The notes beneath the pieces were generated by a model that was not told the origin of the DNA, ran no database searches, and worked only from the letters and a program-made list of their open reading frames with translations. From an uncultured Bifidobacteriaceae bacterium (GTDB lineage Bacteria; Acidobacteriota; Vicinamibacteria; Vicinamibacterales; UBA2999): a DNA stretch of 64,000 nucleotides. Below, one piece after another: positions 1-64,000 of the stretch. Positions within the stretch are counted from its first letter, which is position 1, and each line of letters opens with the position of its first letter. The stretch covers positions 25,576 to 89,575 of the forward strand of contig CAZDLW010000001.1 of the NCBI GenBank assembly GCA_964505975.1. The letters are read 5' to 3'. The position numbers and the translations under genes are program-made.

Positions 1-1
1 T

Positions 2-346
2 GCGCGGCACGACCGGGTCATTGGCCCCGATCCAGCGCCAGGACGCGGGTACTTCTTTCGATCCGATCACTTCCCGCTGGCGAAGATCGGGATTCCCGCA
101 CTGTCCATCAGCGATTCCATCGAGTTCATCGGCCCCACGGCTGCCGACGCCGCGAAGCGCCAGGACGCGTACAACGACACGGACTACCACCAGCCGAGCG
201 ATCGCATGCAGCCATGGTGGGATTTTGCCGGTGCGGTGCGGGATATGCGGCTGCTGGCCGAACTTGGATGGGACATCGCGAACGATCCGCAGATGCCGGC
301 GTATCATGCGGGCGAGCAGTTTGCGAGGGCCAGGGCAGAGCAGTAA
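2..346 (+). CDS. M28-family peptidase, C-terminal part (5' end outside window)
   Basis: The frame is open from the window edge to TAA 344-346. Hand translation ...GYFFRSDHFPLAKIGIPALSISDS...DYHQPSDRM... shows SDHxxF and GIP motifs typical of M28 aminopeptidase C-termini. It is absent from the ORF track because it has no start codon in the window. Confidence 0.6.
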   Translation, partial: ARHDRVIGPDPAPGRGYFFRSDHFPLAKIGIPALSISDSIEFIGPTAADAAKRQDAYNDTDYHQPSDRMQPWWDFAGAVRDMRLLAELGWDIANDPQMPAYHAGEQFARARAEQ

Positions 347-356
347 GACGCCTCGT

Positions 357-622
357 GCTTCTCCGGTTGTCTCAGCAAGACCCAGATTGTGTCCGCGTGG
401 TCGTGCCGACGTGCTCCTGCGCCTCGCTCCCGACGACATCGCGCGGTAAAACGCATCCTCCACCTGCTGTCAGCGACCCGAGCTGGGTCCCGCAACCCAG
501 CTCGGGTCTCACGTTCCGTATGCGTTTTGCGCGACTCCCATCGCGCGAGTCGTCGCCGCAGGGCACGTCAGCACGACCGCGCCACCAGCTGATTCGCGTT
601 GAGCTGAGACAACCGGAGAAGC
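357..622 (+). repeat. Family-1 long imperfect-palindrome element, copy A
   Basis: 357-376 is the exact reverse complement of 603-622 (20 bp). Inner helices are 399-414/563-578 (15/16) and apex 475-488/495-508 (14/14). The core 426-558 recurs at 13099-13296, 26757-26948 and 32637-32825. Confidence 0.85.
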
Positions 623-789
623 AGACGTCTGGCGAGGAGACCCGATGGTCAGTTCTTGCAATGCTCCCCGTGTTCCCCCGACCAGGGAACAACTCTCGCC
701 GCCACGCGCTGATGGTCCGCAGGCGCTCCGGCTCAGTTTGTCCTGGGTAGTGCAACCGGCCAGTTTCGCGTCTCCCCAGAATGTGTGGG

Positions 790-818
790 TTGACGTCGCG
801 ACTCCACAGGTATAAATA
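790..818 (+). promoter_or_regulatory. sigma70-like promoter candidate for the TonB-receptor gene
   Basis: TTGACG (790-795) followed 15-17 nt later by TATAAAT (811-817). By-eye match only. Confidence 0.3.
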
Positions 819-1003
819 GGCGGCCCACAGGTGAACTCCAGTTCTCGTGCGTGCGCTACGTGTGTCCAGTCATCGCACGCAAGATTTCAAACGGGGCCAG
901 GCACGCTCCTGCTCAGCTCGAACGACGCTCGGTGGGCGTAATTCAAGATCTCCCAACCGACGCTCCAATTATGGTGACGGCTCATCGCCCGAAGGGGGAC
1001 AAC

Positions 1004-3985
1004 ATGCACAACCGGATCCTCGCGCTCGTGTGCGGCATGGTGCTCGCGGCTGTTCCTGCGTTCGCCCAGGTATCAGCGCAGGCCTCGATCACGGGAAACG
1101 TCCGCGACACGTCCGGTGCGGTGCTGCCAGGCGTGACAGTCGAGGCGAGCAGCCCGTCTCTCATCGAGCGGGTTCGGATCGTGACGACCGACAGCTCGGG
1201 ACAGTACCGCATCATCGACCTCCCGGGAGGCGTGTACGCCGTGACGTTCACCCTCCCCGGTTTCTCGACCATTCGGCGTGAAGGCGTCGAGCTCGCCGGT
1301 GCGTTTACCGCCACCGTGAACGTGGAGCTTCGTGTCGGGGCCCTGGAAGAGACAGTCACGGTGACCGGCGAGTCGCCGATCGTCGACGTCCAGAGCGCTC
1401 GACGGCAGCAGGTGCTGGACAGCTCCGTGGTCAATGCCATTCCGACCGGGCGCACGTACCACAGTCTTCTGACGGTGGTTCCCGGCATCGCCTCGACCTC
1501 GAACGATGTGGGGGGCATCTCGACCACATCGGTCGCGACGTTCACGATTCATGGCGGCCGCCCGAACGAAGGTCGGCTTCAACTGGATGGGATCGGCATC
1601 GGTGGGACGCTGAACGGCGGAGGCACGTCGATGTACAACGTCGACGTTGGGAGTGCCGCCGAGATCGTGTTCACGACCTCGGGCGGACTGGGCGAGGCGG
1701 AAGTCGGCGGACCCGTCATGAGCATCGTGCCCCGCACCGGCGGCAACACGCTCCGCGGCGCCATGTACGCCAATGGGTCGTCGGGTGCGCTGCAGGGCAG
1801 CAATCTCACCGAGGAGCTTCGCACGGCCGGACTGACCGTGCCGAGCTCGTTGCAGAAGCTATGGGACCTCAACGGCTCGTTCGGAGGGCCGATTGTGCGG
1901 GACCGGGCCTGGTACTACCTCACCTCGCGGTACCAGGGCAATCGGACCTACGTGACGAACATGTTCTACAACAGCAATGCCGGCGATCCATTGGCGTGGA
2001 CCTACGAACCCGACACGAAACGTGCAACCAACGATGGCACCTGGAAGAACGGCACCCTGCGGTTGACGCTCCAGCTCAACCGCAGGAACACACTCAACCT
2101 GATGTGGGACGAGCAGCGAATCTGGATCAATCACCTTGGTGGGGGGACGGCGACCATTTCACCCGAGGCTTCCGCAACCGGCGATGCCGCTCCGTTGAAA
2201 ACACGGCAGATTACCTGGCGTTCGCCAGCGTCGGGTCGTGTGCTGCTCGAGGGTGGCTATTCGATCAACGGCAGCCGCTGGGGCGGCCGCGAGCGCCGGC
2301 AGACCTACATGAACGGTCAGTTCATCGACGGCAACGCCACCCGCAGTCTGATCCGTGTGGTGGAGCAGGCCGGGCTCATCCCGAATCTCACGTACCGCTC
2401 GATGAACTGGAGCAGCAACGCGGCCTGGTCGAATCGATGGAGAGGCAGTGTGTCGTACGTGACCGGTGCGCACAGCCTCAAGGTGGGATACGAAGGGAAC
2501 TACCTCATCAACAACATCAAACCGTTCACGAATGACGAGCGGCTCACCTACCGTTTCAACAACGGTGTGCCGAATCAGTTGACGATGACGCTTCAGCCGT
2601 TCGAGACGCGAACGCGTACGGGTTCCCATTCCGCTTACATCCAAGACCAATCAACCTTCGGCCGCCTGACACTGCAGGGGGCCCTCCGGTTCGACTACGC
2701 CTACAGTCGATTCAAGGAGCAGCAGGTCGGACCGGATCGCTTCATTCCCGGGGGGATCGTGCTCCCGGCTCAGAACGGCGTGGAAGGCTTCAAAGATCTG
2801 AGTCCTCGTATCGGCGTTGCCTACGATCTGACTGGAGACGGCAGGACCTCGGTGAAGATGAACTGGGGTCGATATCTCGAGGCGGCCGCCAATCACGGCC
2901 GCTACACGGCCACCAATCCGCTCTCTCGAATCGTGACGACGACCACCAGGAGCTGGACCGACGCCAATGGCAATCGCGTGGCCGACTGCGACCTGCTGGC
3001 ACCAGGTACGCAGGACCTCCGCGCGTCTGGTGGTGATTTCTGCGGGGCCTGGGCGAATCTGAACTTCGGAAGCTCGGTGACGAGCACCCGGTACGATCCG
3101 GCCCTGCTCGAGGGCTGGGGCGTGCGGCCCAATGATGGGCAGATTGGCATCTCCGTCCAGCGTCAGATTCTCAGTCGGACATCGATCGAGGTCGGATACC
3201 ATCGCCGGTGGTTTGGCAACTTCGAAGTCACCGACAACCTGCTCGTTGGTCCGGCAGACTACGATGTGTATTTCCTGAATGTGCCCCTGGATCCTCGCCT
3301 GCCGGGCGGAGGAGGGTACGTCGTCCAGGACCTCACCAATATCAGGCCGGAGAGATTCGGCCAGAGCGACAACCTGGTGGTGAGCGCCAAGACGTTCGGC
3401 AACCAGATTCAGTACTGGCACGGGTTCGACGTGAATCTGAGCATGCGGATGGCGAATGGGCTCGTGTTCCAGGGAGGCACGAGCACGGGGCGTCAGGTGA
3501 CGGACAACTGCGAGGTCCAGCCGGATGATCCGAGCCGCCGGAACTGCCGGGTCACGCAGCCCGTACGCGTGCAGGCCAATGGCCTGGCGTCGTACACGAT
3601 TCCCAGAGTGGACGTGCAGGTCAGCGGTACCTTCCAGAGCCGTCCCGGCGGGTCGCTGGCGGCCAACTGGGTGGTCCCAACGGCAACGGTCGCGCAGACG
3701 CTTGGCCGCCCGCTCAGCGGAAACGCGGCCAACGTCACGATCAACGTGCTCGACCCGTGGCAGATGGTGCACGACCGGGTCAACCAGGTTGATTTCAAGG
3801 TGGCGAAGATCGTGCGAGTGGGCCGGACGAGGGCCACGCTTGGTGTCGACATCTTCAACGCCTTGAATTCGTCTGCCGTCCTCTCACGGCAGCAGGCCTA
3901 CAGCCCGACGAGCGCCGCATGGCTCACCCCGACGAGCGTCATCGACGCCCGCTTTGCCAAGTTCAGCGCGCAGTTCGACTTCTGA
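1004..3985 (+). CDS. TonB-dependent outer-membrane receptor with N-terminal carboxypeptidase-regulatory-like domain
   Basis: ORF 851..3985. ATG 1004 is preceded by GAAGGGGGA and gives signal peptide MHNRILALVCGMVLAAVPAFAQ. It has an ITGNVRDTSGAVLPGVTVEA CarboxypepD_reg-like start. The C-terminus ...FSAQFDF ends in an aromatic residue, as in beta-barrel OMPs. Confidence 0.85.
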   Translation: MHNRILALVCGMVLAAVPAFAQVSAQASITGNVRDTSGAVLPGVTVEASSPSLIERVRIVTTDSSGQYRIIDLPGGVYAVTFTLPGFSTIRREGVELAGAFTATVNVELRVGALEETVTVTGESPIVDVQSARRQQVLDSSVVNAIPTGRTYHSLLTVVPGIASTSNDVGGISTTSVATFTIHGGRPNEGRLQLDGIGIGGTLNGGGTSMYNVDVGSAAEIVFTTSGGLGEAEVGGPVMSIVPRTGGNTLRGAMYANGSSGALQGSNLTEELRTAGLTVPSSLQKLWDLNGSFGGPIVRDRAWYYLTSRYQGNRTYVTNMFYNSNAGDPLAWTYEPDTKRATNDGTWKNGTLRLTLQLNRRNTLNLMWDEQRIWINHLGGGTATISPEASATGDAAPLKTRQITWRSPASGRVLLEGGYSINGSRWGGRERRQTYMNGQFIDGNATRSLIRVVEQAGLIPNLTYRSMNWSSNAAWSNRWRGSVSYVTGAHSLKVGYEGNYLINNIKPFTNDERLTYRFNNGVPNQLTMTLQPFETRTRTGSHSAYIQDQSTFGRLTLQGALRFDYAYSRFKEQQVGPDRFIPGGIVLPAQNGVEGFKDLSPRIGVAYDLTGDGRTSVKMNWGRYLEAAANHGRYTATNPLSRIVTTTTRSWTDANGNRVADCDLLAPGTQDLRASGGDFCGAWANLNFGSSVTSTRYDPALLEGWGVRPNDGQIGISVQRQILSRTSIEVGYHRRWFGNFEVTDNLLVGPADYDVYFLNVPLDPRLPGGGGYVVQDLTNIRPERFGQSDNLVVSAKTFGNQIQYWHGFDVNLSMRMANGLVFQGGTSTGRQVTDNCEVQPDDPSRRNCRVTQPVRVQANGLASYTIPRVDVQVSGTFQSRPGGSLAANWVVPTATVAQTLGRPLSGNAANVTINVLDPWQMVHDRVNQVDFKVAKIVRVGRTRATLGVDIFNALNSSAVLSRQQAYSPTSAAWLTPTSVIDARFAKFSAQFDF

Positions 3986-4130
3986 GTCTTCGGGCGGGCT
4001 CCCTGAGTGGTTCATCACGAAGGGAGCCCAGCCAGCCAAGATCGGTCGCCCGATATCCGGTTGGCGACAGCCCTTGGCTTGCATTCCGCATTCAGGTGGC
4101 TGGCTTTGTCAGCCACCTGCTGGGGTGAGG

Positions 4131-7049
4131 ATGAAGACCATGCGGCGGATCCTGCTCTTCGTGCTCGTGGCGGCCATGCTGGACGCGCCGGCGCACGCCG
4201 ACGACATCGGGTCCGGGTCCCTGGTATTGACGGCGTGGACCGAGCACACGGGTCTGCCGCCAGGCGAGATTCTGGCCATGACGCAGGACGTGCAGGGATT
4301 CCTGTGGCTTGGCACGAGCGCCGGGCTGGTTCGCTTCGATGGCGCCAGGTTTGTCGCGTGGGGTTCGCGAGGTGAACCTCCGCTCCGGGCTCGGACGGTT
4401 CCTGCGCTGGTGGCGGCGCGGGACGGAAGTCTCTGGGTTGGCTTCGGAGCAGGAGGAATCAGCCAGATTCGCGGGACCGACGTGATCGACCATACGGGTC
4501 ACACCGGTGTCCCTCAAGGTGCCGTCGCCGCGTTGCTGCAGGATCGTCAGGGTGCCATCTGGGTCGGTGCGCGGCAGGGCTTTTCGAGATTCCGCGACGG
4601 TGGCTGGGAGGCATTCGATCACGCGGGCGAGGTATTCAGTCTCTTCGAGGATCGCGCCGGGCGCATCTGGATTGGGACCTCGGTCGGCGTGCTCGTGTAC
4701 GCAGACGATGCCCTGGAGCTCCGGGATCCAAATGCCCTCTACGTCCAGAACTTCGCCGAAGATGCCTCGGGCGTGATCTGGGTGACCGACGTCAAGGACA
4801 TCGTCAAGACGCTGGACGGCGGCTGGACGCCTGCTCACGCGCCCGACGTGCGTGCTCCGCAGAGCGGCTGGCGGCTCGTGCCCGATCGGCACGGAGCCAT
4901 CTGGGTGGCTGCTCTGGGTGGAGGGCTCCTTCGTCTGACCGGACACGATGGCGCGGTGATCGGGCGTGTGGCCTACGAAGACATGATCAACGGTGCCCCG
5001 AGGTCGCTCTTCTACGATCGCGACGACAACGTGTGGGTGGGCTTGAGGCCCGCCGGACTCCTCCGCCTGTCGCAGAGCTTCGTGAAGAGCGACGTCGCGC
5101 TCGAAGGGGTCACCAACGACGGCGTGCGTGCGATTGCGTCGAGCCCGGATGGCAGCGTGTGGGTCGGTACGGGTCACAGTCTGCACCGTTTCAAGGATCG
5201 AACGCGCGAGGTGTACGACATTGCCCAGACGCGTGCGCTCTACACCGACGCCCAGGGGGTCGCATGGGCGTTCACGTCTCATGGCGTTCGTTTCATCGAC
5301 GAGCGACGTCCTCCGGATGCCGGGCTCCCTTCGACAATCCGCTGGGATCGCATGATGTCGGTCGTGAGCGATCCCTCGGGGGCGCTCTGGCTCTGCAACG
5401 CCGATCAGGGCGTGATGATCTGGCGTCAGGGAGTCCTGTCACGTCTTCGCGACATTCCGGCGGCCTGGGCGGGCAGCTGCAGTTATGCCCATGTGGACCG
5501 CCGGGGGCGCGTCTGGCTGGGCCTCGGCGGCGCGCTCGTTGTCTACGACGGGGAGTCCTTCGAGACGTACCGCACCGAGCACGGGCTCGCGTCCGGATTG
5601 GTACTGGCGATGCTCGAAGACCGAACGGGGGCATTCTGGATCACGACGCGAAACGGTGTGAGTCGATACCGGAACGGTCGATTCACAACGCTCACCGAGG
5701 TCAACGGTCCCTTTGACGACCTCGCGGCGGCCCTCGTCGAAGATCAACAGGGCTTCATCTGGGTGAGTGTGGATGCCGGGTCCGCGATCGTTCGTCTTGA
5801 CCCTGCGGAGCTGGACAAGGTGGCAGCCGATCCCGCACGCCAGATCGAGTACCGGCTCTTCGATATGTCCGACGGGATACGGGGAGAACTTCGTTCGCTC
5901 ATCAGGGCTGCGGGCGTCAGGGATGCCCAGGGACAGTTGTGGTTTGCAACGGGATTTGGTGTCGTCATCCTGGATCCGTCGAAAATCCCGCCCAATCAGC
6001 GATCTGCGCCGCCGCAGATCGAGTCCGTCTCGCTGGACGGGAGGATGATCGGCCTGCCCGAAGCGGGCGTGACATTGCCCGGACGTGCCTCCACGCTCAC
6101 GATCGAATACACAGCCGTGAGCGTGAGCGCGGCCTCGAAGCTGCGTTTCCGGTACCGGCTGGAAGGCGTCGAGCCGACCTGGGTGCTGGCCGGGCCCCGT
6201 CGGACGGTGTCCTACGCCGATCTGGCACCGGGACGTTATCAGTTCAGGGTGAGCGCCACGAACGACGGGGTATGGTCGGAAGCCGCCACGTGGGCGTTCG
6301 TCGTCTCGCCACCGTTCTACCGGTCCAGCTGGTTCCTTGTGTTGTCCATGGGCGCACTCGGGTTGATGGTCGGAGCGGCATGGTGGCTGCGGCTGAGTGC
6401 TGTTCGAAGGCAGTATCACCTCGTCTTCGAAGAGCGGGCGCGTATGAGTCGCGAAATCCACGACACCTTGCTGCAGAGCCTTGCTGCCATCGGAGTGGAG
6501 CTGGAGAACATTGCCACCCAGTTGAATCCGGCAGAGGCGCGGGGTCGCGAATCGCTGCGGCGGCTACGGCGCCAGGTCGTACACTCTTTGCGGGAGGCGC
6601 GCGAGTCGATCCTCGGGCTGCGACAGAACTCGATGGAGAGCCGGAGCCTGGTGAGCGCGTTGCAGGCACTCGCCGACAACACGACGGCCGCGCAGCCTGC
6701 CCATGTCGATCTGACGGTCGATGGGCGGCCGCGTCGCTGCAATCCGGACGTGGAGCTGCAGTTGCTCCGGATCAGCCAGGAGGCCGTGACCAACGCCATC
6801 CGACACGGCGCGGCCACTCACATCAGTCTCGTCATCGACTTCCGTCCCGAGGCCGTGGCCCTCAGTGTCTCCGACAACGGACGCGGTTTCGTGGTTGGAG
6901 AGCACCTCACGGATACGGAGACGGGGACGCATCTCGGGCTGCTCGGTATGAGGGAACGGGCCGAGCGTGTCCGGGGCACGTTCGCGATCACCAGTACGGT
7001 CGGGAAGGGTGCCCTCGTAGAAGTGAGCGTGCCGACGCCGCCCGAGTAA
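4131..7049 (+). CDS. Sensor histidine kinase with periplasmic beta-propeller/Y_Y_Y-type repeats, HisKA_3 + HATPase
   Basis: ATG 4131 is in frame within ORF 3954..7049 and gives signal peptide MKTMRRILLFVLVAAML. It has repeated GxLWxGT propeller-like motifs, one TM segment, H-box SREIHDTLLQSL and ATPase motifs VSDNGRGF / GLLGMRERA. Confidence 0.85.
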   Translation: MKTMRRILLFVLVAAMLDAPAHADDIGSGSLVLTAWTEHTGLPPGEILAMTQDVQGFLWLGTSAGLVRFDGARFVAWGSRGEPPLRARTVPALVAARDGSLWVGFGAGGISQIRGTDVIDHTGHTGVPQGAVAALLQDRQGAIWVGARQGFSRFRDGGWEAFDHAGEVFSLFEDRAGRIWIGTSVGVLVYADDALELRDPNALYVQNFAEDASGVIWVTDVKDIVKTLDGGWTPAHAPDVRAPQSGWRLVPDRHGAIWVAALGGGLLRLTGHDGAVIGRVAYEDMINGAPRSLFYDRDDNVWVGLRPAGLLRLSQSFVKSDVALEGVTNDGVRAIASSPDGSVWVGTGHSLHRFKDRTREVYDIAQTRALYTDAQGVAWAFTSHGVRFIDERRPPDAGLPSTIRWDRMMSVVSDPSGALWLCNADQGVMIWRQGVLSRLRDIPAAWAGSCSYAHVDRRGRVWLGLGGALVVYDGESFETYRTEHGLASGLVLAMLEDRTGAFWITTRNGVSRYRNGRFTTLTEVNGPFDDLAAALVEDQQGFIWVSVDAGSAIVRLDPAELDKVAADPARQIEYRLFDMSDGIRGELRSLIRAAGVRDAQGQLWFATGFGVVILDPSKIPPNQRSAPPQIESVSLDGRMIGLPEAGVTLPGRASTLTIEYTAVSVSAASKLRFRYRLEGVEPTWVLAGPRRTVSYADLAPGRYQFRVSATNDGVWSEAATWAFVVSPPFYRSSWFLVLSMGALGLMVGAAWWLRLSAVRRQYHLVFEERARMSREIHDTLLQSLAAIGVELENIATQLNPAEARGRESLRRLRRQVVHSLREARESILGLRQNSMESRSLVSALQALADNTTAAQPAHVDLTVDGRPRRCNPDVELQLLRISQEAVTNAIRHGAATHISLVIDFRPEAVALSVSDNGRGFVVGEHLTDTETGTHLGLLGMRERAERVRGTFAITSTVGKGALVEVSVPTPPE

Positions 7050-7056
7050 GTCTCGT

Positions 7057-7686
7057 ATGTCAGATGCCCTGATTCGAATTCTCTGCGTCGACGACCATCG
7101 CCTGATGCGCGAGGGGATTGTGCGCAGCGTCGGGCTGCAGCCAGACATGGCCGTGATTGCGCAGGCCAGCAACGGCGAGGAAGCCGTGGAACAGTTCCGG
7201 CGGCACTCACCCGACGTGACGCTCATGGACCTGCAGCTGCCGCGGCTCAGTGGACTGGAGGCCATCCGCATGATCCGCGCGGAACAGCCCCAGGCGCGCA
7301 TCGTCGTCTTGACGATGTATCACGGAGATGAGGACATCTATCGGGCAATCCAGAGCGGCGCGTCCGGCTACCTCCTCAAGGACACCGTGCCCGATGACCT
7401 CGCCGACGTGATCCGCGAGGTCCACCAGGGGCGACGAGTGCTCCCGCCGGCAGTCGCTGCGGCGTTCGAGTCGAGGGCGAGCCAGCCCGGGCTGACACTG
7501 CGGGAGATTCAGGTTCTCGAGCTTCTGGCCTGCGGAAAACGTAATAAGGAGATTGCTGCCGAGCTTGGCATCAGCATCGACACGACGAGCTCGCACATTC
7601 GGAGCATCTTTTCGAAGTTCAAAGTCCACGATCGAACTGCTGCGCTGGCAGAAGGGCTCCGGCGTGGGATTCTTCACATCCCGTGA
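7057..7686 (+). CDS. NarL/LuxR-family response regulator
   Basis: Receiver motifs are ILCVDDH and TLMDLQLP. The C-terminal LuxR HTH is LTLREIQVLELLACGKRNKEIAAELGIS. It starts 8 nt after the kinase stop. Confidence 0.9.
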   Translation: MSDALIRILCVDDHRLMREGIVRSVGLQPDMAVIAQASNGEEAVEQFRRHSPDVTLMDLQLPRLSGLEAIRMIRAEQPQARIVVLTMYHGDEDIYRAIQSGASGYLLKDTVPDDLADVIREVHQGRRVLPPAVAAAFESRASQPGLTLREIQVLELLACGKRNKEIAAELGISIDTTSSHIRSIFSKFKVHDRTAALAEGLRRGILHIP

Positions 7687-7701
7687 AAAGGTACATCGTG
7701 C

Positions 7702-7726
7702 CGTCCGGCCCGTTGGACGATTTTTT
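7702..7726 (+). terminator. Weak intrinsic terminator after the response regulator
   Basis: CGTCC-ggcccgtt-GGACG hairpin followed by A-TTTTTT (7721-7726), 16 nt after the stop codon. Confidence 0.4.
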
Positions 7727-8078
7727 GACGTAACCTTCGCTCGTGGGTGCCGATTCCGGGCTGACGGGACCGGGCTGCAGTACGTCACACATTTCTGTGA
7801 GTTGACCCGCTGTCGGGTTTGCCGCTACAAACGATTGTCTGTGAGCGACTTCACGGGAAGAGCGTGCGACATTCCCGAGCGCTTCGTCAGGAGAAACGCA
7901 GTGACGCTCGAATCGCCGAGACCCAGAAGGTCGGAGTGGGTCCGCTTCACCGGTGCCAGTATCGATCTTGCCTCGTGTGCGGGGCTGGACATCTCCTAAC
8001 GCCGTCGCAAATACTTGCATCATTCGTGACGATCTCGGCGTTGCGAGATGTCTAGTGGCCGTGGGGAGGAGAGAGAGT

Positions 8079-9146
8079 ATGCAACGGATGTGTCCGCAGC
8101 GTGCGTGGATGGCAGTGCTGGTTGCACTCCTGGCGGTAGCGGGTGTGGTTGCCCTGCCGTCTGCCCAGCAGACAGGACGCGGTAGCTTCTCCGACAACTT
8201 CACCGGGCAGATCGCGGTTGCCGACGGGTCGGACCTTCGAACGTCCCGCATCCGATTCGAGGCGGGAGCCCGAACGAACTGGCACGTCCACTCGGTCGGC
8301 CAGGTCATCCTCGTGGAGGAGGGGCGCGGGCTCGCCCAGGAACAAGGCGGAGAGATTCGCGAGATGCTGCCGGGGCAGCCGGTCTACCTGCGACCGAACG
8401 TGCCGCACTGGCACGGGGCCGCGCCGGACGAGGCGATGGTGCAGCTGACGATGTATTCGGGCCGACTCGATTGGATGCATCCTGTCACGGACGAGGAGTA
8501 TCGAGGGCGGGCGCAGGCCGCCGACCCGTCCGCGCTCGAGCAGCTGCAGCGCGCCGTGGCAAATCTGGAGGGTGGTCGAATTCAGCGGCCATCCTACGAG
8601 GCTCTGACCGCGGACCAGAAGGCGTACGTGGGCAGCATTCTCAGCGGGCCACGCAGCAACATTCCGCCGCCGCTCGCGGTGATGCTGGTGAGCCCGGGTC
8701 TGGGCGACCTTGTGCAGAAGGCCATTGCGTACGCACGTTTTGCCGGCACCGAAGGCTTCTCGAGTGTCCCGCCCAAGCTGAACGAGCTCGCGATTCTGAT
8801 GGCGGCTCGGATGTGGTCCGGCGAGTACGTCTGGCACGCTCATCACGGCTATGCCGTGCGGGTGGGCCTGAGCCCCGACGTCGTCGAGGCCGTGCAGGTT
8901 GGCAGACGACCGGCCAACATGGAGTCCGACGTGGAAGCGGTGTACAACCTCTTCGACGAGATGATCAGCCGCCGGAGCGTCAGCGATGCCACCCTCGACG
9001 CGGCACGTCGAGTCCTGGGCGGAGACAGGGGCGTCATCGATATCATCGGCTCGTTCGCGCTCTATTCGATCTCGTCCATGATGGTGATGGTGGACCAGAT
9101 GCCCCTTCCCGATGGAGTGGCACCCTACGTCCCACCGGCCCGGTAG
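8079..9146 (+). CDS. Secreted cupin-domain + carboxymuconolactone-decarboxylase(AhpD)-like fusion protein
   Basis: ATG 8079 is preceded by GGGGAGGAGAGAGAG and gives signal peptide MQRMCPQRAWMAVLVALLAVAG. The cupin-like segment is RTNWHVHSVGQVILVEEG...PNVPHWHGA. The C-terminal half resembles CMD/AhpD-like proteins (from memory). Confidence 0.65.
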   Translation: MQRMCPQRAWMAVLVALLAVAGVVALPSAQQTGRGSFSDNFTGQIAVADGSDLRTSRIRFEAGARTNWHVHSVGQVILVEEGRGLAQEQGGEIREMLPGQPVYLRPNVPHWHGAAPDEAMVQLTMYSGRLDWMHPVTDEEYRGRAQAADPSALEQLQRAVANLEGGRIQRPSYEALTADQKAYVGSILSGPRSNIPPPLAVMLVSPGLGDLVQKAIAYARFAGTEGFSSVPPKLNELAILMAARMWSGEYVWHAHHGYAVRVGLSPDVVEAVQVGRRPANMESDVEAVYNLFDEMISRRSVSDATLDAARRVLGGDRGVIDIIGSFALYSISSMMVMVDQMPLPDGVAPYVPPAR

Positions 9147-9183
9147 GCAGGAGATTGCAGGCGACAGAAACGCGGAGTTCGGG

Positions 9184-11715
9184 ATGACGCACGGCAGGCG
9201 ATCCCGGTGGACGCACATGATGGCTGGTGCGCTCGTCATGCTTCCCGTGATGACGGCACATGACTGGTCCGGGTCGGCGTCGGCTATCCACCCGCACGTC
9301 GAGCCGGAATCCGTATTGGCGTCTGCCTCGTCCGCGCATGTCCCGGCCCGGGTGGTTGCGGCTCAGGCGGGTCCGTCACAACAGAGCGGTCCCGTCTCGT
9401 CGCGCGCGTCGCAGGAGGCGCTCTTCGCCCGCTACTGCGTTGCCTGTCACACGGCGCAGCAGCGACAGCGCGGTGTGGTGCCGATTGCACTGGATTCGCT
9501 CGAGTTGTCCGACGTCGCGGCCGACGGCGACGCATGGGAGCGGGTCGTGCGGAAGATGCGGGCGGGTCTCATGCCGCCTCCCGGGATGCCGCGTCCCGAT
9601 CGTGCCAGCCACGACGCCTTCGTCGCATGGCTGGAAGACGAGCTCGATCGCGCCAGCCGTGCGAACCCGAATCCGGGACGGACGGAGCCGCTGCACAGAC
9701 TCAATCGGACCGAGTACCGGAATGCGATCCGCGACCTGCTCGACCTGGACATCGACGTGGCGTCACTGCTCCCGGCCGACGATGCCAGCTACGGCTTCGA
9801 CAACATCGCAGGCGTGTCGAAGATCTCGCCGACACTGCTGGAACGATATCTGGCGGCCGCCCAGCGGATCAGCCGTGCGGCCGTTGGTACCGTACCACCG
9901 GCGCCGACCATCGACTACTTCCGCGTGGCTGACGACCTCGCGCAGGATCGCCGCCTGCCGGGGCTGTCGTTCGGCACTCGAGGCGGCACGCTGATTCGGT
10001 ACCTGTTTCCGGTGGACGCGGAGTACGAAATCCGTGTCGATCTCGCGCGCGACCTGAATGAGCAGGTCCCCATCTACGCCGAGCCACAGCACCTGGAAGT
10101 CAGTATCGACGGTGAACGCGTACAGGTCTTCACGTTACCTGGCGTGCAGCAGACGGGGCGGGGCGGCGGACGAGGGGCGCAGCAGGAGCGAAACCGTGCG
10201 GATCAGGACTGGGTGGTCCGGGTGCCCGTCGAGGCGGGTACCCGTGACGTGCAGGTCGCCTTCATCCAATTGACGGCGGCAATTGCCGAGACCGCCCGAC
10301 TTCCGTTTGTCCGTCCGTACCCGGCGGGGGTGAACATCGGTGAAACACGCACAGGCGCCTATCTGCGCAGCGTGGAGATCAGTGGCCCATACGATGCGTC
10401 CGGACCGGGAGACTCGCCCAGCCGGCGGCGCATCTTCGCCTGCCAGCCGGCTTCGCACGCGGATGAGTCCTCGTGCGCGCAAGCCATTGTGACCGATCTG
10501 GCGCGGAGCGCATTCCGGAGGCCTGTGACGGAGGAGGACGTGGAGCCCCTGCTCGCGTTCTACGATGAGGGGCATCGCGCAGGTGGATTCGAGGCCGGGA
10601 TTGAACGTGCGCTCCGGCGGCTGCTGGTCAGCCCCGAGTTCCTGATGCGCGTCGAAAGCGAGCCACCGGACGCGGCACCGGGTACGACGTATCGCATCAG
10701 CGAGTTGGAACTGGCGTCGCGACTGTCTTTCTTCCTGTGGAGCAGCATTCCCGACGACGAGCTGTTGAGGCTGGCCCAAGAGAAACAGCTCCGCGACCCC
10801 GAGGTCCTGGACCAGCAGATCCGCCGGATGCTGAACGATCGACGGTTCAGCGCGTTCGTCGAGAACTTTGCCGGTCAGTGGCTGTTCCTCAGGAACCTGC
10901 CGGCCGCGGTTCCGGTCCAGGCCAATTTTCCGGATTTCGACGACAGCCTGCGACAGGCCTTCCGCCGCGAGACGGAGCTCTTCTTCGAGAGTGTGGTGCA
11001 GGAGGACCGCAGCGCCCTGGATCTGTTGCGCGCGGACTATACATTTCTCAACGAACGGCTGGCGCGGCACTACGGAGTCCCGAACGTGAAGGGGAGCCAC
11101 TTCCGGCGGGTCCAGCTGGAGCCGCAGGTGAGGCGGAGAGGGCTGTTCGGTCACGGGAGCATCCTTACCGTGACGTCGTATCCTGATCGGACCTCGCCGG
11201 TCGTCCGTGGGAAGTGGATACTCGAGAACCTCCTGGGCACACCTCCACCGGAGCCACCACCGGATGTCCCGGAGCTGGAAGCACCGAGTTTCGCTGGAGA
11301 GGTGCTCTCCATGCGCGAGCGGATTGCACAGCACCGCCAGAATCCGGTGTGTGCGAGCTGTCATTCCATGATGGATCCGCTTGGCCTGGCGCTCGAGAAC
11401 TATGACGCCGTGGGCAAGTGGCGGACGATCGATGAATCGGGTGCACGGATCGACGCCTCCGGGGCGTTGCCGGACGGAACGCCGTTTGAAGGAGCGGATG
11501 GGCTCATAGACGCGCTGTTGGGCACGGACACGTTCATCACGACGTTGACGGAGAAGATGCTCATCTATGCACTGGGTCGCGGCCTCGAGTACTATGATGC
11601 GCCAACGATCCGGGCCATCGTCCGCGATGCCGCTCGCGACGACTATCGCCTGTCATCGCTCATCCGGAGCATCGTCCGGAGTACGCCCTTCCAGATGAGG
11701 AGATCGGAATCATGA
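9184..11715 (+). CDS. DUF1592/DUF1588-family heme-motif protein
   Basis: ATG 9184 within ORF 9112..11715. It has CVACH (CxxCH) near the N-terminus and the characteristic C-terminal HRQNPVCASCHSMMDPLGLALENYDAVGKWR motif. Confidence 0.8.
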   Translation: MTHGRRSRWTHMMAGALVMLPVMTAHDWSGSASAIHPHVEPESVLASASSAHVPARVVAAQAGPSQQSGPVSSRASQEALFARYCVACHTAQQRQRGVVPIALDSLELSDVAADGDAWERVVRKMRAGLMPPPGMPRPDRASHDAFVAWLEDELDRASRANPNPGRTEPLHRLNRTEYRNAIRDLLDLDIDVASLLPADDASYGFDNIAGVSKISPTLLERYLAAAQRISRAAVGTVPPAPTIDYFRVADDLAQDRRLPGLSFGTRGGTLIRYLFPVDAEYEIRVDLARDLNEQVPIYAEPQHLEVSIDGERVQVFTLPGVQQTGRGGGRGAQQERNRADQDWVVRVPVEAGTRDVQVAFIQLTAAIAETARLPFVRPYPAGVNIGETRTGAYLRSVEISGPYDASGPGDSPSRRRIFACQPASHADESSCAQAIVTDLARSAFRRPVTEEDVEPLLAFYDEGHRAGGFEAGIERALRRLLVSPEFLMRVESEPPDAAPGTTYRISELELASRLSFFLWSSIPDDELLRLAQEKQLRDPEVLDQQIRRMLNDRRFSAFVENFAGQWLFLRNLPAAVPVQANFPDFDDSLRQAFRRETELFFESVVQEDRSALDLLRADYTFLNERLARHYGVPNVKGSHFRRVQLEPQVRRRGLFGHGSILTVTSYPDRTSPVVRGKWILENLLGTPPPEPPPDVPELEAPSFAGEVLSMRERIAQHRQNPVCASCHSMMDPLGLALENYDAVGKWRTIDESGARIDASGALPDGTPFEGADGLIDALLGTDTFITTLTEKMLIYALGRGLEYYDAPTIRAIVRDAARDDYRLSSLIRSIVRSTPFQMRRSES

Positions 11716-13079
11716 TCGTGACCAAGATGGCCCTGCCCAGGCGGACCTTCCTGCGCGGGGTGGGCGCCACGCTGGCACTCCCGCTGCTGGACGCCATGGT
11801 GCCCGCCCTGACCGCGGTGGCGAGGACTCCCGCCAACGCGGCGCGCCGGATCGGGTTCATCTACATGCCGAATGGGGTGGCGATGAACTTCTCGGGCATC
11901 GATTACTGGACGCCGACCGGAGAGGGCACGACGTTCGAGTTTTCTCCCATCCTGGCCCCGCTCGCGCCCGTTCGTGAACGGCTGCTCGTCATCAGCGGCC
12001 TCTATCAGGAGCAGGCGGAGGCCGGCGACGACGGCGCCAGTGGGGATCACACACGGGGCACGAGCACCTGGCTGACGGGCGTATACCCGAAGCGTACCGA
12101 AGGTGCCGACGTACGAAACGGCATCTCCGCGGATCAGATTGCCGCATCAGCGTTGGGAAAGGAGACGGCGCTCCCGTCGCTGGAGCTCGGCATCGATCTC
12201 AACTTCCTGGCGGGCCAGTGTGAGAACAGCTACAGCTGCGTGTACCTGAACACACTGGCGTGGAGCTCCCCGACGACGCCGCTGCCGACGGAGAACAACC
12301 CGCGAATCGTGTTCGAGCGGCTCTTTGGCGACGGGGGCACCCCTGAAGAGCGAGCGGCTCAGGCCCGAGAGAACCAGAGCATCCTGGATTCCGTGCTCGA
12401 CGATCTGGCGAGGCTACAACGCAGGCTGGGGCCGGGAGACCGGAACAGGGTGAGCGAGTACGTCGAGGCCGTACGCGAGGTCGAGCGGCGGATTCAGCGG
12501 GTCGAACGCCACGCCGACACCGAACTGCCAGCACTGGACCGGCCGAGAGGCATTCCCGAACGCTTCGACGAGCACGTCAAGCTCATGTACGAACTGCAGT
12601 GGCTGGCCTTTCGCGCGGACATCACACGCGTCGTGACCTTCATGCTCGGACGCGAGCTCAACTTCCGCACCTATCCTGAGATCGGCATCACGCAGGGGCA
12701 TCACGGCCTTTCGCATCATGCGAATCGTCCGGATCAAATTGCGCTGTATTCGAAGCTCGGGGTCTATCAGGCGGAGCTGTTCGCCTGGTTTCTCGACAAA
12801 CTGAAGGACACGCCCGAAGGCGACGGCACGCTGCTGGATCATTCGCTGTTCCTCTACGGCGCGGGTCTGAGCGATCCGAACACGCACTCGCACAACGACC
12901 TGCCGTTGACGGTGGTCGGTGGCAAGGGCCAGCTGGAGGGTGGGCGTCATCTGGTGTTTCGCGACCGGCCTCCGATGACGAACCTGTTGTTGAGCCTGCT
13001 CGACAAGGTCGGGGTCCATGCCGACCGCCTGGGGGATAGCACCGGCCGGTTTGCCGGCGAACCGCTCACGGGGGTGTAG
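11712..13079 (+). CDS. DUF1552-family protein (Tat-type signal)
   Basis: It overlaps the upstream gene by ATGA. It has an RRTFLRGVGATLALPLL twin-arginine signal and a GHHGLSHH motif typical of the DUF1552 partners of DUF1592 proteins. Confidence 0.8.
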   Translation: MIVTKMALPRRTFLRGVGATLALPLLDAMVPALTAVARTPANAARRIGFIYMPNGVAMNFSGIDYWTPTGEGTTFEFSPILAPLAPVRERLLVISGLYQEQAEAGDDGASGDHTRGTSTWLTGVYPKRTEGADVRNGISADQIAASALGKETALPSLELGIDLNFLAGQCENSYSCVYLNTLAWSSPTTPLPTENNPRIVFERLFGDGGTPEERAAQARENQSILDSVLDDLARLQRRLGPGDRNRVSEYVEAVREVERRIQRVERHADTELPALDRPRGIPERFDEHVKLMYELQWLAFRADITRVVTFMLGRELNFRTYPEIGITQGHHGLSHHANRPDQIALYSKLGVYQAELFAWFLDKLKDTPEGDGTLLDHSLFLYGAGLSDPNTHSHNDLPLTVVGGKGQLEGGRHLVFRDRPPMTNLLLSLLDKVGVHADRLGDSTGRFAGEPLTGV

Positions 13080-13098
13080 GACTGTTCGGTTTCCTTAA

Positions 13099-13296
13099 TC
13101 CCGGAGCTCAGTGGGGTTGCGACGGAGCGGCGACCTCCGACTCGCGCGACACCAGTCGGGCAAAACGCATCTGGAGCGTGAGGACCGAGCTGGGTTGCGG
13201 GACCCAGCTCTGGTCGCTGGTCGCCGGTGAAGGATGCGTTTTACCGCGCGGAGTCGTCGGGAGCCCGCCCCGTTGCAACTCCACTGAGCTCCGGGA
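13099..13296 (-). repeat. Family-1 element, copy B (inverted orientation)
   Basis: Terminal arms CCGGAGCTCAGTGG (13101-13114) and CCACTGAGCTCCGG (13281-13294). The reverse complement aligns along its full length with copy C. Confidence 0.85.
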
Positions 13297-13450
13297 CCTA
13301 ACCCCCCGGACTCGTCCTGGACGCGAGCACACGTCGGAGCAGGCCGACTGGTGAGGCGCGTAACACGCCTCGGTGCAGCGAGTCTTCCGAGGCGGGTCTG
13401 CTGAGGCAGACCGAGGCGCGCCAGGGTCGACGCAGAATGCAGGATTCAGA

Positions 13451-15289
13451 ATGCAGAAGCGCCTTCGGTATCTGTTGGGAGCATCGTTGGCGCTGGCGCT
13501 CGGTCTCAGCGCCGCCGGAAACGAGGCGTCGCTCGTGGAGGCCGTCAAGGCGCGGAACACCCAGGCGGCACTCGCGCTCCTGTCGAAACCGGGAGAGATC
13601 AACACGCCAGAGGCGGACGGTACCACCGCCCTCCACTGGGCCGTTCACCATGACGACCTCGCGCTGGCCGATGCGCTCCTGCGGGCCGGCGCCGATGCGG
13701 GCCTGGCCAACCGCTATGGTGTCACGCCCATCTATCTGGCCGCAGAAAATGGCAGTCGAGCACTGATTGAGCGGCTGACCGACGCAGGCGTCGATCCCGA
13801 GACAGCCCTCCCAGGGGGGGAGACCGCGCTGATGACGGCTGCACGGGCGGGTAATCCGGATGCCGTCCGCGTCCTCCTGGTACGGGGCGCGAACCCAAAC
13901 GCGCGAGAGGGGTGGAGAGGCCAGACCGCACTCATGTGGGCGGCAGCCGAGAACAACGCGGACGTGATCCGGGAGCTCGTACGCGCCGGGGCCGACGTGA
14001 CGGCCACGTCCACCAGCGGCAGCCTGACGCCCTTGCTGTTTGCCGTGCGGGGCGGGCATCTGGACGCGACCCGGGCGCTCCTCGAGGCCGGCGCCGAGGT
14101 CAACGAGCGTCTGTCGGATGGCATGAGCGCCCTGGTGCTGGCTGTGTTCAATGCCCATTACGAGCTTGCGGCCATCCTCCTCGAGCATGGAGCCGATCCA
14201 AACGCCGCTGAGCAGGGGTGGACCGCGCTGCACCAGGTGGCATGGTCGCGCAGGCCCAATAGGGGTTTCAACCTGCCGGGCGCGGTCGCGACTGGCGACG
14301 TGGACAGCCTGGAGCTCGTGCGCACACTCGTCGCCCGCGGCGCCGACGTGAACGCGCGTATGACACGGGAGCCGCGCGACGGAAACCGCAACATGCTCAA
14401 CCGCATCGGATCAACCGCCTTCCTGATGGCGGCCAAGTCGGCCGACGTGCCCCTCATGCGCCAGCTCCTCGATCTTGGTGCCGATCCGTCGCTGACGAAC
14501 GAAGACGGCAGCAGCGCGCTGATGGTGGCGGCGGGAGTCGGCGTGTTCGGTCCGGGAGAAAGTCCAGGGACGCATGAAGAAGCGCTCGCAGCCGTGAGAC
14601 TGGCTCTGCAGGTGGGTGGTGGCACGGTCAACGACATCGACAAGAACGGGGAGACCGCCGTCCACGGGGCGGTCTACCGAGGCGGCGCCGTTCCGGTGAT
14701 CGAGTTCCTGGCGGAGAACGGTGCGAGGCTCGATGTGGAGAACGACAAGGGCTGGACGCCGCTCGTCGCCGCTGATGGAGTGGTCTATGGCAGCAGCGGC
14801 ATCAGGCGGTACCCGGAGACGGCAGCGCTGCTGCGAGAACTGCTGCGCGAGCGGGGAGCGCTCACGCCCGACTCCGAACCTGCGCCCGACGGGATTGTGC
14901 CTGCACGGGAGGCGCGAAGGCCGGAGACGAAGTACACGATCTGGGACGGAGTGTTCAGCGATCGACAGGCGGAGCGTGGACGGCAGGCGTACCAACGTGA
15001 ATGTGCGTTCTGCCATCGCGAGGACCTTCGAGGGGATGCGACGGCCACGTCGCTCGTGGGGCCGGCCTTCTCCACCCGATGGGGTGGCATGACCATTCAC
15101 GACATGGTGGAGGAGCTGAGGTCGTCCATGCCGCAGAATGCACCAGACAGCCTGGGCGATCAGGTCTACGTCGATCTCGTCAGTTACCTGCTGAAGGAGA
15201 ACGGCAGCCCGTCTGGTGCCGGGGATCTCCCCATTACCGCTGCGGACCTCAGACAGATACTCATGACCGGTCCCCCGGAGACGCGCTAG
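13451..15289 (+). CDS. Secreted ankyrin-repeat protein with C-terminal cytochrome c domain
   Basis: ATG 13451 gives signal peptide MQKRLRYLLGASLALALGLSAAG. It has many TALHWA..../TPLxxA....LLxxGAD ankyrin repeats. The C-terminus carries CAFCH (CxxCH). Confidence 0.8.
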   Translation: MQKRLRYLLGASLALALGLSAAGNEASLVEAVKARNTQAALALLSKPGEINTPEADGTTALHWAVHHDDLALADALLRAGADAGLANRYGVTPIYLAAENGSRALIERLTDAGVDPETALPGGETALMTAARAGNPDAVRVLLVRGANPNAREGWRGQTALMWAAAENNADVIRELVRAGADVTATSTSGSLTPLLFAVRGGHLDATRALLEAGAEVNERLSDGMSALVLAVFNAHYELAAILLEHGADPNAAEQGWTALHQVAWSRRPNRGFNLPGAVATGDVDSLELVRTLVARGADVNARMTREPRDGNRNMLNRIGSTAFLMAAKSADVPLMRQLLDLGADPSLTNEDGSSALMVAAGVGVFGPGESPGTHEEALAAVRLALQVGGGTVNDIDKNGETAVHGAVYRGGAVPVIEFLAENGARLDVENDKGWTPLVAADGVVYGSSGIRRYPETAALLRELLRERGALTPDSEPAPDGIVPAREARRPETKYTIWDGVFSDRQAERGRQAYQRECAFCHREDLRGDATATSLVGPAFSTRWGGMTIHDMVEELRSSMPQNAPDSLGDQVYVDLVSYLLKENGSPSGAGDLPITAADLRQILMTGPPETR

Positions 15290-15392
15290 CCTCCCGGGAC
15301 ACCTCGATATAATCCTTCCCCATTCGGATCCGTTCCCTTCTGCCTTGTCCGGCCGTGGCCGGATCAGGGCCGTGGGGTCCCTCGACTGAAGG

Positions 15393-17057
15393 ATGCTGCA
15401 CATGCACTTTCGCCAGATACGTCTTGCTGCGTTCCTGAGTGCGTTCGTCCTGGCCGGGGATGCCGCGGCGCAGACCATCGATCCCTGCGACGGCGCCCGC
15501 GATCTCCGCCTCGTCAACGGGCGACTTCATACGATGGATTCCCAGGGCACCATCGTGTCCGAGGTGACCATCCAGGGCGGCCGGCTCGTGGCGGTTGGGG
15601 CACCGCTGGGGCGTCCGCTGAGTCCGTGCACCAGGGAGATCGACCTCGGCGGACGCACGGCGGTCCCGGGGCTCATCGACAACCACAACCACATCGTGCT
15701 CCTGGGGATCCGCCCGGGATACGACACGCGTCTCGAGACCGCCGCGTCCATGGCGGACGTGCAGGCCGCGCTGGCCGCGCGTGCGACAACGGTTCCCGCC
15801 GGGGGCTTCATCACCGCCATGGGCGGCTGGAACCCGGCGCAGTTTTCGGAGAAGCGGCTGCCGACGCTGGCCGAGCTCGATGCGGCGGTTCCCGAACACC
15901 CGGTGCTCGTCTTCCAGGCCTTCACGGGTCCCGCTGCCACCAACAGCCGCGGCCGGGCGTTCTTCACTGCGAGGAACATAGCGGTGAGCGCGACCGGCGA
16001 GATCGCGGCCAACGCTCCCTCGCTCGCCGCGCTGAATGCCCTGCGGGCGGTGCAGACTCTCGAGGACCGGAAACGCGGCACGCGAGATGCGATGGCGTAC
16101 TCGGCGCGCGTGGGCGTCACGACCAACGTCGACATGGGGGCCTTCGTGCCGCCGGGCTCACCGGATGTGCACGCCTCGTTCGCCGCCGACACACTCGCGA
16201 CGGCGGACCCCTTCCGCATGTACGACGCGTTTGCGGCACTCCACCAGGAGCGCCAGCTCTCCGTGCGGATCCGGTTGTTCTTCCTGACCATGGATACGCG
16301 TCCGGATTTCCCGAATCTGCGGCAGCGCCTGCTCAACACGTTCCTGGGGTTCGGCGACGACATGATGCGGCTGTCCGGCGTTGGCGAGTTCGCCACGAGC
16401 TGGCCGCTGTTCGGTCAGCCGACGCCGGCGAACTACCTCGATGCGCTGCAGTTCATTGCGCAGCAGGGATGGCCCTTCCAGCAGCACAGCCTGTCGCCAG
16501 CGGAAGATGCGTTGACGATTGACACGTTCGAACGCGTGAACGCGCGTACGCCCATTGCGCCGCTGCGGTGGTCGCTTGCGCACGCAGCTCGCATCGACTC
16601 GGAGACGATGAACCGCCTCAAAGCCATTGGCGCCGGCGTTGCCGTGCACCCGTTCGGCTACCTGGCGGGCGCGCCAGGGGCCGGACCGCCGCTCCGGACG
16701 CTCATCGACAGCGGGGTCCATGTCGGTGCCGGTTCCGATTCGGCCCAGATTTCGACACTGAATCCGTGGCCGCTCATCTACTACATGGTCACCGGACGGA
16801 ACGCCGCGGGCCAGTTGATCAACGATGGCCAGCAGATCACGCGCATGGAGGCGCTGCACCTCTACACGTCGGCGAACGGCTGGTTTCTGCGCGAGGACGA
16901 CCTGCTCGGCACGCTCGAACCTGGAAAGCTCGGCGACATCGTGGTGTTGAGCGACGATTATTTCGACCCGAACAGCGTTCCCGACGAGGCTATCAAGCGA
17001 ATCCAGTCGGTACTGACCATCGTGGATGGGAGGGTCGTGCACGACGAGATGCGATGA
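15393..17057 (+). CDS. Secreted amidohydrolase-family metal-dependent hydrolase
   Basis: It has a signal peptide, a GLIDNHNHIV metal-binding HxH motif, and the C-terminal GTLEPGKLGDIVVLSDD motif typical of amidohydrolase_3 proteins. Confidence 0.8.
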   Translation: MLHMHFRQIRLAAFLSAFVLAGDAAAQTIDPCDGARDLRLVNGRLHTMDSQGTIVSEVTIQGGRLVAVGAPLGRPLSPCTREIDLGGRTAVPGLIDNHNHIVLLGIRPGYDTRLETAASMADVQAALAARATTVPAGGFITAMGGWNPAQFSEKRLPTLAELDAAVPEHPVLVFQAFTGPAATNSRGRAFFTARNIAVSATGEIAANAPSLAALNALRAVQTLEDRKRGTRDAMAYSARVGVTTNVDMGAFVPPGSPDVHASFAADTLATADPFRMYDAFAALHQERQLSVRIRLFFLTMDTRPDFPNLRQRLLNTFLGFGDDMMRLSGVGEFATSWPLFGQPTPANYLDALQFIAQQGWPFQQHSLSPAEDALTIDTFERVNARTPIAPLRWSLAHAARIDSETMNRLKAIGAGVAVHPFGYLAGAPGAGPPLRTLIDSGVHVGAGSDSAQISTLNPWPLIYYMVTGRNAAGQLINDGQQITRMEALHLYTSANGWFLREDDLLGTLEPGKLGDIVVLSDDYFDPNSVPDEAIKRIQSVLTIVDGRVVHDEMR

Positions 17058-17122
17058 GTGAACGGCTCGGGATGCGGGCTGACGTCGTGGTCCTGGAAGG
17101 CCGCGTGCCCGAGAGCGATGTC

Positions 17123-18055
17123 TCACGTGTTTCGCGGGCTCTCCAGGGCAGCGCGGTCCCAGTCTGCCAGCGTCGCCGCGGCGTCATACGTCGTCTGCAG
17201 GAAGTCCAGCAGTGCGTCATCCGGCGACGCCGCCTGCCGGACGGCGTCGTACGGGAGTACGAACTCGCGGAGGTCCTGGCTGTAGAACGCCTGGTCGGGC
17301 CGGACGGGGGCGCTCGCGAATCCGGTGGGCTCGGGATACGCGTAGGCGTAGAACGCCGGAGACGGAATGGGGCCGCCGCCAGGCCAGAATCCGCAGCTGC
17401 TGACCTCGTGCGAGTACGCGTCTCGCGTGATCCGGTCCGGCAGATGTGGAATGCCTCCCGGATGTTCCGGAGCGCGCCGACCGGAGAATCGCGTAACCGC
17501 CAGATCAGGAGCGCCCCAGAAATAATGCACGGGGCTGCACTTTCCAACGAACCTGCCGCGAAACTGTTTGAAGACGCGATCCGCCTGCACCAGGACGCGC
17601 CAGAACCGGTTTGCGAACACGGAATCGTAGGTCCGATGTATCTCGTCTTCGTCGAACAGGATGGGACTTGCCACCTCGTTGGGTGTTCTCGAGATCGTCA
17701 CGGGCAGGTCCAGTTCGATCATCTGGTTCATCAAGCGGGTGTAGAACGTGGCCACGGACTGTGGCTCGAGGGCGAATCCGCCGGTGCTCCCGTCGCTGCA
17801 GGCCACGGTGAGCCGATGATCGACGAAGTCGAACCCGATCTCGAATACGCGCGGCCCCTGGGCCATCGGAGATGTCGTCAGCCCCCTGGCGGTCACGTAC
17901 AGCGTCACGTGCCAGGTGTGATTCACCCAGGGACTGTGCACGAGGCGGATCTTCCCCACGATCTGGGTCCACAAGTGCAGCGTGGCGCAGGTCTCGCTCC
18001 ACGCCTCCAACGGCAGAGCAGGCCACGCCTCATTCGAACGCGATCGATCGGACAT
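17123..18055 (-). CDS. DUF5996-like hypothetical protein
   Basis: 310-aa ORF. The N-terminus WPALPLEAWSETCATLHLWTQIVGKIRL matches my memory of the DUF5996 family. The opposite-strand ORFs are low-complexity artefacts. Confidence 0.6.
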   Translation of the reverse strand: MSDRSRSNEAWPALPLEAWSETCATLHLWTQIVGKIRLVHSPWVNHTWHVTLYVTARGLTTSPMAQGPRVFEIGFDFVDHRLTVACSDGSTGGFALEPQSVATFYTRLMNQMIELDLPVTISRTPNEVASPILFDEDEIHRTYDSVFANRFWRVLVQADRVFKQFRGRFVGKCSPVHYFWGAPDLAVTRFSGRRAPEHPGGIPHLPDRITRDAYSHEVSSCGFWPGGGPIPSPAFYAYAYPEPTGFASAPVRPDQAFYSQDLREFVLPYDAVRQAASPDDALLDFLQTTYDAAATLADWDRAALESPRNT

Positions 18056-18292
18056 GATGTCTCCATCAGGGTAGCCGCATTTTCGCGCCTTACGGGAAAT
18101 AATTCCCAGCGCGCCTGGACGTCGAGTGCGTGATGGCCTCGTGATGCCGGAAATCTGAGAGTACAGGCGCTGTCAACGACACTGTTCGGCACGCGACGGG
18201 GGCATCGCGTTTGAATTGCCACTGAAACCCGCCGGGTACGAGTCGAGAGGTCGGGATGCCAGCCGCGCCAGGTCGCAGAAAGGGACGGTGCT

Positions 18293-20224
18293 GTGGGGGC
18301 TCAAGACGTAGACCGTGAGGCGGATGCCGCACAACTGCGGGTGTTCATCGGCCGGTTGCTGCGCGACCTCCGGGCGCTCGAGCAGATGCTGGGAGATGGA
18401 CTCATCGAGTCGGGTGTGCGCCGGATCGGGGCCGAGCAGGAGTTGTGTCTCGTCGATCGGTCGTGGCGACCGGCCCTGCTGGCCATGGAGATTCTGGCGG
18501 CTTGTGACGACCCCCGATATACGACCGAGCTGGGCCGCTTCAACCTCGAGATCAACCTCGATCCCCTGGACTTCGCTGGAGATTGTCTTGGCCGGATGGA
18601 GCGGGAGCTCGAGACGTTGCTCGCGCACCTGCGGACCGTTGCCAGCCGTCACGGTGCCGAAGTCGTGCTGACCGGCATTCTCCCGACCATTCGCAAATCG
18701 GATCTGGCGCTGGCCAACATGACACCACGGCCGCGGTACATCGCCCTGAGCCGTGCGTTGGACCTGTTGCGCGGTGGGCCCTATGAATTTCAACTGAAAG
18801 GCCCGGACGAGCTCATCGTCAAACATGAGTCGATGATGCTGGAGGCCTGCTGCACGAGCTTCCAGGTGCATTACCAGGTGGATCCGGACCGATTTGCGCT
18901 GCTGTACAACCTTGCCCAGGCCGTGACGGCTCCGCTGCTGGCGGCGGCCACCAACTCCCCGCTCCTGTTCGGCCGGCGGCTGTGGAGGGAAACCCGCATC
19001 CCGCTCTTCCAACAGGCGGTCGATACGCGGAGCGCCAGCCATCACATGCGTGAGCGGTCGCCCAGGGTGAGCTTCGGCCGCCAATGGGTACAGGATTCGG
19101 TGTTGGGGTTGTTCCAGGAGGACCTGGCGCGATTCAGAGTCCTGCTTGGGGCGCCGCTTCACGAGGATTCGGTCTCCCTGCTGAAACGTGGCATCTTGCC
19201 CAGGTTGGAGGCGTTGCGACTGCACAATGGCACGGTGTATCGCTGGAATCGTGCCTGTATCGGGATCGATGGGGACAGGGCGCACCTGAGAATCGAGAAC
19301 CGTGTACTCCCCTCTGGTCCGACCGTACTCGACGAGGTGGCGAACGCGGCGTTCTTTCTCGGCCTGATGAGCGGAGGCCTCGGTGTCTATGGTGACGTCA
19401 CCAGGCGCATGGCCTTTCACGACGCCGAGCACAACTTTCTCGCTGCCGCGCAGGTTGGCCTCGATGCGCAGTTCACGTGGATGGACGCTCGCGTGATTCC
19501 TGCGCGAGAGCTCATTTGCTCGGAGCTCCTGCCCGTGGCCCGTCAAGGACTGCAGGAGGCAGGGATTCTGGCAAGCGATATCGAGCGGTACCTGGGCGTC
19601 GTTTCCGAACGTGTGGCATCCGGGCGTACGGGGTCGCAGTGGCTGTTGCAGTCGCTCGCGGCGATGGAGGGCGAGGACACGAGGGATGCGCTGCTCAGCG
19701 CGCTGACTGCGGCGACGGCCACCAGACAGTGGGAGGGAATGCCGGTGCACGAATGGCCCATGGCGCGACTTGGAGAGGGAAGTAACGCAGCAGGCCGACA
19801 CGACCTGCGAATCGAAGAGTTCATGACGACAGATTTGTGTACCGTCCATCCCGATGAGCCGGTGGAACTGGCGGCCAACCTGATGGACTGGAAACACATC
19901 CGCCACATTCCGGTGGAGAACGAGCAAGACGTGCTGGTCGGCGTCGTCTCCTGCTTCGAGATGTTCCGTTACTTTGCCCGCGATCACGGCGACGCGACTG
20001 AACCGGCGGCCGTCGGTTCCATCATGACCAGGAATCCAAAGACGGTGGTCCCAGAGACCCTGGTGCTCGACGCGGTTGCGCTGATGCGTCGGGAAGGGAT
20101 GGATTGCCTGCTCGTCGTCAAGGAAGATCGCCTGGTGGGTATTGTGACGGAGCGTGACATTCTCAACATCACCACCCGGTTGCTTACGAACGAGGTGCGG
20201 CAATCGCCTCCTGAGGCAGGTTGA
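18293..20224 (+). CDS. Glutamate-cysteine-ligase family-2-like carboxylate-amine ligase fused to a CBS-domain pair
   Basis: The N-terminal segment IGAEQELCLVD is GCS2-like. The C-terminal ~130 aa contain two CBS-like repeats (FMTTDLCTVHPDEPV..., IMTRNPKTVVPETLV...LVGIVTERDIL). Confidence 0.65.
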   Translation: MGAQDVDREADAAQLRVFIGRLLRDLRALEQMLGDGLIESGVRRIGAEQELCLVDRSWRPALLAMEILAACDDPRYTTELGRFNLEINLDPLDFAGDCLGRMERELETLLAHLRTVASRHGAEVVLTGILPTIRKSDLALANMTPRPRYIALSRALDLLRGGPYEFQLKGPDELIVKHESMMLEACCTSFQVHYQVDPDRFALLYNLAQAVTAPLLAAATNSPLLFGRRLWRETRIPLFQQAVDTRSASHHMRERSPRVSFGRQWVQDSVLGLFQEDLARFRVLLGAPLHEDSVSLLKRGILPRLEALRLHNGTVYRWNRACIGIDGDRAHLRIENRVLPSGPTVLDEVANAAFFLGLMSGGLGVYGDVTRRMAFHDAEHNFLAAAQVGLDAQFTWMDARVIPARELICSELLPVARQGLQEAGILASDIERYLGVVSERVASGRTGSQWLLQSLAAMEGEDTRDALLSALTAATATRQWEGMPVHEWPMARLGEGSNAAGRHDLRIEEFMTTDLCTVHPDEPVELAANLMDWKHIRHIPVENEQDVLVGVVSCFEMFRYFARDHGDATEPAAVGSIMTRNPKTVVPETLVLDAVALMRREGMDCLLVVKEDRLVGIVTERDILNITTRLLTNEVRQSPPEAG

Positions 20225-20265
20225 GGCGTTGCTGGTGGCAGAGGAACAGCCAGCCCGCTGGCCCG

Positions 20266-20916
20266 ATGATGAACGGCACGATTCACAGACAACAGGGATT
20301 CGACGCCATGGGCACGCCCATACATGACCGTATCGCCACGCTGGACACGGATCGCCCCATCTGGGAGCGGTTTTTCACGGTAGCGCCGTTGGTGCTGATC
20401 GGGACGCGCGACGGCGACGGGACGTACGACCTCGCACCCAAGCACATGGCGACTCCCCTGGGATGGCAGAACTACTTCGGGTTCGTCTGTACCGCGCGGC
20501 ATCGGACCTATCAGAACATCCAGCGCGAAGGCGCGTTCACGGTGAGCTACCCGAGGCCCACGCAACTGGTCGCGACGAGCCTGGCGGCTGCTCCGCGCTG
20601 TGACAACGACGCCAAGCCCAGCCTGTCGGCTCTCCAGACGTTTCGTGCCAGCCATGTGGACGGTGTGTTCGTTATCGACGCCTATGTGTTCCTCGAGTGC
20701 ACGCTGCACGGCATTGTCGATGGATTTGGCGAGAACAGTCTGATCACCGGGCGAATCGCTGCCGCGCACGTCCACGAGGATGCCTTGCGGGCATCGGACC
20801 GAGATGATCACGATGTCATCCACCAGTCGCCGTTGCTGGCGTACCTCTCGCCCGGTCGGGTGGCGCGTGTGGGACAGAGTTATTCCTTCCCGTTCCCCGT
20901 TGACTTCACACGCTGA
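20266..20916 (+). CDS. Flavin-reductase-like domain protein
   Basis: First ATG within ORF 20221..20916. FFTVAPLVLIGTRDGDGTYDLAPKH resembles FMN-binding split-barrel flavin reductases. The start is uncertain. Confidence 0.55.
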   Translation: MMNGTIHRQQGFDAMGTPIHDRIATLDTDRPIWERFFTVAPLVLIGTRDGDGTYDLAPKHMATPLGWQNYFGFVCTARHRTYQNIQREGAFTVSYPRPTQLVATSLAAAPRCDNDAKPSLSALQTFRASHVDGVFVIDAYVFLECTLHGIVDGFGENSLITGRIAAAHVHEDALRASDRDDHDVIHQSPLLAYLSPGRVARVGQSYSFPFPVDFTR

Positions 20917-21051
20917 ACCAGCCAAGGGGCTCTGCCCCGTGATATCTCCGCAGAGCCCCTCGGCTGGTTGCCAGTATCTCTTTGCCGCTAGGACCGCTAT
21001 GGGGACCGACAAACGAGTACAAAATTCGCGTTCCGGGCCGCATAGCGGTCC
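20916..21051 (+). repeat. Family-2 conserved intergenic element, copy A (possible cis-regulatory leader)
   Basis: Hairpin 20916-20934/20951-20969 (18/19), shared block CGGCTGGTTGCCAGTATCTC (20961-20980), and an 11-bp helix GGACCGCTATG/CATAGCGGTCC (20991-21001/21041-21051) enclosing ACAAACGAGTACAAAATTCGCGTTCC. A second copy lies at 36002-36210. Confidence 0.7.
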
Positions 21052-21061
21052 AACGCTCGCG

Positions 21062-22228
21062 ATGGATGCCGGACCGGCGCACGCTATTCTGGCCAGTCTC
21101 CGCGAACAGCTGCCGGAGATGGTGGCGCTCCTGCAGCGGCTCGCCCTGGCCGAATCGCCATCGATGGTGCCGCAGGCGCAGCAGGCCGTCTTTGCGCCAC
21201 TTGCCGAAGCCCTCGAGCGGATCGACTACTTCGTGCGACACGTCCCGGGTCGCCAGAGCGGCGGCCATCTGTACGCGAGGCCGCGCCGGCACGTGCGCCA
21301 GAGGTCGACACAACTGCTCCTGGGGCATAGCGACACCGTGTGGCCACTGGGAACGTTGAACGAGATGCCGATCGAGATTGATGCCGGCGTGATGAAGGGG
21401 CCCGGTGTGTACGACATGAAAGGCGGGCTCGTGCAGATGATCTTCGCCCTCCGGGCCTTGAATGCCCTCCGTCTGGAGCCCGACGTGACGCCCGTCGTCT
21501 TCATCAACTCCGACGAAGAGATCGGCAGCCGGGAGTCGACACCGTACATCCGCCGGCTGGCACGGTGTGCCAATCGTGCCCTGGTGCTGGAGCCATCCCT
21601 GGGGACGAGCGGCAAGCTCAAGACGGCGCGCAAAGGGGTCGGACGGTTCACCGTCCTGGTTCGAGGCAAAGCGGCCCATGCTGGCCTCGATCCGCAGAGT
21701 GGAGCAAGTGCCATTCTCGAGCTCTCGCACGTCATTCAGAAGCTGTTTGCCCTGAACGATGCGCACAGGGGGACTACCGTGAACGTTGGCGTCATCGATG
21801 GTGGATTGCGCCCCAATGTTGTCGCTCCGGAAAGTCGTGCGACCGTAGACGTTCGAGTCCTCACCATCGAGGATGCCCGGCGCGTGGAGGAAGAGATTCT
21901 GGGCCTCGCACCGGTGACTCCCGGTGTGACGCTGACCGTCGACGGATGCATCGGTCGTCCACCCATGGAACGCACGCCGCGCAACCGCATCCTCTGGGAG
22001 ACGGCCAGAGGCCTGGCTCGAACCCTCGGTCTGGAACTGGACGACGGTGTGGCCGGAGGGGCGTCCGACGGAAACACGACGAGCCTGTTCACGGCCACCC
22101 TGGATGGCCTTGGCGCCGTTGGCGACGGCGCGCATGCCCAGCACGAGTTCGTGTACTGCGAGAGGATGGTGGAGCGAAGTGCGCTGCTGGCACTGCTCAT
22201 CATGGCACCACCGGTGGCGTCTGCGTAG
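21062..22228 (+). CDS. M20-family metallopeptidase
   Basis: ATG 21062 within ORF 20780..22228, because the upstream part overlaps the previous gene and the repeat. Motifs: LLGHSDTVWP, GVYDMKGG, NSDEEIGS. Confidence 0.8.
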   Translation: MDAGPAHAILASLREQLPEMVALLQRLALAESPSMVPQAQQAVFAPLAEALERIDYFVRHVPGRQSGGHLYARPRRHVRQRSTQLLLGHSDTVWPLGTLNEMPIEIDAGVMKGPGVYDMKGGLVQMIFALRALNALRLEPDVTPVVFINSDEEIGSRESTPYIRRLARCANRALVLEPSLGTSGKLKTARKGVGRFTVLVRGKAAHAGLDPQSGASAILELSHVIQKLFALNDAHRGTTVNVGVIDGGLRPNVVAPESRATVDVRVLTIEDARRVEEEILGLAPVTPGVTLTVDGCIGRPPMERTPRNRILWETARGLARTLGLELDDGVAGGASDGNTTSLFTATLDGLGAVGDGAHAQHEFVYCERMVERSALLALLIMAPPVASA

Positions 22229-22276
22229 GGGCATGAGGCGAAATGCAGAATGCAGAGTGCTTCATAGGGAGCAGGA

Positions 22277-23290
22277 ATGAACGTGCGTTACTTTTTCGCG
22301 TCGCTGACCAGGATCTCCAACCTGCCGGATGTGTCGTTCGACGTGGCGCCGTTGCCGCGAGACGCATGGCGCACCGGGGACTACGTCGTTGGTGAAGTGA
22401 GCACTCGTCCGCGGGGGCTGTCGTCGATTGAACTGGCCACCGGTCGGATGATCGAGGTGACCGACGGTGATCTGATCGTCGGTGCCTTCGGTCGGCGGTG
22501 CGCGACCCTCGAGGCCGTGGGCGACTGGCAGGAAATCGGGCCCGAGCTGGAGATGGAGGCGCTCACTTCGGCCGGTTTGTTCGGCAAGGTCACGTCGAAG
22601 TCCGCTTTTCTCCCGGCGTTGATGTCCTTGACCTACACAGGGCACGTGCTCGTCGGCGGCAAGAAGGTCGGCATGCGTGATTTCGTACCGGTGCTGCCAG
22701 AACGGCCATTCACGCTGCCCATGGTTCTCATCGTGGGGACGTCCATGTCGGCCGGCAAGACCAGCGCGGCAAAGGTCATCGTGCGCCTGCTGAAGGAGGC
22801 GGGACTCGAGGTCATTGGCGCGAAGTTGACCGGTGCTGGACGGTACCGGGACATCCTGAGCGTGAAAGACGCGGGGGCCGATTGGGCCTTCGATTTCGTG
22901 GACGTCGGTTTGCCTTCCACCGTGTGCCCCGAAGACGAGTACCGGACGGCCTTGCGCCAACTCCTCACGCGCATGGCAGGTCTGGACGCCGACGTCGTCG
23001 TGGCAGAAGCCGGAGCGTCACCGCTCGAACCGTACAACGGTGCCGTCGCTATTGCCGAGATCGAGAAGAACGTGCGGTGCATGGTGTTGTGCGCCTCGGA
23101 TCCGTATGGCGTCGTCGGCGTCGCCGCGGCGTTCGAGAGGCAGCCGGACGTGGTCGCCGGAGCGGCCGCGAACACGCAGGCGGGTATTCAGCTCGTCGAG
23201 AAGCTGTCCGGCATGACCGCACTGGATCTGCTCGACAAGAAGTCGCTTCCCAGGTTGCAGGCCATCCTGAAAGGCGCGCTCGGATTCTGA
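22277..23290 (+). CDS. Hypothetical P-loop-like protein (BioD/DUF1611-like ATP-binding fold?)
   Basis: RBS GGGAGCAGGA before the ATG. VLIVGTSMSAGKTSAAKVIVRLL resembles a GxxxxGKT/S P-loop. The family is not confidently recognised. Confidence 0.55.
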   Translation: MNVRYFFASLTRISNLPDVSFDVAPLPRDAWRTGDYVVGEVSTRPRGLSSIELATGRMIEVTDGDLIVGAFGRRCATLEAVGDWQEIGPELEMEALTSAGLFGKVTSKSAFLPALMSLTYTGHVLVGGKKVGMRDFVPVLPERPFTLPMVLIVGTSMSAGKTSAAKVIVRLLKEAGLEVIGAKLTGAGRYRDILSVKDAGADWAFDFVDVGLPSTVCPEDEYRTALRQLLTRMAGLDADVVVAEAGASPLEPYNGAVAIAEIEKNVRCMVLCASDPYGVVGVAAAFERQPDVVAGAAANTQAGIQLVEKLSGMTALDLLDKKSLPRLQAILKGALGF

Positions 23291-23363
23291 GAACTGTGGC
23301 CCGGACCGCCTTGCGGACGGAGCAAGGAGTACGAGATTCTCGTCTTGGGACCTCCCTGAAGAC

Positions 23364-24533
23364 ATGCCACCTCTCGACGATCCTGTCATCGTTCTGCTGC
23401 ACGATCTCGTGGCGATTGACTCGGTCAATCCGCTGCTGGTCGCGGGTGCGCACGGAGAAGCACGGATTGCGAAGCGGATTGCCGCGGAGTTGATTGATAT
23501 CGGACTGGAGGTACACGTCTCGGAAGTCGTCCCGGGCAGGCCCAACGTCGTCGGCGTGCTGCACGGCCGCCACGAAGGCCGCTCTTTGATGTACTGCGGG
23601 CACATGGACACGGTTGGTGTTGCGGGCATGTCCCACCCCTTCGAGCCCGAGGTTCGCAGTGGACGGTTGTACGGGCGCGGTGCGCACGACATGAAGGCCG
23701 GCCTGGCCGCGATGATTGGCGCAGCGCGGCAAGTCGTCGAGCGCGGTGGACTCGATCGCGGCAGGCTGATTGTGGCGGCCGTCATCGACGAGGAGTACGC
23801 GAGTGCCGGCGCGGATGCCCTGGTCACCGAGTGGCGCGCCGACGCTGCCGTGGTGACGGAACCGACCGGTCTCGACATCGCTATCGCGCACAAAGGTTTT
23901 CAGTGGGTGGCCATCGAGACTCGCGGACGGGCCGCGCACGGCAGCCGCCCGCTCGAAGGCCGGGATGCGATCCTGCGCATGGGTCGGATTCTGGCACGGC
24001 TGGAGGCCCTTGACGGCCGTCTCCAACGCGGCCCGGCGCATCCACTGCTCGGCACCGCCTCGCTGCATGCGTCGATCATCGAAGGCGGTGCCGAGCTCAG
24101 CAGCTATCCGGCGCATTGTGTCCTGCAGATGGAACGGCGGACGTTGCCGGGAGAAGCGTCAGACGTGGCAGTTCGGGAGGTACGAGAAGTTCTGGATGCC
24201 CTGCGAGAAGAGGACGCGGAGCTTGAAACCGATGCGCGACTGGTCTTCGGCCGGAACCCGTACGAACTGGACGGGTCGAATCCGCTCCCGGACCTGCTCG
24301 GGGCCGCCGCCGCTGAGGTAAGCTGGCATCCCCGCCACGTTGGAATGACGTTCTGGACGGATGCAGCAATCCTTGGCGGTGCCGGGATTCCGTCGCTCGT
24401 GTTCGGCCCGGGCGGTGGCGGCCTTCACACGCCGGACGAATACGTGCTCATCGATGATGTTCGCCGATGCCGGGACGCCCTGGCCGTGTTCGCCGCGACG
24501 TACTGCGGACACTCGGACTCCCGGGATGTCTAG
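23364..24533 (+). CDS. M20-family peptidase (ArgE/DapE-like deacylase)
   Basis: Motifs YCGHMDTVGV, GRGAHDMKAGLAAM, VIDEEYASAG. Confidence 0.8.
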   Translation: MPPLDDPVIVLLHDLVAIDSVNPLLVAGAHGEARIAKRIAAELIDIGLEVHVSEVVPGRPNVVGVLHGRHEGRSLMYCGHMDTVGVAGMSHPFEPEVRSGRLYGRGAHDMKAGLAAMIGAARQVVERGGLDRGRLIVAAVIDEEYASAGADALVTEWRADAAVVTEPTGLDIAIAHKGFQWVAIETRGRAAHGSRPLEGRDAILRMGRILARLEALDGRLQRGPAHPLLGTASLHASIIEGGAELSSYPAHCVLQMERRTLPGEASDVAVREVREVLDALREEDAELETDARLVFGRNPYELDGSNPLPDLLGAAAAEVSWHPRHVGMTFWTDAAILGGAGIPSLVFGPGGGGLHTPDEYVLIDDVRRCRDALAVFAATYCGHSDSRDV

Positions 24534-24592
24534 AGGCTGCGCCTCGGACCCGCAAGCATGTCGGCGGCGGCTCCGTCTCGCCAAGGCTACGG
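24529..24592 (+). repeat. Family-3 ~60-nt hairpin repeat (REP-like), copy 1
   Basis: CTAGAGGCTGCGCCTCGGACCCGCAAGCATGTCGGCGGCGGCTCCGTCTCGCCAAGG. It closely resembles the reverse complement of 49507-49567 and the split copy at 26738-26756 + 26949-26993. Confidence 0.7.
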
Positions 24593-24711
24593 CGGTCCCC
24601 CGAAGCTTTATGCGGAGGGGAAGGTGGCCCCCACGTACGAACGGTGGCTGGACCATGCCGTCGCCGTCCCGTGACGGTCGAATCGATGTCCCATTTCGTG
24701 GACGCCATGTT

Positions 24712-25668
24712 TCAAATGGCGTCGCGACTGCGCGCACGCGAGCGTGCAGAGCTTTCGCTGAGAAGCGCGCGGAGCACGAAGAGGAGATTGGCGGGGCGTT
24801 CCCCGAGACGGCGCATGACGTAGGGGAACCATTGATGGCCGAAGGGGACGTACACGCGGACGCGGTATCCCTGATCGACGAGCGCGGCCTGGAGATCGCG
24901 GCGGACGCCGTAGAGCATCTGGAACTCGTACCGGTCGCTCGGAATGCGCCGCTCGGCGGCGTACGCCTGCGTCTCGCGAATCAAGTCCTCGTCGTGGGTG
25001 GCAATGGCGGGATACGTTCCCGAGTCGAGCAGCAGTCGCATGAGTCGTCCGAAGGCCGCGCCGACCTCGGCGGGGCGCTGATAGGCCACGGAGGCGGGCT
25101 CGTTGTACGCGCCCTTCACGAGCCGCACCCGGGCGCCGAGCTGATTCATGCGCCGCACGTCCTGTTCGGTCCTGTGCAGCGCCGCCTGCAGTGCAATGCC
25201 GATGTTGCGATACTGCTGCTGCCACAGCGTCTCGAACATGTCGAGCGTGACCTGCGTATACGGGGAGTTCTCCATGTCGATGCGGAGGAAGAAGCCGTGC
25301 CGCTGTGCCTGATCGAGGATGCGCCGCAGGTTGTCCACACATGTTGCGCGGTCGATGTCGACGCCGAGCTGCGTGAGCTTCAATGAGATATTGCGTTCGA
25401 CGCCCGAGGCAACGAGTACGTCGATGAGACGCACGTACTCGCGCGTGGCGGCCACGGCTTCCTCCACCGTGCGGACGCTCTCGCCAAGATAATCGAGCGC
25501 AAGCAGCATCCCGCGCGCGTGAATCTCCCTGGCGGCGTGAATGGCCTCCTCTTCCGTCTCTCCCGCGATGAATCGGCGCGCAAAGCTCTGCCGGGAGGCA
25601 GTCCCATAGCGCGACGCAAGACGCCTCAGCAGAGAGCTTCGCGACAGGGCCAGGAACAGAGACTTCAC
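24712..25668 (-). CDS. Proline dehydrogenase (monofunctional)
   Basis: 318 aa. ...LKLTQLGVDI..., RIDMENSPYT and LVKGAYNEP motifs are characteristic of PutA-type proline dehydrogenase domains. Confidence 0.8.
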   Translation of the reverse strand: MKSLFLALSRSSLLRRLASRYGTASRQSFARRFIAGETEEEAIHAAREIHARGMLLALDYLGESVRTVEEAVAATREYVRLIDVLVASGVERNISLKLTQLGVDIDRATCVDNLRRILDQAQRHGFFLRIDMENSPYTQVTLDMFETLWQQQYRNIGIALQAALHRTEQDVRRMNQLGARVRLVKGAYNEPASVAYQRPAEVGAAFGRLMRLLLDSGTYPAIATHDEDLIRETQAYAAERRIPSDRYEFQMLYGVRRDLQAALVDQGYRVRVYVPFGHQWFPYVMRRLGERPANLLFVLRALLSESSARSRARSRDAI

Positions 25669-26711
25669 TCGACGACGTGAGGGGGAGTGTGGACGTGAGC
25701 TCCGGAATGGGACTCCAGCCGCCGGCAGATGGCTTCCGTGAACTCGATGGTGCCGGCGGTACCGCCCAGATCGCGGGTCCGGACCGTGCCGTCGGCCAGC
25801 ACGTCACCGAGTGCCTTCATCACGCGATCCGCGATCTCCGATTCGTCGATATGGCGCAGCATGAGGACGGCGGACAAGAGCAGTGCCGTGGGATTGGCGA
25901 CACTCTTGCCGGCGATGTCGGGGGCACTCCCGTGCACGGCCTCGAACACGCCGATGGTCGTCCCGAGATTGGCGGCCGGGACGACGCCCAGACCACCGAC
26001 CAGACCCGCACACAGGTCGGAGACGATATCGCCGTACAGATTCGGCAGCAACAGGATGTCGAACTGCGTCGGGTTCATGACCAGATGCATGCAGGCCGCA
26101 TCCACGATGCGGTCGTCACAGGCAATGTCGGGATACCGGGCTGCGACCTCGCGTACGCAGCGGAGGAAGAGCCCATCGCCCATCTTCATGATGTTGGCTT
26201 TGTGTATGGCCGTGACCCGCGAGCGCCGATGCTTACGCGCGTATTCGAAGGCGAACGTGGCGATTCTCGTGGAGGCCACCTCGGTGATGACCTTCAGACT
26301 GGTCACGACCCCCGGGACCACTTCGTGCTCGAGCCCGGCGTACAGGTCTTCGGTGTTCTCCCGGACGATCACGATGTCGATGCCGGTGTAGTGGGACGGG
26401 ACGGAGGGGAGGTTCCACACCGGCCGCAGATTGGCGAAGAGGTCGAGGGCCTTGCGCAGCCCGACGTTGACGCTCGTGAACCCGCCTCCGATCGGTGTCG
26501 TGACGGGGCCCTTGAGAGCCACCTTGTTGCGGACGATTGAATCGAGCAGCGCGGCCGGCAGCGCCGCGCCGTGCCGCTCGAGCGCCAGAACGCCGGCGAG
26601 ATGCGACTCCCATTCGACCCGCAGCCCGGCAGTCTCGAGAATCTCGACCACCGCGCCCGTGACTTCCGGACCAATCCCGTCGCCCGGGATGAGTGTGATG
26701 GTGTGCGTCAC
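25665..26711 (-). CDS. Isocitrate/isopropylmalate dehydrogenase family enzyme (NAD-IDH-like)
   Basis: ITLIPGDGIGPEV N-terminus and the NLYGDIVSDL motif. 348 aa. It overlaps the downstream proline dehydrogenase gene by 4 nt. Confidence 0.85.
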   Translation of the reverse strand: MTHTITLIPGDGIGPEVTGAVVEILETAGLRVEWESHLAGVLALERHGAALPAALLDSIVRNKVALKGPVTTPIGGGFTSVNVGLRKALDLFANLRPVWNLPSVPSHYTGIDIVIVRENTEDLYAGLEHEVVPGVVTSLKVITEVASTRIATFAFEYARKHRRSRVTAIHKANIMKMGDGLFLRCVREVAARYPDIACDDRIVDAACMHLVMNPTQFDILLLPNLYGDIVSDLCAGLVGGLGVVPAANLGTTIGVFEAVHGSAPDIAGKSVANPTALLLSAVLMLRHIDESEIADRVMKALGDVLADGTVRTRDLGGTAGTIEFTEAICRRLESHSGAHVHTPPHVVE

Positions 26712-26737
26712 CGTTCAGGCTTCTCACTTGGATGTCC

Positions 26738-26993
26738 AGCGAGGCTCCGCCTACACCGGACCTCACTCGAGTTGCGACGGGGCGGGCTCCCGACGACGTC
26801 GCGCGGTAAAACGCATCCTCCACCCGCGGCCGGCGACCCGAGCTGGGTCCCGCAACCCAGCTCGGTCTTCACGTTCCGGATGCGTTTCGCCCCACTGCTG
26901 TCGCGCGAGTCGTAGGTCGCCGTCCCGTCGCAACTCAACTGAGCTCCGTGATTGGGACCCGCGGGCATGTCGGCGGCGGCTCCCTCTCGCTGG
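26738..26993 (+). repeat. Family-3 hairpin repeat interrupted by a Family-1 element (composite)
   Basis: The left half CAGCGAGGCTCCGCCT (26738-) and right half GGGACCCGCGGGCATGTCGGCGGCGGCTCCCTCTCGCTGG (-26993) match the two halves of the 24529-24592 repeat. They are separated by the Family-1 copy. Confidence 0.7.
26757..26948 (+). repeat. Family-1 element, copy C
   Basis: Arms CGGACCTCACTCGAGTTGCGACGG / CCGTCGCAACTCAACTGAGCTCCG. The core is nearly identical to copy A, and the apex GACCCGAGCTGGGT-cccgca-ACCCAGCTCGGTC is retained. Confidence 0.85.
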
Positions 26994-27015
26994 ATGGGCA
27001 CTGCCGATGGATTCG

Positions 27016-27537
27016 TCATCGGTCCGGATCCTGCGCTTCCCAGTAGACCAGGGCAAGGGCCCCGGCGACGGTGAGCAGCATCAACCGGGTCGAGAGCGCG
27101 TGCAGTTCGTCGAACCGAATGCGCCGCGCGTCGTCCTCGGGGAGGCGCGATGGCAGCAGGCCGACCTCGCGTTGAATGCCCTCGATGTCGTTCATCACGA
27201 CGAGACCCGAGTACATCGAGACGGCGAGCATGCCCGCCACGACGGACATGCGCACGGCCAGGTTGCGCGGCCGGGGTCCCAGCACGGCCATCGCCGCCAA
27301 TGTCGTCAGGAGCAGTCCGCCGGCTCCGTAGGCCACATAGTGAAACCGCGCCAGCAGCGTGCGGAACAGTTCTCCCGCCAGCTCGCGTCCCATCTCCCGG
27401 CTGCCTGTCTGGAGCACCTCGAAGGTGGTGGGCGCGACCAGCGCGCCGAGGACGACCATGCCGCCCAGCCAGATGGCCAGCGCAAGCACATACACGTACC
27501 TCAGCCCGAGCATCAGGTCATTATAATGACCAGCCAT
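27016..27537 (-). CDS. Small polytopic membrane protein (DUF4149-like)
   Basis: ATG 27537 within ORF 27016..27711 gives MAGHYNDLMLGLRYVYVLALAIWLGGMVVLG and four hydrophobic segments. The family name is from memory. Confidence 0.55.
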   Translation of the reverse strand: MAGHYNDLMLGLRYVYVLALAIWLGGMVVLGALVAPTTFEVLQTGSREMGRELAGELFRTLLARFHYVAYGAGGLLLTTLAAMAVLGPRPRNLAVRMSVVAGMLAVSMYSGLVVMNDIEGIQREVGLLPSRLPEDDARRIRFDELHALSTRLMLLTVAGALALVYWEAQDPDR

Positions 27538-27728
27538 ACGCTCCGCCCTCGACAACCCGATGGATTCCCGTGGCTGATGATGCGGGACCCGTGGCTGCAC
27601 CGGGTCCTCCAGACGAGTTCCCGCGCGCTGTGGACCGTTCGTCGACACGAATCCCGTCGGAAGCCGACGCGGCTCAACCCGGAGGTTTCCTCGTGCCCGC
27701 CTATACGTCATCGCGAGTACCAGCGCTC

Positions 27729-29567
27729 ATGAACATCGCCACGCGCCTGCGCATCGAGTCGGTCCGTTCGACGAGTGAAGCAGGCAGCGGTCATCCCAGT
27801 ACCTGCTGTTCAGCCGCGGAGATCCTCGCCGCGCTGTTCTTCGCGGAGATGCGTTACAACCCGGCCGACGCGTCCAATCCCGACAACGACCGGTTCGTGC
27901 TGTCCAAGGGGCATGCGGCGCCCATCCTCTACGCCGCATGGGCCGAAGCAGGCATCGTGCGCCGCGAGGACCTGTTGACCCTGCGCCGCATCGATTCGGA
28001 CCTGGAAGGCCATCCCACGCCACGCCTGCCGTGGGTGGATGTCGCCACGGGATCCCTCGGACAGGGGCTGTGCGCCGGCGTCGGTATTGCGCTGAACGCA
28101 CGACGAATCGACTCCGACTACCGGACCTATGTGCTGCTGGGCGATGGCGAGACGGCCGAGGGATCCGTGTGGGAAGCCGCGAACGTGGCCGCGTACTACT
28201 CGCTCGGCTCGCTGTGCGGGATTGCAGACGTGAACGGGCTCGGACAGAGCCGGCCCACGATGTGGCAGCACGACATGGAGGCTGTTGCCCGCCGGTGGCG
28301 AGCGTTTGGCTGGAACGCGATCGTCGTGGACGGCCACGACGTGACGGCAATTCTGGAAGCGTTCGACGAGGCGCGCCGGGTCACCGACATCCCGACGATG
28401 ATCCTGGCCAGGACCATCAAAGGAAAGGGCCTGGCCGCGCTTGAAGGCAAGGATGGCTGGCACGGCAAGCCCTTGAAGAAAGGGGAGGAGCTCGACGGGG
28501 CTCTGGCCGAGCTGGCAGCCCAGATCGTGCCGGAGGAGGAACCGGCCTCACCTCCCTCCGCGCCGCGGCGGGTCTCCAGCCGGCCGGCTGTTCAACGAAC
28601 GCCCTCGTCACCGTCGTACGAGACCGGCAGCAGCATCGCGACTCGTGAAGCCTACGGGTCGGCAGTCGCCCGATTGGGCACCGCCGATGATCGCGTCGTG
28701 GCGCTCGATGCCGACGTGAAGAACTCCACGTACAGCGAGAAGTTCGAAGCACTGCATCCTGAACGGTTCTATCAGACCTTCATCGCCGAGCAGGCCATGA
28801 TTGGAGCGGCGATGGGACTGGCGGCACGTGGCGCGATTCCATTTCCCTCCACGTTTGCGGCGTTCCTGACACGCGCATACGACTTCATCCGCATGGCCGC
28901 CATCAGCAACTCGAACATCAAGATGGCCGGATCGCATGCCGGCGTGTCGATCGGCGAAGACGGTCCCTCCCAGATGGCGCTCGAGGATCTGGCCATGATG
29001 CGTGCCCAGCCGAACATGGTCGTGCTGTATCCGTGCGACGCCGTGAGTACTGAGAGACTGGTCGAATGCGCAGCCGCCCATCGAGGGCCGGTGTACATCC
29101 GGACCTCGCGGCCGAAGACGCCGGTCGTCTATGGGCTCGAGGATGTCTTCGAGATCGGCGGCCTGAAAGTGCTGCGAGCGAGCGCAACAGATGCGGCGAC
29201 GGTCGTCGCCGCCGGTGTCACCGTATTCGAGGCGTTGAAGGCGCATGACGAACTGCAGAAGGAGGGCGTTGCCATTCGCGTGATCGACCTGTACAGCCTG
29301 CAGCCGATTGACGCACCCACGCTGGTGCGCTGCGCTCGTGAAACCGGCGGTCGTGTCCTGACCGTGGAAGATCACTATCCCGCCGGGGGGCTTGGCGATG
29401 CCGTCGCATCGGCCATCGCAGCGGAGGGATTCACCGTCCGCCGCCTGGCGGTTGGGGAGATACCACGCAGCGGAACGCCGGAGCAGCTCCTCGATCGCTA
29501 CGGCATTGCTGCCCGCCACATCGTGGCCCGCGTCAAGGCAGAGCTGCCCGCACGCCGCTCGTCCTGA
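27729..29567 (+). CDS. tkt: Transketolase (single-chain ~610-aa type)
   Basis: ATG 27729 within ORF 27150..29567. Motifs: SGHPSTCCSAAEILAALF, SKGHAAPILYA, and the LLGDGETAEGSVWEA thiamine-diphosphate motif. Confidence 0.85.
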   Translation: MNIATRLRIESVRSTSEAGSGHPSTCCSAAEILAALFFAEMRYNPADASNPDNDRFVLSKGHAAPILYAAWAEAGIVRREDLLTLRRIDSDLEGHPTPRLPWVDVATGSLGQGLCAGVGIALNARRIDSDYRTYVLLGDGETAEGSVWEAANVAAYYSLGSLCGIADVNGLGQSRPTMWQHDMEAVARRWRAFGWNAIVVDGHDVTAILEAFDEARRVTDIPTMILARTIKGKGLAALEGKDGWHGKPLKKGEELDGALAELAAQIVPEEEPASPPSAPRRVSSRPAVQRTPSSPSYETGSSIATREAYGSAVARLGTADDRVVALDADVKNSTYSEKFEALHPERFYQTFIAEQAMIGAAMGLAARGAIPFPSTFAAFLTRAYDFIRMAAISNSNIKMAGSHAGVSIGEDGPSQMALEDLAMMRAQPNMVVLYPCDAVSTERLVECAAAHRGPVYIRTSRPKTPVVYGLEDVFEIGGLKVLRASATDAATVVAAGVTVFEALKAHDELQKEGVAIRVIDLYSLQPIDAPTLVRCARETGGRVLTVEDHYPAGGLGDAVASAIAAEGFTVRRLAVGEIPRSGTPEQLLDRYGIAARHIVARVKAELPARRSS

Positions 29568-29825
29568 ACGGTGTATCGAACCGGCGAAACCCTCTGCGAT
29601 GGCGTCTGTATGGTCGAGTCTTACAACTCCCATCTCACCATCTGTTTACAGGTGATGCTCGGGCCGATAGAATGAACATCGCGTCGCTGTTGGGCGACGT
29701 ACTCCTCAACAATTGGGCCGTATTGCACTCGGTGGATTCCCGGGCTGCGGTCGGCTCCTCTTTGCCGATTCGATGTATTCCGGCGGCCCGGGCACGTCGA
29801 AGGGTACCGCGTAGGGGAAACAACC

Positions 29826-31682
29826 GTGCTCGGAGGTAAGCTGCCACGCAGTCGTCTCGCCTGGATGGGCGCCGGTGCGCTTCTCGTCGTGCTGGTCGTT
29901 GCCGTGTTCCTGGGGGTCCGACGCGGTACGCCGGGAACGGAGATGGTGGCGTTCTCGGAGTTGCTGGCTGACCTGGAGGCACACCAGGTGGCAGCGGTCA
30001 TCGTCGATGCCGATACGTTGAGATACGAACGGCTCGACGGGACCAGCCTCGAAACGGTGGCACCTCAGGGTTACGTGGCGGCCAATCCCACCTTCGTTGC
30101 CGGGATGGCCGAACGCGGTGTCCGACTCGAAGTGAATCGCGTCCGGTCGTCTCGCTCCGGCACCTATGGCACGCTTGCGGTGGCGTTGCTCTTCTTCGGC
30201 TGTGCGGGGCTCATCCTGTATCGTCTCGTCACCGGACGTGTTCCGACGCTCGAGAAGGCCCGCACGATCGACCCCCAGCAGGTCACCGTCACCTTTGCGG
30301 ACGTCGCCGGGGTGGACGAGGCCAAGGACGAGGTCGTCGAGATCGTCGAGTTTCTCAGGGAACCGGAGCGCTTTTCCTCCGTGGGCGGACGCATTCCTCG
30401 GGGGGTCCTGCTCGTGGGTCCGCCCGGGACCGGCAAGACACTGCTCGCGCGCTCGATGGCCGGAGAAGCCGGCGTCCCATTCATCTCGGCGAGCGGGTCC
30501 GACTTCGTCGAGATGTACGCCGGTGTGGGTGCATCGCGCGTCCGGAAGCTGTTCAAGGAAGCCCGCCGCCACAAGCGTTGCATCATCTTCATCGACGAGC
30601 TCGATGCCGTCGGCCGCAACCGTGGCGGCAACTCTCTGAGTCACGAGGAGCGCGAACAAACCCTCAATCAGTTGCTCGTGGAGATGGACGGGTTCTCGCA
30701 GTCCGACAGCATCATCGTGGTGGCGGCCACGAACAGAGCCGACATCCTGGATTCGGCACTACTGCGTCCCGGACGGTTCGATCGTCAGGTCACGGTGGGG
30801 AACCCGGATCTGAAGGGGCGCGAGCAGATCCTGCGGGTGCACGTACGCAAGGTGGCACTCGAGCCGGATGTGGATCTCCGGGCCATTGCACGGGGTACGC
30901 CCGGGTTCTCGGGCGCCGATCTGTCCAATCTCGTCAACGAAGCGGCGCTCATCGCGGCGCGCAAGGGGCGCAGCACCGTCGGCAACGCCGAACTGGACCG
31001 GGCGCGCGACAAGGTCCTCATGGGCGCCGAACGGAAGTCGGTGGCCATGAGCGAGGCAGAACGCGTCACGTGTGCCTATCACGAAGCCGGACACGCCGTG
31101 GTGGCTGCGTTGCTGCCCGATGCCGACCCGCTCCACAAGGTCACCATCATCCCACGCGGCCGTGCGCTCGGCGTGACGATGCAGCTGCCCGAAGCGGATC
31201 GGTACACACACTCGAAGGCGTTCATCGAGGCGCAGATTGCCATCCTGATGGGGGGGCGGGTCGCCGAGGAGCTGTTCTTACGCCAGATGACCAGCGGGGC
31301 GTCGAACGATATCGAGCGGGCTACCGATCTGGCGCGGAGGATGGTCTGCGAGCTCGGTATGTCACCGCTCGGCCCCGTGCATTTCCGCCGACCGACGGGC
31401 GCGTGGGAGAACGACGGTCGAACTGCCGGGTTCAGCGAGGACACGGCACGCAGGGTGGACGACGAGATTCGTGCGCTCGTCATGCGCGGGTACGAACGTG
31501 CCCGGCAGATCGTCGAGCAACAGCGGGCAGCCGTGAAGGCACTGGCCGGGGAACTGTTGGACGTGGAGTCGGTGGATGCGGATCGCCTCCGGCACATCCT
31601 GGCCGCACACGTCGTGCCGGCCGCCATCGTACGCGAGGCGGAGGCCGACGCTGCTGTCACGGACTCGGGCATGCTGGGGTAG
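29826..31682 (+). CDS. ftsH: ATP-dependent zinc metalloprotease FtsH
   Basis: GTG start after AGGGGAAAC. Walker [23 protein letters not shown] region, and zinc site HEAGHAVV. Confidence 0.95.
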
Positions 31683-31722
31683 CCAGGGGTAGCGTGTCTC
31701 TTGCCGCGTCGGGCGGCCGCGG

Positions 31723-32565
31723 TTAGCGCCTCACCGGCTTTCCGAACACTTCGATGCGGCCCACGTTCACGAACCCGCCCCAGCCGTGGCCGCTTCCTGG
31801 CATCAGAGTCGCGAAGCCCACTTCGTCGACCCGGCTGAGGTCCGGCTTCTCCACCCAGATCCCCCTGGTCACGACTCTTCCAATGTCCAGCGCGAGCCAG
31901 CGAACCGGCGCAATGGCGAACTCGGTCTCGAGAAAGACGGTGGAGTTCGACGAGGGCGCTCCCTCTGCGTAGTCGCCCACCAGCCAGGTACCATCGGCGA
32001 GCTTGATCACGGGGCGAACGACGTGGAAGCCGGAGACGCGCGTCACCCATCGAATCTTCGCGAGGCCGGTGAGGTCGACGTAGTTGCTCTTGTCTCTCAG
32101 GGTCACGGCAATCGGCGTCGAGCAGACACCGGTCCACAGATTGGGAGGGTCCGTTGGCTCACCTGCCGGGACGCGCTCCGGGCGCGGGTTCTGGTTGTAT
32201 CCCGACATCAGCACGCAGGTGGGTCCACGCCAGTCGTTTGGAATGGAGTTTGGCGGGGGGGTCTTGGCGAACTCCGGAATCCGGGAGGCTCCGGGGTCGT
32301 AGACCTGCAGCTCGAGGGTCGGATTGGTGACCGCGGCAGCGGTGACGGGATGCTGAGGACGAAAGCCGGAGGCGGCGTCGAAGGGCCCCGTCTGCCGCCA
32401 TCCTTCACGAAAGAACAACGGCACCGGCGGCGTCGGCGCTGGAAGCTGCACCTGGCTTGCCTGCGACAGCTCACCGTGAATGGTCGAGAGTGGCACAAGG
32501 GCCCCGCACGTCACGGCCACGGCGGCCCACATCTGCTTCGACGCATACGCAAAGCGTCCTGCCAT
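31723..32565 (-). CDS. Secreted hypothetical protein
   Basis: 280-aa ORF with signal-like N-terminus MWAAVAVTCGALVPLS. No recognised family. Confidence 0.5.
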   Translation of the reverse strand: MAGRFAYASKQMWAAVAVTCGALVPLSTIHGELSQASQVQLPAPTPPVPLFFREGWRQTGPFDAASGFRPQHPVTAAAVTNPTLELQVYDPGASRIPEFAKTPPPNSIPNDWRGPTCVLMSGYNQNPRPERVPAGEPTDPPNLWTGVCSTPIAVTLRDKSNYVDLTGLAKIRWVTRVSGFHVVRPVIKLADGTWLVGDYAEGAPSSNSTVFLETEFAIAPVRWLALDIGRVVTRGIWVEKPDLSRVDEVGFATLMPGSGHGWGGFVNVGRIEVFGKPVRR

Positions 32566-32636
32566 AGATTCCTCCCTGTCACGAACCAGCGGATTATACG
32601 CGGCCGTTCCCCGGGCGACGAGGAATCGCGAAGCCG

Positions 32637-32825
32637 GGTGCCGGCGGCCGGCATGCTGGGCTGGCTCCCGATGACCTCACGCGGAAAAACGCGCCCTCCG
32701 CTCGAGGGGCGACGACCCGCGCTGGTCCGTGACCAGCGCGGCTCTCACGCTGCGGGCGCGTTTTACCCGGTCCGGATCGCGCGAGTCGTAGGTCGCGGCG
32801 TCCAGCATGCCCGGCCGCCGGCACC
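32637..32825 (+). repeat. Family-1 element, copy D (divergent, compensatory variant)
   Basis: Outer helix 32638-32659 / 32802-32824 (~22 bp). The conserved blocks GGCTCCCGATGAC...CGCGGAAAAACGC and GCGTTTTACC...ATCGCGCGAGTCGTAGGTCGC are present. The apex is 32714-32727/32731-32744. Confidence 0.8.
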
Positions 32826-32892
32826 GGCGTCGCTGCACCAACACAAGTGAGCACCGTGGACAGTGCAGAGCGCGTCTCGAGGCGGAGCTTCC

Positions 32893-33975
32893 TCACGACG
32901 GTGCCCGGATGGTTTCGGCCGCGGGCGATTCCGGCCAGACCAGCTCTGGAGCAGCCGTATAGCGCGCGTGCGCGAGGCACGCCTGGAACAGGGCTGTCTG
33001 CGACGCGAGGAAGTGGAGCTTGAGCATCAGTCGTGCGAGCAGGTAGATCTGCCCTGTCGCCAGAGCGAACAAGAGCGACGGTCCGGCGCCGCCGGCACCG
33101 GGTGCACCAATGGCCCAGATCGCGATGACGACGAGAAACATTGCGCTGTTCAGTGCATAGAGTCCGGCCACCTGACCGGGGCGTCGCGCGACGAAGCGCA
33201 GCGCCGCTGCCAGCGCACCGATTATGCTGCGGCGGTCCTCTACGACCGTTCGAATCTTCGCGTAGTCGAACAGGACATTCACGGAGACGAGCACGACAGA
33301 GAAGATGGCGTAGAAGGCAAGCCGCCAGAGAAACGCGGTGCGCTCGACGCTGACGCTCCGCGTCACCGCGGCGAAGAGATCGTCGAACAACCAGGGATGG
33401 ACGTACGCAAACAGCCACCAGTACACGACGCCGGCTGCCAGAGCCAGTCGCAGGAAACGGACGACGTAGACGCCGCAGGCACCGAAAAACCCGTGTGCGC
33501 GCGTCGGTCGTTGCCGTGCGTACCGATCGAGGATCCCACCAACCAGAAACGTCCAACCGGCGAGATACAGCGCAACCACCGCGGCGACAGGGACAATCCG
33601 CGAGCGGCCGTCCATGACGCCGCTCATCGCGTCCAACGTGCTGGCAAAGCCGATGATCGTGGGCGAGAAAGTCGTTCCAATCCCGGTGGCCTGCGCGGTG
33701 AATTCCTGCCACCAGTCGTAGTTCACGGCATCGGCAGCTGCATGCGCCATGAGGCTCCCGCCAAGGTGCTCCTGCAGCAGGCTGCGCAGCGTCAACGCGA
33801 GCGGCAGCGCCAGGAGCAGCGTCATCGCCAGGACGCCCGCGATGATCGCCGGCGACGCCGCCACTCGTATCCAGCCGTCGCGCCACGCGGCATGGACGCC
33901 TCCAGATCGATGACCGATCCGTCGTGCTTCGTGATCGTGCCGCCAGCCGTGCGACCAGGAACGTCGAATCACCAC
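32893..33975 (-). CDS. Polytopic integral membrane protein, unknown function
   Basis: 360-aa ORF with ~8 hydrophobic segments. The overlapping + strand 1031-aa ORF is Arg-rich and is rejected. The start is uncertain. Confidence 0.5.
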   Translation of the reverse strand: MVIRRSWSHGWRHDHEARRIGHRSGGVHAAWRDGWIRVAASPAIIAGVLAMTLLLALPLALTLRSLLQEHLGGSLMAHAAADAVNYDWWQEFTAQATGIGTTFSPTIIGFASTLDAMSGVMDGRSRIVPVAAVVALYLAGWTFLVGGILDRYARQRPTRAHGFFGACGVYVVRFLRLALAAGVVYWWLFAYVHPWLFDDLFAAVTRSVSVERTAFLWRLAFYAIFSVVLVSVNVLFDYAKIRTVVEDRRSIIGALAAALRFVARRPGQVAGLYALNSAMFLVVIAIWAIGAPGAGGAGPSLLFALATGQIYLLARLMLKLHFLASQTALFQACLAHARYTAAPELVWPESPAAETIRAPS

Positions 33976-34023
33976 GAGGTCCCGGTTCCAACGGAGCGCG
34001 CAGCCACCAGCACCGTCATCCGC

Positions 34024-36024
34024 CTACAGGAAGAATCCGTACGTCAGCATCAACTCCTGCAGCCACATCATCCACGTGAGGCTCCACTTGAGGCTGGCCT
34101 CGCGGGCGCGAGGCTGGAGGGTCTGGCTGTTGTTCGTGTAGTTCACGTCGAGCAGCAGTACGCGCTCGGGATCGATCCGCACCGTCGATGCCGGCGTCGG
34201 TCGTTCGTACTCGTAGACGACGCGCCGATCCACGCCGTCCCAGCGCTCCCGCACCTCTGCGCCGTCGGCGAACGTCGTGACGACATCGACGGGGAAGACC
34301 GCGTCGCCGACGCGCTGCACGACCACGGTCGTGCGGTGATTCCCGTTGGCCATGCGCTCGGTTGCGAGCTCCTGCACGCCGTAGTCGAAGACACCCGATC
34401 CGCGATGCACCTGGTCGAAGAACCACGTCAGATCCTGTCCGCTCACTTCGTTGGCGATGTCGAAGAAGTCGTCCGGCTGGGGGTGTCTGAACTTCCAGCG
34501 GTCGAAGTACGTGGCCAGGATCTGCTGCATGACCGGCCAGCCGACATGACGCTCGAGTGTGTGCAGCCAGAGCGCCGTCTTGCTGTACGTGATTGCGGTG
34601 GCGGTCGTCGGCCAGTACTGCCAGGTCGGCGTTGCAGGCGTGTCGGCGCTCGGTGCTTCGCGATACCGCGCCAGGCCGTTGCCGTCCGTGGCACGTTGCA
34701 GGCGGATGTCGTGAAGGACCCAGGGAACGAACCCACCGAAATACCGCAGCGCCAGGCGGTTCGGGAGTGCGATCTCGTCGATCAGTCGCGCGCCCGCGTA
34801 CGCCGTCAGCCCCTCGTCCATCCACGCGTGTTCCACCTCGTTGGTGCCGACGATCCCGTGCCAGAACTGGTGTCCGACTTCGTGAATCGTGACGCTCTCC
34901 GGTACGCTGACGCGTCGCGGCGCCAGCCAGCGGGAACCGGCGGTCAAGAGCGTCGGATACTCCATCCCCTGGCTCCCGCTCTGATACGCCGGATCGACGA
35001 TGGTCAGGTGCCCATATGGATAGGGACCGAACCACTCGCCGAAGTGCTGCAGCGTGGCCGCCGCTGCGGAGAAGTGGCGGTCTGCCTGTCCACGGTGCTC
35101 GGGCTGGAGCATGAGACGCATCTCCACGCGCGGCAACGCCGGATGCTCGAACGGTCGGCGCAGGTCGATGAACCGCGGGCTCGCCGTCCACGCGAAGTCG
35201 GCGATGTCCTCCCCGCGATACCGATGGGTTACGGTGCCGTCGGCGTTGTCGGTGCGCCCCGTTTCGCGGCCGGACGCGGCAACGACAAAGGGGCGAGGGA
35301 GAGTGATGCGAACGTCGAACTCCGCGTAGTCGGCGTAGAACTCCGTGTGCGAGTGGAACTGGTGGGCCTTCCACCCTCCGTCCTCCAGCACCCCCATTCT
35401 CGGGAACCAATGTGCGATGAAGTAGTAGTCGCCAATCCATCCCACCCGGATGCGTGTGAACGGCGCGGGAATCCGTGCGGCCCACTCGATATCGAGCTCG
35501 ACCGTGTCGTGCGGTCTCACCACGAAGGGCAGCGGGACCGCCAGCACCGTCCGGTCCGCGTCGTTGCCATCGTCGGGTGCGATGTAGCGCGCACTCGGTG
35601 TCAGGTTCAACGGCGGTCCGTCCGGCGTACGCAGGCGAATCGCCGAGAGGTCGATGGCGCCGACGTGTTCCGGACGCGATGGCAACGTGCCTCCGGCGCG
35701 CCGGTGTCCGCGGAACCATGTCGAGTCGAGATCGCGCCAGGCGTTCCAGTACAGCTGCAACCGCACCTCATCCGTCTCGTAGGCGCTGATGTTCCTCCAG
35801 CGGATCGTCTGTCGTCCGTCCAGCCTCCGTTGCCCGTGGTCGAGACGGACGTCGATCTCGTAGCGGGCGTTGCGCGGCGACAGCCCCTCCGGCCCCGGAT
35901 GGTCGAAGCTCTGTACGGACGGCGGACGCCCCTGCTCGCCTCGTACACTGGTCCCTGACACGATGGCGAGCGCGCAGACGCACGCAATGGCTACGCACCA
36001 GCCAGCCACGGGGCCCCTCCCCAT
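34024..36024 (-). CDS. Secreted M1-family zinc aminopeptidase
   Basis: ATG 36024 within ORF 34024..36084 gives signal peptide MGRGPVAGWCVAIACVCALAIV. It has the HEVGHQFWHG...WMDEGL gluzincin motif. Confidence 0.8.
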   Translation of the reverse strand: MGRGPVAGWCVAIACVCALAIVSGTSVRGEQGRPPSVQSFDHPGPEGLSPRNARYEIDVRLDHGQRRLDGRQTIRWRNISAYETDEVRLQLYWNAWRDLDSTWFRGHRRAGGTLPSRPEHVGAIDLSAIRLRTPDGPPLNLTPSARYIAPDDGNDADRTVLAVPLPFVVRPHDTVELDIEWAARIPAPFTRIRVGWIGDYYFIAHWFPRMGVLEDGGWKAHQFHSHTEFYADYAEFDVRITLPRPFVVAASGRETGRTDNADGTVTHRYRGEDIADFAWTASPRFIDLRRPFEHPALPRVEMRLMLQPEHRGQADRHFSAAAATLQHFGEWFGPYPYGHLTIVDPAYQSGSQGMEYPTLLTAGSRWLAPRRVSVPESVTIHEVGHQFWHGIVGTNEVEHAWMDEGLTAYAGARLIDEIALPNRLALRYFGGFVPWVLHDIRLQRATDGNGLARYREAPSADTPATPTWQYWPTTATAITYSKTALWLHTLERHVGWPVMQQILATYFDRWKFRHPQPDDFFDIANEVSGQDLTWFFDQVHRGSGVFDYGVQELATERMANGNHRTTVVVQRVGDAVFPVDVVTTFADGAEVRERWDGVDRRVVYEYERPTPASTVRIDPERVLLLDVNYTNNSQTLQPRAREASLKWSLTWMMWLQELMLTYGFFL

Positions 36025-36210
36025 GCTATCCCCGCCGATCCCCGCGGCTGGTTGCCAGTATCTCCTCCCCCCACCGCGACGCACGCGTGCGCCGTGGGGA
36101 CCCCGGCTTGCCGCGCTTCGCGCGGCTAGGACCGGCTGGGACCGCTATGCCGCCGGAAGTCACGACACACAACGAGAACGAAATTCGCGTTCCTGGCCGC
36201 ATAGCGGTCC
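36002..36210 (+). repeat. Family-2 conserved intergenic element, copy B
   Basis: Same order of blocks as copy A: hairpin 36002-36013/36040-36051, CGGCTGGTTGCCAGTATCTC (36045-36064), GCTAGGACCG, and helix 36139-36149/36200-36210 around ACAACGAGAACGAAATTCGCGTTCC. It carries extra inserted hairpins (e.g. GCCGCGC-ttc-GCGCGGC). Confidence 0.7.
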
Positions 36211-36357
36211 GAAGCTGCACACTGTACTCCGCGGAGATGGTACACCCTCAGCACAGGCATGGCCCGCTCGTGGATGCCGAGGCCTCTGTCCCTCGTCGTC
36301 GAGACCGTGATGCCCCCATATAATGCGCGAGCGTGATCGGCCGGCCGGAGTGAAACG

Positions 36358-37404
36358 ATGACGATCCGTGTGATGCAGGTGGGACTGGGCCCGATTGGCA
36401 TGGCCATTGTGGAACAACTCGTGGCGCGCGCGGGGTTTCGGCTGGTGGGGGCCGTGGACCTCGATCCGGCCAAGACAGGCAAGGATGTCGGTCGTCTCAT
36501 CGGTCGCGAGCGTGCGCTCGGCGTGATCGTCACGGATCGCATCGACACAGTGGTCGAGCGTGCAAGACCCGATATCGCCGTCCTGTGTACGAGTTCCTCG
36601 CTCGAGCTGACACTGCCGGTGTTCGAGGCGGTCTTGAGGCGGTGCACGCCAATCGTCACCACCACTGAGGAGGCGGCCTATCCGGCTCCCGCCAACCGTG
36701 CTCTCGCCAGGCGGCTCGACGAAATGGCACGGAAGTCGGGCGTGGCGGTTCTCGGAACCGGAGTGAATCCGGGATTCATGATGGACGCACTGCCCATCGC
36801 CCTGACTGCCGTGTGCGAGCGCGTGGATTCGATAGAGGTGCATCGTGTCCAGGACGCACGTGTCCGGCGTCGTCCCTTCCAGCAGAAGATTGGCGCCGGG
36901 TTGACGCTCGACGAGTTTCGGCAGAAGGTCGCGAGCGGCGAAATCCGCCATGTTGGTTTCGCCGAGTCCATTCAGATGAGTGCCGACGCCCTCGGATGGA
37001 CGCTGGAGCAGGTAACGGACCAGGTGTCACCCAGGATTGCGGAACGCGCGGTCACGAGCGAGTGGTTTTCTGTTCCGGCCGGTGCGGTTTGCGGGATCGT
37101 GCAGAACGGCGTCGGGTATGTCGCGGGTGAGCCACGGATCAGATTGCGGCTGGAGGCGTATCTGGGTGCCGAGGCACCCTACGAATCCGTGATCATCGAG
37201 GGCGTGCCGCGAATTCATTCGCGAATCGACGGCGGTGTGCATGGCGATATCGCCACCGCCGCGATAGTGGTGAACTCGATCCCGGCGGTCATTGCCGCCG
37301 CCCCGGGCCTGCACACGATGCGTGACATGCGGCTGCCGTCCTTCTACCCCGGTGTGTCGTCTTCCACGCGGGCCAGGCAGCGACAGCCCCGCCAGTCGCG
37401 TTGA
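36358..37404 (+). CDS. Dihydrodipicolinate-reductase-like NAD(P)-dependent amine dehydrogenase family protein
   Basis: The N-terminal Rossmann segment is IRVMQVGLGPIGMAIV. Overall it resembles DapB-like or 2,4-diaminopentanoate-dehydrogenase-type proteins (from memory). Confidence 0.65.
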   Translation: MTIRVMQVGLGPIGMAIVEQLVARAGFRLVGAVDLDPAKTGKDVGRLIGRERALGVIVTDRIDTVVERARPDIAVLCTSSSLELTLPVFEAVLRRCTPIVTTTEEAAYPAPANRALARRLDEMARKSGVAVLGTGVNPGFMMDALPIALTAVCERVDSIEVHRVQDARVRRRPFQQKIGAGLTLDEFRQKVASGEIRHVGFAESIQMSADALGWTLEQVTDQVSPRIAERAVTSEWFSVPAGAVCGIVQNGVGYVAGEPRIRLRLEAYLGAEAPYESVIIEGVPRIHSRIDGGVHGDIATAAIVVNSIPAVIAAAPGLHTMRDMRLPSFYPGVSSSTRARQRQPRQSR

Positions 37405-37480
37405 AGGCCAGCGCCCGGGCTGCCGACCTGCTCGGCCATCTGAGGCGCAGCACCTTGCCAGCAGGAGGAGACGAAGACCC

Positions 37481-38623
37481 ATGCGAAGCCGCATCGCACT
37501 TGCCGTGCTCATCGTCGTGCTGGCGCTCGCGGGTTGGCTGATCGTCGGCCAGTACATTCGAGCTGCCAGCGTGCTCGTGCTGGCCGCGGAGATCGATGGA
37601 TGGCCGGAGGCCCTGTCTCGCCTCCACACGCGACCGGTAGAGCATCGAATGCTGGAGATTCCCACGAGGGATGGGGTGCTCCGCGCCCGCGAGTTCCATC
37701 CCGAGGGCCGCGTGCGGCGGACCGCCGTCCTGATTGCCGGTGTGCATCCGGCAGGCATCGACGATCCCCGGCTGGTGCACTTTGCCGAGAGCATCGCGGC
37801 AACGGGGATGGGCGTCGTCACTCCACAGCTGCCTGGTCTCGTGGAGTTCCAGATCGCCCCGTCGGCGACCGACATCATCGAAGACGTGACTGCCTGGGTC
37901 GCCAGTCAGCGACGTCTGGCCGCAGATGGCCGGGTGGGCCTCATCGGCATCAGCTTCAGCGGCGGTCTCTCGATCGTGGCCGCTGGACGAGCCGCGCTGC
38001 GTGAGCGGGTTGCGTTCGTGCTTTCCATAGGTGGACATGGGGACCTGGTGCGCACGCTCGATGTGATTGGCGGCGGCATCCTCTCCAACGAGGACGCAGG
38101 AGCCGTCGATCCATTCGGCCTCGCCATGGTCGTTGCGAGTGTCGCCGAACGCGCGGTGCCGCCCGATCAGGCGGGAGCGCTGCGTGAGTGGACACGCACC
38201 TATCTCGAAGCCGCACACCTGCCAACCCACGATGCCGCACGCGCGCAACTCTTCGCGCGCGCGGATCGGCTGCGCAACGACTTGCCCGAGCCGGCCGCCA
38301 CGCTCGTGTCACGGGTGCTGGCGAGCGACGTGGCTGCCCTGCGGCGGCAATTGTTGTCCGACGTCCGACGGCTCGCTGCCGATCCTGCGCTCTCTCCCGA
38401 GCGCGCTCCGGCGCCTGCCGCGCCGGTCTTTCTCCTGCACGGAACAGATGATCCCATCATCCCGCCGTCCGAGTCGCTGCTCCTCGCAGAGCACCTGCGG
38501 CTCCACGTCACCGTGCGCGTGCTTCTGACGCCGATCCTGAGCCATGCGGATGTCGAGTCGCATCTCACGATGCGCGATGCCGGCGCGCTCGTCGTGTTCC
38601 TGGCCGGCGTATGGCGGCAGTGA
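37481..38623 (+). CDS. Membrane-anchored alpha/beta hydrolase
   Basis: ATG 37481 within ORF 37292..38623 gives TM anchor MRSRIALAVLIVVLALAGWLIV. It has the nucleophile elbow GISFSGG and FLLHGTDDPIIP. Confidence 0.6.
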   Translation: MRSRIALAVLIVVLALAGWLIVGQYIRAASVLVLAAEIDGWPEALSRLHTRPVEHRMLEIPTRDGVLRAREFHPEGRVRRTAVLIAGVHPAGIDDPRLVHFAESIAATGMGVVTPQLPGLVEFQIAPSATDIIEDVTAWVASQRRLAADGRVGLIGISFSGGLSIVAAGRAALRERVAFVLSIGGHGDLVRTLDVIGGGILSNEDAGAVDPFGLAMVVASVAERAVPPDQAGALREWTRTYLEAAHLPTHDAARAQLFARADRLRNDLPEPAATLVSRVLASDVAALRRQLLSDVRRLAADPALSPERAPAPAAPVFLLHGTDDPIIPPSESLLLAEHLRLHVTVRVLLTPILSHADVESHLTMRDAGALVVFLAGVWRQ

Positions 38624-38756
38624 GACGTGAGACGGACGCGTCGGGCGAATCACAGTCTGTCTTCTGGAATTCTCGGAACAGCGTCGCCGCGGCCGTGCAC
38701 CTGCGCGCCGCAGTAGGCGAGTGTGTGTGGCATTGCCCTTGCTCTGACGGGGGGCC

Positions 38757-39035
38757 ATGAAACTTAGGGTCTCCAATCGACACGACGATCGCCGCACGAC
38801 CGTGTGCATGGTGCGGTGGGTACTCCGGCGCGGCATGGACGTGCTCACATGTCGTGTCGATGCGCACCTGGACCGCGCCAGGTTCGATGTCAGCCTCGTG
38901 CCGCACTGCAACATCGCTGCAGCGGCCATCGAGCTCGCTGATACTCCAACACGCGCCCTGCAACGGCACGCTGAAATCGCCATGCGTCTGCGTGACGCCG
39001 GATGGCTGATGATCGCACGCTCCGGCTCGCGGTAA
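38757..39035 (+). CDS. Small hypothetical protein (92 aa)
   Basis: ATG preceded by GACGGGGGG. Third-codon positions are G/C-rich like the neighbouring genes. No family recognised. Confidence 0.35.
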   Translation: MKLRVSNRHDDRRTTVCMVRWVLRRGMDVLTCRVDAHLDRARFDVSLVPHCNIAAAAIELADTPTRALQRHAEIAMRLRDAGWLMIARSGSR

Positions 39036-39138
39036 GGGGGCAGAGCCCCGTGCTCATTCGCTGCTGAGCCTCGGGTTCGGCCCATGCGTTCAACCTGCCC
39101 CCCGGTATCTGGCGCGTGCTTTGGGTACCCTCGGGCTG

Positions 39139-39945
39139 ATGCCACTGGCTGCCCGCACGCACGTCCGTATTGCTGCGCTGGGGGACCTCCACGTCTCCAG
39201 GACGTCACAGGGGTCGGTCCAGCAGATCTTCTCGCAGATGAGCGGCAGCGCCGACGTGCTGCTGCTGTGCGGCGACCTCACCGATTACGGCCTGCCAGAC
39301 GAGGCGCGCATTCTGGCGCGCGAGCTGACCGCGTCGGTGAAGATCCCCACGATTGCCGTCCTGGGGAACCACGAGTACGAGACGGGCAATCAGGACGAGG
39401 TGCGCCAGATCCTGCTGGACGCCGGTGTGACGGTACTCGATGGCGAGGCCACCGAAATCCACGGTGTCGGATTCGCAGGCGCGAAGGGATTTGCCGGAGG
39501 GTTCGGGCGCGGGGCGCTCGGACCGTGGGGCGAACCGGCCATCAAGCAGTTCGTCCAGACCGCGGTCGACGAAGCCTTGAAGCTGGAAGCCGCGCTCGCC
39601 AGGCTGCGTACGCATCGGCGTGTCGCGGTGCTGCACTACTCGCCGGTGAGGACCACGGTGGAAGGAGAGCCCGCCGAGATTTTCGCCTACCTCGGCTCCA
39701 GTCGTCTCGAAGAGCCCATCAACCGCTATCGGGTCAGTGCCGTCTTTCACGGGCACGCACACCGAGGCACGGCGGAGGGCCGAACGGCAACCGGCATTCC
39801 GGTCTACAACGTTGCCATGCCGCTGCTGGCTCGCCTCAATCCGCACCGGCCGCCGTATCTCGTCCTCGATCTCCCGCTCGATGGTGAGCCGCTGCCCCGC
39901 GGCGATCAGTCAACGGTGCCGCCCTCGTCGCATCGCCTTCCGTGA
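39139..39945 (+). CDS. Calcineurin-like metallophosphoesterase
   Basis: Motifs ALGDLH, CGDLTDYG, LGNHEYE, FHGHAHRG. ATG 39139 is chosen over the TTG at 39121. Confidence 0.8.
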   Translation: MPLAARTHVRIAALGDLHVSRTSQGSVQQIFSQMSGSADVLLLCGDLTDYGLPDEARILARELTASVKIPTIAVLGNHEYETGNQDEVRQILLDAGVTVLDGEATEIHGVGFAGAKGFAGGFGRGALGPWGEPAIKQFVQTAVDEALKLEAALARLRTHRRVAVLHYSPVRTTVEGEPAEIFAYLGSSRLEEPINRYRVSAVFHGHAHRGTAEGRTATGIPVYNVAMPLLARLNPHRPPYLVLDLPLDGEPLPRGDQSTVPPSSHRLP

Positions 39946-40006
39946 GGTCCGACGCCTGAAACCGGCGCGAATCGTGCACATGTCGTCTCAGCGACACAGG
40001 TGACAT

Positions 40007-40813
40007 GTGCCCGACACTGAGACGCCGCTGTTGACGACGCCACATAATGCCGAGCTGTACCGCACGGCGCTCGAGATGCTCAATCGCAGCGGCGTGCCGT
40101 ACTTGGTGGGTGGCGCCTATGCGTTCCAGTACTACGCGGGCATCTCCCGGGCGACGAAGGACTTCGACATCTTCGTGCGCCCCCGGGACGTGCAGCGCGC
40201 GCTCGACGTGCTCACGCGCGCGGGGTTCAGGACTGAAATCGCGTTCACCCACTGGCTCGCCAAAGCCCGCTATGGCGACAAGTTCATCGACGTCATCTAC
40301 AACTCTGGCAACGGCGTCGCCGAAGTGGACGACGAGTGGTTCGCGCACGCCGTCGACGAGCACGTGCTCGGCGTTCCCGTGAAGCTCTGTCCTGCCGAGG
40401 AGACCATCTGGTCGAAAGCCCTTATCATGGAGCGGGAACGCTACGACGGAGCCGACGTGGCGCACCTCGTTCGGCATTGCAGCGGGCTGCTGAACTGGGC
40501 CCGACTCATCAGACGTTTCGGACCGCACTGGCGCGTCCTCTTCAGCCATCTCGTGTTGTTCGGATTCATCTACCCGGGTGAGCGCTCGCTCATCCCGTCG
40601 ACCGTCATCAAGGATCTGGTCAACAGGCTGCTCGCGGAGCTCGAGGTGCCGACCCGCAACAGCAAGGTGTGCCAGGGAACGTTGCTGTCCCGGGCGCAGT
40701 ACCTCGTGGACGTGGACGAGTGGGGGTATGAGGATGCGCGCCTGCAACCGCGCGGGCGTCTCACGGAGCAGCAGATCGCAGAATGGAGCGCGGCAATCGA
40801 CACGTCGCAGTAG
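40007..40813 (+). CDS. Pol-beta-fold nucleotidyltransferase family protein
   Basis: GTG start. VGGAYAFQYY...KDFDIFV fits the hG[GS]...[DE]x[DE] nucleotidyltransferase signature. Confidence 0.65.
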   Translation: MPDTETPLLTTPHNAELYRTALEMLNRSGVPYLVGGAYAFQYYAGISRATKDFDIFVRPRDVQRALDVLTRAGFRTEIAFTHWLAKARYGDKFIDVIYNSGNGVAEVDDEWFAHAVDEHVLGVPVKLCPAEETIWSKALIMERERYDGADVAHLVRHCSGLLNWARLIRRFGPHWRVLFSHLVLFGFIYPGERSLIPSTVIKDLVNRLLAELEVPTRNSKVCQGTLLSRAQYLVDVDEWGYEDARLQPRGRLTEQQIAEWSAAIDTSQ

Positions 40814-40963
40814 AGCGGTAGAGATTCTCCCCTGGCGCACAGCGCCCGGACGGCAGGGGCCGGGGGCAGACTCACGCCGTCGCGATCGCAAGAGGAGACC
40901 GCCCGCCTTCGGGGAATGGGGAGAAGATGAACGACGAAGTGCCTACGTGACCCGGTGGTCGGC

Positions 40964-41341
40964 TCAGTGACTGGCACCCGTCACGAGCAGGTGGTCCGTG
41001 GCAACGCCGCGCACTCGGCTACCGCTGGAAAGCACCTCCGCGCGCAGCGTGTAGCGCCCGGCTGGCAGATTCCTGAACTCGATGGTGTGGAAGCGTCGGT
41101 CGGTGTCGCCTTCGAGCAGCACTTCCGTCGAGCGAAAGAGGCGTTCGCTGTCGGCCTCGACGCGCAACACTCTGTTCTCGGCATCCGGTTCGACGGTCAC
41201 CGCGATTTGCACGGTGGCCGGTTCGGTGAAGTAATGTCCACGGATCCGGAGTTCCACCGGCTGGCTCGCCGCGGCCATGCAGGTGGCGGCAATCATCAAC
41301 GCCGCGGTGAGGACGCTGGCGCGAGTCAGTCGATCATTCAT
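40964..41341 (-). CDS. Small secreted hypothetical protein
   Basis: ATG 41341 gives signal peptide MNDRLTRASVLTAALMIAATCMAAA. The rest is beta-rich (Ig-like?). Confidence 0.5.
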   Translation of the reverse strand: MNDRLTRASVLTAALMIAATCMAAASQPVELRIRGHYFTEPATVQIAVTVEPDAENRVLRVEADSERLFRSTEVLLEGDTDRRFHTIEFRNLPAGRYTLRAEVLSSGSRVRGVATDHLLVTGASH

Positions 41342-41417
41342 GGCAATCAACTTAGCAAACGGAATGCCAGAGGTGTGCAGTCTACCACGCCCCGTCCTTC
41401 TGGTGCCCGCCACTACA

Positions 41418-41785
41418 CTAAGTCACTGTTGTCGCTCGAGGATCCAGCACCTCCACGCCGGCGGCGGCACGCTCGACCATGGCGTCGATGAACAGATTGG
41501 CAGCCTTGCCTGGCTCGAAGATGTAGGCCTCGATTGACGGACAGCTGGGCACGTTGGATGGCGATCCCGCATGGCCGGGTAGAACTGGGCACCGTTTGCG
41601 AAGATGTGCACCGCGTTGTCGTAATGGAAGGCTGCGTCACAGGTTGCCTGGATGACGTGGAGGAAGTCCTGGCTGTCGGGGCGGAACGGCGTGGTGACGT
41701 GGTAGTCGATCCGCGGCGTGAACAGCGTGACGAGTACCAGCCAGACGACGAACACCAGGCCGATGGCCGCCCAGATCCAGTCCAC
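41418..41785 (-). pseudogene. Cardiolipin-synthase/PLD-family gene remnant (N-terminal ~120 codons, two frameshifts, truncated)
   Basis: A TM N-terminus VDWIWAAIGLVFVVWLVLV is followed by ...IFANGAQFYPAMRD. The homologous text continues as AIQRAQLSVN in a second frame (shift near 41560-41563). It then continues as EAYIFEPGKAANLFIDAMVERAAAGVEV in a third frame (shift at ~41532) and stops at TAG 41418-41420. Confidence 0.65.
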
Positions 41786-41786
41786 G

Positions 41787-44663
41787 TCACCGTGCCTCGA
41801 GCAGTGCGATCGGGAACAGCTCGAACACGTCCCCGGCTCGAATCGTCGCGCGGCCGTCCTCGTGGTGGATGGCGACGCACTGATCGGTGAACACGTTCCG
41901 GTACTCGGCCCGACCCGTCGAGGGAACGACCAGTTGCGTTTCGCCCCAGATGGATTCCCCGAGCGGCGGCACGCCGGAGTCCGGCAGCAGCGTCGCCACC
42001 AGTCGGGGTACGGCCACGATCAGGTGCTCGTCACCAAGGATCCTGGCGAATGCGAAGAGGTGATCCTTGCGCGCGCCGTCTCCGAGGACCGGCTCGTATC
42101 CACCGCGCTCGAAGAGGTCCCGTCGCGCCCGCCTGAACCGGAGCAGCGCCGTCGTCGCGTAGAGTTTCAGTCGATCGTCGGAGGCGTCCAGCACGCGCGA
42201 CGCCAGGCTGGCGGCGCCCTCCTCCCGCAGCGCTGCGTCGAGGTCCGCCAGCAGCGCCCGTCGCCGCTCGTAATCCACCGGCCGCCGGTTGTCCGGATCG
42301 ACGAGACTGAAGTCCCACAGCTCCGTCCCCTGGTAGAAGTCCGGCACGCCAGGAGCGCCAACTTTGACGGCGACCTGCGCAAGCGAGTTGAGTCGTCCGT
42401 ACCTGCTGACGCGGTCCTGAAACTCGATGAAGTCGTTCCGAAAGACTGTATGGTCCGGAGCGAGGACGGCGTGCACGAAGCGGGTCATTGCCTCCTCGTG
42501 CGGCTGGCTTGGATTGATCCAGCTCGTATAGACCTTGGCTTCGCGCATGGCCTTCGTCATGTAGGCCGCAAGGCGGTCACGGTACTCCCGCTCCTGTTCG
42601 ATGGTCATCGGGTCGAGCGGCCAGGACCCCACGAGCGTCTGGTAGAGCAGGTATTCCTCGTTCCGGCTGGGATAGGGCTGTCCGTCGACGACGGACCGGG
42701 CGCGCCGGTTGGCGCGCGCCCAGCGTGAAAGGGCTTGTTTCCAGGCCGCTGGAATCTCGGACAGGACGTTCAGCCGCGCCCTGACGTCCTCGCTGCGCTT
42801 GGTGTCGTGGGTGGAGGTCGCCGACAGACCGTGCGGCCAGCGCTCGCTCCGGATCGAGAGCCACTCGTGCAGGCTGCCCGGAGTGTTCCCGAAATGGTCC
42901 GGCTCGCCTCCCACTTCGTTGAGCGAGACGAGCCGGTTGTAGATGTAGAGCGCCGTGTCCTCGATGCCTTTCGCGGTGACGGGACTGGTCACCTGCTGGA
43001 ACCTGCCCACGAAGCGCATGTGCTCGTCGCGCTCCGCATCCGGAATGTAGTCTGCCTTCTTCAGGAGCAGATCGCGCACGAACTCGTACACCGTCGGCGG
43101 CCGGTTCGGGTTCCGCCGCTCGGCCTCCCGCATCGCGCGCGCGACGTACGACCGGTCGCGCTCGCTCATGTCGGGCTCGCGATCGTTCACATAGGTGCGG
43201 TAGACGGGAAAGCACGCGATAATCTCGCGCATCGCTTGGTTCAGGCTGTTCAGCGTGAAGTCGCGGTAGTGCCGATTGCGCTCGGAAAAGCGGTCCAGCC
43301 GGTAGGCCAGCACGTTGAGCTCGCTGGCCATGCTGACCCGCAGCATGAGCTGCTTGCCTCGATACACGATCTCGCGATACGGGACACGGAGCCGCGTGAA
43401 TCGCTCGTACACCTCGTTGATGGCACGTTCGTGACGGGTCTCGACGAACAACCCGTTCAGTCGGACGAGAAAGTCGTAGCCGGTCGTGCCCTCCACGGGC
43501 CAGTCCGGCAGCGTCTCGTCCAGACCAAGGATCTTCTCCACGATGACGTACGGCCGGCCGGCCGCATAGGCGTCCGGCCGGAGCTCGCGCGCTCGGGTCT
43601 GCAGCCGCACGAGGTAGTCGCCCGGATCGTAGAGACCGTCGACGTGATCGACGCGGAACCCGTCGATGCAGCCCTGCTGGAACAGCTCGAACACGAACTG
43701 GTGCGCGAGCTCGAAGATCGCCGGATCCTCCATACGGATGGCGGCGAGCTCGTTGATGTCGAAGAACCGCCGGTAGTTGATTTCTTCGGCGGCCACGCGC
43801 CAGTACGCCAGGCGGTACGGCTGGGCGTCGAGCAGAGCGTCCAAGGCGTCGAAGCTGCGCGGCTGCCCCGGGGTGCCGTTGAGCTCCGTCACGATACGGT
43901 TGACGTGGGCGAGCACCTGCGGCGCGCGCTGGGTCAGTGCGGCGAGGCGGCGCTTGATGACCTCCTTTTCGCGATCGCGCTCGGCCAGCAGCTCCGGTTC
44001 CTGTGTGTGCCGCGGAGGCAGATGCCGAATCGCCGTGAGAATGCTGAGGAACTCGATGCCGTCCGGGCTGTTGCGCTCGATGGCGTCGAGCAGGCCGTCC
44101 TGACCAAGGCGCAGGATGATGTCGTACGTCCCTGGCGCGACCGGGAACACCTGCTCGAAGTACCGCACGTAGAAGGCGCCGTTTCGATGTTCGAGCGTGA
44201 GCTCCTGCCGCTCCAGCACTGCGCCGTACGCATCGCCCAGCACCGGCAGCAGCACCTTCTGCTCCAGTTCCGGCTTGATCGGGCTCCAGTCGATGTCGAA
44301 GACGGAGGCGTATCGGGAGCTGGGGCCGTTCTCCAGAACGTCCTGCCACCAGGGGTTTGCCGAGTAAGCAATGCCCATGTGATTGGGCACGAGGTCGATG
44401 ATGTGGCCCATGTCACGCTCGCGTAGCGCAGCGATCCATGCCCTGTACGTGGTGAGGTCGCCGATCTCCGGATTGAGTCGGGTGGGATCGACGACGTCGT
44501 ACCCATGTGTGCTTCCCGGCACGGCCTTCAGGTAGCTCGACGCGTAGCAGTGAGAGATGCCAAGTGCATCGAGATAGTCCACGAGGCGTGTTGCGGCGTC
44601 GAAGGTGAAGCTGGCGTTGAACTGCAGCCGATACGTCGCGAGCGGAATCGTGGGTCCGGACAC
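41787..44663 (-). CDS. treY: Maltooligosyl-trehalose synthase
   Basis: 958 aa. The N-terminus is PLATYRLQFNASFTFDAATRLVDYLDALGISHCYASSYLKA, with GH13-like blocks throughout. Confidence 0.9.
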   Translation of the reverse strand: MSGPTIPLATYRLQFNASFTFDAATRLVDYLDALGISHCYASSYLKAVPGSTHGYDVVDPTRLNPEIGDLTTYRAWIAALRERDMGHIIDLVPNHMGIAYSANPWWQDVLENGPSSRYASVFDIDWSPIKPELEQKVLLPVLGDAYGAVLERQELTLEHRNGAFYVRYFEQVFPVAPGTYDIILRLGQDGLLDAIERNSPDGIEFLSILTAIRHLPPRHTQEPELLAERDREKEVIKRRLAALTQRAPQVLAHVNRIVTELNGTPGQPRSFDALDALLDAQPYRLAYWRVAAEEINYRRFFDINELAAIRMEDPAIFELAHQFVFELFQQGCIDGFRVDHVDGLYDPGDYLVRLQTRARELRPDAYAAGRPYVIVEKILGLDETLPDWPVEGTTGYDFLVRLNGLFVETRHERAINEVYERFTRLRVPYREIVYRGKQLMLRVSMASELNVLAYRLDRFSERNRHYRDFTLNSLNQAMREIIACFPVYRTYVNDREPDMSERDRSYVARAMREAERRNPNRPPTVYEFVRDLLLKKADYIPDAERDEHMRFVGRFQQVTSPVTAKGIEDTALYIYNRLVSLNEVGGEPDHFGNTPGSLHEWLSIRSERWPHGLSATSTHDTKRSEDVRARLNVLSEIPAAWKQALSRWARANRRARSVVDGQPYPSRNEEYLLYQTLVGSWPLDPMTIEQEREYRDRLAAYMTKAMREAKVYTSWINPSQPHEEAMTRFVHAVLAPDHTVFRNDFIEFQDRVSRYGRLNSLAQVAVKVGAPGVPDFYQGTELWDFSLVDPDNRRPVDYERRRALLADLDAALREEGAASLASRVLDASDDRLKLYATTALLRFRRARRDLFERGGYEPVLGDGARKDHLFAFARILGDEHLIVAVPRLVATLLPDSGVPPLGESIWGETQLVVPSTGRAEYRNVFTDQCVAIHHEDGRATIRAGDVFELFPIALLEAR

Positions 44664-44755
44664 AGGTCAGCCCAGCCGGATTCGAGGTTCAACAGTCGAG
44701 CCGAGTGCCCACATCATCGGGTCATCTTACGGGAACTCGACGGGAAAGCAGCCAC

Positions 44756-44810
44756 GGGGCTCCGCCTCACGTCCTTCGACCGTTGCTCAGGGTCGCGGGT
44801 CGAGGGGGTG
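44756..44810 (+). repeat. Solitary unit related to the 48856-49030 tandem repeat
   Basis: GGGGCTCCGCCTCAC-GTCCTTCGACCGTTGCTCAGGGTCGCGGGTCGAGGG shares the GTCCTTCGAC..GCTC.GG...GGTCGA core. Confidence 0.5.
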
Positions 44811-44883
44811 GCCACTGACGAACGCGCCCTCGGGTGCTTCGGGCGGCGAGCGACAAGGCACGCGTGGATCGGTCTCGGCAGGC

Positions 44884-45228
44884 TCAGGGCCGCCGCCGTC
44901 GGCGGGGACCCGTTTCGGGCGGAGCAGCCCACTCGACCAGGGTCTCGAGCGAGGCCAGCGCGTCACGAACCTGCGACGCCTGTCGCGAACTGAGGTGGGG
45001 ACGGTCGGTCTGGAGGCCGAGCAGATCGGCGAGGCTGACGCCGAGCGCGTCACTGAGCGCCCCGAGCGTGGTCAGCGTCGGATTGCCGCGTCCACGTTCC
45101 ACCTGGCCGATGATCTTGTGGCTGAGACCGGCCCGTTCGGCCAACTGCTCCTGCGTCAGGCGCTGTGCCTGGCGCAGCTGCTTCAGGCGGGCACCAACCT
45201 GGCCGCGAAGGTCTGTCACCCGCGACAC
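44884..45228 (-). CDS. XRE-family helix-turn-helix transcriptional regulator
   Basis: LKQLRQAQRLTQEQLAERAGLSHKIIGQVERGRGNPTLTTL is a classic HTH_3 motif. Confidence 0.8.
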   Translation of the reverse strand: MSRVTDLRGQVGARLKQLRQAQRLTQEQLAERAGLSHKIIGQVERGRGNPTLTTLGALSDALGVSLADLLGLQTDRPHLSSRQASQVRDALASLETLVEWAAPPETGPRRRRRP

Positions 45229-45319
45229 CTCCGGCAGGCAGTATGGCCAGCGGCCTCCTGACGGTGAACCCCTTACAAATCTGTTGACCAGGAACTATAG
45301 TGCCTGTCATCGTCGTCCC

Positions 45320-45673
45320 GTGGGGACCCCGCGACGCCGCGTGCTGGTGGTGGATGAAGACCCGATCATACGTGTGGCCATCGATCGCCAGCTCGAGATG
45401 CTCGGGTGGCAGGCGATCTGTGTGAACAACGGCATGGAGGCCGTTCACGCTGCGGAGCTGGGCGTGACGGTCGACGTCCTGCTGACGGACCTGCAGCCAG
45501 GGGGTCTCCATGGGACGACGGTCGCCTCCGCGGTGGCCCGCTATGTGCCGGATCTACGGGTGGTGTTCATGGGACAGGCTGCCTCCCCGGCGCCGGACGT
45601 TCACGTCCTCGTGAAGCCATTCTCCACGAGACGCCTGGCTGAGGCGTTGGCCGCGGCGGTCCGCCTCCGGTAA
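45320..45673 (+). CDS. Stand-alone CheY-like receiver protein
   Basis: In-frame GTG 45320 within ORF 44834..45673. Motifs VLVVDEDP, LLTDLQ, VKPF. The start is uncertain. Confidence 0.6.
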   Translation: MGTPRRRVLVVDEDPIIRVAIDRQLEMLGWQAICVNNGMEAVHAAELGVTVDVLLTDLQPGGLHGTTVASAVARYVPDLRVVFMGQAASPAPDVHVLVKPFSTRRLAEALAAAVRLR

Positions 45674-45774
45674 CGTGTCCTGCGCGATACCACGAACGGC
45701 AGGTCGAGGAGCCTGGCTCATTGTGCACGAATTCCGACCGGTCAAGCCGGCCGGGTGCGGATCCTCGTGGCTGC

Positions 45775-46281
45775 TCAGAATTCGCGATAGTTGCCGAACT
45801 GGAGCGCCACACCGAAATCCCGCTCTCGCAGGAGGCGCATGACGTCCTGAAGGTCGTCCTTGGAGGGCGACGTGATCCGGAGCTGGTCGCCCTGAATGGC
45901 GGCCTGGACCTTCTTCAGTCTGGCGTCCTTGATGAACTTCACGACTTCGCGCGCCCGATCCGAGGGGATGCCCTGCTGCAGCGCGATGTCCTGTCGTACG
46001 GTGCTGTTGGCGGCGGGCACGACGGCACCCCGCGTGAGGTTCTTGACCGGCACGTTCCGGCGGACGAGGCGTGTCTGAACGATCTCCCAGAGGGCGTTCA
46101 ACCGGAAGTCGTCGTCGGCGACGAGGACCAGCTTCGAGTTCTTCGCATCGAAATCGATCGACGCTTTCGCGCCCTTGAAGTCATAGCGCTGTGCCACTTC
46201 CTTCCGCGCCTGATTCAAGGCGTTGTCGACTTCCTGCAGATCGACATGAGAGGTGATGTCGAACGAACACTGCGTCGCCAT
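45775..46281 (-). CDS. yajQ: YajQ-family nucleotide (c-di-GMP)-binding protein
   Basis: MATQCSFDITSHVDLQEVDNALNQARKEVAQRYDFKG is a near-consensus YajQ N-terminus. ~168 aa. Confidence 0.9.
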   Translation of the reverse strand: MATQCSFDITSHVDLQEVDNALNQARKEVAQRYDFKGAKASIDFDAKNSKLVLVADDDFRLNALWEIVQTRLVRRNVPVKNLTRGAVVPAANSTVRQDIALQQGIPSDRAREVVKFIKDARLKKVQAAIQGDQLRITSPSKDDLQDVMRLLRERDFGVALQFGNYREF

Positions 46282-46354
46282 GTGTTGCACATGTTAGCAC
46301 TGCCGATCGACGCGCTCGTCGCGATCGTGGAGAGCCATGCGAAGGCATCCGATC

Positions 46355-48306
<1,952 letters not shown>

Positions 48307-48310
<4 letters not shown>

Positions 48311-48825
48311 TCCTCGTTCCCCTCCTGCACGATGTACGCAATCTGGAGCAGTCTCGAGCTGATCCGTACTCCCACTCGTGCCGCCGCCGCCGGACTGATC
48401 TGAAACCTGACGTTGTTGTCCTCGATGACGAAGTTGACGATGCCTCCGGATGCGATGAAATCAGGCGTTTCGCCGACGGTGAGCGTCGGTGTCCCCGCCG
48501 CGGCGCGGAGATAGGCCCCCATCGCAGCGCCTCGGGGCACGAAGACGACCTCGCACCCTGGCTCCGGCGAGAGAATGACACGCGTACGGATAGGTCGGTC
48601 GCGGACCGTCTCCCCGCTGACGGTTTCCTCGAGCACGGAGCCGAAGGGGTTGCGTCCGGCGACGCAGATGGTGATCGGGCCAGTCGAGGCGCCGTCGGGC
48701 CAGTCGACGAAGTTGAGGAACTGATACAGAAACGCCGCCTTGACGCGATACTCGGTGGATACCTCCTGCCCTCCGGCGAAGGCGCTACACAAGCCCACGA
48801 GCAGGAAGGGCAGGATGCGTGCCAC
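48307..48825 (-). CDS. YfiR-family (DUF4154) periplasmic protein
   Basis: It has a signal peptide and YRVKAAFLYQFLNFVDWP, which is characteristic of YfiR/DUF4154. Confidence 0.75.
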
Positions 48826-48855
48826 GTCAGCACCAGCCCGGCGTTGCCGCCCCTC

Positions 48856-49030
48856 GTCCTTCGACTGTCGCTCGGGACAACCCCGAGTGGGGTCGAGCTG
48901 TCCTTCGACTAACGCTCAGGACTACCCTGATCGGAGTTGAGCGGTGTCCTTCGACTCGCACTCCGGATAACCTCAGTCGGGGTCGACGCGTGTCCTTCGA
49001 CTCTCGTCGAGGACACCCGCGGGCGACGTC
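48856..49030. repeat. Four-unit degenerate tandem repeat (~44-46 bp units)
   Basis: GTCCTTCGACT begins at 48856, 48900, 48946 and 48992. The units share GTCCTTCGACTnnCGCTCnGGAC....GGGGTCGA. Confidence 0.8.
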
Positions 49031-49406
49031 CAGGAGTGGCATCCCTGCCGGTCCCCGTGGCCGGTTTGCCGTAGCTCGTGGCCGCGCATCGCGGGAGGGA
49101 GGAGGAGGGGGCGGCATCGATGAACGGGGCAGTGTAGCGTGTCTCATTCGTACGGGCAAAACACTGGCGCACCCGAGCCCATGCAGAGTGCGGACCGGAC
49201 AGGTCACCTGTGCATCCCTCTTCGATGAGCTTTGCCCCGACCCGTTGACCATGCGGCGGTGCTGCCCCGCCAGCGAGCGTGACGACCGGACCTGTGCGAG
49301 ACGGACGGAACGTTCCGACGAGTGTCGCCACCGACTGGTCCGTTGCAGGCCGCGTGCCTTGCCCCTCAGCTGGACGCGCGCCGGCACCAACGCTGCTGTC
49401 CCGCTA

Positions 49407-49492
49407 GACGGCTTGAACGGCCAGAATCCTTACGAATGAGTCAAGTTTTCGGACCGGCCGTTCAAGACGTCTCGCCCGCACGGAGTGCGGGC
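49407..49492. other. Two adjacent strong hairpins in a non-coding region
   Basis: 49407-49422 pairs with 49456-49471 (15/16, 33-nt loop). 49474-49481 pairs with 49485-49492 (8/8, GGA loop). Confidence 0.7.
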
Positions 49493-49506
49493 AGGAGATA
49501 CGGCCA

Positions 49507-49567
49507 ACCTAGCGAGGCGGAGCCGTCCCCGACATGCTCGCTGGTCTGAGGCGGAGCCTCGCTAGGT
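49507..49567 (-). repeat. Family-3 hairpin repeat, copy 3 (inverted)
   Basis: 12-bp helix 49507-49518/49556-49567. The reverse complement aligns with 24529-24592. Confidence 0.7.
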
Positions 49568-49591
49568 CCTGGCTCTACCGGGTTGCGAGCG

Positions 49592-49620
49592 TTGGAAGGC
49601 AGCTGGTTGCGCGTTATACT
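49592..49620 (+). promoter_or_regulatory. sigma70-like promoter candidate for the gvp-like locus
   Basis: TTGGAA (49592-49597), a 17-nt spacer, then TATACT (49615-49620), 84 nt upstream of ATG 49704. Confidence 0.4.
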
Positions 49621-49703
49621 TCGCCATTCGCGCGAGCCTCACGCCGCTCGGAGCGGCAGGAGTCGCATCGCGGGCCCCGCTGGACTGAGCGCATTTCTCC
49701 TGC

Positions 49704-50052
49704 ATGTCGATCGACCTGAGAACGACTCCGAGCCGTGGCAACGCCGGACTGGTCGACGTCCTCGATCGCGTGCTCGACAAGAGACTGGTGGTTGCTGGCG
49801 ACATCAAGGTGTCGTTGGCCGATGTCGAGCTGCCGCCTTCTGATCTGCTCGATGAACAAGGCCGAAGAGGTTGGTCTCGACTGGTGGAAGTACGACCGGC
49901 ATCTCTCGCCGGGCCGCGAGCAGATCGCACGGGAGAACGAGGCGCTTCGTGCGCAGGTGCGATCGCTCGAGCGTCGCCTGGCCAACGTGGCGGGGCCCCG
50001 CGTTGCGGAGGCTCTGGGCCACGACTCCAGAAAGGCACGACGACGACGATGA
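49704..50052 (+). pseudogene. GvpA/GvpJ-family gene disrupted by a frameshift/deletion
   Basis: Frame 0 encodes ...[28 protein letters not shown]. The homologous continuation RLLICSMNKAEEVGLDWWKYDRHLS... is in frame +1 from 49834 to stop 50052. Confidence 0.65.
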
Positions 50053-50126
50053 CGCTGCTTGGGGCGCGCGGAGCGCACCCGATTGATCGCAGCACGTGCG
50101 AGTGATCGCCCGAAGGAGCTTCAGGA

Positions 50127-50456
50127 ATGGCCGTGGAACGGGCAGCCGGAGGGACGAGTCTCATCGACGTCCTCGACCGAGTACTCGACAAGGGCATCGT
50201 CATCGATGCCTGGGTACGGGTGTCACTCGTGGGGATCGACCTCATCACCGTCGAAGCGCGTGTGGTCGTCGCGTCGATCGACACCTATTTGAAGTACTCC
50301 GAAGCCGTGGGCGCGGTGGGGTCAGCCGCCCGACCCACGCTGGAGCCGCTTCGACCGTATGACGAGCTCGCCGCGGAGAATGTCGTCTTGCGCGCCAAGC
50401 TCGCGAACGCCGCAACGGCGCGACGGTCCGTCCCGATTCGGCGTCGTCGATCGTAG
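50127..50456 (+). CDS. gvpA: Gas vesicle structural protein GvpA-family, with extended C-terminal tail
   Basis: [61 protein letters not shown] is a near-consensus GvpA core. A ~45-aa extra tail ends in RRRRS. Confidence 0.85.
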
Positions 50457-50618
50457 GCGGCCACGCCGGGACGCGACGGCGCAGCGCGAGCCTGCGCCGG
50501 CGCCGACTTTCGACCAGGCGTTGACGATGCTGTTGGAACGACGAGGCACCTGTGCGCAGTTGGTCACGGCTCCGCGTCGCGCCGGCTCGCCAGAGACCAC
50601 GAAGCGTTGCGCGATCAC

Positions 50619-52808
50619 ATGAACAATCCAACACGCTCGCTTCGCGTGCGCACGTCCGCGCGTCCGCCGCTCCGGACGGTCGACGATGCGGCCCGACTGG
50701 ACCTGCTCGAGCGCTGTCTCGAGCTTCGCGACGACCTCGTCCGCTGCGCGCAGGTTGGTCTGCAATGGCTCTCCGACAACCTGGGCATCACACGGGCGGT
50801 GTGTCTCGGCGTGAACGAGGAATCGAGCGCGCTCGTTGGTCTTGCCGGGCTCGGGGTGCCGTTTGGCGAAGTGGAGCGCTTTGCGTGGCCGTTGACCGAC
50901 GTCCACGATCCGCTCGTGGCTGCCATGGTGCGTCGGGAGCCGACGGTGCTTCGCGCCGGGCGGGGCAACGGTCATGCGTCGCGCGCCCTCCCGCGAACAT
51001 TGGTGGGGACTGGGGCGGTCGTGGCTGTACCGCTCCGCGGTGCGCACAACGCCGCCATGCGCGGAGACGCGGTGGGCCTCCTGCTGTTCCGTGGCACCGT
51101 GGCCGCTTCAGGCGATGTGGAGTGGTTCGCGTCGGTTCTCGGTCGGAAGATGGACCAGGTCCGCGACCGCGCTGGCCTCGCGAAGGAGTCGCAGCGGCTC
51201 CGGCGCGAGCGGGCCTTGTTCCTGACCATCATCAACGCCGTGCCCGACCCCGTACTGCTCACCGATACCGACGGCCGGCTCATTGTCGCCAACGCGCGTG
51301 CCGAGAAGCTGTTCGCCGCAACCGACGAGGAGAGTGACGGGCGTCGTCGTGCCGTGGAGCTCAACAATATGCTGCTCTCGGCAGCGCTCTCGCGGTCGAC
51401 GCTCGAAGCCTCCTTGGACGCACGGGAGTTGCTGCTCGTCGATCCCGGCGATGGATCGGACCTGCTGTTCGAATTGTTGAGCACGATCGTGCAGGATCCA
51501 CGCGAGGGCACGGGCGTCGTGTCCGTGCTGCGAAACGTCACGGATCTCCGCCGTGCGACCGAGCAGATCGAGGAGAACTACCAGAAGCTGCGTGTCGCCG
51601 AGGCCGCCGCACGGGCCGAGCGCGATCGCCTCAACCTGATCATCGACTCGGTTGCCGATCCCATCCTCGTCACGGACCAGAGCGGCGCCACGGTCCTGAT
51701 GAACGCACCCGCGGAAGAGCTGTTTGCGACACTGCCAGAGGCGGAGCGTCACTCACAGCAAGTCGTCCAGGCCAACGACGCGCACTTCTCCTCGTTCATC
51801 TCGGGTCTGCTGCTCGGCCAGACCGGTCCTGGAGAGACGCGACGCGGCGAGGTCAACCTGACGAATCCTCGAACGGGTGAACAGGTCCCCGTGGAAGCCA
51901 TCTGCGGCAAGGTCCTCACGGAAGCGGGCGAGCTCACCGCGGTCGTCACGATTCTGCACGATCGGAGGGAGGCAACCGAACGCGTGCGACTGTACGAGCA
52001 GTTGAAGACCGTCTCCGACGAGCTGCAGATGCGCGTGGAGGCCGCAACGGCCGAGTTATCCACCCAGAACGAGCTCCTGCGACGCCAGGCCCTGGAGCTC
52101 GAGCAGGCGTCGCGGCTCAAGTCGCAGTTTCTCGCCAACATGTCTCACGAGTTCCGTACACCGCTGAACGCCATCCTGGGATACACGCAGATGTTGCTGC
52201 AGGGGGTCAGCGGAGGTGTGGCACCGCCGGTCCGCCGTCAGCTCCAGCGGATCGACTCCAACGGGCGTCACCTCTTGACCATCATCAACGAGATCCTGGA
52301 CATTACCCGGATCGAGGCGGGCCGCATGCCGATGCAGGTCAGTGAATTCGACCTGAACGCACTCGTTCCCGAGGTCATGGCGGAGCTGGATCCGGTGATC
52401 GCCCGTTCGAGTCTCACGGTGACCACGCTGTTGGGGCCGCACCCGATGATCGTGCGGAGCGACCGGCAGAAGGTGAAGCAGATCGTCGTCAATCTCTTCA
52501 GCAATGCGCTGAAGTTCACTCCGGATGGCGAAGTCGACATTGCGATCAGCCTCGATCCCGTCGGCCGCACCGCCTCGGTGGCGGTGGCCGACACCGGGAT
52601 CGGCATCGCGCCCGAGCATCACGACAAGATCTTCGAGGACTTCCGGCAGGTCGATGACTCCCCGTCGCGTCCGTATGGCGGCGCGGGCCTCGGTCTTGCG
52701 ATCTGTCGCCGGTTGGCTCTGGCCCTGGGCGGGCGGATTTCCCTGCGCAGCGCGCCAGGCGAGGGATCGACGTTCACGCTCATGATTCCCACGGACCTCT
52801 CACCATGA
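50619..52808 (+). CDS. Cytoplasmic GAF/PAS sensor histidine kinase
   Basis: ATG 50619 within ORF 50607..52808. There are no TM segments. PAS-like segments are IINAVPDPVLLTDTDGRLIVANARAEKLF and IIDSVADPILVTDQSGATVLMNAPAEELF. It has H-box MSHEFRTPLNAILGY and HATPase motifs DTGIGI...GGAGLGLAICR. Confidence 0.85.
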   Translation: MNNPTRSLRVRTSARPPLRTVDDAARLDLLERCLELRDDLVRCAQVGLQWLSDNLGITRAVCLGVNEESSALVGLAGLGVPFGEVERFAWPLTDVHDPLVAAMVRREPTVLRAGRGNGHASRALPRTLVGTGAVVAVPLRGAHNAAMRGDAVGLLLFRGTVAASGDVEWFASVLGRKMDQVRDRAGLAKESQRLRRERALFLTIINAVPDPVLLTDTDGRLIVANARAEKLFAATDEESDGRRRAVELNNMLLSAALSRSTLEASLDARELLLVDPGDGSDLLFELLSTIVQDPREGTGVVSVLRNVTDLRRATEQIEENYQKLRVAEAAARAERDRLNLIIDSVADPILVTDQSGATVLMNAPAEELFATLPEAERHSQQVVQANDAHFSSFISGLLLGQTGPGETRRGEVNLTNPRTGEQVPVEAICGKVLTEAGELTAVVTILHDRREATERVRLYEQLKTVSDELQMRVEAATAELSTQNELLRRQALELEQASRLKSQFLANMSHEFRTPLNAILGYTQMLLQGVSGGVAPPVRRQLQRIDSNGRHLLTIINEILDITRIEAGRMPMQVSEFDLNALVPEVMAELDPVIARSSLTVTTLLGPHPMIVRSDRQKVKQIVVNLFSNALKFTPDGEVDIAISLDPVGRTASVAVADTGIGIAPEHHDKIFEDFRQVDDSPSRPYGGAGLGLAICRRLALALGGRISLRSAPGEGSTFTLMIPTDLSP

Positions 52809-53197
52809 CGGATCAGACTGCGCCGTTGATTCTCGTTGTCGACGATTACCAGGACGCCCGCGAGATGTACGCCGAGTACCTGCAGTTCTCCGGGTTCCGC
52901 GTCGCCGAGGCTCGCAACGGCAACGAAGCACTCGAGCAGGCCTTCGCGCTGCAGCCGGATCTCATCCTGATGGATTTGTCGCTGCCCGGCATGGACGGCT
53001 GGGAGGCCACACGACAGTTGAAGCGCGACGATCGCACCAGGCACACTCCGATCGTGGCCTTGACCGGTCATGCTCTGGCGGGCGCGTCGGAAGGCGCCCG
53101 AAGGGCGGGCTGCGATTCCTTCGTCACGAAGCCCTGCCTGCCGGACGATCTCGTGGTGGAGATTCGCCGGATGCTGGATGCCGTGAAGCACAGGTAG
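52805..53197 (+). CDS. Stand-alone CheY-like response regulator
   Basis: ATGA overlap with the kinase. Motifs ILVVDDYQDARE, LILMDLSLPGMDG, and a conserved Lys in FVTKP. Confidence 0.9.
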   Translation: MTDQTAPLILVVDDYQDAREMYAEYLQFSGFRVAEARNGNEALEQAFALQPDLILMDLSLPGMDGWEATRQLKRDDRTRHTPIVALTGHALAGASEGARRAGCDSFVTKPCLPDDLVVEIRRMLDAVKHR

Positions 53198-53243
53198 GAG
53201 CGGCGGCCCCGACCCGAACGACGCCCAACGACACGACGCGCAC

Positions 53244-54377
53244 ATGGCCAAGGCAAAGAATCGAGCCCCGGCACGTTCTTCCAGTCGCTCACCCCAGGGC
53301 AGGCCCGCGGGTGGCTCCGGGAGGAGCGGGCGAGTTCTCCGGAATGCGTCCAAGGAACGGACGGGCTCCGCGAGCGTGAATCCACGCACCGGCGTGCGCG
53401 CGTCGGTCCCACGGCGGACCTCCGCGGCCACGGATCCCGGGCGTGTGAATCGGGGGCGCGGCACTCGCGAGGTGCGCCCGGACGGCGGTGGCACTCTCGC
53501 CCGAGAGGCCACAGCACGAGCGAGCCGCGCGCGCGAATCGTTCGTCGCGGCGAACGAGACGAGCCCGGCTGTGTCACCGGCACCGCATGGGCAGAAAGCC
53601 GAGGCCGGCGACCATGGACGCTACGTCTACTGCATCATCCGCTCGACCAGCCCGCTGAGGTTCGGCCCAATCGGCATCGATGGACAGTCGCCGGAGGTGT
53701 ACACCGTCACCTACAAGGACATGGCCGCGGTCGTCTCCGACGTGCCCATCGCTCCACTGGACAGCACCAGGGAGCACGTGCTCGCGCACGAACGCGTGAA
53801 CGAGACCGTGATGCGCGGTCATACGGTCATCCCGATGTCCTTCGGCACGATCTTCAAGACGTCGGACGACATCGTCGAGCTCCTCCGGTCTGCCTACGAG
53901 GCGTTTGCGGACGTGCTCGACAAGATGCGCGACAAGCTGGAGTACGGCCTCAAAGTCCTGTGGGATCGCGACGAGATCGTGCGCGCCATCGAGCAGGAGG
54001 ACGAGGACATCCATCGGCTCAAGCGCGAGATCGCCTCGCAGAAGGGCTCGACGTATTTCGCGCGCATGCAGTACGGGCGGCTCATCGACACCGCGTTGCA
54101 GCATCGGTCGGAGCGGTACGTGGCCGAGTTCCTTCACCGACTGCGGAGCGTGTCCGTGGCTTCGCGGGTGAATCGCGCCATTGGCGACAAGATGATCATG
54201 AACGCCGCGTTTCTCGTGCAGCGCGATCAGGAGCGGGCGTTCGATCGGCGAATCAAGGAAATCGCGTCGGCGTTCGAGAGCCTGACGTTCAGGTATACGG
54301 GACCGTGGCCACCGTACAACTTCGTCAATATTCGGCTCAAGCTCGAGCGGGCGGGCCCGCCCGGAAAGACGGAGTGA
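53244..54377 (+). CDS. gvpF: GvpL/GvpF-family gas vesicle protein with Arg/Ser/Gly-rich N-terminal extension
   Basis: The core from YVYCIIRS (about nt 53619) to YTGPWPPYNFVNI matches GvpL_GvpF family motifs (AAVVSDV, VIPMSFGTIF). The first ~125 codons are low-complexity. An alternative GTG start is at 53571. Confidence 0.75.
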   Translation: MAKAKNRAPARSSSRSPQGRPAGGSGRSGRVLRNASKERTGSASVNPRTGVRASVPRRTSAATDPGRVNRGRGTREVRPDGGGTLAREATARASRARESFVAANETSPAVSPAPHGQKAEAGDHGRYVYCIIRSTSPLRFGPIGIDGQSPEVYTVTYKDMAAVVSDVPIAPLDSTREHVLAHERVNETVMRGHTVIPMSFGTIFKTSDDIVELLRSAYEAFADVLDKMRDKLEYGLKVLWDRDEIVRAIEQEDEDIHRLKREIASQKGSTYFARMQYGRLIDTALQHRSERYVAEFLHRLRSVSVASRVNRAIGDKMIMNAAFLVQRDQERAFDRRIKEIASAFESLTFRYTGPWPPYNFVNIRLKLERAGPPGKTE

Positions 54378-54378
54378 C

Positions 54379-54582
54379 GTGTTCGGTCTCGACTCCTTTC
54401 TCGGCTGGGTGCTACGCACCGTGACCGCTGCGGCACAGGCCGAGCTGAACGACGACTCGGAGCTGCGCGAACGGTTGCTGGAAGCCGAGCTCCGGCGTCA
54501 CGCGGGGGGGATCTCCGACAGCGACTTCACGGTCATCCCGATGTCCTTCGGCACGATCTTCAAGACGGCGGACGAGTTGTAA
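54379..54582 (+). CDS. gvpG: GvpG-like protein with a C-terminus replaced by a duplicated GvpF segment
   Basis: GTG start 1 nt after the gvpF stop. MFGLDSFLGWVLRTVTAAAQAELNDDSELRERLLEAELRRHAGGISDSDF resembles GvpG. The last 16 codons duplicate 53823-53869. Confidence 0.55.
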   Translation: MFGLDSFLGWVLRTVTAAAQAELNDDSELRERLLEAELRRHAGGISDSDFTVIPMSFGTIFKTADEL

Positions 54583-54611
54583 CGTGCGGGCGGGGGTCGC
54601 ATGCTCGAGGG

Positions 54612-54646
54612 ACGCGGGGCCTCGGGAGTGTCCCGAGGCCCCGCGT
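54612..54646. terminator. Bidirectional terminator-like hairpin between convergent genes
   Basis: Perfect 15-bp GC-rich stem ACGCGGGGCCTCGGG / CCCGAGGCCCCGCGT with a 5-nt loop. There is no U-tract. Confidence 0.55.
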
Positions 54647-54676
54647 GTGATCTGGACCGACGCGCGAGCGTCGTCC

Positions 54677-55924
54677 TTACCGTGCGACGCCGGAGTCCCT
54701 CAGTGACTCCAGTCTGCCGAGATCGAGGCCGGCCACGGCAGATCGCAGATCGTCCAGCTCAATCCCGTGGCCCTTGGCGCTCACCAGGAAGCGTTCACCC
54801 AGCACGATGGCGAATTCGTGTTCGCCGCCGGCCTTCGAGATCTTCTCGTGCACCAGGCGGTCGCCTACTTTCCGTGTGCGCTCGGAACTGTACTCGTCTT
54901 CCCGTTCGCCCTGGATGCCCGCCCAGCTCGCCAACCCGACGAGGCCACTGACGCCGCCGCTGTCCACGACTTCCAACGTCACGGTCCGGTTCGCCCCGTC
55001 ACCGTACGTGGCCCCCGCTCGGGCGATCATCAATCCCGTAATTCCCGTCCTCTCTGCGTTCTGACTCGTTCTCGGCAATCGTGCGAACGTCTCCGGCACG
55101 AATGCGCGAATCTCGTCCAGCTGGAGTGGTTCGACTCGCCGGCCGCCGCCGAACAGCGCTCCAAGGCCTTCCATGGCTGCAGCGACCTGGCCGCCTGTAT
55201 CGCCGCTTCTCTCGGCAGCCTCCATCTTCGCCGCGCTCTCCTCGATGCTGCGCGACAGTTGTCCCAGCAGCCCCACTGGACCGGTCTGGCTGGTCGCGGT
55301 CGTCGAATCGCTCCCCTCGGCGACGGTGCGCAGTGCGGCCGCGCCGATGGCTCCGGTCCCGACGATGAGTCCTCCCATGACCGTTACGATGAACGATACG
55401 ACGATGGCGCAAATCACGACGACGGCCGCGTAGAGAGGCGCTTTCTCTTCAGGACATCGCATCAGTCTCGGAAGACCGAGGTACAGGAGATACACGCCGT
55501 ACAGCGCACCGAGCAGGGCGAGGACGCTCAGAGGTGGCAGGATCTGAAGGACTCCCGCGACCCAGGCCGGGGTGTACGAGTACACGGCCAGCTTCAGTGC
55601 CCGGGTGGGGTCCTTCTGGGCGTCGAAACTCGGCGCGAGGGCGTTGATGATGAGCGACAGGACGAACACGCCGACAATCGCCATGCAGACGGCAAAAATA
55701 GCGGCGGCAAGTCCAGCGACGATCGGCACGCGGTAAGTGCCGACGAACGGCAGCGTGTAGCCGACCAGGGAACCGCCGATGAGGCCTGCGACCGCCCCCA
55801 CGGCCGCAAGCGGCAGCGCGTAGCCTGTCAGCAGTCCGCCGGTGGAGGCGGGCTCGTCGGCGATGACGCCCCACTCGGTCTTCGGAGACAGGCAGATCCT
55901 CTTGACGCGTTCGATGATGTCCAT
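54677..55924 (-). CDS. Yip1-domain membrane protein fused to a C-terminal soluble domain of unknown function
   Basis: ATG 55924 is preceded by GGAGG. MDIIERVKRICLSPKTEWGVIADEP plus five TM segments fits the Yip1 family. The C-terminal ~200 aa are unrecognised. Confidence 0.7.
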   Translation of the reverse strand: MDIIERVKRICLSPKTEWGVIADEPASTGGLLTGYALPLAAVGAVAGLIGGSLVGYTLPFVGTYRVPIVAGLAAAIFAVCMAIVGVFVLSLIINALAPSFDAQKDPTRALKLAVYSYTPAWVAGVLQILPPLSVLALLGALYGVYLLYLGLPRLMRCPEEKAPLYAAVVVICAIVVSFIVTVMGGLIVGTGAIGAAALRTVAEGSDSTTATSQTGPVGLLGQLSRSIEESAAKMEAAERSGDTGGQVAAAMEGLGALFGGGRRVEPLQLDEIRAFVPETFARLPRTSQNAERTGITGLMIARAGATYGDGANRTVTLEVVDSGGVSGLVGLASWAGIQGEREDEYSSERTRKVGDRLVHEKISKAGGEHEFAIVLGERFLVSAKGHGIELDDLRSAVAGLDLGRLESLRDSGVAR

Positions 55925-56028
55925 GGCTCGACCTCCACGACCTAGAGATTCTCGGCCGCTCGCCGCTGGCAGGACGAGGCGCGCATGGTAGCACAGCAGA
56001 GCTCGGCGCACGTATCGTCAGACGTTGC

Positions 56029-59000
56029 TCAGTCCCCGTCGAGCGTATCGTCCCGGTCCACCTCCGATGCCGCGCTATCGGGGTCCACATCGCGACTCGT
56101 GGCCCCATCGGATCCCGCGGCATCGTCTCGTCGGACCCGTTCTGGGGTCTCCTCCGGGTGTTCAGAGCTCCGATTGGCAGCCGTGGGTTCGACTCCCGGC
56201 GTGTCCTCGGGCCCTGCCATGTCGTCACCCGCGCGCGTCGGTGTCCGATTCGCCCCTGTCTGTTTCGTGTCCATTGACGTGCCTCCATGGCCTGGCGGCA
56301 ACGGGTCGACACTCGTGCCCGTGGCCGCTTCGATCTCCTGTACTCCCCGGTAACCAGTAGGGCGTATCCGTTCGGTCCGAAGCTGCAGGCCCATCGCGGT
56401 TCTTGCGAATCCGGCTTCGACGAAGACCGGCGCCGCGGGATGTTGCGTGGCCGGATGCGCGTTGATCGCGCTGATGAGCAGGCCCCGGCGCCCTTCCTCA
56501 CGCGTTGACGCGAACCGGATGAGACAGCGCGCGAGCGCGTCGATCATGCGGGACCAGAGCGGGTTGTCGCGGGACACGAAGAGCAGCAGGTCGCGCTCGT
56601 TGCGCCGGAGATAGCCGGCTGCGAATCCGCTCACCAGGATCGCCACCGCACCCGCGATCCGTGTCGGCCCGCGCCCGGGCGTCTCCGGGCGGGCCCCCGC
56701 CGACTCACCTCGATCGTCGGTGCGGCCCCCCGACTCGGACAGGAGTTCGGGCCACGGCACAATCGAACCATAGGGGTTTGCCGGATCCGTGGCTGCAAGG
56801 GCCACGGCCGTCAGCGTGTCTGGCGCATCGCGCAGCGACCGGATCGACTCCAGGGCCCCACCCATTGCGAATTGAGCAGCGCCCAGGCCCGCGACGAAAT
56901 AGCCCCGCTGGATGCGTCCAGCGTGTTCCATGGCTGTGAGCACAGGGTAGATGGCCGCGAAGCCGCCGGGGATGGCCTCGGCCAACGCCGCTTCCCGGGT
57001 CACGATGCCATATCGTCTCAGAAGCTGTCGCGCCACTGCCGCGCCCCATTCCGTGACACTTCGCCGATGGGTGATTGCGGAGTCGAGCAGGGACCAGCGT
57101 CCCGTGGCTGTCGGCGGAACGGCCGGGCGGGCGTGCTGCGATATCCCCCGGCGGCGGCGATCGTGAGCCCGGTCGACATCCACATAGGCGCGCAGGGGGT
57201 GCAGGGTGTCGTTGGTGACCACCCCCTGCCAGACGAGATCCCATAGGGCATCGACGGTGTCCTGGGGGAACCCGCCCCCGGTTCCGTGATGAATGGGGGC
57301 GAAGAACGACGCCCCGTGGCGCTGCAAGTAGGCGCGGACGTGGGCCGCCCGGTCTGTCATGACGGCCTCCGACTCTGGCGGGGAACCCGCCGGCCTGCCC
57401 ATCGTGACTGGCGCCCTCAGTTGATCCAGGTGTTCGGCCCGGTAGAGCACAATCCGGCCATCCTTGTCGCCGAGGCGCTCGACGCCGGCCCACACCACGA
57501 CTCCAGTGCCCATCAGCCCATCGAGCATCTCGCGGCGATAGCCGTGCACGCGCGCGGGGAGGATGTCGTCCTCGAGCATCGAGGCCGGGAGTGGTGCCCC
57601 CTGGAGCTGATCGATGGCGTCGAGCAGCGCATCGATGCCCTGTCTCGCAGCGCCGATCGCGTGCCAGCTCACCAGGAACCGGCCGAGTGCGTCCGCGTCT
57701 ACGGGCTCGATCTCCTCGCGCAATCGAGCCAGCGAGCGTCGTCGCAGCGTGTGGAGCACTCCTGGATCGACCCATTCCCGTTCGACGCCACGCGGGCGGA
57801 ACTCACCTTCCACCAGGCGGCCTTGTTCGACGAGCCGCCGAAGAAGGGCAATCGTGGCAGCACGCTCGAACCCGTATCGAGCCGCGAGATCCCCGGCGGC
57901 GAACGGCCCATGCGATCGGGCATAGCGGAGCACGATGTCTGCCGTCGCCTCGGGAACCGGGGCGAGAAACGCCTTCGGAAGTCCCGCTGGAAGGCGCACT
58001 GCGATCGCGTCGCGGTACCTGGCCGCGTCCTCCGCGGCGAGGTACCGCTCTCCGCCGCCAATGGTCAGCCGCAGGATGCGCTGTGCGCGCTCGAGATCCG
58101 CCGCCGCGGCGCGCGTGTCGGGCAAGGCGCTGCGCGCCTCGAGCTCGGCCGGCGACAGGTCCCCAATGCGCATTAGCAGATCGTGGAGGCCGTCGGCGGA
58201 TCGAACGCGGTAGCGCTCGTCGAGGTGTTGCAGCTGACGTTCGAGTGTGGCGAGGGCCTCGGGATTCAGCAGTTCCCGCAACTCGGCATCGCCAATGAGC
58301 TCACGAAGCTGGGCCTGATCGACCGACAGCGCCTGCGCACGCCGCTCGGCCAGCGGGGCATCGCCGTCATAGATGTAATTGGCGACGTAGCTGAAGAGCA
58401 GTGATGCGGCGAACGGTGACGGCCGTTGCGCGTCGGTAGCCGCAACGTGCACGGCGCCGTCCACCACGCGTCGCAGGATGTCGACGAGTCCTCGCATGTC
58501 GAAGTGATCGTGCAGGATCTCGCGATATGTTTCGAGCAGCACCGGAAACGAACCAAAGCGAGACGCCGCGGCGAGCAGGTCGGTTGCCCGCTTGCGCTGC
58601 TGCCACAGCGGGGTGCGGAGGCCGATGCGGCGGCGTGGCAGAAGCAAGGCGCGCGCCGCGGCTTCACGGAACCGCGCCGCGAAGAGTGCCGTGGCATGGA
58701 GCTGCCGCAGGACAAGCGCTTCGACGTTGTCCGGGTCGAGAAGCAGCCAGCCGGGATCCGGTGCCGTGTCCGTGCTTGGCACGCGCACGACGAACCCATC
58801 GTCGCCCCACAGGGCTTCCACGTCCAGGCCCGTGCGCTCCCGGATCTGTGCCGTGACCGCCATGGCCCATGGTGCGTGTACGCGGCTACCCAAGGGGGAG
58901 AGCAGACAGACGCGCCAGTCGCCGAGCTCGTCCCGGCATCGCTCGATCGCAACGGTGCGATCGTCGGGCACGGTGCCCGCGGCTGCCTGTTCGTCGAGGT

Positions 59001-61194
59001 AGCGCACCAGCATCTCGGCGGCGGCGGCAGTCAGATCGTGCCGGCGCCCGAGGCGATCGAGTGCTGCCGGGTAGGGCAACTCCCGCAGCTCGCGCACGAG
59101 CGCTCCAATCGCGAGACCCAGCTCGACGGACCGACCCGCCTGATCTCCGTGCCAGAAGGGCATCTTCCCTGGCTCTCCGGGTGCCGGCGAGACGAGCACC
59201 CGGTCGTGCGTGATCTTCTCGACGCGCCACGTCGAGGCTCCCAGAACGAAGGTCTCTCCGCGCCTGGTCTCGAAGACCATTTCTTCGTCGAGTTCACCCA
59301 CACGAACGGGACGCGTGGCGCCCGCGAGGAAGACACCATACAGTCCTCGGTCCGGAATGGTGCCCGCATTCGCGATGGCGACGTGTCTGGCTCCCGTTCG
59401 CGCGGCGATCGTGTGACGCAGACGGTCCCACGTGAGGCGTGGACGTAGCTCCGCGAACGCGTCCGAAGGGTAGCGGCCCGACAACATGTCCAGCACTCCC
59501 TCGAACATGCGCCGGCTCAGACTCGCGAACGGCGCTGCGCACCGGACCAGTGCAAAGAGGGTATCGACATGCCACGTGTCCATGGCGGCGATGGCGACAA
59601 GCTGCTGTGCGAGCACATCGAGCGGATTTCGTGGGTAACGCGTGGCTTCGACGGCACCGTCGTGCATCGCGCGCGCCAGGGCTGCGCAGGCAACCAGGTC
59701 CCCTCGGAATTTCGGAAACATGATTCCCGCACTCGTCTCGCCGACACGGTGACCCGCGCGGCCGATGCGTTGGAGTCCGCTCGCCACCGACGGCGGCGCT
59801 TCGACTTGCACCACCAGATCCACCGCACCCATGTCGATCCCGAGCTCCAGGGAAGATGTTGCGACGAGCGCCTTGAGCTGGCCCGTCTTCAACAGCTCTT
59901 CCACCTCCGCGCGCGTGTCCGGCGCCAGGGAGCCATGATGCGAGCGCACGAGCGTCTCACCCGCGAGCTCGTTGAGCGAGCCGGCCAGCCGCTCGGCCAG
60001 GCGACGGTTGTTCACGAAGAGCAGTGTGGAGCGATGCGAGCGGATCAGATCGAGCAGCCTGGGATGAAGCGAGGACCAGATCGACCGGGGCGCATCGGGC
60101 GCGCGACGGCCTCGCCGTGGACGGGCGGGGGGTGACGATCGAGGAATGGCGCCTGGGTCTCGTGCGAGGACCTCTGCGGGCACGTCGACGCACAGCGACA
60201 GCGGCTTGTCGTCTGATGCGTCGACGATCGTGACCGGCCGAAACCTCGCCCCGATGCCCTCGTCGCCGAACTCGGCGTGAATCCGGGCCGCCACGTGATC
60301 GAGCGGTTCCTTACCGCGTGGTGAATTCGCGCGTGAAGCCGCAGAGCGGTCCAGGGCGCCGCCGCCGGACGATCGTTGGCGGGGCGGCTGGATCTCGAGT
60401 CCGCCGAGGAAGCGTGCGACTTCCTCGAGGGGCCGCTGTGTGGCCGACAGTCCAATGCGCTGCAGGGGCCGGCGGGTGGAAGGCGCTGCAACATCGTCGG
60501 ATCTCGATCGTCCGTCCGGACGTTTCGGTCGACGCTGTCCGTCAGGGATGGAAGAAGACCTCCATGACGAGCGTAACCATCGTGGCGCGGGCGCCGGGCG
60601 ATCGAGGGAGGGAGGCGCCCCGGTTCGCAGCGCCTCGAGTCGTTCCAGCGACAGTGCCAGATGGGTGCCCCGCTTGCTCGCCGCCATCGCGTGGATCTCG
60701 TCGACGATGACCGTGTCCACCGCCGCGAGCCGTTGGCGTGCGTTCGACGTGAGCAACAGGTACAGCGACTCGGGAGTCGTAATCAGGATGTCGCCGGGCT
60801 CCCGCAGAAAGCGCGCACGATCGCGAGCCGGCGTATCGCCCGTTCTCATCGCAATGTCCGGTATCGTCACGGGGACGTTCCGGGTGTGCGCGAGGTCGGC
60901 AATGGCGGCCAGCGGACTTCGCAGGCTGCGTTCCACGTCCGCCGCCAGCGCCTTGAGTGGGGAGATGTACAGGACCCGGCAGCGCTCTCCCCGTGCCGGT
61001 GTCGGCTCGAAGAGCAGCCGATTGAGACACCAGAGAAAGGCTGCAAGCGTCTTTCCGGCACCCGTTGGTGCCAGGATCAGCGTCGATTCGCCACGCGCGA
61101 TTGCCGGCCAGCCCCGTAGCTGTGCCGTCGTGGGCCCGGGAAAGACGCCGGAGAACCACTCGCGCACGACTGGATGAAAGAGGGCGAGGCTCAC
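56029..61194 (-). CDS. lhr: Lhr-family large ATP-dependent DEAD/DEAH-box helicase
   Basis: GTG 61194 gives MSLALFHPVVREWF, a typical Lhr start. Motifs: Walker A APTGAGKT, VIVDEIHAM, SHHGSLA, TSSLELGID, QRIGRAGH. The long C-terminal domain is followed by an acidic disordered tail. Confidence 0.85.
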   Translation of the reverse strand: MSLALFHPVVREWFSGVFPGPTTAQLRGWPAIARGESTLILAPTGAGKTLAAFLWCLNRLLFEPTPARGERCRVLYISPLKALAADVERSLRSPLAAIADLAHTRNVPVTIPDIAMRTGDTPARDRARFLREPGDILITTPESLYLLLTSNARQRLAAVDTVIVDEIHAMAASKRGTHLALSLERLEALRTGAPPSLDRPAPAPRWLRSSWRSSSIPDGQRRPKRPDGRSRSDDVAAPSTRRPLQRIGLSATQRPLEEVARFLGGLEIQPPRQRSSGGGALDRSAASRANSPRGKEPLDHVAARIHAEFGDEGIGARFRPVTIVDASDDKPLSLCVDVPAEVLARDPGAIPRSSPPARPRRGRRAPDAPRSIWSSLHPRLLDLIRSHRSTLLFVNNRRLAERLAGSLNELAGETLVRSHHGSLAPDTRAEVEELLKTGQLKALVATSSLELGIDMGAVDLVVQVEAPPSVASGLQRIGRAGHRVGETSAGIMFPKFRGDLVACAALARAMHDGAVEATRYPRNPLDVLAQQLVAIAAMDTWHVDTLFALVRCAAPFASLSRRMFEGVLDMLSGRYPSDAFAELRPRLTWDRLRHTIAARTGARHVAIANAGTIPDRGLYGVFLAGATRPVRVGELDEEMVFETRRGETFVLGASTWRVEKITHDRVLVSPAPGEPGKMPFWHGDQAGRSVELGLAIGALVRELRELPYPAALDRLGRRHDLTAAAAEMLVRYLDEQAAAGTVPDDRTVAIERCRDELGDWRVCLLSPLGSRVHAPWAMAVTAQIRERTGLDVEALWGDDGFVVRVPSTDTAPDPGWLLLDPDNVEALVLRQLHATALFAARFREAAARALLLPRRRIGLRTPLWQQRKRATDLLAAASRFGSFPVLLETYREILHDHFDMRGLVDILRRVVDGAVHVAATDAQRPSPFAASLLFSYVANYIYDGDAPLAERRAQALSVDQAQLRELIGDAELRELLNPEALATLERQLQHLDERYRVRSADGLHDLLMRIGDLSPAELEARSALPDTRAAAADLERAQRILRLTIGGGERYLAAEDAARYRDAIAVRLPAGLPKAFLAPVPEATADIVLRYARSHGPFAAGDLAARYGFERAATIALLRRLVEQGRLVEGEFRPRGVEREWVDPGVLHTLRRRSLARLREEIEPVDADALGRFLVSWHAIGAARQGIDALLDAIDQLQGAPLPASMLEDDILPARVHGYRREMLDGLMGTGVVVWAGVERLGDKDGRIVLYRAEHLDQLRAPVTMGRPAGSPPESEAVMTDRAAHVRAYLQRHGASFFAPIHHGTGGGFPQDTVDALWDLVWQGVVTNDTLHPLRAYVDVDRAHDRRRRGISQHARPAVPPTATGRWSLLDSAITHRRSVTEWGAAVARQLLRRYGIVTREAALAEAIPGGFAAIYPVLTAMEHAGRIQRGYFVAGLGAAQFAMGGALESIRSLRDAPDTLTAVALAATDPANPYGSIVPWPELLSESGGRTDDRGESAGARPETPGRGPTRIAGAVAILVSGFAAGYLRRNERDLLLFVSRDNPLWSRMIDALARCLIRFASTREEGRRGLLISAINAHPATQHPAAPVFVEAGFARTAMGLQLRTERIRPTGYRGVQEIEAATGTSVDPLPPGHGGTSMDTKQTGANRTPTRAGDDMAGPEDTPGVEPTAANRSSEHPEETPERVRRDDAAGSDGATSRDVDPDSAASEVDRDDTLDGD

Positions 61195-61257
61195 TAACAG
61201 AAGTCTAACGAGGCTCCGCCTCGGACCGCCTTGCAAAGAACCATGCTGCCTTTGTCG

Positions 61258-61285
61258 TTGAGCAAGGGCTGTCGACTCGTATAAT
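61258..61285 (+). promoter_or_regulatory. sigma70-like promoter candidate
   Basis: TTGAGC (61258-61263), a 16-nt spacer, then TATAAT (61280-61285). The ATG at 61295 is only 9 nt downstream, so the mRNA would be near-leaderless. Confidence 0.4.
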
Positions 61286-61294
61286 CGAAGGAAC

Positions 61295-61555
61295 ATGGGT
61301 GACGCTGGAGAAGGCCTCGTCGACGCGGAATCCCGCCTCGCCGAGCGCATGGAAGAACGCGAACAAGAACGACGCGCTGCGCGCTTGAAAGGGAAGAGCA
61401 CCGATCCCGAGCGCGCGCGGCAGCTCGAATCGCTGCGACTCGCGAGGACCGAGATGGAGCGCCAGCTCGGGCTGGCGACGCAAGAAGCCCGGAAGCAGCA
61501 GCTGGGCCAGGCGATTGCGGAGATCGATCGCCGCATCGTCGAGTTGTCGAACTGA
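61295..61555 (+). CDS. Small charged coiled-coil hypothetical protein (86 aa)
   Basis: The ATG ORF has Glu/Arg-rich heptad-like sequence (AESRLAERMEEREQERRAARL...). It has a promoter-like motif upstream. No family recognised. Confidence 0.45.
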   Translation: MGDAGEGLVDAESRLAERMEEREQERRAARLKGKSTDPERARQLESLRLARTEMERQLGLATQEARKQQLGQAIAEIDRRIVELSN

Positions 61556-61666
61556 AACTGGCGGAGGGGTTCCGCCCGCCAGGCGCCACAGCCGAATCGA
61601 GTCGTCCACGCACCGGGTCACGACGGTGCTCGTGTCTCTGCACACACGCGAGGTGCCCGAGTCGTC

Positions 61667-63352
61667 GTGTTCGCCATCGACTATCACGAGGCCACCAAAC
61701 ACCACTTCAACCGGTTTGCCCGCTCGCTCGGCTACCTCGATTGGGCGACCCAGCCGGATCCGTTCAGGCGCTATGCCGGAGCGCCGCAGATCGAGCTGCC
61801 GCGGGCGCCGCTGGCCGCCACCGTGCCGTACGACGCCCTCTTCGAGGGTGCCGTGCCGCCAGCCCCCATCGATGAGAGAAGCGTCGGCGAATTCCTGCGC
61901 TGCTCGATGGGCTTGTCGGCCTGGAAGGAGTTCCGCGGCAGCCGCTGGGCGCTGCGCGTGAATCCCTCGAGCGGCAACCTCCACCCGACGGAGGCATACA
62001 TCATCTGGGACGGGCGCGTCTGTCACTACGCTCCTCGAGAGCATGCACTCGAGGAGCGGGCCGTTCTCGACTCCGCTGCGTGGTGCGCGTTCGCCGGCGA
62101 CGCCCCCGGATTCCTGGTCGCGCTCACGTCCGTGCACTGGCGTGAGGCGTGGAAGTACGGTGAGCGCGCGTTCCGGTATTGCCAGCACGACGTGGGTCAC
62201 GCGATCGGCGCTGTGCGCCTGGCCGCGGCGCTTCTCGGCTGGAAGCTGGCGCTCCTGACTCGCTGGTCCGATGTGCAGGTGACTGCGGTGCTCGGCCTCG
62301 ATCGCGCGGCCGACTTCGCGGGTGCCGAGCTCGAAGAAGCCGAATGCATTGCCGTCGTGACTCCCGGGGAGTGCGAAGCTTGGCGTGTCGCCGATCCAAT
62401 CGTGATGTCACGAGCTGCCGCCAGTGCGACGTGGTTCGGCAAGGCCAACGCCCTCAGTCCCAATCACGTCGAGTGGCCGATCATCGATCGTGTCGCGGCC
62501 GCGACACGATGCCCAGGGTCCGATCATCCCCAATCCCAGCGGGTTGCGGGCGTTCGTGCGCATCAGAGCGTCACTGTGCCCAGTAGCCCGGTGGACGCGT
62601 CCATGGCTCACGGACCGCTCGCGACCGGTCCTTCGTTTTCGACCCACGCTGTCCCATTGGGCGATGTGCGTCGCGGCGTCGGCGCGCGCGCGGTGATGCT
62701 CCAGCGTCGCAGTGCCGTTGCGTTCGATGCGCGTTCGACGTTGCGCAAGGAGTCGGTGCTGGCCATGCTCCAGCGGCTTCGGCCGGGTGGTCCTCCGTGG
62801 GACGCGATCGACTGGCCGCCGCACGTGCATCTCGTGCTCTTCGTCCATCGTGTGGACGGTCTCGCGCCGGGCATGTACGCGTTTCTACGAGATCCTGCCG
62901 TTCGCGGCGCGTGGGGTGAGGCGATGCGACCCGAGCTCCTGTGGGAACCGGTGGATGCGTCCGACGACCTGTTCCTGCTCGTTCCGGCGGACGTCACCTG
63001 GACGGCAAACCGTCTCTCCTGCGACCAGGACATTGCGTCCGACGGGTTCCTGAGTCTCGGGATGCTCGCGCGGTTCGAGGCGTCGCTCCGAGAGCGCGGC
63101 GAGTGGTTCTATCGCCAGCTCTTCTGGGAGTGCGGGCTCATCGGGCAGGTCCTGTATCTCGAGGCCGAGGCTGCTGGTGCGCGCAGCACCGGTATCGGGT
63201 GCTTCTACGACGATGCCGTGCACGAGGTCCTTGGCCTGACCGGACATGCGTGGCAGAGCTTGTATCACTTCTCGATGGGTGCTCCGGTCGAGGACACGCG
63301 GCTCTCGACCAGGCCGGGCTACGACTGGGAAGAGCCCGCTGTCCGCGCGTGA
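61667..63352 (+). CDS. SagB/ThcOx-type nitroreductase-family protein (two nitroreductase-like halves)
   Basis: GTG start. The N-terminus IDYHEATKHHFNRFARSLGYLDWATQPDPFRRY and the C-terminal GIGCFYDD motif match my memory of SagB-type dehydrogenase domain proteins. Confidence 0.7.
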   Translation: MFAIDYHEATKHHFNRFARSLGYLDWATQPDPFRRYAGAPQIELPRAPLAATVPYDALFEGAVPPAPIDERSVGEFLRCSMGLSAWKEFRGSRWALRVNPSSGNLHPTEAYIIWDGRVCHYAPREHALEERAVLDSAAWCAFAGDAPGFLVALTSVHWREAWKYGERAFRYCQHDVGHAIGAVRLAAALLGWKLALLTRWSDVQVTAVLGLDRAADFAGAELEEAECIAVVTPGECEAWRVADPIVMSRAAASATWFGKANALSPNHVEWPIIDRVAAATRCPGSDHPQSQRVAGVRAHQSVTVPSSPVDASMAHGPLATGPSFSTHAVPLGDVRRGVGARAVMLQRRSAVAFDARSTLRKESVLAMLQRLRPGGPPWDAIDWPPHVHLVLFVHRVDGLAPGMYAFLRDPAVRGAWGEAMRPELLWEPVDASDDLFLLVPADVTWTANRLSCDQDIASDGFLSLGMLARFEASLRERGEWFYRQLFWECGLIGQVLYLEAEAAGARSTGIGCFYDDAVHEVLGLTGHAWQSLYHFSMGAPVEDTRLSTRPGYDWEEPAVRA

Positions 63353-63674
63353 TGAACGCGTGAACGACTCCCGCCTGGAAGGCGGGGGGCTCAAACGTGG
63401 CACGTGGGACTGAAGCGGCCTGTGAAGAGATCGATCTTGGGCAGTGGCAGGTGCACGGCCCGGCATCGCCGAAGCAAACGTACCGGACGTCGCGTTGTAA
63501 CGCAGCGGATGGGGCGGTTGCGTTCATTGACGTTTCGGCGACGCTTCTATAGCATGAGCAGGTTTGGGAAACTCTTCACAAGCGTCTCGACAGGCGCTGG
63601 AGTTTCGAGCGGGCCTGGGGCCCGCATCGTCCGTCCCGGGTGAGTGATGTCACCGGGATCCAAGGCAGGACCGG

Positions 63675-64000
63675 ATGGATGGCTGGATTGGCATTCTGAT
63701 ATTGATGGGGTTAAGCGTCGGGCTGGCCAGTGTGATGGTCCTGGCCTCCAGCCTGCTGGGCCCACGCAACCCCACCCCGGAGAAACTGGCCCCCTATGAA
63801 TGCGGCATGCCCGCGGTTGGGGATGCCCGTGAGCGCCAGTCGGTCAAGTTCTATCTCGTGGCGATGATCTTCCTGCTCTTCGATATCGAGATCGCGTTCC
63901 TCTTCCCGTGGGCGCTCGCGCTGCGAAGCCTGGGTTGGTTTGGATTCGTGCAGGTAATCACGTTCTTCCTGATTCTCAGCGTCGGCTACATCTACGTCTG
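63675..64000 (+). CDS. nuoA: NADH-quinone oxidoreductase subunit A (3' end outside window)
   Basis: Hand translation from ATG 63675 gives MDGWIGILILMGLSVGLASVMVLASSLLGPRNPTPEKLAPYECGMP...KFYLVAMIFLLFDIEIAFLFPWA. This is a classic NuoA/ND3 sequence. The frame is open to the window end. Confidence 0.85.
   Translation, partial: MDGWIGILILMGLSVGLASVMVLASSLLGPRNPTPEKLAPYECGMPAVGDARERQSVKFYLVAMIFLLFDIEIAFLFPWALALRSLGWFGFVQVITFFLILSVGYIYV

Follow-up and report, generated by a model that had tools for sequence, protein, structure and literature searches.

The described systems closest to the palindromic repeat family reported here are the TA-duplicating MITEs, among them the Correia (CREE) elements of Neisseria and those derived from IS630/Tc1-mariner. 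IS630/Tc1-mariner-like and Correia-type MITEs insert at TA dinucleotides. The likeness covers their size (100-300 bp), their non-coding nature, their intergenic location in either orientation and their folding as one long hairpin, together with terminal inverted repeats (copy A and a sister family, see below), TA ends (copy B and the sister family) and presence/absence polymorphism between related genomes. In contrast, the present family is more conserved at its centre than at its termini, which differ between subfamilies; its duplication of TA is putative.

The ERIC/IRU elements of enterobacteria are reportedly imperfect palindromes exceeding 100 bp whose central inverted repeat is conserved; they are said to be intergenic, probably transcribed, present in either orientation and to occur as length variants. 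By description only, this palindromic, centre-conserved, intergenic and either-orientation layout is that of the present element, which, however, is about twice as long, bulges asymmetrically and has a terminal motif at its flank, and comes from another phylum with no sequence relationship. The REP/RAYT systems have a counterpart in the TIRYT "TIRtron" repeats of an acidobacterial clade of tyrosine transposases, associated with families of long inverted repeats (Di Nocera et al. 2013, PMC3733652). REPINs (Bertels & Rainey 2011, PMC3116915) and TIRtrons are, as here, hairpin-forming intergenic repeats with compensatory changes. Unlike them, the present family possesses neither a REP doublet nor a GTAG/CGTC tag, its ends are variable, and no RAYT or TIRYT gene lies in the sequence examined. 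Finally, the TwoAYGGAY RNAs (Rfam RF01731) combine a structured core and an extended basal stem with large copy-number variation, and a mobile element-like spread has been proposed for them (bioRxiv 10.64898/2026.09.22.753630). The likeness resides in the conserved structured core with its extended basal stem, the copy-number variation and the mobile element-like spread, whereas the present family has no Rfam match, no conserved loop motif and no wobble bias, and is known from DNA alone.

The family was encountered in a 64-kb stretch of DNA, analysed as a whole and hereafter called the window. It is probably a family of non-autonomous, MITE-type mobile DNA elements, imperfect palindromes of 200-290 bp residing in the intergenic spacers of an uncultured, Vicinamibacterales-like soil acidobacterium. 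The original prediction had proposed either a structured non-coding RNA or DNA element or a mobile, MITE/REP-like palindrome. The mobile palindrome is supported by the insertion polymorphism, the unrelated contexts, the two orientations, the terminal repeats of copy A, the TA flanks of copy B and the sister family; the structured RNA found no specific support, and membership of the REP/REPIN class is unsupported.

Hairpin architecture and copies in the window

Copy A (Table 1) folds as one rod. The perfect closing helix, predicted to span 20 bp, is one base longer, with two arms of 21 nt that are 100% complementary, in contrast with the imperfect inner stem. Further inwards, 399-414 (GGTCGTGCCGACGTGC) and 563-578 are complementary at all but one of their 16 positions, as read directly from the sequence, and the apex arms (475-488 and 495-508) pair throughout, both as originally described. 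RNA folding of this rod yields -166.9 kcal/mol for the + strand and -175.2 kcal/mol for the - strand (z = -12.6 and -10.9, respectively), and DNA parameters give z = -12.3 for either strand; no shuffled sequence equalled these values in any case. The stop codon noted ahead of the element is the TAA at 344-346, which ends the C-terminus of an M28 peptidase (frame 2-346), and copy A therefore begins inside or just after this stop codon, directly behind its TA (344-345).

Table 1. Coordinates of the palindromic elements of the window and of the parts of copy A.
Feature	Position	Strand	Description
Copy A, full palindromic element	346..631	+	286 bp; weaker pairing extends the palindrome to these limits
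Copy A, left terminal inverted repeat	356..376	+	TGCTTCTCCGGTTGTCTCAGC; motif also precedes the core of L001, L004 and L014 on the 5' side
Copy A, right terminal inverted repeat	603..623	-	perfect reverse complement of 356-376
Copy A, conserved directional core	424..560	+	mean column identity 85% over nine copies; between M28 peptidase and CarboxypepD_reg outer-membrane protein genes
Copy A, apex hairpin	475..508	+	14/14 bp stem, 6-nt loop; stem covaries among copies
Copy A, asymmetric right-arm bulge	529..540	+	12 nt, GCGCGACTCCCA; sequence differs from copy to copy
Copy B	13098..13298 (core 13127-13265)	-	201 bp; between + strand DUF1552 and ankyrin/cytochrome c genes
Copy C	26754..26952 (core 26784-26922)	+	199 bp; between - strand DUF4149 and isocitrate dehydrogenase genes
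Copy D	32612..32838 (core 32662-32798)	+	~227 bp palindrome; different subfamily

The core of ~137 nt recurs three more times in the window, as had been noticed, and repeat search, nhmmer and a covariance model agree on a total of exactly four copies; with the covariance model, the other window copies score 127-139 bits and no further copy appears in the 64 kb. Core identity amounts to 81-89% among copies A, B and C, and to 69-70% between these and copy D. With 69-89% identity overall, the window copies thus do not result from a recent burst. The elements have a direction, defined by their asymmetry as claimed: forward scores of 127-157 bits stand against 20-35 bits on the reverse strand. Two features create this direction, the 12-nt bulge of the right arm and a set of non-complementary positions conserved in every copy (GCTCCCGmCGAC opposite GTCGkAGGTCGC). 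The bulge occupies the right arm in every copy and lies in copy A between GCGTTTT and TCGCGCGAG; to the eye, it resembles GCGCGAGTCG next to it, as if duplicated in tandem and then decayed. The spacing from CGCGGWAAAACGC to TCGCGCGAGTCG is 86 nt, and 84 nt in copy D.

Copy B is reversed relative to copies A, C and D, which corrects the earlier description. Copy A is sense to its flanking genes, whereas B, C and D are antisense. All four copies reside in spacers between co-directional genes, as originally stated; this applies to copy D as well, because the + strand ORF at 32863-35958 is spurious and the real genes are on the - strand. The latter, at 32893-33975 and 34024-36084, are defined by synteny with the related contig L127 (see below) and by a match to M1 peptidases; copy D is flanked by two hypothetical genes, next to the M1 peptidase. 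The spurious ORF encodes 1031 aa with no Pfam match. Pfam searches of ~40 ORFs of the window, a few of them without any match, returned no transposase, reverse transcriptase, RAYT or Y1 domain, in agreement with the absence of such genes in the original prediction. The right half of the window, devoid of copies of this family, carries a gas-vesicle gene of the GvpL/GvpF type (53244-54377) and encodes an Lhr-type helicase of 1835 aa (56029-61536).

Dispersal, empty sites and termini

Five further copies were retrieved, three (L001, L002, L004) from one Vicinamibacterales MAG (JBOGIR01) and two (L014, L128) from metagenome contigs; with the window copies A-D, they constitute the nine-copy set used throughout. 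Among 185,579 species genomes scanned with a pattern, only MAG JBOGIR01 gave true matches (n=3). Three other genome matches, from two MAGs of Thiobacillus and one of a gammaproteobacterium, arose by chance within an orthologous coding gene and were discarded. The metagenome scan, whose pattern was loose and had to begin with plain bases, returned 120 loci, the real ones being L014 and four loci of a sister family. Two translated frames of the core, searched against 5.8 billion proteins, gave one match each, both to spurious ORFs, one of which led to L128, the most divergent copy; with a single match per search, the family thus appears rare in public data. Plasmid and phage collections, as well as pattern scans of viral contigs, contain no match, and the family was not found in the literature searched. 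It is rare and confined to one lineage, and with only nine known copies the statistics are thin. The nine copies adjoin unrelated genes with no common neighbour, none of the neighbour genes at the loci bearing copies encodes a mobility protein, and the copies of MAG JBOGIR01 also sit in divergent promoter regions. Short tandem repeats directly follow the element in L002 (CTGCCTA x4, 3395-3430) and in L128 (GATTCGAC/GAGGATTCGAC-type units, 400-510).

The closest relative available is L127 (the contig carrying P0001), with an isocitrate dehydrogenase (IDH) 94% identical in protein, ~85% nucleotide identity, and synteny with 17.8-36 kb of the window; the covariance model detects no copy in its 21 kb. 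At the site of copy C, the DUF4149-IDH spacer measures 304 bp in the window and 127 bp in L127; in five further relatives, the spacer is 15, 18 or 71 bp long or is replaced by a GAF gene. Where the DNA itself was read, in L127 and in L129-L134, the orthologous spacer holds no element, and no copy occurs elsewhere in that DNA. Gene calls only indicate a 15-bp spacer at this site in the P0006 contig and, in the P0036 contig, an unusually long spacer of 332 bp before IDH that could hold an element. At the site of copy D, the spacer is 327 bp in the window and 46 bp in L127. Two sequences common to both, CTCACTTG and TATAATCCGCT, bracket ~245 extra window bases (~32601-32845), located between CAAGTG and a conserved TATAAT. 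The orthologous spacers of syntenic relatives being empty or short, the copies are insertions, and the sign of mobility that the original prediction had named, insertion polymorphism, is observed for copies C and D with respect to L127. Relative to close relatives, the copies are insertions in unrelated contexts and in both orientations, non-coding and directional. Copy D abuts the TATAAT box (32591-32600, conserved with L127), which lies upstream of the downstream gene, and any -35 region once present has given way to the insertion.

Other families of palindromic repeats are also inserted in this genome, and one of them has a clean empty site in L127. This second family is made of two hairpins (CCAGCCAnGGGGC...GGCTGG, then GGACCGCTATG...CATAGCGGTCC) and is found at 20917-21058 and 36001-36220, with a fragment at 60313-60358. 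At the first of these positions, 142 bp in the window correspond to a 13-bp spacer (TCCGGAGCCAGCG) in L127, which possesses one half-copy of the family at 18033-18095. In addition, four tandem units of 44-46 nt (GTCCTTCGACT...), each a small hairpin with no Rfam match, occupy 48834-49036; this REP-cluster-like array adjoins a YfiR/HmsC-like gene, and a single related unit is located 4 kb upstream (44749-44791).

The termini of the family are not conserved across subfamilies. The terminal inverted repeats match at 21 of 21 bp in copy A, and are imperfect and 17-29 bp long in copies B and C, which have ATCCCGGAGCTCAGTGG-type terminal repeats of their own in common; by eye, these resemble the repeats of copy A in their CCGG...CTCAG part. 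TA is found on both flanks of copy B (13096-13097 and 13299-13300). On the left, TA also adjoins copies A, C (26752-26753) and D; on the right, copy C is followed by TG and copy A by GG. Comparison of the C and D sites with L127 provides no clean filled-versus-empty junction and no alignable empty site with a single TA.

A motif of 19-25 nt, GTGCTTnTCCGGTTGTTTCAG, is present in the window at 355-379 and 600-624, in L001 at 7442-7466, in L004 at 464-488, and in L014 at 948-972. In these last three loci, it precedes the core on the 5' side and on the strand of the element, at a variable distance of 67-104 nt, the sequences between motif and hairpin being unrelated; none of the three has a right-hand partner, and only copy A possesses the inverted one. 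Scanning with a weight matrix detected the motif nowhere else in the window or in L127, L129, L130, L132 and L133, and 733 kb of unrelated loci contain no match of comparable score. Its identification as a promoter was rejected, with no fit to the sigma-70, sigma-54 or ECF consensus by eye and an empty promoter scan.

The four sister-family loci (L059, L110, L114 and L123) score 34-36 bits with the covariance model. Their hairpin of ~170 nt displays the same asymmetric layout, its left arm carrying CGAC..GCGCGGGAAAACGC and its right arm GCGTTTT, a bulge of 8 nt and TCGCGCGAGTCG, and its apex 11-mer (GGTCCGTGACC) is identical to that of copy D. These elements of ~245 bp share 91-96% identity with one another, have unrelated flanks, come from at least three samples, and are bounded by inverted repeats of 14-17 bp (ACnACTTTGTCACTTTC; bounding sequence ACTTTGTCACTTTC) that align with those of copy A at the same position. 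Three of the four have TA on both sides. The loci were picked by a pattern holding two core motifs, the link being therefore partly ascertainment, and nhmmer attributes them only ~10 bits; given this selection and the weak sequence similarity, homology of the sister family with the window element is probable rather than proven. Homologous or not, the sister loci show this hairpin layout inside a textbook TA-flanked MITE. Directly beside the sister element of L110, at 5310-5470, lies a MITE-like palindrome in which perfect terminal repeats of ~22 bp (TAGAACTCATCTCATAAATGCG...) enclose ~120 bp.

Stem conservation and alternative readings

RNAalifold applied to the nine copies gives one long hairpin, in which 16 pairs are kept through two-sided changes. 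In the core, pairing is found in 97.3% of the cells, a proportion that falls to 30-42% once the 3' partners are displaced by one to three columns, and double changes affect nine pairs (17 cells); none of 500 shuffles reaches the observed values. From one subfamily to the next (A; B and C; D; the MAG type; L128), the outer stems have wholly different sequences and yet are always paired. Pairing is therefore important over the full extent of the hairpin, which compensatory substitutions preserve from end to end. Conservation peaks at the centre and is lowest at the ends, paired columns are 93% conserved versus 70% for unpaired ones, and mismatches as well as one G·T pair are invariant in all nine copies. 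G·U intermediates occur in three cells only, versus 17 fully compensated ones, and arm-against-arm alignments contain 32 G·T-type mismatches on the + strand versus 40 on the - strand, a balanced distribution. This substitution pattern looks DNA-like rather than RNA-like. The covariation invoked as a mark of RNA does exist, but it is almost entirely full Watson-Crick, as is also seen in palindromic DNA repeats.

At gathering thresholds, Rfam 15 has no match in the whole window, so Acido-1 and Acido-Lenti-1, which had been put forward as candidates, did not match, if present in that release. In E-value mode, only plant and animal miRNA-precursor models emerge, far below thresholds, as for generic long hairpins. 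Neither a sigma-70-like promoter nor an intrinsic terminator or U-tract is located around copy A. Coding potential was rejected, GC3 being flat (0.6-0.8) in the six frames with no frame common to the copies, as was the idea of a guide RNA: comparison of the left variable segment and the bulge with 260-nt flanks gave a few matches of 9-10 nt, inconsistent in position and strand.

Several of these features would suit a multi-copy structured non-coding RNA, in which the directional 137-nt core is functional, the closing stem needs only to pair, and copies have multiplied in a mobile element-like manner: the core far better conserved than outer stems that change between subfamilies and stay paired, its double compensatory changes, the strong directionality, and the conserved mismatches and G·T pair. 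Such an RNA is nevertheless unlikely, considering the lack of Rfam match and of promoter- or terminator-like sites, the mixed orientation relative to host transcription, and the absence of the element from close relatives at the same loci. The higher conservation of paired columns, the scarcity of G·U intermediates, the wobble-type mismatches without strand bias and the equally good folding of both strands also argue against it. Alternatively, the 137-nt core and a 19-nt 5' motif could form a functional structured module (RNA or single-stranded DNA hairpin), bound by a trans-acting protein and riding on, or constituting, a new mobile unit in Vicinamibacterales. This would account for the greater conservation of the centre than of the ends, the invariance of certain mismatches, and the fixed side and strand of the motif at a variable distance; we regard it as quite unlikely. 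The identities of 6S RNA and retron were rejected on spacing, copy number, the absence of reverse transcriptase and the lack of Rfam match. An integron attC site was also rejected: inspection reveals no GTTRRRY ends, no integrase was found in the window, and the copies lie 5.9-13.7 kb apart in both orientations with housekeeping operons in between.

A REP/REPIN-like element, moved as single-stranded DNA by a RAYT/TIRYT-type HUH (Y1) transposase that would be encoded once, outside the sequence examined, and would recognise the hairpin, is plausible in this phylum because Acidobacteria encode a distinct RAYT-like "TIRYT" clade whose flanking inverted repeats form repeat families (PMC3733652). 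The long intergenic hairpin with its compensatory changes is compatible with it, and the conserved mismatches near the stem base may resemble recognition features of HUH substrates. However, the alignments reveal neither the GTAG/CGTC tag nor the pair of 20-40 nt REP units (criteria from PMC3733652). The element is, moreover, several times longer than REPINs, it is conserved at its centre and not at two ends, and no Y1 transposase domain is found in the window or the loci examined. HUH transposition makes no target-site duplications. The terminal repeats of copy B and the sister family, with their TA flanks, speak instead for a mechanism of the DDE type, and the single-stranded route is improbable to a marked degree. 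Least of all would we expect a recruited host cis-element, acting between co-directional genes as a barrier to transcription or RNase in both directions, or as a nucleoid-protein site, like the enterobacterial BIME/REP. The same operon junctions work in relatives with spacers of 15-127 bp and no element, the MAG copies in divergent promoter regions do not conform to it, U-tract terminators are lacking, and the terminal repeats and dispersal would be left unexplained. In its favour are the location of the four window copies (4/4) between co-directional genes, with copy A directly after a stop codon, and the GC-rich hairpin, stable enough that it would block 3' exonucleases in either orientation, a block established for REP.

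Proposed mobility and significance

As a MITE-type element, the family would depend on a transposase encoded elsewhere in the genome, probably of the DDE type, which would act in trans, recognise the terminal inverted repeats (TGCTTCTCCGGTTGTCTCAGC in copy A, of the ATCCCGGAGCTCAGTGG type in B and C) and duplicate TA. The element would have inserted at TA dinucleotides, in the manner of the IS630/Tc1-mariner-like and Correia-type MITEs. Its conserved internal hairpin may be needed for mobilisation or may be inherited from a parent element, and effects on neighbour genes, for instance the displacement of a promoter or a barrier at RNA 3' ends, would be a by-product. Neither the window nor the loci examined yielded a transposase with matching ends. 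The MITE model is least well matched by the conserved centre with variable ends, by the invariant mismatches and by the one-sided motif, which leave a small probability for a functional core. MITEs usually display the reverse pattern, their ends being conserved more than their centre.

The family was previously unlisted, but it is of an ordinary, well-known kind and does not constitute a new RNA class; a tempting candidate for a "new structured RNA" is thereby removed. Its centre-conserved, ends-variable pattern with a detached terminal motif is mildly unusual. Vicinamibacterales are an abundant and poorly studied soil group, for which a lineage-restricted family of palindromic repeats is now documented. 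Such elements inflate the intergenic spacers inside operons, can displace promoters, as illustrated by copy D abutting a conserved TATAAT, mislead gene callers by being read as small ORFs, and can serve as strain markers.

Follow-up and report, generated by a model that had tools for sequence, protein, structure and literature searches.

A putatively mobile hairpin repeat nested in the loop of a second, REP-like hairpin in Vicinamibacterales DNA

The systems with which the repeats described here can be compared are REPINs, MITEs, insertion sequences (IS) that target REPs, REP dimers and IS200/IS605-derived elements. REPINs are mobilised by RAYT tyrosine/HUH transposases, whose IS200/IS605-like Y1 gene has the repeats on its flanks in the same genome. 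Typical MITEs have terminal inverted repeats matching those of a DDE insertion sequence and are accompanied by duplications (TA or 2-11 bp). REP-targeting IS are 1-1.5 kb long, carry a transposase gene of their own and are strictly site-specific, most copies lying at one position within members of a single palindromic target family. Elements derived from IS200/IS605 insert 3' of a fixed target of 4-5 nt and carry distinct subterminal hairpins on the left and on the right. The inverted REP units of a REPIN are conserved at its ends and the spacer between them is less conserved (PMC3116915), and the terminus of a REP is tagged by a conserved GTAG or CGTC tetranucleotide (PMC3733652). IS elements are known to insert into REPs, splitting the palindrome in halves (PMC1525189, PMC12288879). 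In Coxiella, the core of the MITE QMITE1 is conserved and its ends are variable, and IS1111 was found inserted in the REP carried by another MITE, QMITE2 (PMC5896051). REP dimers located between the arms of longer palindromes have been described in several phyla, including GTAG-15 of Anabaena, GTAG-23 of Thermomicrobium and CGTC-1 of Halothiobacillus (PMC3733652).

The window, that is, the whole 64-kb stretch of DNA that was analysed, had a G+C content of 65.7% and carried ordinary chromosomal genes. Among them were TonB-type receptors, DUF1552/DUF1592 pairs, FtsH, transketolase, isopropylmalate/isocitrate dehydrogenase, proline dehydrogenase and gas-vesicle genes, and the best protein matches came from uncultured Acidobacteriota/Vicinamibacterales. 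Positions 26737-26993 are a nested pair of intergenic repeats, in which a copy of one repeat family (F1) lies within the loop of a hairpin of another (F3). The layout was confirmed by direct reading of 26500-27200 and was as follows:

26737-26752, forward strand: left half of the split F3 (REP-like) hairpin, with stem CCAGCGAG and initial loop bases GCTCCGCCT; 15/15 against 49549-49563
26753-26756, forward strand: junction bases ACAC, absent from intact F3, with a weak possible counterpart (TAGGTC) left of F1 copy B
26757-26953, forward strand: F1 copy C of the B/C subfamily, a single long hairpin scoring 157.8 bits with the covariance model, with arms homologous to those of copy B
26955-26993, forward strand: right half of the split F3 hairpin, with the remaining loop and stem CTCGCTGG; 92% over 36 nt against 24546-24581

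Copy C was made up of a left arm (26757-26785), the core (26784-26922), a right arm (26920-26948) and the tail (T)GATT, arms and core together spanning 26757-26948. When the F3 halves were compared with the window by blastn, the left one (CAGCGAGGCTCCGCCT at 26737-26752) was identical to 49549-49563 of the reverse strand at 15/15 positions (E=0.003), and the right one (GGACCCGCGGGCATGTCGGCGGCGGCTCCCTCTCGCTGG at 26955-26993) matched the F3 copy at 24546-24581 with 92% identity over 36 nt (E=1.3e-8). Both halves directly adjoined F1 in the correct order and orientation, indicating that the joint match is far beyond chance. Rejoined without F1, they covered the whole F3 consensus and refolded to a hairpin with a 10-bp stem, and copy C interrupted the F3 loop in its 5' part, after GCCT and before (C)GGACC. 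The first-pass annotation, made from the letters of this DNA, had described two F3 halves split by copy C, and the matches, order, abutment and refolding bore this out; its left half, however, began at 26738, whereas the true start was one base earlier, at 26737. It had further read ACAC and TGATTG (the latter at 26949-26954, between the right arm of copy C and the right F3 half) as junction filler. ACAC indeed lies outside intact F3, but GATT is shared with copy B, showing that it is F1 sequence and not filler.

F3 is a REP-like hairpin with a stem of 10-12 bp (CCWAGCGAGGC/GCCTCGCTWGG) and a loop of ~37 nt. Two further copies were present in the window:

24529-24592, forward strand: uninterrupted F3 copy with a degenerate stem; fold z=+0.3
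49507-49567, reverse strand: uninterrupted, inverted F3 copy with a 12-bp stem; fold z=-2.2/-3.3

The copy at 24529-24592 had earlier been called intact but is degenerate, with its z of +0.3; the copy at 49507-49567 is a good hairpin. A module of ~100 nt (49404-49506) adjoined the inverted copy and was also found beside F3 in a relative. A clear, uninterrupted F3 homologue occurred at 12593-12650 of the related contig L004 (fold z=-6.4).

An F1 unit comprised a conserved core of 139 nt and flanking arms of ~25-30 bp, with a total length of 190-270 nt and no ORF. When the 64-kb window was searched with a covariance model (R1) built from the four window cores, exactly four copies were recovered with 135-158 bits, and the next match reached 18.6 bits. 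On the opposite strand the F1 sites scored 23-33 bits and everything else stayed below 19 bits, showing a strong strand asymmetry. In addition to copy C, the window carried:

356-623, forward strand: F1 copy A, with core 424-561, its own arms at 395-421 and 557-582, and unpaired tails of 18 nt
13101-13294, reverse strand: F1 copy B of the B/C subfamily, with core 13128-13266, located outside F3
32602-32844, forward strand: F1 copy D, a 243-nt insert relative to the empty site of a relative, with core 32662-32798

Copy D consisted of a 32-nt left tail, arms at 32634-32659 and 32802-32827, and a 17-nt right tail; copy B began 22 nt beyond the stop of a DUF1552 gene. Each copy in the window folded as one long imperfect hairpin. 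The consensus of eight good F1 copies from three sources contained 44 pairs, with 92% of the cells paired and compensatory changes at 12 pairs. None of 500 shuffles reached the observed values and slid controls were 30-44% paired, indicating that the hairpin has been maintained. G-U mismatches outnumbered A-C mismatches by 11 to 5, a count that is non-decisive for the folding strand or for RNA versus DNA. Core identity among the window copies was only 70-90%, giving no sign of very recent F1 activity. The variable patches of the core paired locally as small stem-loops, not with one another. A bridge-RNA or guide role, in which the two hypervariable patches (alignment columns 42-52 and 110-119) would show complementarity with the flanks or arms of their own copy, was considered and ruled out, since the matches to a copy's own flanks were no longer than those to the flanks of other copies.

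Orthologous sites were compared with L004, a JGI metagenome contig collinear with window 18.4-38.1 kb at ~85% identity in genes, and with L017, a second contig from the same sample that covers window 8.5-15.3 kb at ~76% identity. F1 was absent from L004, L005, L016 and L017 (~65 kb of relatives' DNA), compared with four copies in the 64-kb window, and the nearest available relative lacked it at 3/3 comparable orthologous sites (B, C and D). The long gap at the D site was misplaced by MAFFT and was resolved with a long-gap-tolerant aligner. L004 reads ...AGCGGATTATATGCAAGTGAGTCCGGT... where the window reads ...AGCGGATTATACGC[243 nt]AAGTGAGCACCGT..., the junction being GGATTATATGCAAGTGAG in the former and GGATTATACGC + 243 nt + AAGTGAG in the latter. 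This empty site was clean, with no hairpin and a duplication of at most 1 nt (a single ambiguous C; GGATTATAYGC-insert-AAGTGAG). At the B site, the two flanking genes, the same in both sequences, were separated by 31 nt in L017 versus 293 nt in the window, and the more distant relative L016 was also without F1 there. At the C site, L004 and L005 carried a 127-nt spacer that contained neither F1 nor F3 and was unrelated to either. Synteny around copy A was broken in L016 and L017.

The absence of F1 from three orthologous sites, together with the clean empty site at D, indicates that F1 probably is, or was, mobile and non-autonomous. Mobility had been proposed in the first-pass annotation and gained support here. 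As for the nesting of copy C in F3, copy B of its subfamily lies outside F3, and F3 is uninterrupted elsewhere in the window and in a relative. The empty sites that the first-pass annotation proposed to look for in relatives were recovered in part: D provided a clean one, but an intact F3 free of the insert was not found at the C locus, where the relative had the unrelated 127-nt spacer. Because the relative is without both repeats at this locus, the order in which F3 came first and F1 second rests on logic and not on an observed intermediate. The target-site duplications for which it had also recommended a search were not found, there being none at D and none definable across the copies; likewise, no conserved termini or target motif could be defined across the F1 copies. 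A TA duplication, suggested by a TA...TA reading at copy B, was discarded when it was unmatched at C (TA...TG, with target TC) and at D. Two other window repeats, at 20925-21058 and 35996-36208, were likewise precise extra segments relative to L004. Multiple precise extra segments of this kind indicate that several hairpin repeat families are colonising the window genome.

The best overall explanation, to which we assign a probability of roughly 0.62, is that F1 is a non-autonomous mobile hairpin repeat, likely mobilised in trans, that is nested here in an F3 loop. F1 would have spread in the window lineage after the split from the nearest sampled relative. It would insert between genes in both orientations, mostly at a distance of a few tens of bases from the end of a gene, and its subfamily-specific arms travel with it. 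The mobilising enzyme would most likely be encoded elsewhere in the genome. A Pfam scan of 47 predicted window ORFs (most of those called) and of the genes beside five other F1 copies revealed no transposase-like domain, so that the enzyme for which the first-pass annotation recommended a search was met neither among the scanned ORFs of the 64-kb window nor next to those copies. As the whole of F1 is one conserved hairpin and D shows no target duplication, the likeliest route would be through an intermediate of folded single-stranded DNA, as proposed for REPIN/RAYT or IS200/IS605-type systems. Insertion into a second hairpin's loop does happen, into F3 at copy C and into a 21-bp stem at copy A, but is not supported as a rule.

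A rather unlikely alternative is that F1 is mainly a structured element with a function, retained by selection wherever it occurs, with its spread being secondary. Such an element might be an RNA hairpin that influences neighbouring transcripts by 3'-end protection, by termination or by processing, or might form a small RNA family. This alternative is favoured by the strong covariation in four helices and by the unpaired stretches CCTCCRCC, CTCACG and AGGTCGC, which were conserved in 8/8 copies from three sources. All F1 copies were intergenic and each lay no more than about 100 nt from a gene end. In the three copies of the metagenome-assembled genome (MAG) JBOGIR01, ~115 nt of the core were identical and the differences (>=15%) clustered in the arms and in two small stem-loops, a pattern that fits purifying selection or gene conversion better than the neutral decay of a selfish element. 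However, orientation with respect to the flanking genes was mixed (A and E sense; B, C and D antisense), and F1 was missing from all three comparable sites in the close relative, showing that no locus needs it. Rfam 15 gave no gathering-score match in the window or in L010/L012, and the best E at a permissive threshold was at least 1.8. Copies B and C diverged evenly across arms and core (84-90%), like sequences in neutral decay, and comparable conservation patterns are known for REPINs and MITEs (PMC3116915; PMC5896051).

The first-pass annotation favoured a different division of the element, in which only the ~139-nt core is mobile and inserts into the loops of pre-existing hairpins, the outer helices being derived from the host. 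We consider this unlikely. The position of copy C within the F3 loop agrees with it, as does copy A, which is enclosed by a unique and perfect stem of 21 bp (356-376 / 603-623) that begins 10 nt past a TAA stop; furthermore, A, D and E have mutually unrelated arms. By contrast, copies B and C, despite their different contexts, share arms of ~28 nt on both sides (CGGAGCTCAGTGGAGTTGCGACGG.../...CCGTCGCAAC..CACTGAGCTCCG) and a GATT tail, and the three JBOGIR01 copies have common arms with the ends CGGCAGCCGT...ACGGCYGCCG, indicating that the arms belong to F1 and define subfamilies. F1 ends differ between subfamilies, and A, D and E are simply members of other ones. No further copy of the arms of A or D was found in the window or the compared loci, so these arms do not come from a known host hairpin family. 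The D arms lie inside the 243-nt insert, and neither the empty D site in L004 nor the 31-nt B-site spacer in L017 contains a hairpin.

These observations also bear on the outer helices as they had first been described. A different, perfectly paired helix around each copy was not found: the B and C arms are homologous (84-92% identity) and have 3-4 mismatches within each copy's own stem. The 20-bp stem reported after a stop codon at copy A exists but is a perfect 21 bp, and the 22-bp stem reported for copy D corresponds to paired arms that are in fact 24-26 bp long and interrupted by two 1-nt bulges. The suggestion that F1 targeted host hairpins, terminators or REPs, and that these now form the helices is not supported as a rule, given the sharing of arms between B and C and within JBOGIR01 and the lack of the D arms at the empty site.

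The flanks beyond the arms were examined by comparing the longest perfect stem in 70 nt on each side with that at 3000 random control positions. This measure was used in place of the RNAduplex energy of the 70-nt flanks, which was uninformative in GC-rich DNA (p=0.21 for the known F3 case). The stem was 21 bp at copy A (p<1/3000) and 9 bp at copy C (p=0.04), the latter in addition to its F3 membership. Copies E and H had outer stems of 8 bp (p=0.13 each), a marginal result in the direction of insertion into hairpins, but the flanks of B, D, F and G were no more complementary than random positions. Significantly paired flanks were thus confined to 2/8 copies (A and C), and one of the four window copies lay within F3. 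Nesting in an outer hairpin is real for these two copies, and a general rule was not supported since the flank excess was restricted to them. The preference for insertion within hairpins that had been put forward is accordingly not supported across the family, with A and C as possible exceptions.

It is quite unlikely, yet would merit more attention if true, that the F1 core is a recognition or RNA module under purifying selection within swappable hairpin carriers (the subfamily arms, F3 and the 21-bp stem of copy A). The module would be moved by an enzyme acting on the loops of single-stranded DNA hairpins, the arms would be kept paired by arm-to-arm copying, and the result would be a hairpin-in-hairpin mode of transposition. 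Room for this reading is left by the conserved core (70-96%) and divergent arms, which were unalignable between subfamilies, by the clustered differences in JBOGIR01, by the lack of a duplication and by the two nested copies.

Spread of F1 in the window lineage has also to be weighed against ancestral presence of F1 (and of F3 at the C locus) followed by deletion from the relative, which we regard as very unlikely. Presence and absence in two genomes are not polarisable without an outgroup, and replication slippage readily deletes hairpins, but three independent, near-precise losses would be required, and the deletion at D must have removed exactly F1 with at most 1 nt of microhomology. Further, the B locus of L016, although more distant, is also without F1, the relatives' DNA contained zero copies in ~65 kb versus four in 64 kb, and other window repeat families are precise extra segments as well. 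The probability that the likeness of the flanks to F3 is fortuitous and the nesting absent is negligible: the left half alone is a mere 15-nt match (E=0.003) and one F3 copy is degenerate, but the right half reaches E=1.3e-8, the halves are correctly ordered and oriented immediately at the ends of F1 and, rejoined, they align along the entire F3 consensus and refold as a hairpin, so that alignment statistics reject the chance similarity which the first-pass annotation had named as the case against it.

Public data contain F1 only rarely, in a single Vicinamibacterales MAG and a single contig of a soil metagenome. A strict 26-nt F1 pattern had no match in 185,579 GTDB species genomes and was found in the one soil metagenome contig (L001). 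With a relaxed two-block pattern, three true F1 copies were detected in the Vicinamibacterales MAG JBOGIR01 (118-122 bits) and three members of a distantly related family in the acidobacterial MAG CAVUXJ01; a match in a Chromatiales MAG was dismissed as a chance hit. Viral contigs and PLSDB plasmids yielded no F1. The strain from which the window comes was present in three SRA runs as short contigs only (Logan), all of which ended inside F1 copy C, as expected for a multi-copy repeat.

These results document a lineage-restricted family of apparently mobile hairpin repeats in Vicinamibacterales, which are abundant but uncultured soil Acidobacteriota, with insertion polymorphisms at base resolution and one repeat nested in another. 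Repeats of the F1 type break short-read assemblies and enlarge intergenic regions compared with close relatives, and they could serve as marks of recent genome dynamics. With the covariance model R1 of the conserved core, copies can be counted and the mobilising enzyme can be sought. On the present evidence F1 reveals no new mechanism and belongs to an ordinary class of 'junk' repeats in bacteria.

In its architecture F1 comes nearest to REPINs and to palindromic MITEs (ERIC, Correia, Coxiella QMITEs). REPINs are like F1 in being non-coding, extragenic and multi-copy, in occurring in either orientation and in depending on an enzyme that, for F1, is presumably elsewhere (REPIN: PMC3116915). F1 also forms one long extragenic hairpin with compensatory changes and shows a duplication of at most 1 nt at D, as a REPIN would. 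However, in F1 the centre is conserved and the arms vary, whereas in REPINs the ends (REP plus flanking 16-mer) are conserved and the centre varies. Further, F1 has no conserved terminal GTAG or CGTC tag; GTAG occurs in it only internally, within the GAGTCGTAGGTCGC that copies C and D carry, and GGAG, ATAG or CGTC takes its place in the remaining copies.

F1 shares with the enterobacterial MITEs ERIC/IRU, the Neisseria MITEs Correia/NEMIS and the Coxiella MITEs QMITE1/QMITE2 the form of imperfect palindromes of 100-300 nt that are intergenic, often 3'-proximal, non-coding and found in either orientation. With 190-270 nt, no coding capacity and four copies per 64 kb, it falls within the usual description of MITEs as short (70-300 bp), non-coding and multi-copy. 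The conserved core and variable ends of QMITE1 are like those of F1, and the nesting of IS1111 in the QMITE2 REP is like that of copy C. F1 is not known to share sequence similarity with ERIC/IRU, Correia/NEMIS or QMITE, as judged by their host range and consensus. Unlike DDE MITEs, F1 shows no target duplication at the clean empty site of D.

Insertion of a mobile element inside a REP-like palindrome, leaving two halves, is what copy C has in common with the REP-targeting IS (IS1397/ISKpn1, IS621, ISPpu9/ISPpu10 and IS1111). F1 differs from these in having no ORF, in lying within F3 in just one of its four window copies, in having paired flanks in 2/8 copies and in leaving empty sites at B and D that contain no hairpin. 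The REP dimers show the architecture noticed in the first-pass annotation, a palindromic repeat inside an outer palindrome, but their outer palindrome has one consensus per genome and never occurs without the insert, whereas here the helices differ and F3 occurs without F1. In contrast to IS200/IS605-derived elements, no tetra- or pentanucleotide is common to the sequences on the left of B, C and D (GGTTAGGTC, CCGCCTACA and TTATACGC), and F1 is a single hairpin instead of two subterminal ones. In specific traits F1 departs from three classes: it lacks the conserved ends and the tag of REPINs, the target duplication of classical DDE MITEs and the consistent targeting of strict REP-targeting elements. 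Its best placement is as a new family among the interspersed hairpin repeats of bacteria in general (MITE/REPIN/ERIC-like).

All Logan short-read contigs of the source strain, from three SRA runs, ended a few bases inside the core of F1, the hairpin repeat of about 200 nt, on both sides of its copy C.

Window ~26791 and ~26909: contig ends in the F1 core (position 1 of L002 and L003; 3' ends of L006-L008)

Contigs that stop within the core imply that further near-identical F1 copies, or variants, lie elsewhere in the source genome. The contigs of the three runs stopped either side of copy C, showing that this copy was present in all three samples (3/3). At F1 copy B, the final codons of the DUF1552 gene, together with its stop (GGGGGTGTAGG), were able to pair with CCTAACCCCCC just past the copy, a pairing that was not significant taken alone.

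Window 13068-13082 and 13283-13296: pairing segments around copy B (10 bp, one bulge)

The C-terminal four residues of DUF1552 differed between the window and its relative, indicating that insertion of copy B may have remodelled the end of the gene.

Three F1 copies were located in MAG JBOGIR01.

L009 7252-7390: F1 copy
L010 3235-3373: F1 copy
L011 244-382: F1 copy

Approximately 115 nt of the core was identical among the three, while one small stem-loop differed at 7 of 9 positions (alignment columns 42-52) and a second at 3-6 positions (columns 110-119). The arms also differed. The divergence was clustered.

A copy of F3, the REP-like hairpin repeat, was joined to a module of about 100 nt both in the window (49404-49566) and in L004, a metagenome contig of the relative (12593-12752). 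Inverted arms CTTGAACGGCC/GGCCGTTCAAG flanked GAAAACTTGACTCATT in this module, and F3 plus module had 72% identity over 174 nt between the two genomes. The two sites were non-orthologous; F3 may therefore mark an end of a larger repeated unit or a small RNA gene. Other short repeats were found next to F3 or F3-like sequence, and a second composite repeat was present in the window.

Window 24620-24651: 32-nt stretch adjoining the 24.5-kb F3 copy, recurring at 192-223 of L017, another contig of the relative (97% identity)
Window 48856-49035: four tandem units of 44-46 nt each, starting GTCCTTCGAC
Window near 44770-44791: solo GTCCTTCGAC-type unit
Window 20925-21058, 35996-36208 and also 60313-60358: second composite repeat

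The 32-nt stretch, found again at an unrelated place in L017, is a further interspersed repeat of short length. Before the tandem units lay an F3-like left half (CAGCCCGGCG..GCCGCCCCTC), and a similar left half at 44749-44769 preceded the solo unit; these units may represent a further instance of a repeat within an F3-type hairpin. In the second composite repeat, a conserved block of 46 nt (AACGAGNACNAAATTCGCGTTCC.GGCCGCATAGCGGTCC) came after a REP-like hairpin (CCAGCC..GGGGC...GCCCC..GGCTGG). Its two full copies were both precise additional segments, of 134 and 213 nt, when compared with L004.

The window also carried gas-vesicle genes, with a histidine kinase and a response regulator between them; their host is a Vicinamibacterales-like genome.

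Window 50127-50456 and 53244-54377: gas-vesicle genes, GvpA-type (PF00741) and GvpL/GvpF (PF06386)

A further ORF, at 49735-50052, looks like a paralogue of the GvpA type; a Pfam scan of it gave no match.

A distant cousin family of F1 was found in MAG CAVUXJ01.

L012 215-346: cousin of F1
L013 2764-2903: cousin of F1
L015 6805-6947: cousin of F1

These cousins formed hairpins some 330 nt long that carried terminal inverted repeats (ACTTTGTCACTTTC...), and scored 22-33 bits with R1, the covariance model of the F1 core. Only the blocks CGCGG.AAAACGC, GCGTTT and TCGCGCGAGTCG, together with the overall architecture, were common to the cousins and F1.

Follow-up and report, generated by a model that had tools for sequence, protein, structure and literature searches.

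A family of long, covarying hairpin repeats in an acidobacterial genome that probably represents mobile DNA

Compensatory changes are common in the hairpins of REPINs, which are mobile DNA, and single-stranded DNA folds have been predicted for these repeats (Bertels and Rainey, PMC3116915). Covariation between paired positions is therefore not a hallmark specific to RNA genes. Among the RAYT-like TIRYT transposases, an Acidobacteria-specific group has been described, some with matching TIR repeat families (Di Nocera et al., PMC3733652). In the DNA stretch analysed here (64 kb; hereafter the window) and in related sequences we characterised eight distinct copies of a long hairpin, Family 1, four of which (A-D) lie in the window, while the other four (L7, L7b, L20 and L28) come from an Acidobacteriota MAG and soil metagenomes. 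Family 1 is a previously unannotated family, probably a new one of a known type, the bacterial MITE/REPIN-like hairpin repeats, among which it is unusual in being long and in combining a conserved core with variable ends.

Like REPINs, Family 1 consists of intergenic, multi-copy, non-coding hairpin DNA that carries boxes on both arms and shows compensatory changes. It differs from them in being two to three times longer, in the low copy number seen, and in the position of its boxes, which are found in mid-stem and are followed outward by another, variable stem. The GTAG (or CGTC) end tag of REPINs is not conserved: we found GTAG in copies C and D, GGAG in B, L7, L20 and L7b, ATAG in L28 and GTCG in A. 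Inspection of Family 1 by eye did not reveal GGGGWSAS, the motif of TIRYT TIRs. With MITEs, which measure less than ~600 bp, the family shares its shortness, its non-coding nature, its dispersal and its presence or absence at orthologous sites. The counterpart of the terminal inverted repeats of MITEs is the whole element, which is one inverted repeat (in copy B, for example, CCGGAGCTCAGTGGAGTTGC pairs with GCAACCCCACTGAGCTCCGG). In contrast to TIR-bounded MITEs, Family 1 is most conserved in mid-stem and not at its ends, which is unusual. We know of no parent IS of Family 1.

ERIC/IRU, Correia/NEMIS, RUP and BOX elements are likewise small, non-coding, dispersed, long imperfect hairpins that occupy transcribed intergenic DNA in either orientation and vary in their presence from strain to related strain, but Family 1 has no sequence similarity to them, no conserved termini and no visible target-site duplication. 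Two kinds of DNA sites, integron attC and the sso of single-stranded DNA plasmids, function as a folded single strand. They resemble Family 1 in conserving structure over sequence and in their asymmetric extrahelical features. However, they are fixed in orientation and context (cassette arrays, plasmids), whereas Family 1 is chromosomal, dispersed and found in both orientations, without an integrase or Rep gene nearby. Finally, Family 1 shares covarying helices, conserved loops and a junction with the structured RNAs of Rfam, but it lacks syntenic conservation, G.U is not tolerated in its stems and it keeps no fixed strand relative to genes.

Copy A is a ~285-nt hairpin on the + strand (346-630, core 425-553), which begins directly after a stop codon and lies between two + strand genes. 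Copy B (~13098-13305, - strand) is located between DUF1552 and ankyrin/cytochrome c genes (both +), and copy C (~26757-26945, + strand) between DUF4149 and isocitrate dehydrogenase genes (both -). The size of the element is ~190-290 bp, and no copy holds an ORF that shows a coding signal. Copies B and C are 87-88% alike across their whole length, outer arms included, which indicates that the arms belong to the moving unit. The outer arm of copy C bears uncompensated changes.

An exact pattern of the 3' block was scanned against ~185,000 species genomes and gave 17 loci, only one of which (L007) was real; the other 16 were chance matches in coding DNA. The real locus belongs to an uncultured Acidobacteriota MAG (ERZ25039498, contig_18388), and its extension to a 21-kb locus (L041) revealed a second full copy at 9376-9554, the eighth of the family (L7b). 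The exact 5'-block pattern gave 18 loci in the metagenome collection, of which three were real and two identical (L020 = L033; L028). No further copies were present in the related contigs L038-L040 and L042-L044 (~95 kb total), and neither two viral-contig scans nor BLAST against plasmids and phages produced a match. Searches of Rfam with the whole window and with copies A, B and D, run at the gathering score and permissively, yielded 0 matches at the gathering score; the sub-threshold matches were to generic miRNA-precursor hairpin models only, the best being MIR918 with 31 bits against a gathering score of 268.

We folded seven copies jointly with RNAalifold and obtained one long fold-back of 64 pairs. 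From the outside inward it consists of a variable outer stem, the mid-stem, an AAAACGCnnCC/GGnnGCGTTTT helix, a junction and a conserved apex hairpin. The outer stem (20-50 bp) evolves fast and is variable yet paired. The mid-stem is conserved in sequence, CC.ACGAC.TCGCGCGG pairing with TCGCGCGA.GTCGT.GG. Its boxes, ACGAC-n-TCGCGCG and CGCGCGA-GTCGT, enclose an inner domain of ~85 nt with covarying pairs, and 8/8 copies carry the TCGCGCGA box unchanged in their 3' arm. The junction is a three-way one; its 5' side opens with CCTCC(A/G)C and usually includes a small variable hairpin. The remaining parts are a 3' loop with an invariant TCACG and a 3' bulge of fixed position and variable sequence. 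All eight copies are asymmetric in the same manner, with a 3' bulge of ~12 nt and internal loops of ~20 nt on the 5' side and ~12 nt on the 3' side. A candidate pseudoknot, in which the 5' internal loop would pair with the variable bulge on the 3' side, was rejected; it beat shuffled sequences in only one of the eight copies.

Copy D, the subject of the sequence-only reading that preceded this analysis, is an imperfect hairpin of ~190 nt on the + strand. Relative to copy A it carries paired substitutions under which the fold is retained. The interval originally reported (32637-32825) is its well-paired part, and pairing extends outward past the outer helix to ~32628-32834, the full fold-back. 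The outer helix is formed by GTGCCGGCGGCCGGCATGCTGG (32638-32659) and CCAGCATGCCCGGCCGCCGGCAC (32802-32824), with a single bulged G. Inside it, the 5' conserved block and the 5' strand of the mid-stem helix occupy 32663-32684 (GGCTCCCGATGAC CTCACGCGG), and the 3' conserved block with the 3' strand of that helix occupies 32776-32796 (ATCGCGCGAGTCGTAGGTCGC, which includes the self-complementary TCGCGCGA). The two blocks described as nearly invariant could be located at 32663-32675 and 32776-32796. The AAAACGCnnCC strand (32686-32696) pairs with the GGnnGCGTTTT strand (32754-32764), and this helix contains two covarying pairs. The 5' internal loop (32697-32713) starts with the conserved CCTCC(A/G)C, beyond which it is variable and holds a short local hairpin in most copies. 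It is followed by the apex hairpin (32714-32744), composed of 14-nt arms and a CGT loop and containing one C.C mismatch, and by the 3' internal loop (32745-32753) with the invariant TCACG. The bulge of ~12 nt on the 3' side (32765-32775) is kept in position in all copies, but not in sequence. Compared with shuffled sequence, copy D folded with z-scores of -7.5 (+ strand) and -7.9 (- strand) as RNA and of -6.6 (+ strand) and -7.9 (- strand) as DNA.

The strings quoted in the sequence-only reading were found at the places given, and its double changes were recovered. In the apex, three pairs differ on both arms between A and D (A:T to C:G, G:C to T:A and T:A to C:G; GACCCGAGCTGGGT/ACCCAGCTCGGGTC in A versus GACCCGCGCTGGTC (32714-32727)/GACCAGCGCGGCTC (32731-32744) in D), and two further double changes distinguish the next helix (AAAACGCAT/ATGCGTTTT in A versus AAAACGCGC/GCGCGTTTT in D). 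The homology of two of the apical double changes is less certain because of an adjoining 3-nt loop deletion. The apex of D also contains one uncompensated C.C mismatch (5' C32716 versus 3' C32742), which had been overlooked. The outer helix of D indeed measures ~22 bp, but its description as completely different is justified only by comparison with A and B/C: in the metagenomic copies L20 and L28 and in L7b, the outer helix is recognisably its homologue (GGCGGCCG...CGGCCGCC).

In the seven-copy alignment, 89.9% of the cells were paired. Changes on both sides occurred at 23 of the 64 pairs, compared with 13.7±2.1 in column shuffles, none of which reached 23 (0/500). When the partners were slid by 1-3 columns, only 4-10 pairs remained changed on both sides. 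In the eighth copy, L7b, an otherwise invariant A:T pair of the mid-stem was converted to G:C by a double substitution. Covariation thus lies well above the shuffle and slide controls, and we agree with the sequence-only reading that evolution preserves pairing over sequence. That reading had taken the covariation further, as a sign of a structured RNA under selection or of arm-to-arm correction.

A transcript under selection is expected to tolerate G.U on its own strand only. We defined the helices with G.U forbidden, so that the mismatch test was strand-neutral. The eight hairpins together contained ~743 Watson-Crick pairs, and their single mismatches were 9 G.T, 10 A.C and 14 other. At internal positions of the consensus helices we counted 231 Watson-Crick pairs, 2 G.T, 1 A.C and 5 other. 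G.U accounted for ~1% of the stem positions and was not commoner than A.C; the stems of the eight hairpins showed neither G.U enrichment nor strand bias. Both strands folded about equally well, and the strand opposite to that of the sequence-only reading was slightly better in five of seven copies.

Between B and C, the closest copies (87% identical), 13 paired positions differ. There is no compensated change among them, and at 10 a pair is disrupted, mostly in C. Between subfamilies the number of compensated pairs was 9-15 if A, B or C was involved and 2-8 among D, L7, L20 and L28. The uncompensated differences of B and C indicate that pairing decays in resident copies and is kept only along propagating lineages. 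Such decay speaks against an RNA that would serve the host at every single locus, and also against continuous arm-to-arm repair in place.

The proteins most similar to those of the window are labelled Acidobacteriota or Vicinamibacterales. We compared the window with syntenic contigs of related species, among them L038 (82-86% nucleotide identity to the window) and L040 (~76%). At site D the spacer of L038 measures 46 nt, and the window carries an insertion of 243 extra nt that includes copy D (32602-32844, with a boundary ambiguity of 1 nt). Filled and empty site D showed no duplication beyond this 1-nt ambiguity; sites B and C were too diverged to align. Site C spans 127 nt in L038 compared with ~300-350 nt in the window, and it is unoccupied in L039 too. 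Site B spans 31 nt in L040, and its flanking genes abut in L042, L043 and L044, while the window has a spacer of ~290-370 nt (depending on the start of the ankyrin gene) that holds the ~200-nt element. The element is therefore an insertion, being absent from the orthologous spacers of related species at B, C and D, which are all three testable sites.

A TATAAT box ~30 nt upstream of the start of a 280-aa gene is conserved in the window (32566-32601) and in L038 (4172-4217). The D insertion ends right beside this box, which suggests that it replaced the former -35 sequence of a putative promoter.

All copies are intergenic, and seven of the eight lie a few to ~120 nt downstream of a stop codon. 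Copy A is in sense orientation. The neighbours of B, C and D are likewise co-directional, but these three copies are antisense to them. The genes that flank L7 and L28 converge, and those that flank L20 diverge. A Pfam scan of ~40 of the ~42 called window genes identified no transposase, and there was no RAYT/TIRYT (Y1/HUH) gene in the 64-kb window and no RAYT (Y1/HUH) gene in the 21-kb L041 locus. No conserved terminus could be defined across the copies, and the termini differ between subfamilies.

Our data show that Family 1 is an insertion whose presence varies from species to related species and which occurs in either orientation, that subfamilies differ by Watson-Crick double changes that keep the pairing, and that the inserted copies decay. 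We consider it probable (roughly 60%) that Family 1 is a non-autonomous mobile palindromic DNA repeat of the MITE/REPIN kind, with the fold-back, probably as single-stranded DNA, as the form that is moved. The fold-back, most likely exposed as single-stranded DNA at replication, would be the substrate of a transposase, and a trans-acting, structure-recognising enzyme would read the fold together with the conserved mid-stem box. HUH/Y1 transposition is expected to produce no target duplication. As no such duplication can be seen and conserved termini are lacking, our best guess for the enzyme would be one of the HUH/Y1 group, RAYT/TIRYT type (IS200/IS605-RAYT), in preference to a DDE transposase. 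Only lineages whose arms still pair would be copied, the transposition step itself being the filter. Such a copying filter would give rise to the compensatory pattern of copy D without the need for an RNA function. Several points count against the mobile-repeat reading: the scanned window genes yielded no autonomous partner, neither a target-site duplication nor a conserved terminus emerged, conservation peaks in mid-stem, no more than eight copies were recovered (with exact patterns, the family was found in only one of ~185,000 species genomes and in three metagenome contigs), and conserved asymmetric loops and a three-way junction would also be expected of a functional RNA.

The conserved asymmetric core, that is the mid-stem box, the three-way junction and the CCTCC/TCACG loops, might form a specific recognition structure. 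It would then be either the cargo of an undescribed structure-specific transposase of the HUH/TIRYT type or a mobile module that takes on an RNA-level role after its insertion (e.g. as an RNase III site or mRNA insulator); we put this forward as a tentative and rather doubtful proposal. If the transposase-cargo version were true, Family 1 would be a REPIN-like replicator of Vicinamibacteria-type Acidobacteriota, much larger and more elaborate than the REPINs of proteobacteria.

A second, unrelated family of hairpin repeats occurs in the window at 20924-21059 and 35996-36208, with partial similarity at 60313-60358. It is built of two modules, CCAGCCAAGGGGCTCTGC...GCAGAGCCCCTCGGCTGG followed by GGACCGCTATG...CATAGCGGTCC. 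Both full copies are precise insertions missing from the syntenic contig L038, and one of them lies directly after a stop codon. The absence of this second family from a relative, too, indicates that the genome hosts active hairpin repeats.

The leading alternative to mobile DNA is a structured RNA with a function of its own. It could be an sRNA gene in several copies or an element that acts in cis on mRNAs, and selection on the transcript would keep its fold. In a variant of this explanation the long hairpin could serve as an RNase III processing site or 3'-end stabiliser, possibly domesticated from a repeat. The strong covariation speaks for such an RNA, as do the conserved unpaired CCTCC and TCACG, the asymmetric bulge and the junction with its variable local hairpin. 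So does the intergenic position of the copies, most of them just after stop codons, where they are probably co-transcribed. ERIC and Correia/NEMIS hairpin repeats have been reported to act at the RNA level. However, Family 1 is absent from the orthologous spacers of relatives, its orientation relative to transcription varies and it has no Rfam match. Scans of the shared core for the consensus of a sigma-70-type promoter or of an intrinsic terminator were negative; the sole terminator match was weak, specific to D and on the minus strand, and A, B and C had none in the core that they share. Moreover, the two strands behave alike, G.U at ~1% is no commoner than A.C (9 G.T and 10 A.C), and uncompensated stem changes have piled up in copy C. 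Taken together, these findings speak against the step from covariation to a structured RNA that the sequence-only reading had made, and we regard a functional RNA as improbable.

Its second suggestion, arm-to-arm correction, corresponds to neutral homogenisation in place. The arms of a quasi-palindrome would be made to match by template switching, or by repair after a hairpin or cruciform has formed, and the structure would be under no selection. It is well established that mutation by template switching at quasipalindromes can bring arms to match (PMC7202029, PMC8604942), and the Watson-Crick-only, strand-symmetric complementarity of Family 1 speaks for this process. Nevertheless, B and C differ by 10 one-sided pair-breaking changes, of which 0 have been corrected, and homogenisation would erase the asymmetric bulge and loops that are kept in 8/8 copies. 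We judge this explanation very unlikely. An equally slim chance is left to an element spread by duplication that would be either a bidirectional terminator/insulator cassette or an operator whose palindromic TCGCGCGA is recognised by a dimeric DNA-binding protein: AAAA...TTTT encloses the inner domain on both strands, copies lie after stop codons and between convergent genes, and TCGCGCGA is invariant in all eight 3' arms, but the shared core contains no canonical match of a stem plus U-tract, the T-run comprises four bases only and is itself paired, A and L20 lie upstream of genes, and neither role accounts for a 20-50-bp outer stem that is variable yet paired.

The main value of these results is methodological, as the covarying positions of a mobile palindrome can be mistaken for the signal of an RNA. 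Genome-wide RNA discovery should therefore be aware that compensatory changes also arise in mobile DNA hairpins, where the copying of the element is the filter. Three cheap checks separated RNA from DNA here: empty orthologous sites, the symmetry of G.U and A.C, and whether the differences between the closest copies are compensated or uncompensated. The analysis also documents two hairpin-repeat families in a poorly studied soil phylum. Repeats of this kind break short-read assemblies, and they could serve as strain markers.

In the MAG locus L041, two inverted Family-1 copies, 9376-9554 (+) and 10832-11084 (-), bracket a truncated gene (271 aa) for a MacB/FtsX-type permease. The arrangement may be comparable to a composite transposon, stem from an insertion into the gene or be due to chance. 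Many genes of this MAG are split, which suggests long-read indel errors.

Further repeats were observed in the window. A 36-nt direct repeat (GGACCCGCrrGCATGTCGGCGGCGGCTCCsTCTCGC, 92% identical) is present in two intergenic spacers, at 24546-24581 and at 26955-26990, the latter immediately 3' of copy C, and may constitute a third small repeat family. Near the flank of copy C, two Logan contigs, L036 and L037 (SRR9906330 and SRR9906329), which encode an isocitrate dehydrogenase identical to that of the window, start 80 nt upstream of the gene; these contig starts probably mark a short-read assembly break at the copy C repeat. A 47-nt direct repeat (98% identical) occurs at 53823-53869 and 54529-54575, 706 nt apart. 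One copy lies within a GvpL/GvpF gas-vesicle gene (53244-54377) and the other just past the gene, and the repeat may reflect paralogous gvp genes. On the - strand, a large ORF of 1835 aa (56029-61536) has a coding-type GC3.

Follow-up and report, generated by a model that had tools for sequence, protein, structure and literature searches.

Probable recent decay of a Vicinamibacterales gas-vesicle operon with an embedded histidine kinase and receiver

The gas-vesicle (gvp) locus in the 64-kb stretch of DNA analysed here (the window) is, with a probability of about 85%, a recently inactivated copy of a gas-vesicle operon conserved in Vicinamibacterales (Acidobacteriota). A preliminary description had left the choice between a decaying relic and a minimal GvpA/F/G module wired directly to a phosphorelay. 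Two lineage-specific scars, together with the presence of the deleted genes (gvpG, gvpL1, gvpJ2, gvpK) in 53 of the 64 related loci with at least 4.5 kb of downstream sequence, bear out the former. Judging from conserved gene order and co-divergence, the kinase and receiver encoded between gvpA and gvpF are an old, conserved signalling module of the operon rather than an insertion.

Gene content and relatives of the locus

All genes of the preliminary description were recovered at the positions it had given, with Pfam scores exceeding the curated cut-offs (Table 1), and GC content is even throughout the locus. As described, a non-coding gap (878 nt) separates the cluster from an upstream yfiR-like gene, and a convergent Yip1 gene follows downstream. 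The assignment of the second ORF as GvpA holds, the Gas_vesicle match (61.5 bits) covering the entire profile and the NCBIfam GvpA subfamily model scoring 114.3 bits (cut-off 100). The GvpL/F-family call likewise stands; this protein carries a basic low-complexity N-terminal extension of ~125 aa, opening with a MAKAK motif common to its relatives.

Pfam confirmed the soluble sensor kinase with its two PAS regions, HisKA (72.1 bits) and HATPase_c (99.3 bits); the translation contains an H-box (SHEFRTPLN) and G boxes (DTGIGI, GGAGLGLAI), and the NCBI record lists the identical 729-aa product for the start at 50619. Its N-terminus, previously called GAF-like, gave no Pfam detection of GAF in the window protein but is predicted to adopt a GAF fold (mean pLDDT 75). 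Every top Foldseek match of this model in the PDB is a GAF domain (E down to 7e-8), and 9 of 42 kinase orthologues show weak GAF_2 or GAF_3 matches. The receiver (Response_reg, 93.3 bits over residues 9–120 of 130) has an acidic pocket (D13, D14), the phospho-acceptor D57, T87 and K109; the reported ATGA overlap of kinase and receiver can be read directly in the DNA.

Table 1. Features of the gvp locus and its surroundings (window coordinates)
Feature	Position	Strand	Basis or remark
yfiR-like gene (DUF4154)	48307-48825	minus	confirmed in window
Promoter-like site TTGGAA-17 nt-TATACT, 5′ of operon	49592..49620	+	sigma-70-type match
gvpJ1, GvpJ-like pseudogene	49704..50052	+	5′ part in frame of 49704, 3′ part in frame of 49735-50052
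gvpA, major gas-vesicle structural protein, intact, 109 aa	50127..50456	+	Pfam, NCBIfam
Sensor histidine kinase, cytoplasmic, GAF-PAS-PAS-HisKA-HATPase, 729 aa	50619..52808	+	ORF open from TTG at 50607
Stand-alone receiver, CheY-like, 130 aa, without output domain	52805..53197	+	Response_reg; ATGA overlap with kinase stop
gvpF, GvpL/GvpF family, intact	53244..54377	+	Pfam GvpL_GvpF, 257.6 bits
Filler source copy inside gvpF, encodes TVIPMSFGTIFKTSD	53823..53869	+	direct repeat and junction alignment
gvpG, truncated and chimeric	54379..54582	+	native to ~54530 (51 codons), then filler
47-nt filler at deletion junction	54529..54575	+	direct repeat D2, copy of own gvpF
147-nt replacement of ~3.05 kb of ancestral operon	54531..54677		break in L001 colinearity
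Hairpin, perfect 16 bp, 3-nt loop, between truncated gvpG and Yip1 gene	54612..54646		inverted repeat I15

Metagenome contig L001, at ~83% nucleotide identity the closest relative found, carries its cluster between the same flanking genes: YajQ, a CHASE8 kinase and DUF4154 to one side, Yip1 and Lhr to the other. Identity between window and L001 amounts to 90% for GvpA, 87% for the full-length kinase, 95% for the receiver and 90% for the GvpF core, the latter ranging from 82 to 90% inside the window's clade. The operon family was defined from 81 related loci, nearly all from Vicinamibacterales MAGs, the labels also including some Myxococcales, Rokubacteria or Methylomirabilota; in a species-level genome set, at least 488 candidate stretches encode a relative. 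As in the family, gvpJ1, gvpA, kinase, receiver, gvpF and gvpG of the window lie on one strand; the family's downstream gvpL-gvpJ/M-like-(gvpL)-gvpK block is missing from the window. The complete order was found on three long contigs, where Pfam recognised GvpG, two more GvpL/F proteins, Gas_vesicle and GvpK; gene calls within these three intact clusters included neither an AAA+ (GvpN-type) nor a GvpO Pfam family. The ancestral operon would accordingly have comprised a promoter followed by gvpJ1, gvpA, the GAF-PAS-PAS histidine kinase, the stand-alone receiver, gvpF, gvpG, gvpL, a gvpJ/M-like gene, gvpL and gvpK.

Scars in gvpJ1 and gvpG

The first GvpA/J-family ORF is present as described, but its frameshift had been missed. 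Its Gas_vesicle match (37.3 bits) is limited to residues 16–43, and in tblastn the L001 GvpJ1 splits over two frames (49704–49832, 88% identity; 49831–50037, 81%), the C-terminal half continuing in the second. Pairwise alignment with L001 located the cause, the absence of 14 nt (CTGACGATTCGAAT in L001) after ~49832, which shifts the frame and takes the residues LTIRI out of the conserved gvpJ1 core.

The second scar concerns gvpG. A GvpG-like ORF does start 1 nt past the gvpF stop and matches Pfam GvpG (38.7 bits, profile positions 12–55 of 67), but its nature as a truncated chimera had been overlooked: compared with 153–187 aa encoded in relatives, only 51 native codons are left, and the conserved core, cut at profile position 55, is fused to a gvpF fragment that supplies the last 16 residues. 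Homology to L001 gvpG stops at 54530. Colinearity pairs window positions 49589–54530 with L001 5937–10906 and resumes with 54678–55936 (L001 13952–15207), so that ~3.05 kb of L001 have no counterpart other than 147 nt. By L001 gene content, the lost block held the 3′ two-thirds of gvpG, gvpL1, gvpJ2 (gvpJ/M-like), gvpL2 and gvpK. Consistent with the earlier statement that such extras are absent from the window, tblastn of the whole 64 kb down to E = 5 recovered neither gvpK nor a further gvpL/F (second or third), nor a second gvpJ/M-like gene; a single intact GvpF/L copy remains of the three in intact relatives. A GvpN-type ATPase is lacking from the gene calls of the three intact clusters, which is not decisive as it is likewise missing from actinomycete clusters.

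At the left junction, a 2-nt AC microhomology borders the filler, which is identical at 46 of 47 positions to a stretch of the window's own gvpF 706 nt upstream; its identity to the corresponding part of L001 gvpF is only 85%. We infer that the ~3-kb deletion from mid-gvpG through gvpK, one of two hits along with the 14-nt loss, was sealed with these 47 nt copied from gvpF, as a templated insertion at a microhomology junction. No mobile element was seen at the locus. Gas-vesicle clusters of Microcystis and haloarchaea are reportedly inactivated by DNA rearrangements as well (a paper of 2004), those cases of buoyancy loss mostly involving insertion sequences rather than a short templated filler. 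The hairpin beyond the junction is 100% complementary and is not a repeated element within the window; it is likely a bidirectional terminator, albeit one with no U tract, and the segment 54576–54680 folds at −63 kcal/mol (z = −4.6).

By known rules, the remnant would be unable to build gas vesicles, because GvpK, GvpG, further GvpF/L proteins and secondary GvpA-like proteins are required in the systems tested; in Serratia, gvpA1, F1, G, A2, K, A3, F2 and F3 are each necessary (PMC4982088). In the window, intact GvpA and a GvpF/L family member are retained, intact GvpG and GvpK are missing, and no secondary GvpA-like protein is left, gvpJ1 being frameshifted and gvpJ2 absent. The damage appears to be recent. 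Comparison with L001 gave dN/dS values of 0.05–0.17 for gvpA, kinase, receiver (0.049), gvpF and both gvpJ1 pieces, and of 0.32 for the 51-codon gvpG remnant. At invariant columns, gvpA, receiver and gvpF carry no private substitutions and the kinase carries five (three in L001, up to nine in relatives). Such figures suggest recent loss, and continued function would fit them equally.

The lack of relaxed constraint in the surviving genes is therefore also compatible with a split but working system, in which the missing genes lie elsewhere in the genome, of which only 64 kb are visible, and the locus still provides GvpA, GvpF, kinase and receiver. Natural splits do occur: clade 3 has a gvpA-gvpF-gvpG-gvpL-gvpJ block and, ~5 kb off, a gvpJ1-gvpA-kinase-receiver-gvpK block, and locus L038 reads kinase-receiver-gvpF-gvpK. 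An orderly split, however, would leave neither a frameshifted gvpJ1 nor a gvpG cut in its core and running into gvpF sequence, and L001 holds the whole set at the same position between the same flanking genes; we consider this explanation improbable.

Less probable again is that one or both scars were made by the assembler, or by binning, and do not exist on the real chromosome. For both, the source is one NCBI contig (95,295 nt); three independent Logan contigs match the window at 100% identity, but their coverage, 51381–53455, reaches neither scar; and a metagenome scan with a junction 23-mer yielded nothing but chance hits, all within gvpF genes of distant relatives. The 47-nt near-repeat at the junction could also raise suspicion, but a repeat misjoin would join true flanks, whereas the filler follows gvpG codon 51 and is itself followed by ~100 nt of otherwise unmatched DNA, and one base sets it apart from its source. 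A 14-nt loss in non-repetitive coding DNA would be atypical as a consensus error, and both flanks are still colinear with L001.

We regard it as very improbable that the locus is a minimal GvpA/GvpF module controlled directly by a phosphorelay and serving some purpose other than full gas-vesicle formation. In favour of this reading, gvpA, kinase, receiver and gvpF have all stayed intact and conserved, and a second genome (locus L026) likewise ends at gvpA-kinase-receiver-gvpF, followed there by an unrelated convergent FtsH-like gene. The broken gvpJ1 and a gvpG truncated in its conserved core are, however, remnants and not a trimmed design, and gvpK, gvpL and the second gvpJ-like gene have been lost; no vesicle-forming system is known that dispenses with GvpK, GvpG and secondary GvpA-like proteins (PMC4982088), and reduced loci are few (two or three of ~82), each reduced in a different way.

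The kinase–receiver pair and its regulatory context

The gene order of the window, which had been called rearranged, with the kinase and receiver inserted, is the ancestral one: the synteny comparison proposed earlier found gvpJ-gvpA-kinase-receiver-gvpF-gvpG, including the kinase-receiver-gvpF adjacency, in 67 of 81 loci. Over 50 syntenic loci, distances correlate at r = 0.957 between kinase and GvpF, 0.929 between kinase and receiver and 0.901 between receiver and GvpF. Since kinase divergence follows that of GvpF, the pair is ancestral to the operon. A recent insertion of an unrelated pair, to which only the unusual position among structural genes lends colour, is refuted by this co-divergence and by the conserved position across several MAG taxon labels, and it sits ill with the uniform GC content. 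The ATGA overlap and the co-divergence of the two proteins also point to phosphotransfer from kinase to receiver.

In intact relatives, a cytoplasmic cue perceived at the GAF and PAS domains would trigger autophosphorylation of the kinase, and the phosphate would pass to the translationally coupled single-domain receiver. As the latter has no DNA-binding domain, it would act via protein contacts or as a phosphate sink. We also entertain, as an unlikely idea, that the phosphorylated receiver binds a Gvp protein, e.g. at the basic disordered extension of GvpF, and gates vesicle nucleation on a cytoplasmic cue in soil Acidobacteria, and that the gvpA-kinase-receiver-gvpF remnant persists through a role beyond buoyancy.

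The promoter candidate noted earlier is the sole sigma-70-type match in 48800–54800. Its TATACT box (49615–49620) lies 90 nt 5′ of the gvpJ1 start, close to where colinearity with L001 begins, and a TATACT box occurs at −56 to −97 from gvpJ1 in 20 of 22 relatives from the window's own clade (clade 1). No sigma-54 site (TGGCA[CT]-N5-TTGC[ACT]) was found in the 300 nt 5′ of gvpJ1 in the window and its clade. Clade 2 has a canonical TGGCA[CT]-N5-TTGCT before gvpJ1 in more than 25 loci, and in clade 3 a gene for an NtrC-type activator lies immediately upstream of gvpJ1. This activator has no match in the window (E <= 1e-20, coverage >0.5), and no activator gene was present in the read flanks of the window's clade.

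Comparison with described gas-vesicle systems

The preliminary description knew of no gvp locus with a two-component pair at this position; this holds in the searchable literature, in which the Vicinamibacterales arrangement did not turn up. The closest precedent in print is the set of cluster-encoded regulators of Serratia, among which GvrB is a kinase and GvrC a receiver. In Serratia sp. ATCC 39006, GvrA, GvrB and GvrC are encoded in the gvp cluster and needed for gvpA1 expression (PMC4982088, PMC6617781), the gvpA1 promoter being sigma-54 dependent and opened by GvrA (PMC11778176). As in Serratia, regulators are encoded inside the Vicinamibacterales cluster, and the −24/−12 promoter before gvpJ1 or the adjoining NtrC-type activator gene of sister clades suggests a three-part circuit like GvrA/GvrB/GvrC. 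Unlike in Serratia, where the regulators end a second operon, kinase and receiver lie between gvpA and gvpF; the operon family lacks gvpN, gvpC and gvpV; and the window's clade has the TATACT box in place of a sigma-54 site or activator gene.

Actinomycete clusters of the Streptomyces coelicolor type, gvpO-A-F-G-(Y)-J-L-S-K (PMC9501494, table 1), resemble the operon family in their soil hosts, in the lack of gvpN and gvpC and in a similar A-F-G ... J-L-S-K backbone (PMC9501494), and their vesicle production is doubtful, too (PMC4982088, discussion). They differ in having gvpO, which is absent from the gene calls of the three intact Vicinamibacterales clusters, and in lacking a two-component pair; the Vicinamibacterales family, for its part, has an additional GvpJ-like gene before gvpA and three GvpF/L paralogues. 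From the same phylum, the gvp cluster of Acidobacteria bacterium Ellin345, described in 2010, combines two L/F genes, J, K and M with an adjacent ArsA homologue (PMC2963123). In clade 2, similarly, gvpG and gvpL are separated by a gene for a 775-aa double ArsA-like ATPase, whereas the window's clade is devoid of an ArsA gene; the 2010 description names no kinase or receiver.

The window locus itself represents ordinary gene decay, and its value is that of a pointer to an undescribed variant operon, in which an embedded sensor kinase and single-domain receiver are strongly conserved over hundreds of uncultured Vicinamibacterales species from soil and groundwater. To our knowledge, gas vesicles are not on record for any isolate of this group, and the function of even the intact operon is deduced from homology. 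Compact clusters without gvpN and gvpC may interest those mining gas-vesicle genes for acoustic reporters. The promoter switch between clades (sigma-54 vs. sigma-70-like TATACT) makes regulation comparable with the Serratia GvrA/B/C circuit, and a sensor inside the operon offers a concrete handle on the signal that induces gas vesicles in soil bacteria.

Two scars in the gas-vesicle locus

All genes that the preliminary description had listed for the gvp locus were recovered on the plus strand, with Pfam scores above the curated cut-offs. Comparison with L001, a metagenome contig representing the closest relative found, revealed that two of them, previously listed as a GvpA/J-family ORF and a GvpG-like ORF, carry scars that had been overlooked.

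Features of the gvp locus and its upstream DNA, in window coordinates
Feature	Position	Strand	Basis or remark
CHASE8-HAMP hybrid histidine kinase and YfiR/DUF4154 gene	46355–48825	−	divergent from the gvp operon
46-nt tandem repeat	48856–49002		3.2 copies, 78% match; consensus GTCCTTCGACTAACGCTCAGGACTACCCTGATCGGGGTCGAGCGGT
~165-nt intergenic element	49402–49566
Promoter candidate	49592–49620		TTGGAA-17 nt-TATACT
GvpJ-like ORF (gvpJ1)	start 49704	+	Gas_vesicle profile
gvpA	50127–50456	+	Pfam above curated cut-off; NCBIfam GvpA subfamily cut-off also passed
Soluble histidine kinase	50607/50619–52808	+	Pfam
Receiver, 130 aa	52805–53197	+	Pfam; kinase stop overlapped as ATGA
gvpF	53244–54377	+	Pfam GvpL_GvpF
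GvpG-like ORF, 67 aa	start one base past gvpF stop	+	Pfam
Hairpin	54612–54646		perfect, 16 bp

In gvpJ1, the first GvpJ-like gene, the Gas_vesicle profile matches the ORF only at residues 16–43, the remainder of the protein lying in another frame. The L001 gene contains 14 nt (CTGACGATTCGAAT) that are missing from the window and whose loss shifts the frame. As this is simply additional DNA coding for a segment of the conserved core, a programmed frameshift was ruled out.

The second scar is larger. Positions 49589–54530 are colinear with L001 5937–10906 at 83% DNA identity, and colinearity returns at 54678–55936 (L001 13952–15207), so that 147 nt stand for ~3.05 kb of the ancestral operon. Relative to L001, the window lacks the 3′ two-thirds of gvpG, the gvpL/F paralogues gvpL1 and gvpL2, the gvpJ/M-like gene gvpJ2, and gvpK, and none of these left a trace elsewhere in the 64 kb. 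The replacement begins, at a 2-nt microhomology, with a 47-nt direct repeat—46/47 identical to 53823–53869 inside gvpF—and ends with the hairpin, which is unique in the window rather than a dispersed repeat. The direct repeat encodes the last 16 of the 67 residues of the GvpG-like ORF (VIPMSFGTIFKTADEL); in three long relative contigs, GvpG measures 153–187 aa. Such a junction fits template-switch or end-joining repair, in which a short stretch 706 nt upstream would have served as template for the copy joined at the microhomology.

Both scars were read in one assembled contig (95,295 nt at NCBI), of which 64 kb were analysed. Exact searches of encoding contigs with GvpF, GvpA and the truncated GvpG gave no match. 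Searching metagenome contigs for the 23-mer spanning the deletion junction returned no independent copy of the deletion allele; its four matches were all gvpF genes of distant relatives, reading DFTVIPM by chance. Logan contigs with the exact receiver (SRR16547339, SRR9906329, SRR9906328) are 100% identical to 51381–53455, a stretch that falls short of both scars. These contigs were assembled independently, and their identity shows that no fewer than three public runs contain the window's strain.

Of the two options left by the preliminary description—a decaying relic or a minimal GvpA/F/G module—the scars relative to L001 uphold the former and speak against the latter: judged by its sequence, the window locus is a relic. 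Private substitutions, i.e. changes that a single sequence shows at a column where all other relatives agree, numbered zero in its GvpA, receiver and GvpF and five in the kinase (three in L001 and up to nine in others). Between the window and L001, which are separated by a dS of ~0.4–0.75, dN/dS was 0.05–0.17 for each intact gene as well as both gvpJ1 halves, and 0.32 for the 51-codon gvpG remnant. Given so few private substitutions and such low dN/dS, either the scars are young compared with the divergence from L001, or else the surviving intact genes are still in use, a reading that these data fit as well as they fit recent damage.

The ancestral operon and its kinase–receiver pair

A protein search with GvpF returned thousands of relatives with core identities of 82–90%, assigned, where named, to Acidobacteria or Vicinamibacterales. 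Three long contigs displayed the same order of Pfam labels (Gas_vesicle, Gas_vesicle, kinase, receiver, GvpL_GvpF, GvpG, GvpL_GvpF, Gas_vesicle, GvpL_GvpF, GvpK), and L001, one of the three, also shares the neighbours of the window, with YajQ, the CHASE8 hybrid kinase and the YfiR-like gene on one side and Yip1 and Lhr helicase on the other. A species-level scan (one genome per species) identified at least 488 stretches encoding a relative. The best 80 of these were examined: nearly all belonged to Vicinamibacterales or unclassified Acidobacteriota MAGs, and the few labelled Myxococcales, Rokubacteria, Methylomirabilota or Gemmatimonadaceae may reflect binning error.

The preliminary description had viewed the kinase–receiver pair as inserted into a rearranged locus, and proposed a comparison of synteny in relatives. 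When ten L001 proteins were mapped onto all loci (n = 81), the position of the pair proved to be conserved, with kinase, receiver and gvpF adjacent in 67. Most loci without this adjacency form one clade, in which the genes are split into two blocks (gvpA-gvpF-gvpG-gvpL-gvpJ and gvpJ1-gvpA-kinase-receiver-gvpK). To compare pairwise protein distances, an unfiltered set that mixed paralogues (maximum gvpF distance 0.76) was replaced by 50 syntenic loci, yielding r = 0.957 for kinase vs. GvpF, 0.929 for kinase vs. receiver and 0.901 for receiver vs. GvpF. These strong correlations argue that kinase and receiver were inherited with the operon, not inserted. On this comparative evidence, the pair is ancestral and conserved in an operon type that is widespread and apparently not yet described; in agreement with the earlier suggestion of novelty, open-access papers and preprints yielded no report of such a pair located between gvpA and gvpF.

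The genes missing from the window are a regular part of this operon, as gvpG, gvpL1, gvpJ2 and gvpK were all present in 53 of the 64 loci whose sequence extends at least 4.5 kb past gvpF. Nine of the other 11 are loci of sister clade 3 cut by the locus end, and two are truly reduced: L026 (3003–6442) stops at gvpA-kinase-receiver-gvpF, followed by a convergent FtsH-like gene, and L038 (1–2112) has the order kinase-receiver-gvpF-gvpK. L023 (whole contig) carries a C-terminal receiver fragment downstream of gvpF and the C-terminus of an activator upstream. Operon decay or reshuffling, as read from these three loci, is thus recurrent.

The kinase N-terminus lacks a Pfam match in the window protein; as a single sequence it retrieved nothing from the PDB at E ≤ 1, and as a profile only a marginal match to 3oov. 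In contrast to sequence, its predicted structure (pLDDT 75) gave top PDB fold-search matches that were all GAF domains (E down to 7e-8), and 9 of 42 orthologues showed weak GAF_2 or GAF_3 matches. On these two grounds we assign the architecture GAF-PAS-PAS-HisKA-HATPase, as initially proposed. Using the N-terminal domain (50646–51242) as query, a word-indexed protein search gave five matches, and exhaustive comparison with 1.84 billion cluster representatives gave 167 clusters at E ≤ 0.001 (54 at E ≤ 1e-10), the aligned part lying near the protein N-terminus in most of the matches listed. With only 167 clusters in the exhaustive search, the GAF-type sensor can be described as a narrow, family-specific domain. 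The receiver has a complete acidic pocket plus the conserved Thr and Lys (D13, D14, D57, T87, K109) and no output domain. GvpF starts with a basic, Arg/Ser/Pro-rich and probably disordered extension of ~125 aa (53244–53624), whose MAKAK start relatives share; the motif TRVTHETEVRGTETRVERVVER within it is kept by most relatives in the window's clade (clade 1) and diverged in the window and L001.

Promoters and upstream DNA

Within 6 kb, the promoter candidate pointed out in the preliminary description was the sole sigma-70-type match. Colinearity with L001 begins exactly at this site, and a TATACT box lies 56–97 nt before gvpJ1 in 20 of 22 clade-1 loci. With no internal terminator-like site found on the coding strand of the gvp operon and with short gaps between genes, transcription of gvpJ1 through to the hairpin as one unit is plausible. 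A sigma-54 promoter was ruled out in the window, since two near-matches seen by eye are mis-spaced and a regex scan of the 300 nt before gvpJ1 found none. In sister clade 2, more than 25 loci (among L028–L078, e.g. L028 ~6743) possess a canonical sigma-54 site (TGGCA[CT]-N5-TTGCT) 75–100 nt before gvpJ1; conserved TGTA-N10-TAC(G/A)-like palindromes occur farther upstream. Judging from these motifs, promoter type switched cleanly within one operon family, with a TATACT box in clade 1 vs. sigma-54 in clade 2.

The clades also differ in gene content. Clade 2, including many of its loci with a sigma-54 site, encodes a double-domain ArsA-like ATPase (~775 aa) between gvpG and gvpL (L028 11175–13499 and 17 other loci) that is absent from clade 1, reminiscent of the ArsA homologue noted in an acidobacterial gvp cluster in 2010 (PMC2963123). 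In clade 3, a gene for an NtrC-type activator (receiver, sigma-54 AAA+, Fis-type HTH) directly precedes gvpJ1-gvpA-kinase-receiver-gvpK (L055 14819–16306, and the same position in ~13 other loci). L055 additionally has a hybrid kinase (8100–9380) ahead of its separate gvpA-gvpF-gvpG-gvpL-gvpJ block.

Searching the 878-nt gap upstream of gvpJ1 for gene remnants (blastn and tblastx against all loci) gave short repeat matches only, and Rfam had no match in 44000–58000 at E ≤ 0.1. The 46-nt tandem repeat lies within this gap, just upstream of the YfiR-like gene, and is absent from L001 (gap ~200 nt). The ~165-nt element has copies of 73–86% identity in unrelated intergenic positions (window 24533–24581; L001 15314–15476 and 2106–2187; L008 1043–1202); it has no Rfam match and possibly represents a small repeat dispersed in Vicinamibacterales. 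Roughly half of all clade-1 loci likewise have the CHASE8 kinase and YfiR/DUF4154 pair upstream, and a functional link to the gvp operon is possible.

Proposed working of the operon and its loss

In intact relatives, we infer, the operon would supply structural and assembly proteins along with a dedicated sensor: a signal would be read by the GAF and PAS domains of the cytoplasmic kinase, which would phosphorylate the translationally coupled receiver. Lacking a DNA-binding domain, the latter would have to work either through contact with a protein partner or as a drain on the phosphate of a parallel route. Sister clades, with their sigma-54 promoters and NtrC-type activator, point to a circuit of kinase, activator and receiver.

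Serratia sp. ATCC 39006 has a kinase, GvrB, and a receiver, GvrC, among its gas-vesicle regulators. Together with GvrA, they are encoded in the gas-vesicle cluster (PMC4982088, PMC6617781); the promoter at which GvrA acts is of the sigma-54 type (PMC11778176). The window operon is left without GvpK, without either of the secondary GvpA-like proteins and without two GvpF/L paralogues, and its GvpG is truncated. Because Serratia needs each class individually (PMC4982088), the window locus alone should not form vesicles.

Like actinomycete gvpOAFG-JLSK clusters, the operon has a backbone without gvpN and gvpC (PMC9501494). A search of open-access papers and preprints found no study of gas-vesicle genes from Vicinamibacteria. 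The window copy itself holds little interest; the family behind it is of moderate interest, as it adds, on sequence grounds, a variant to the ways in which soil bacteria may regulate gas vesicles from within the cluster.
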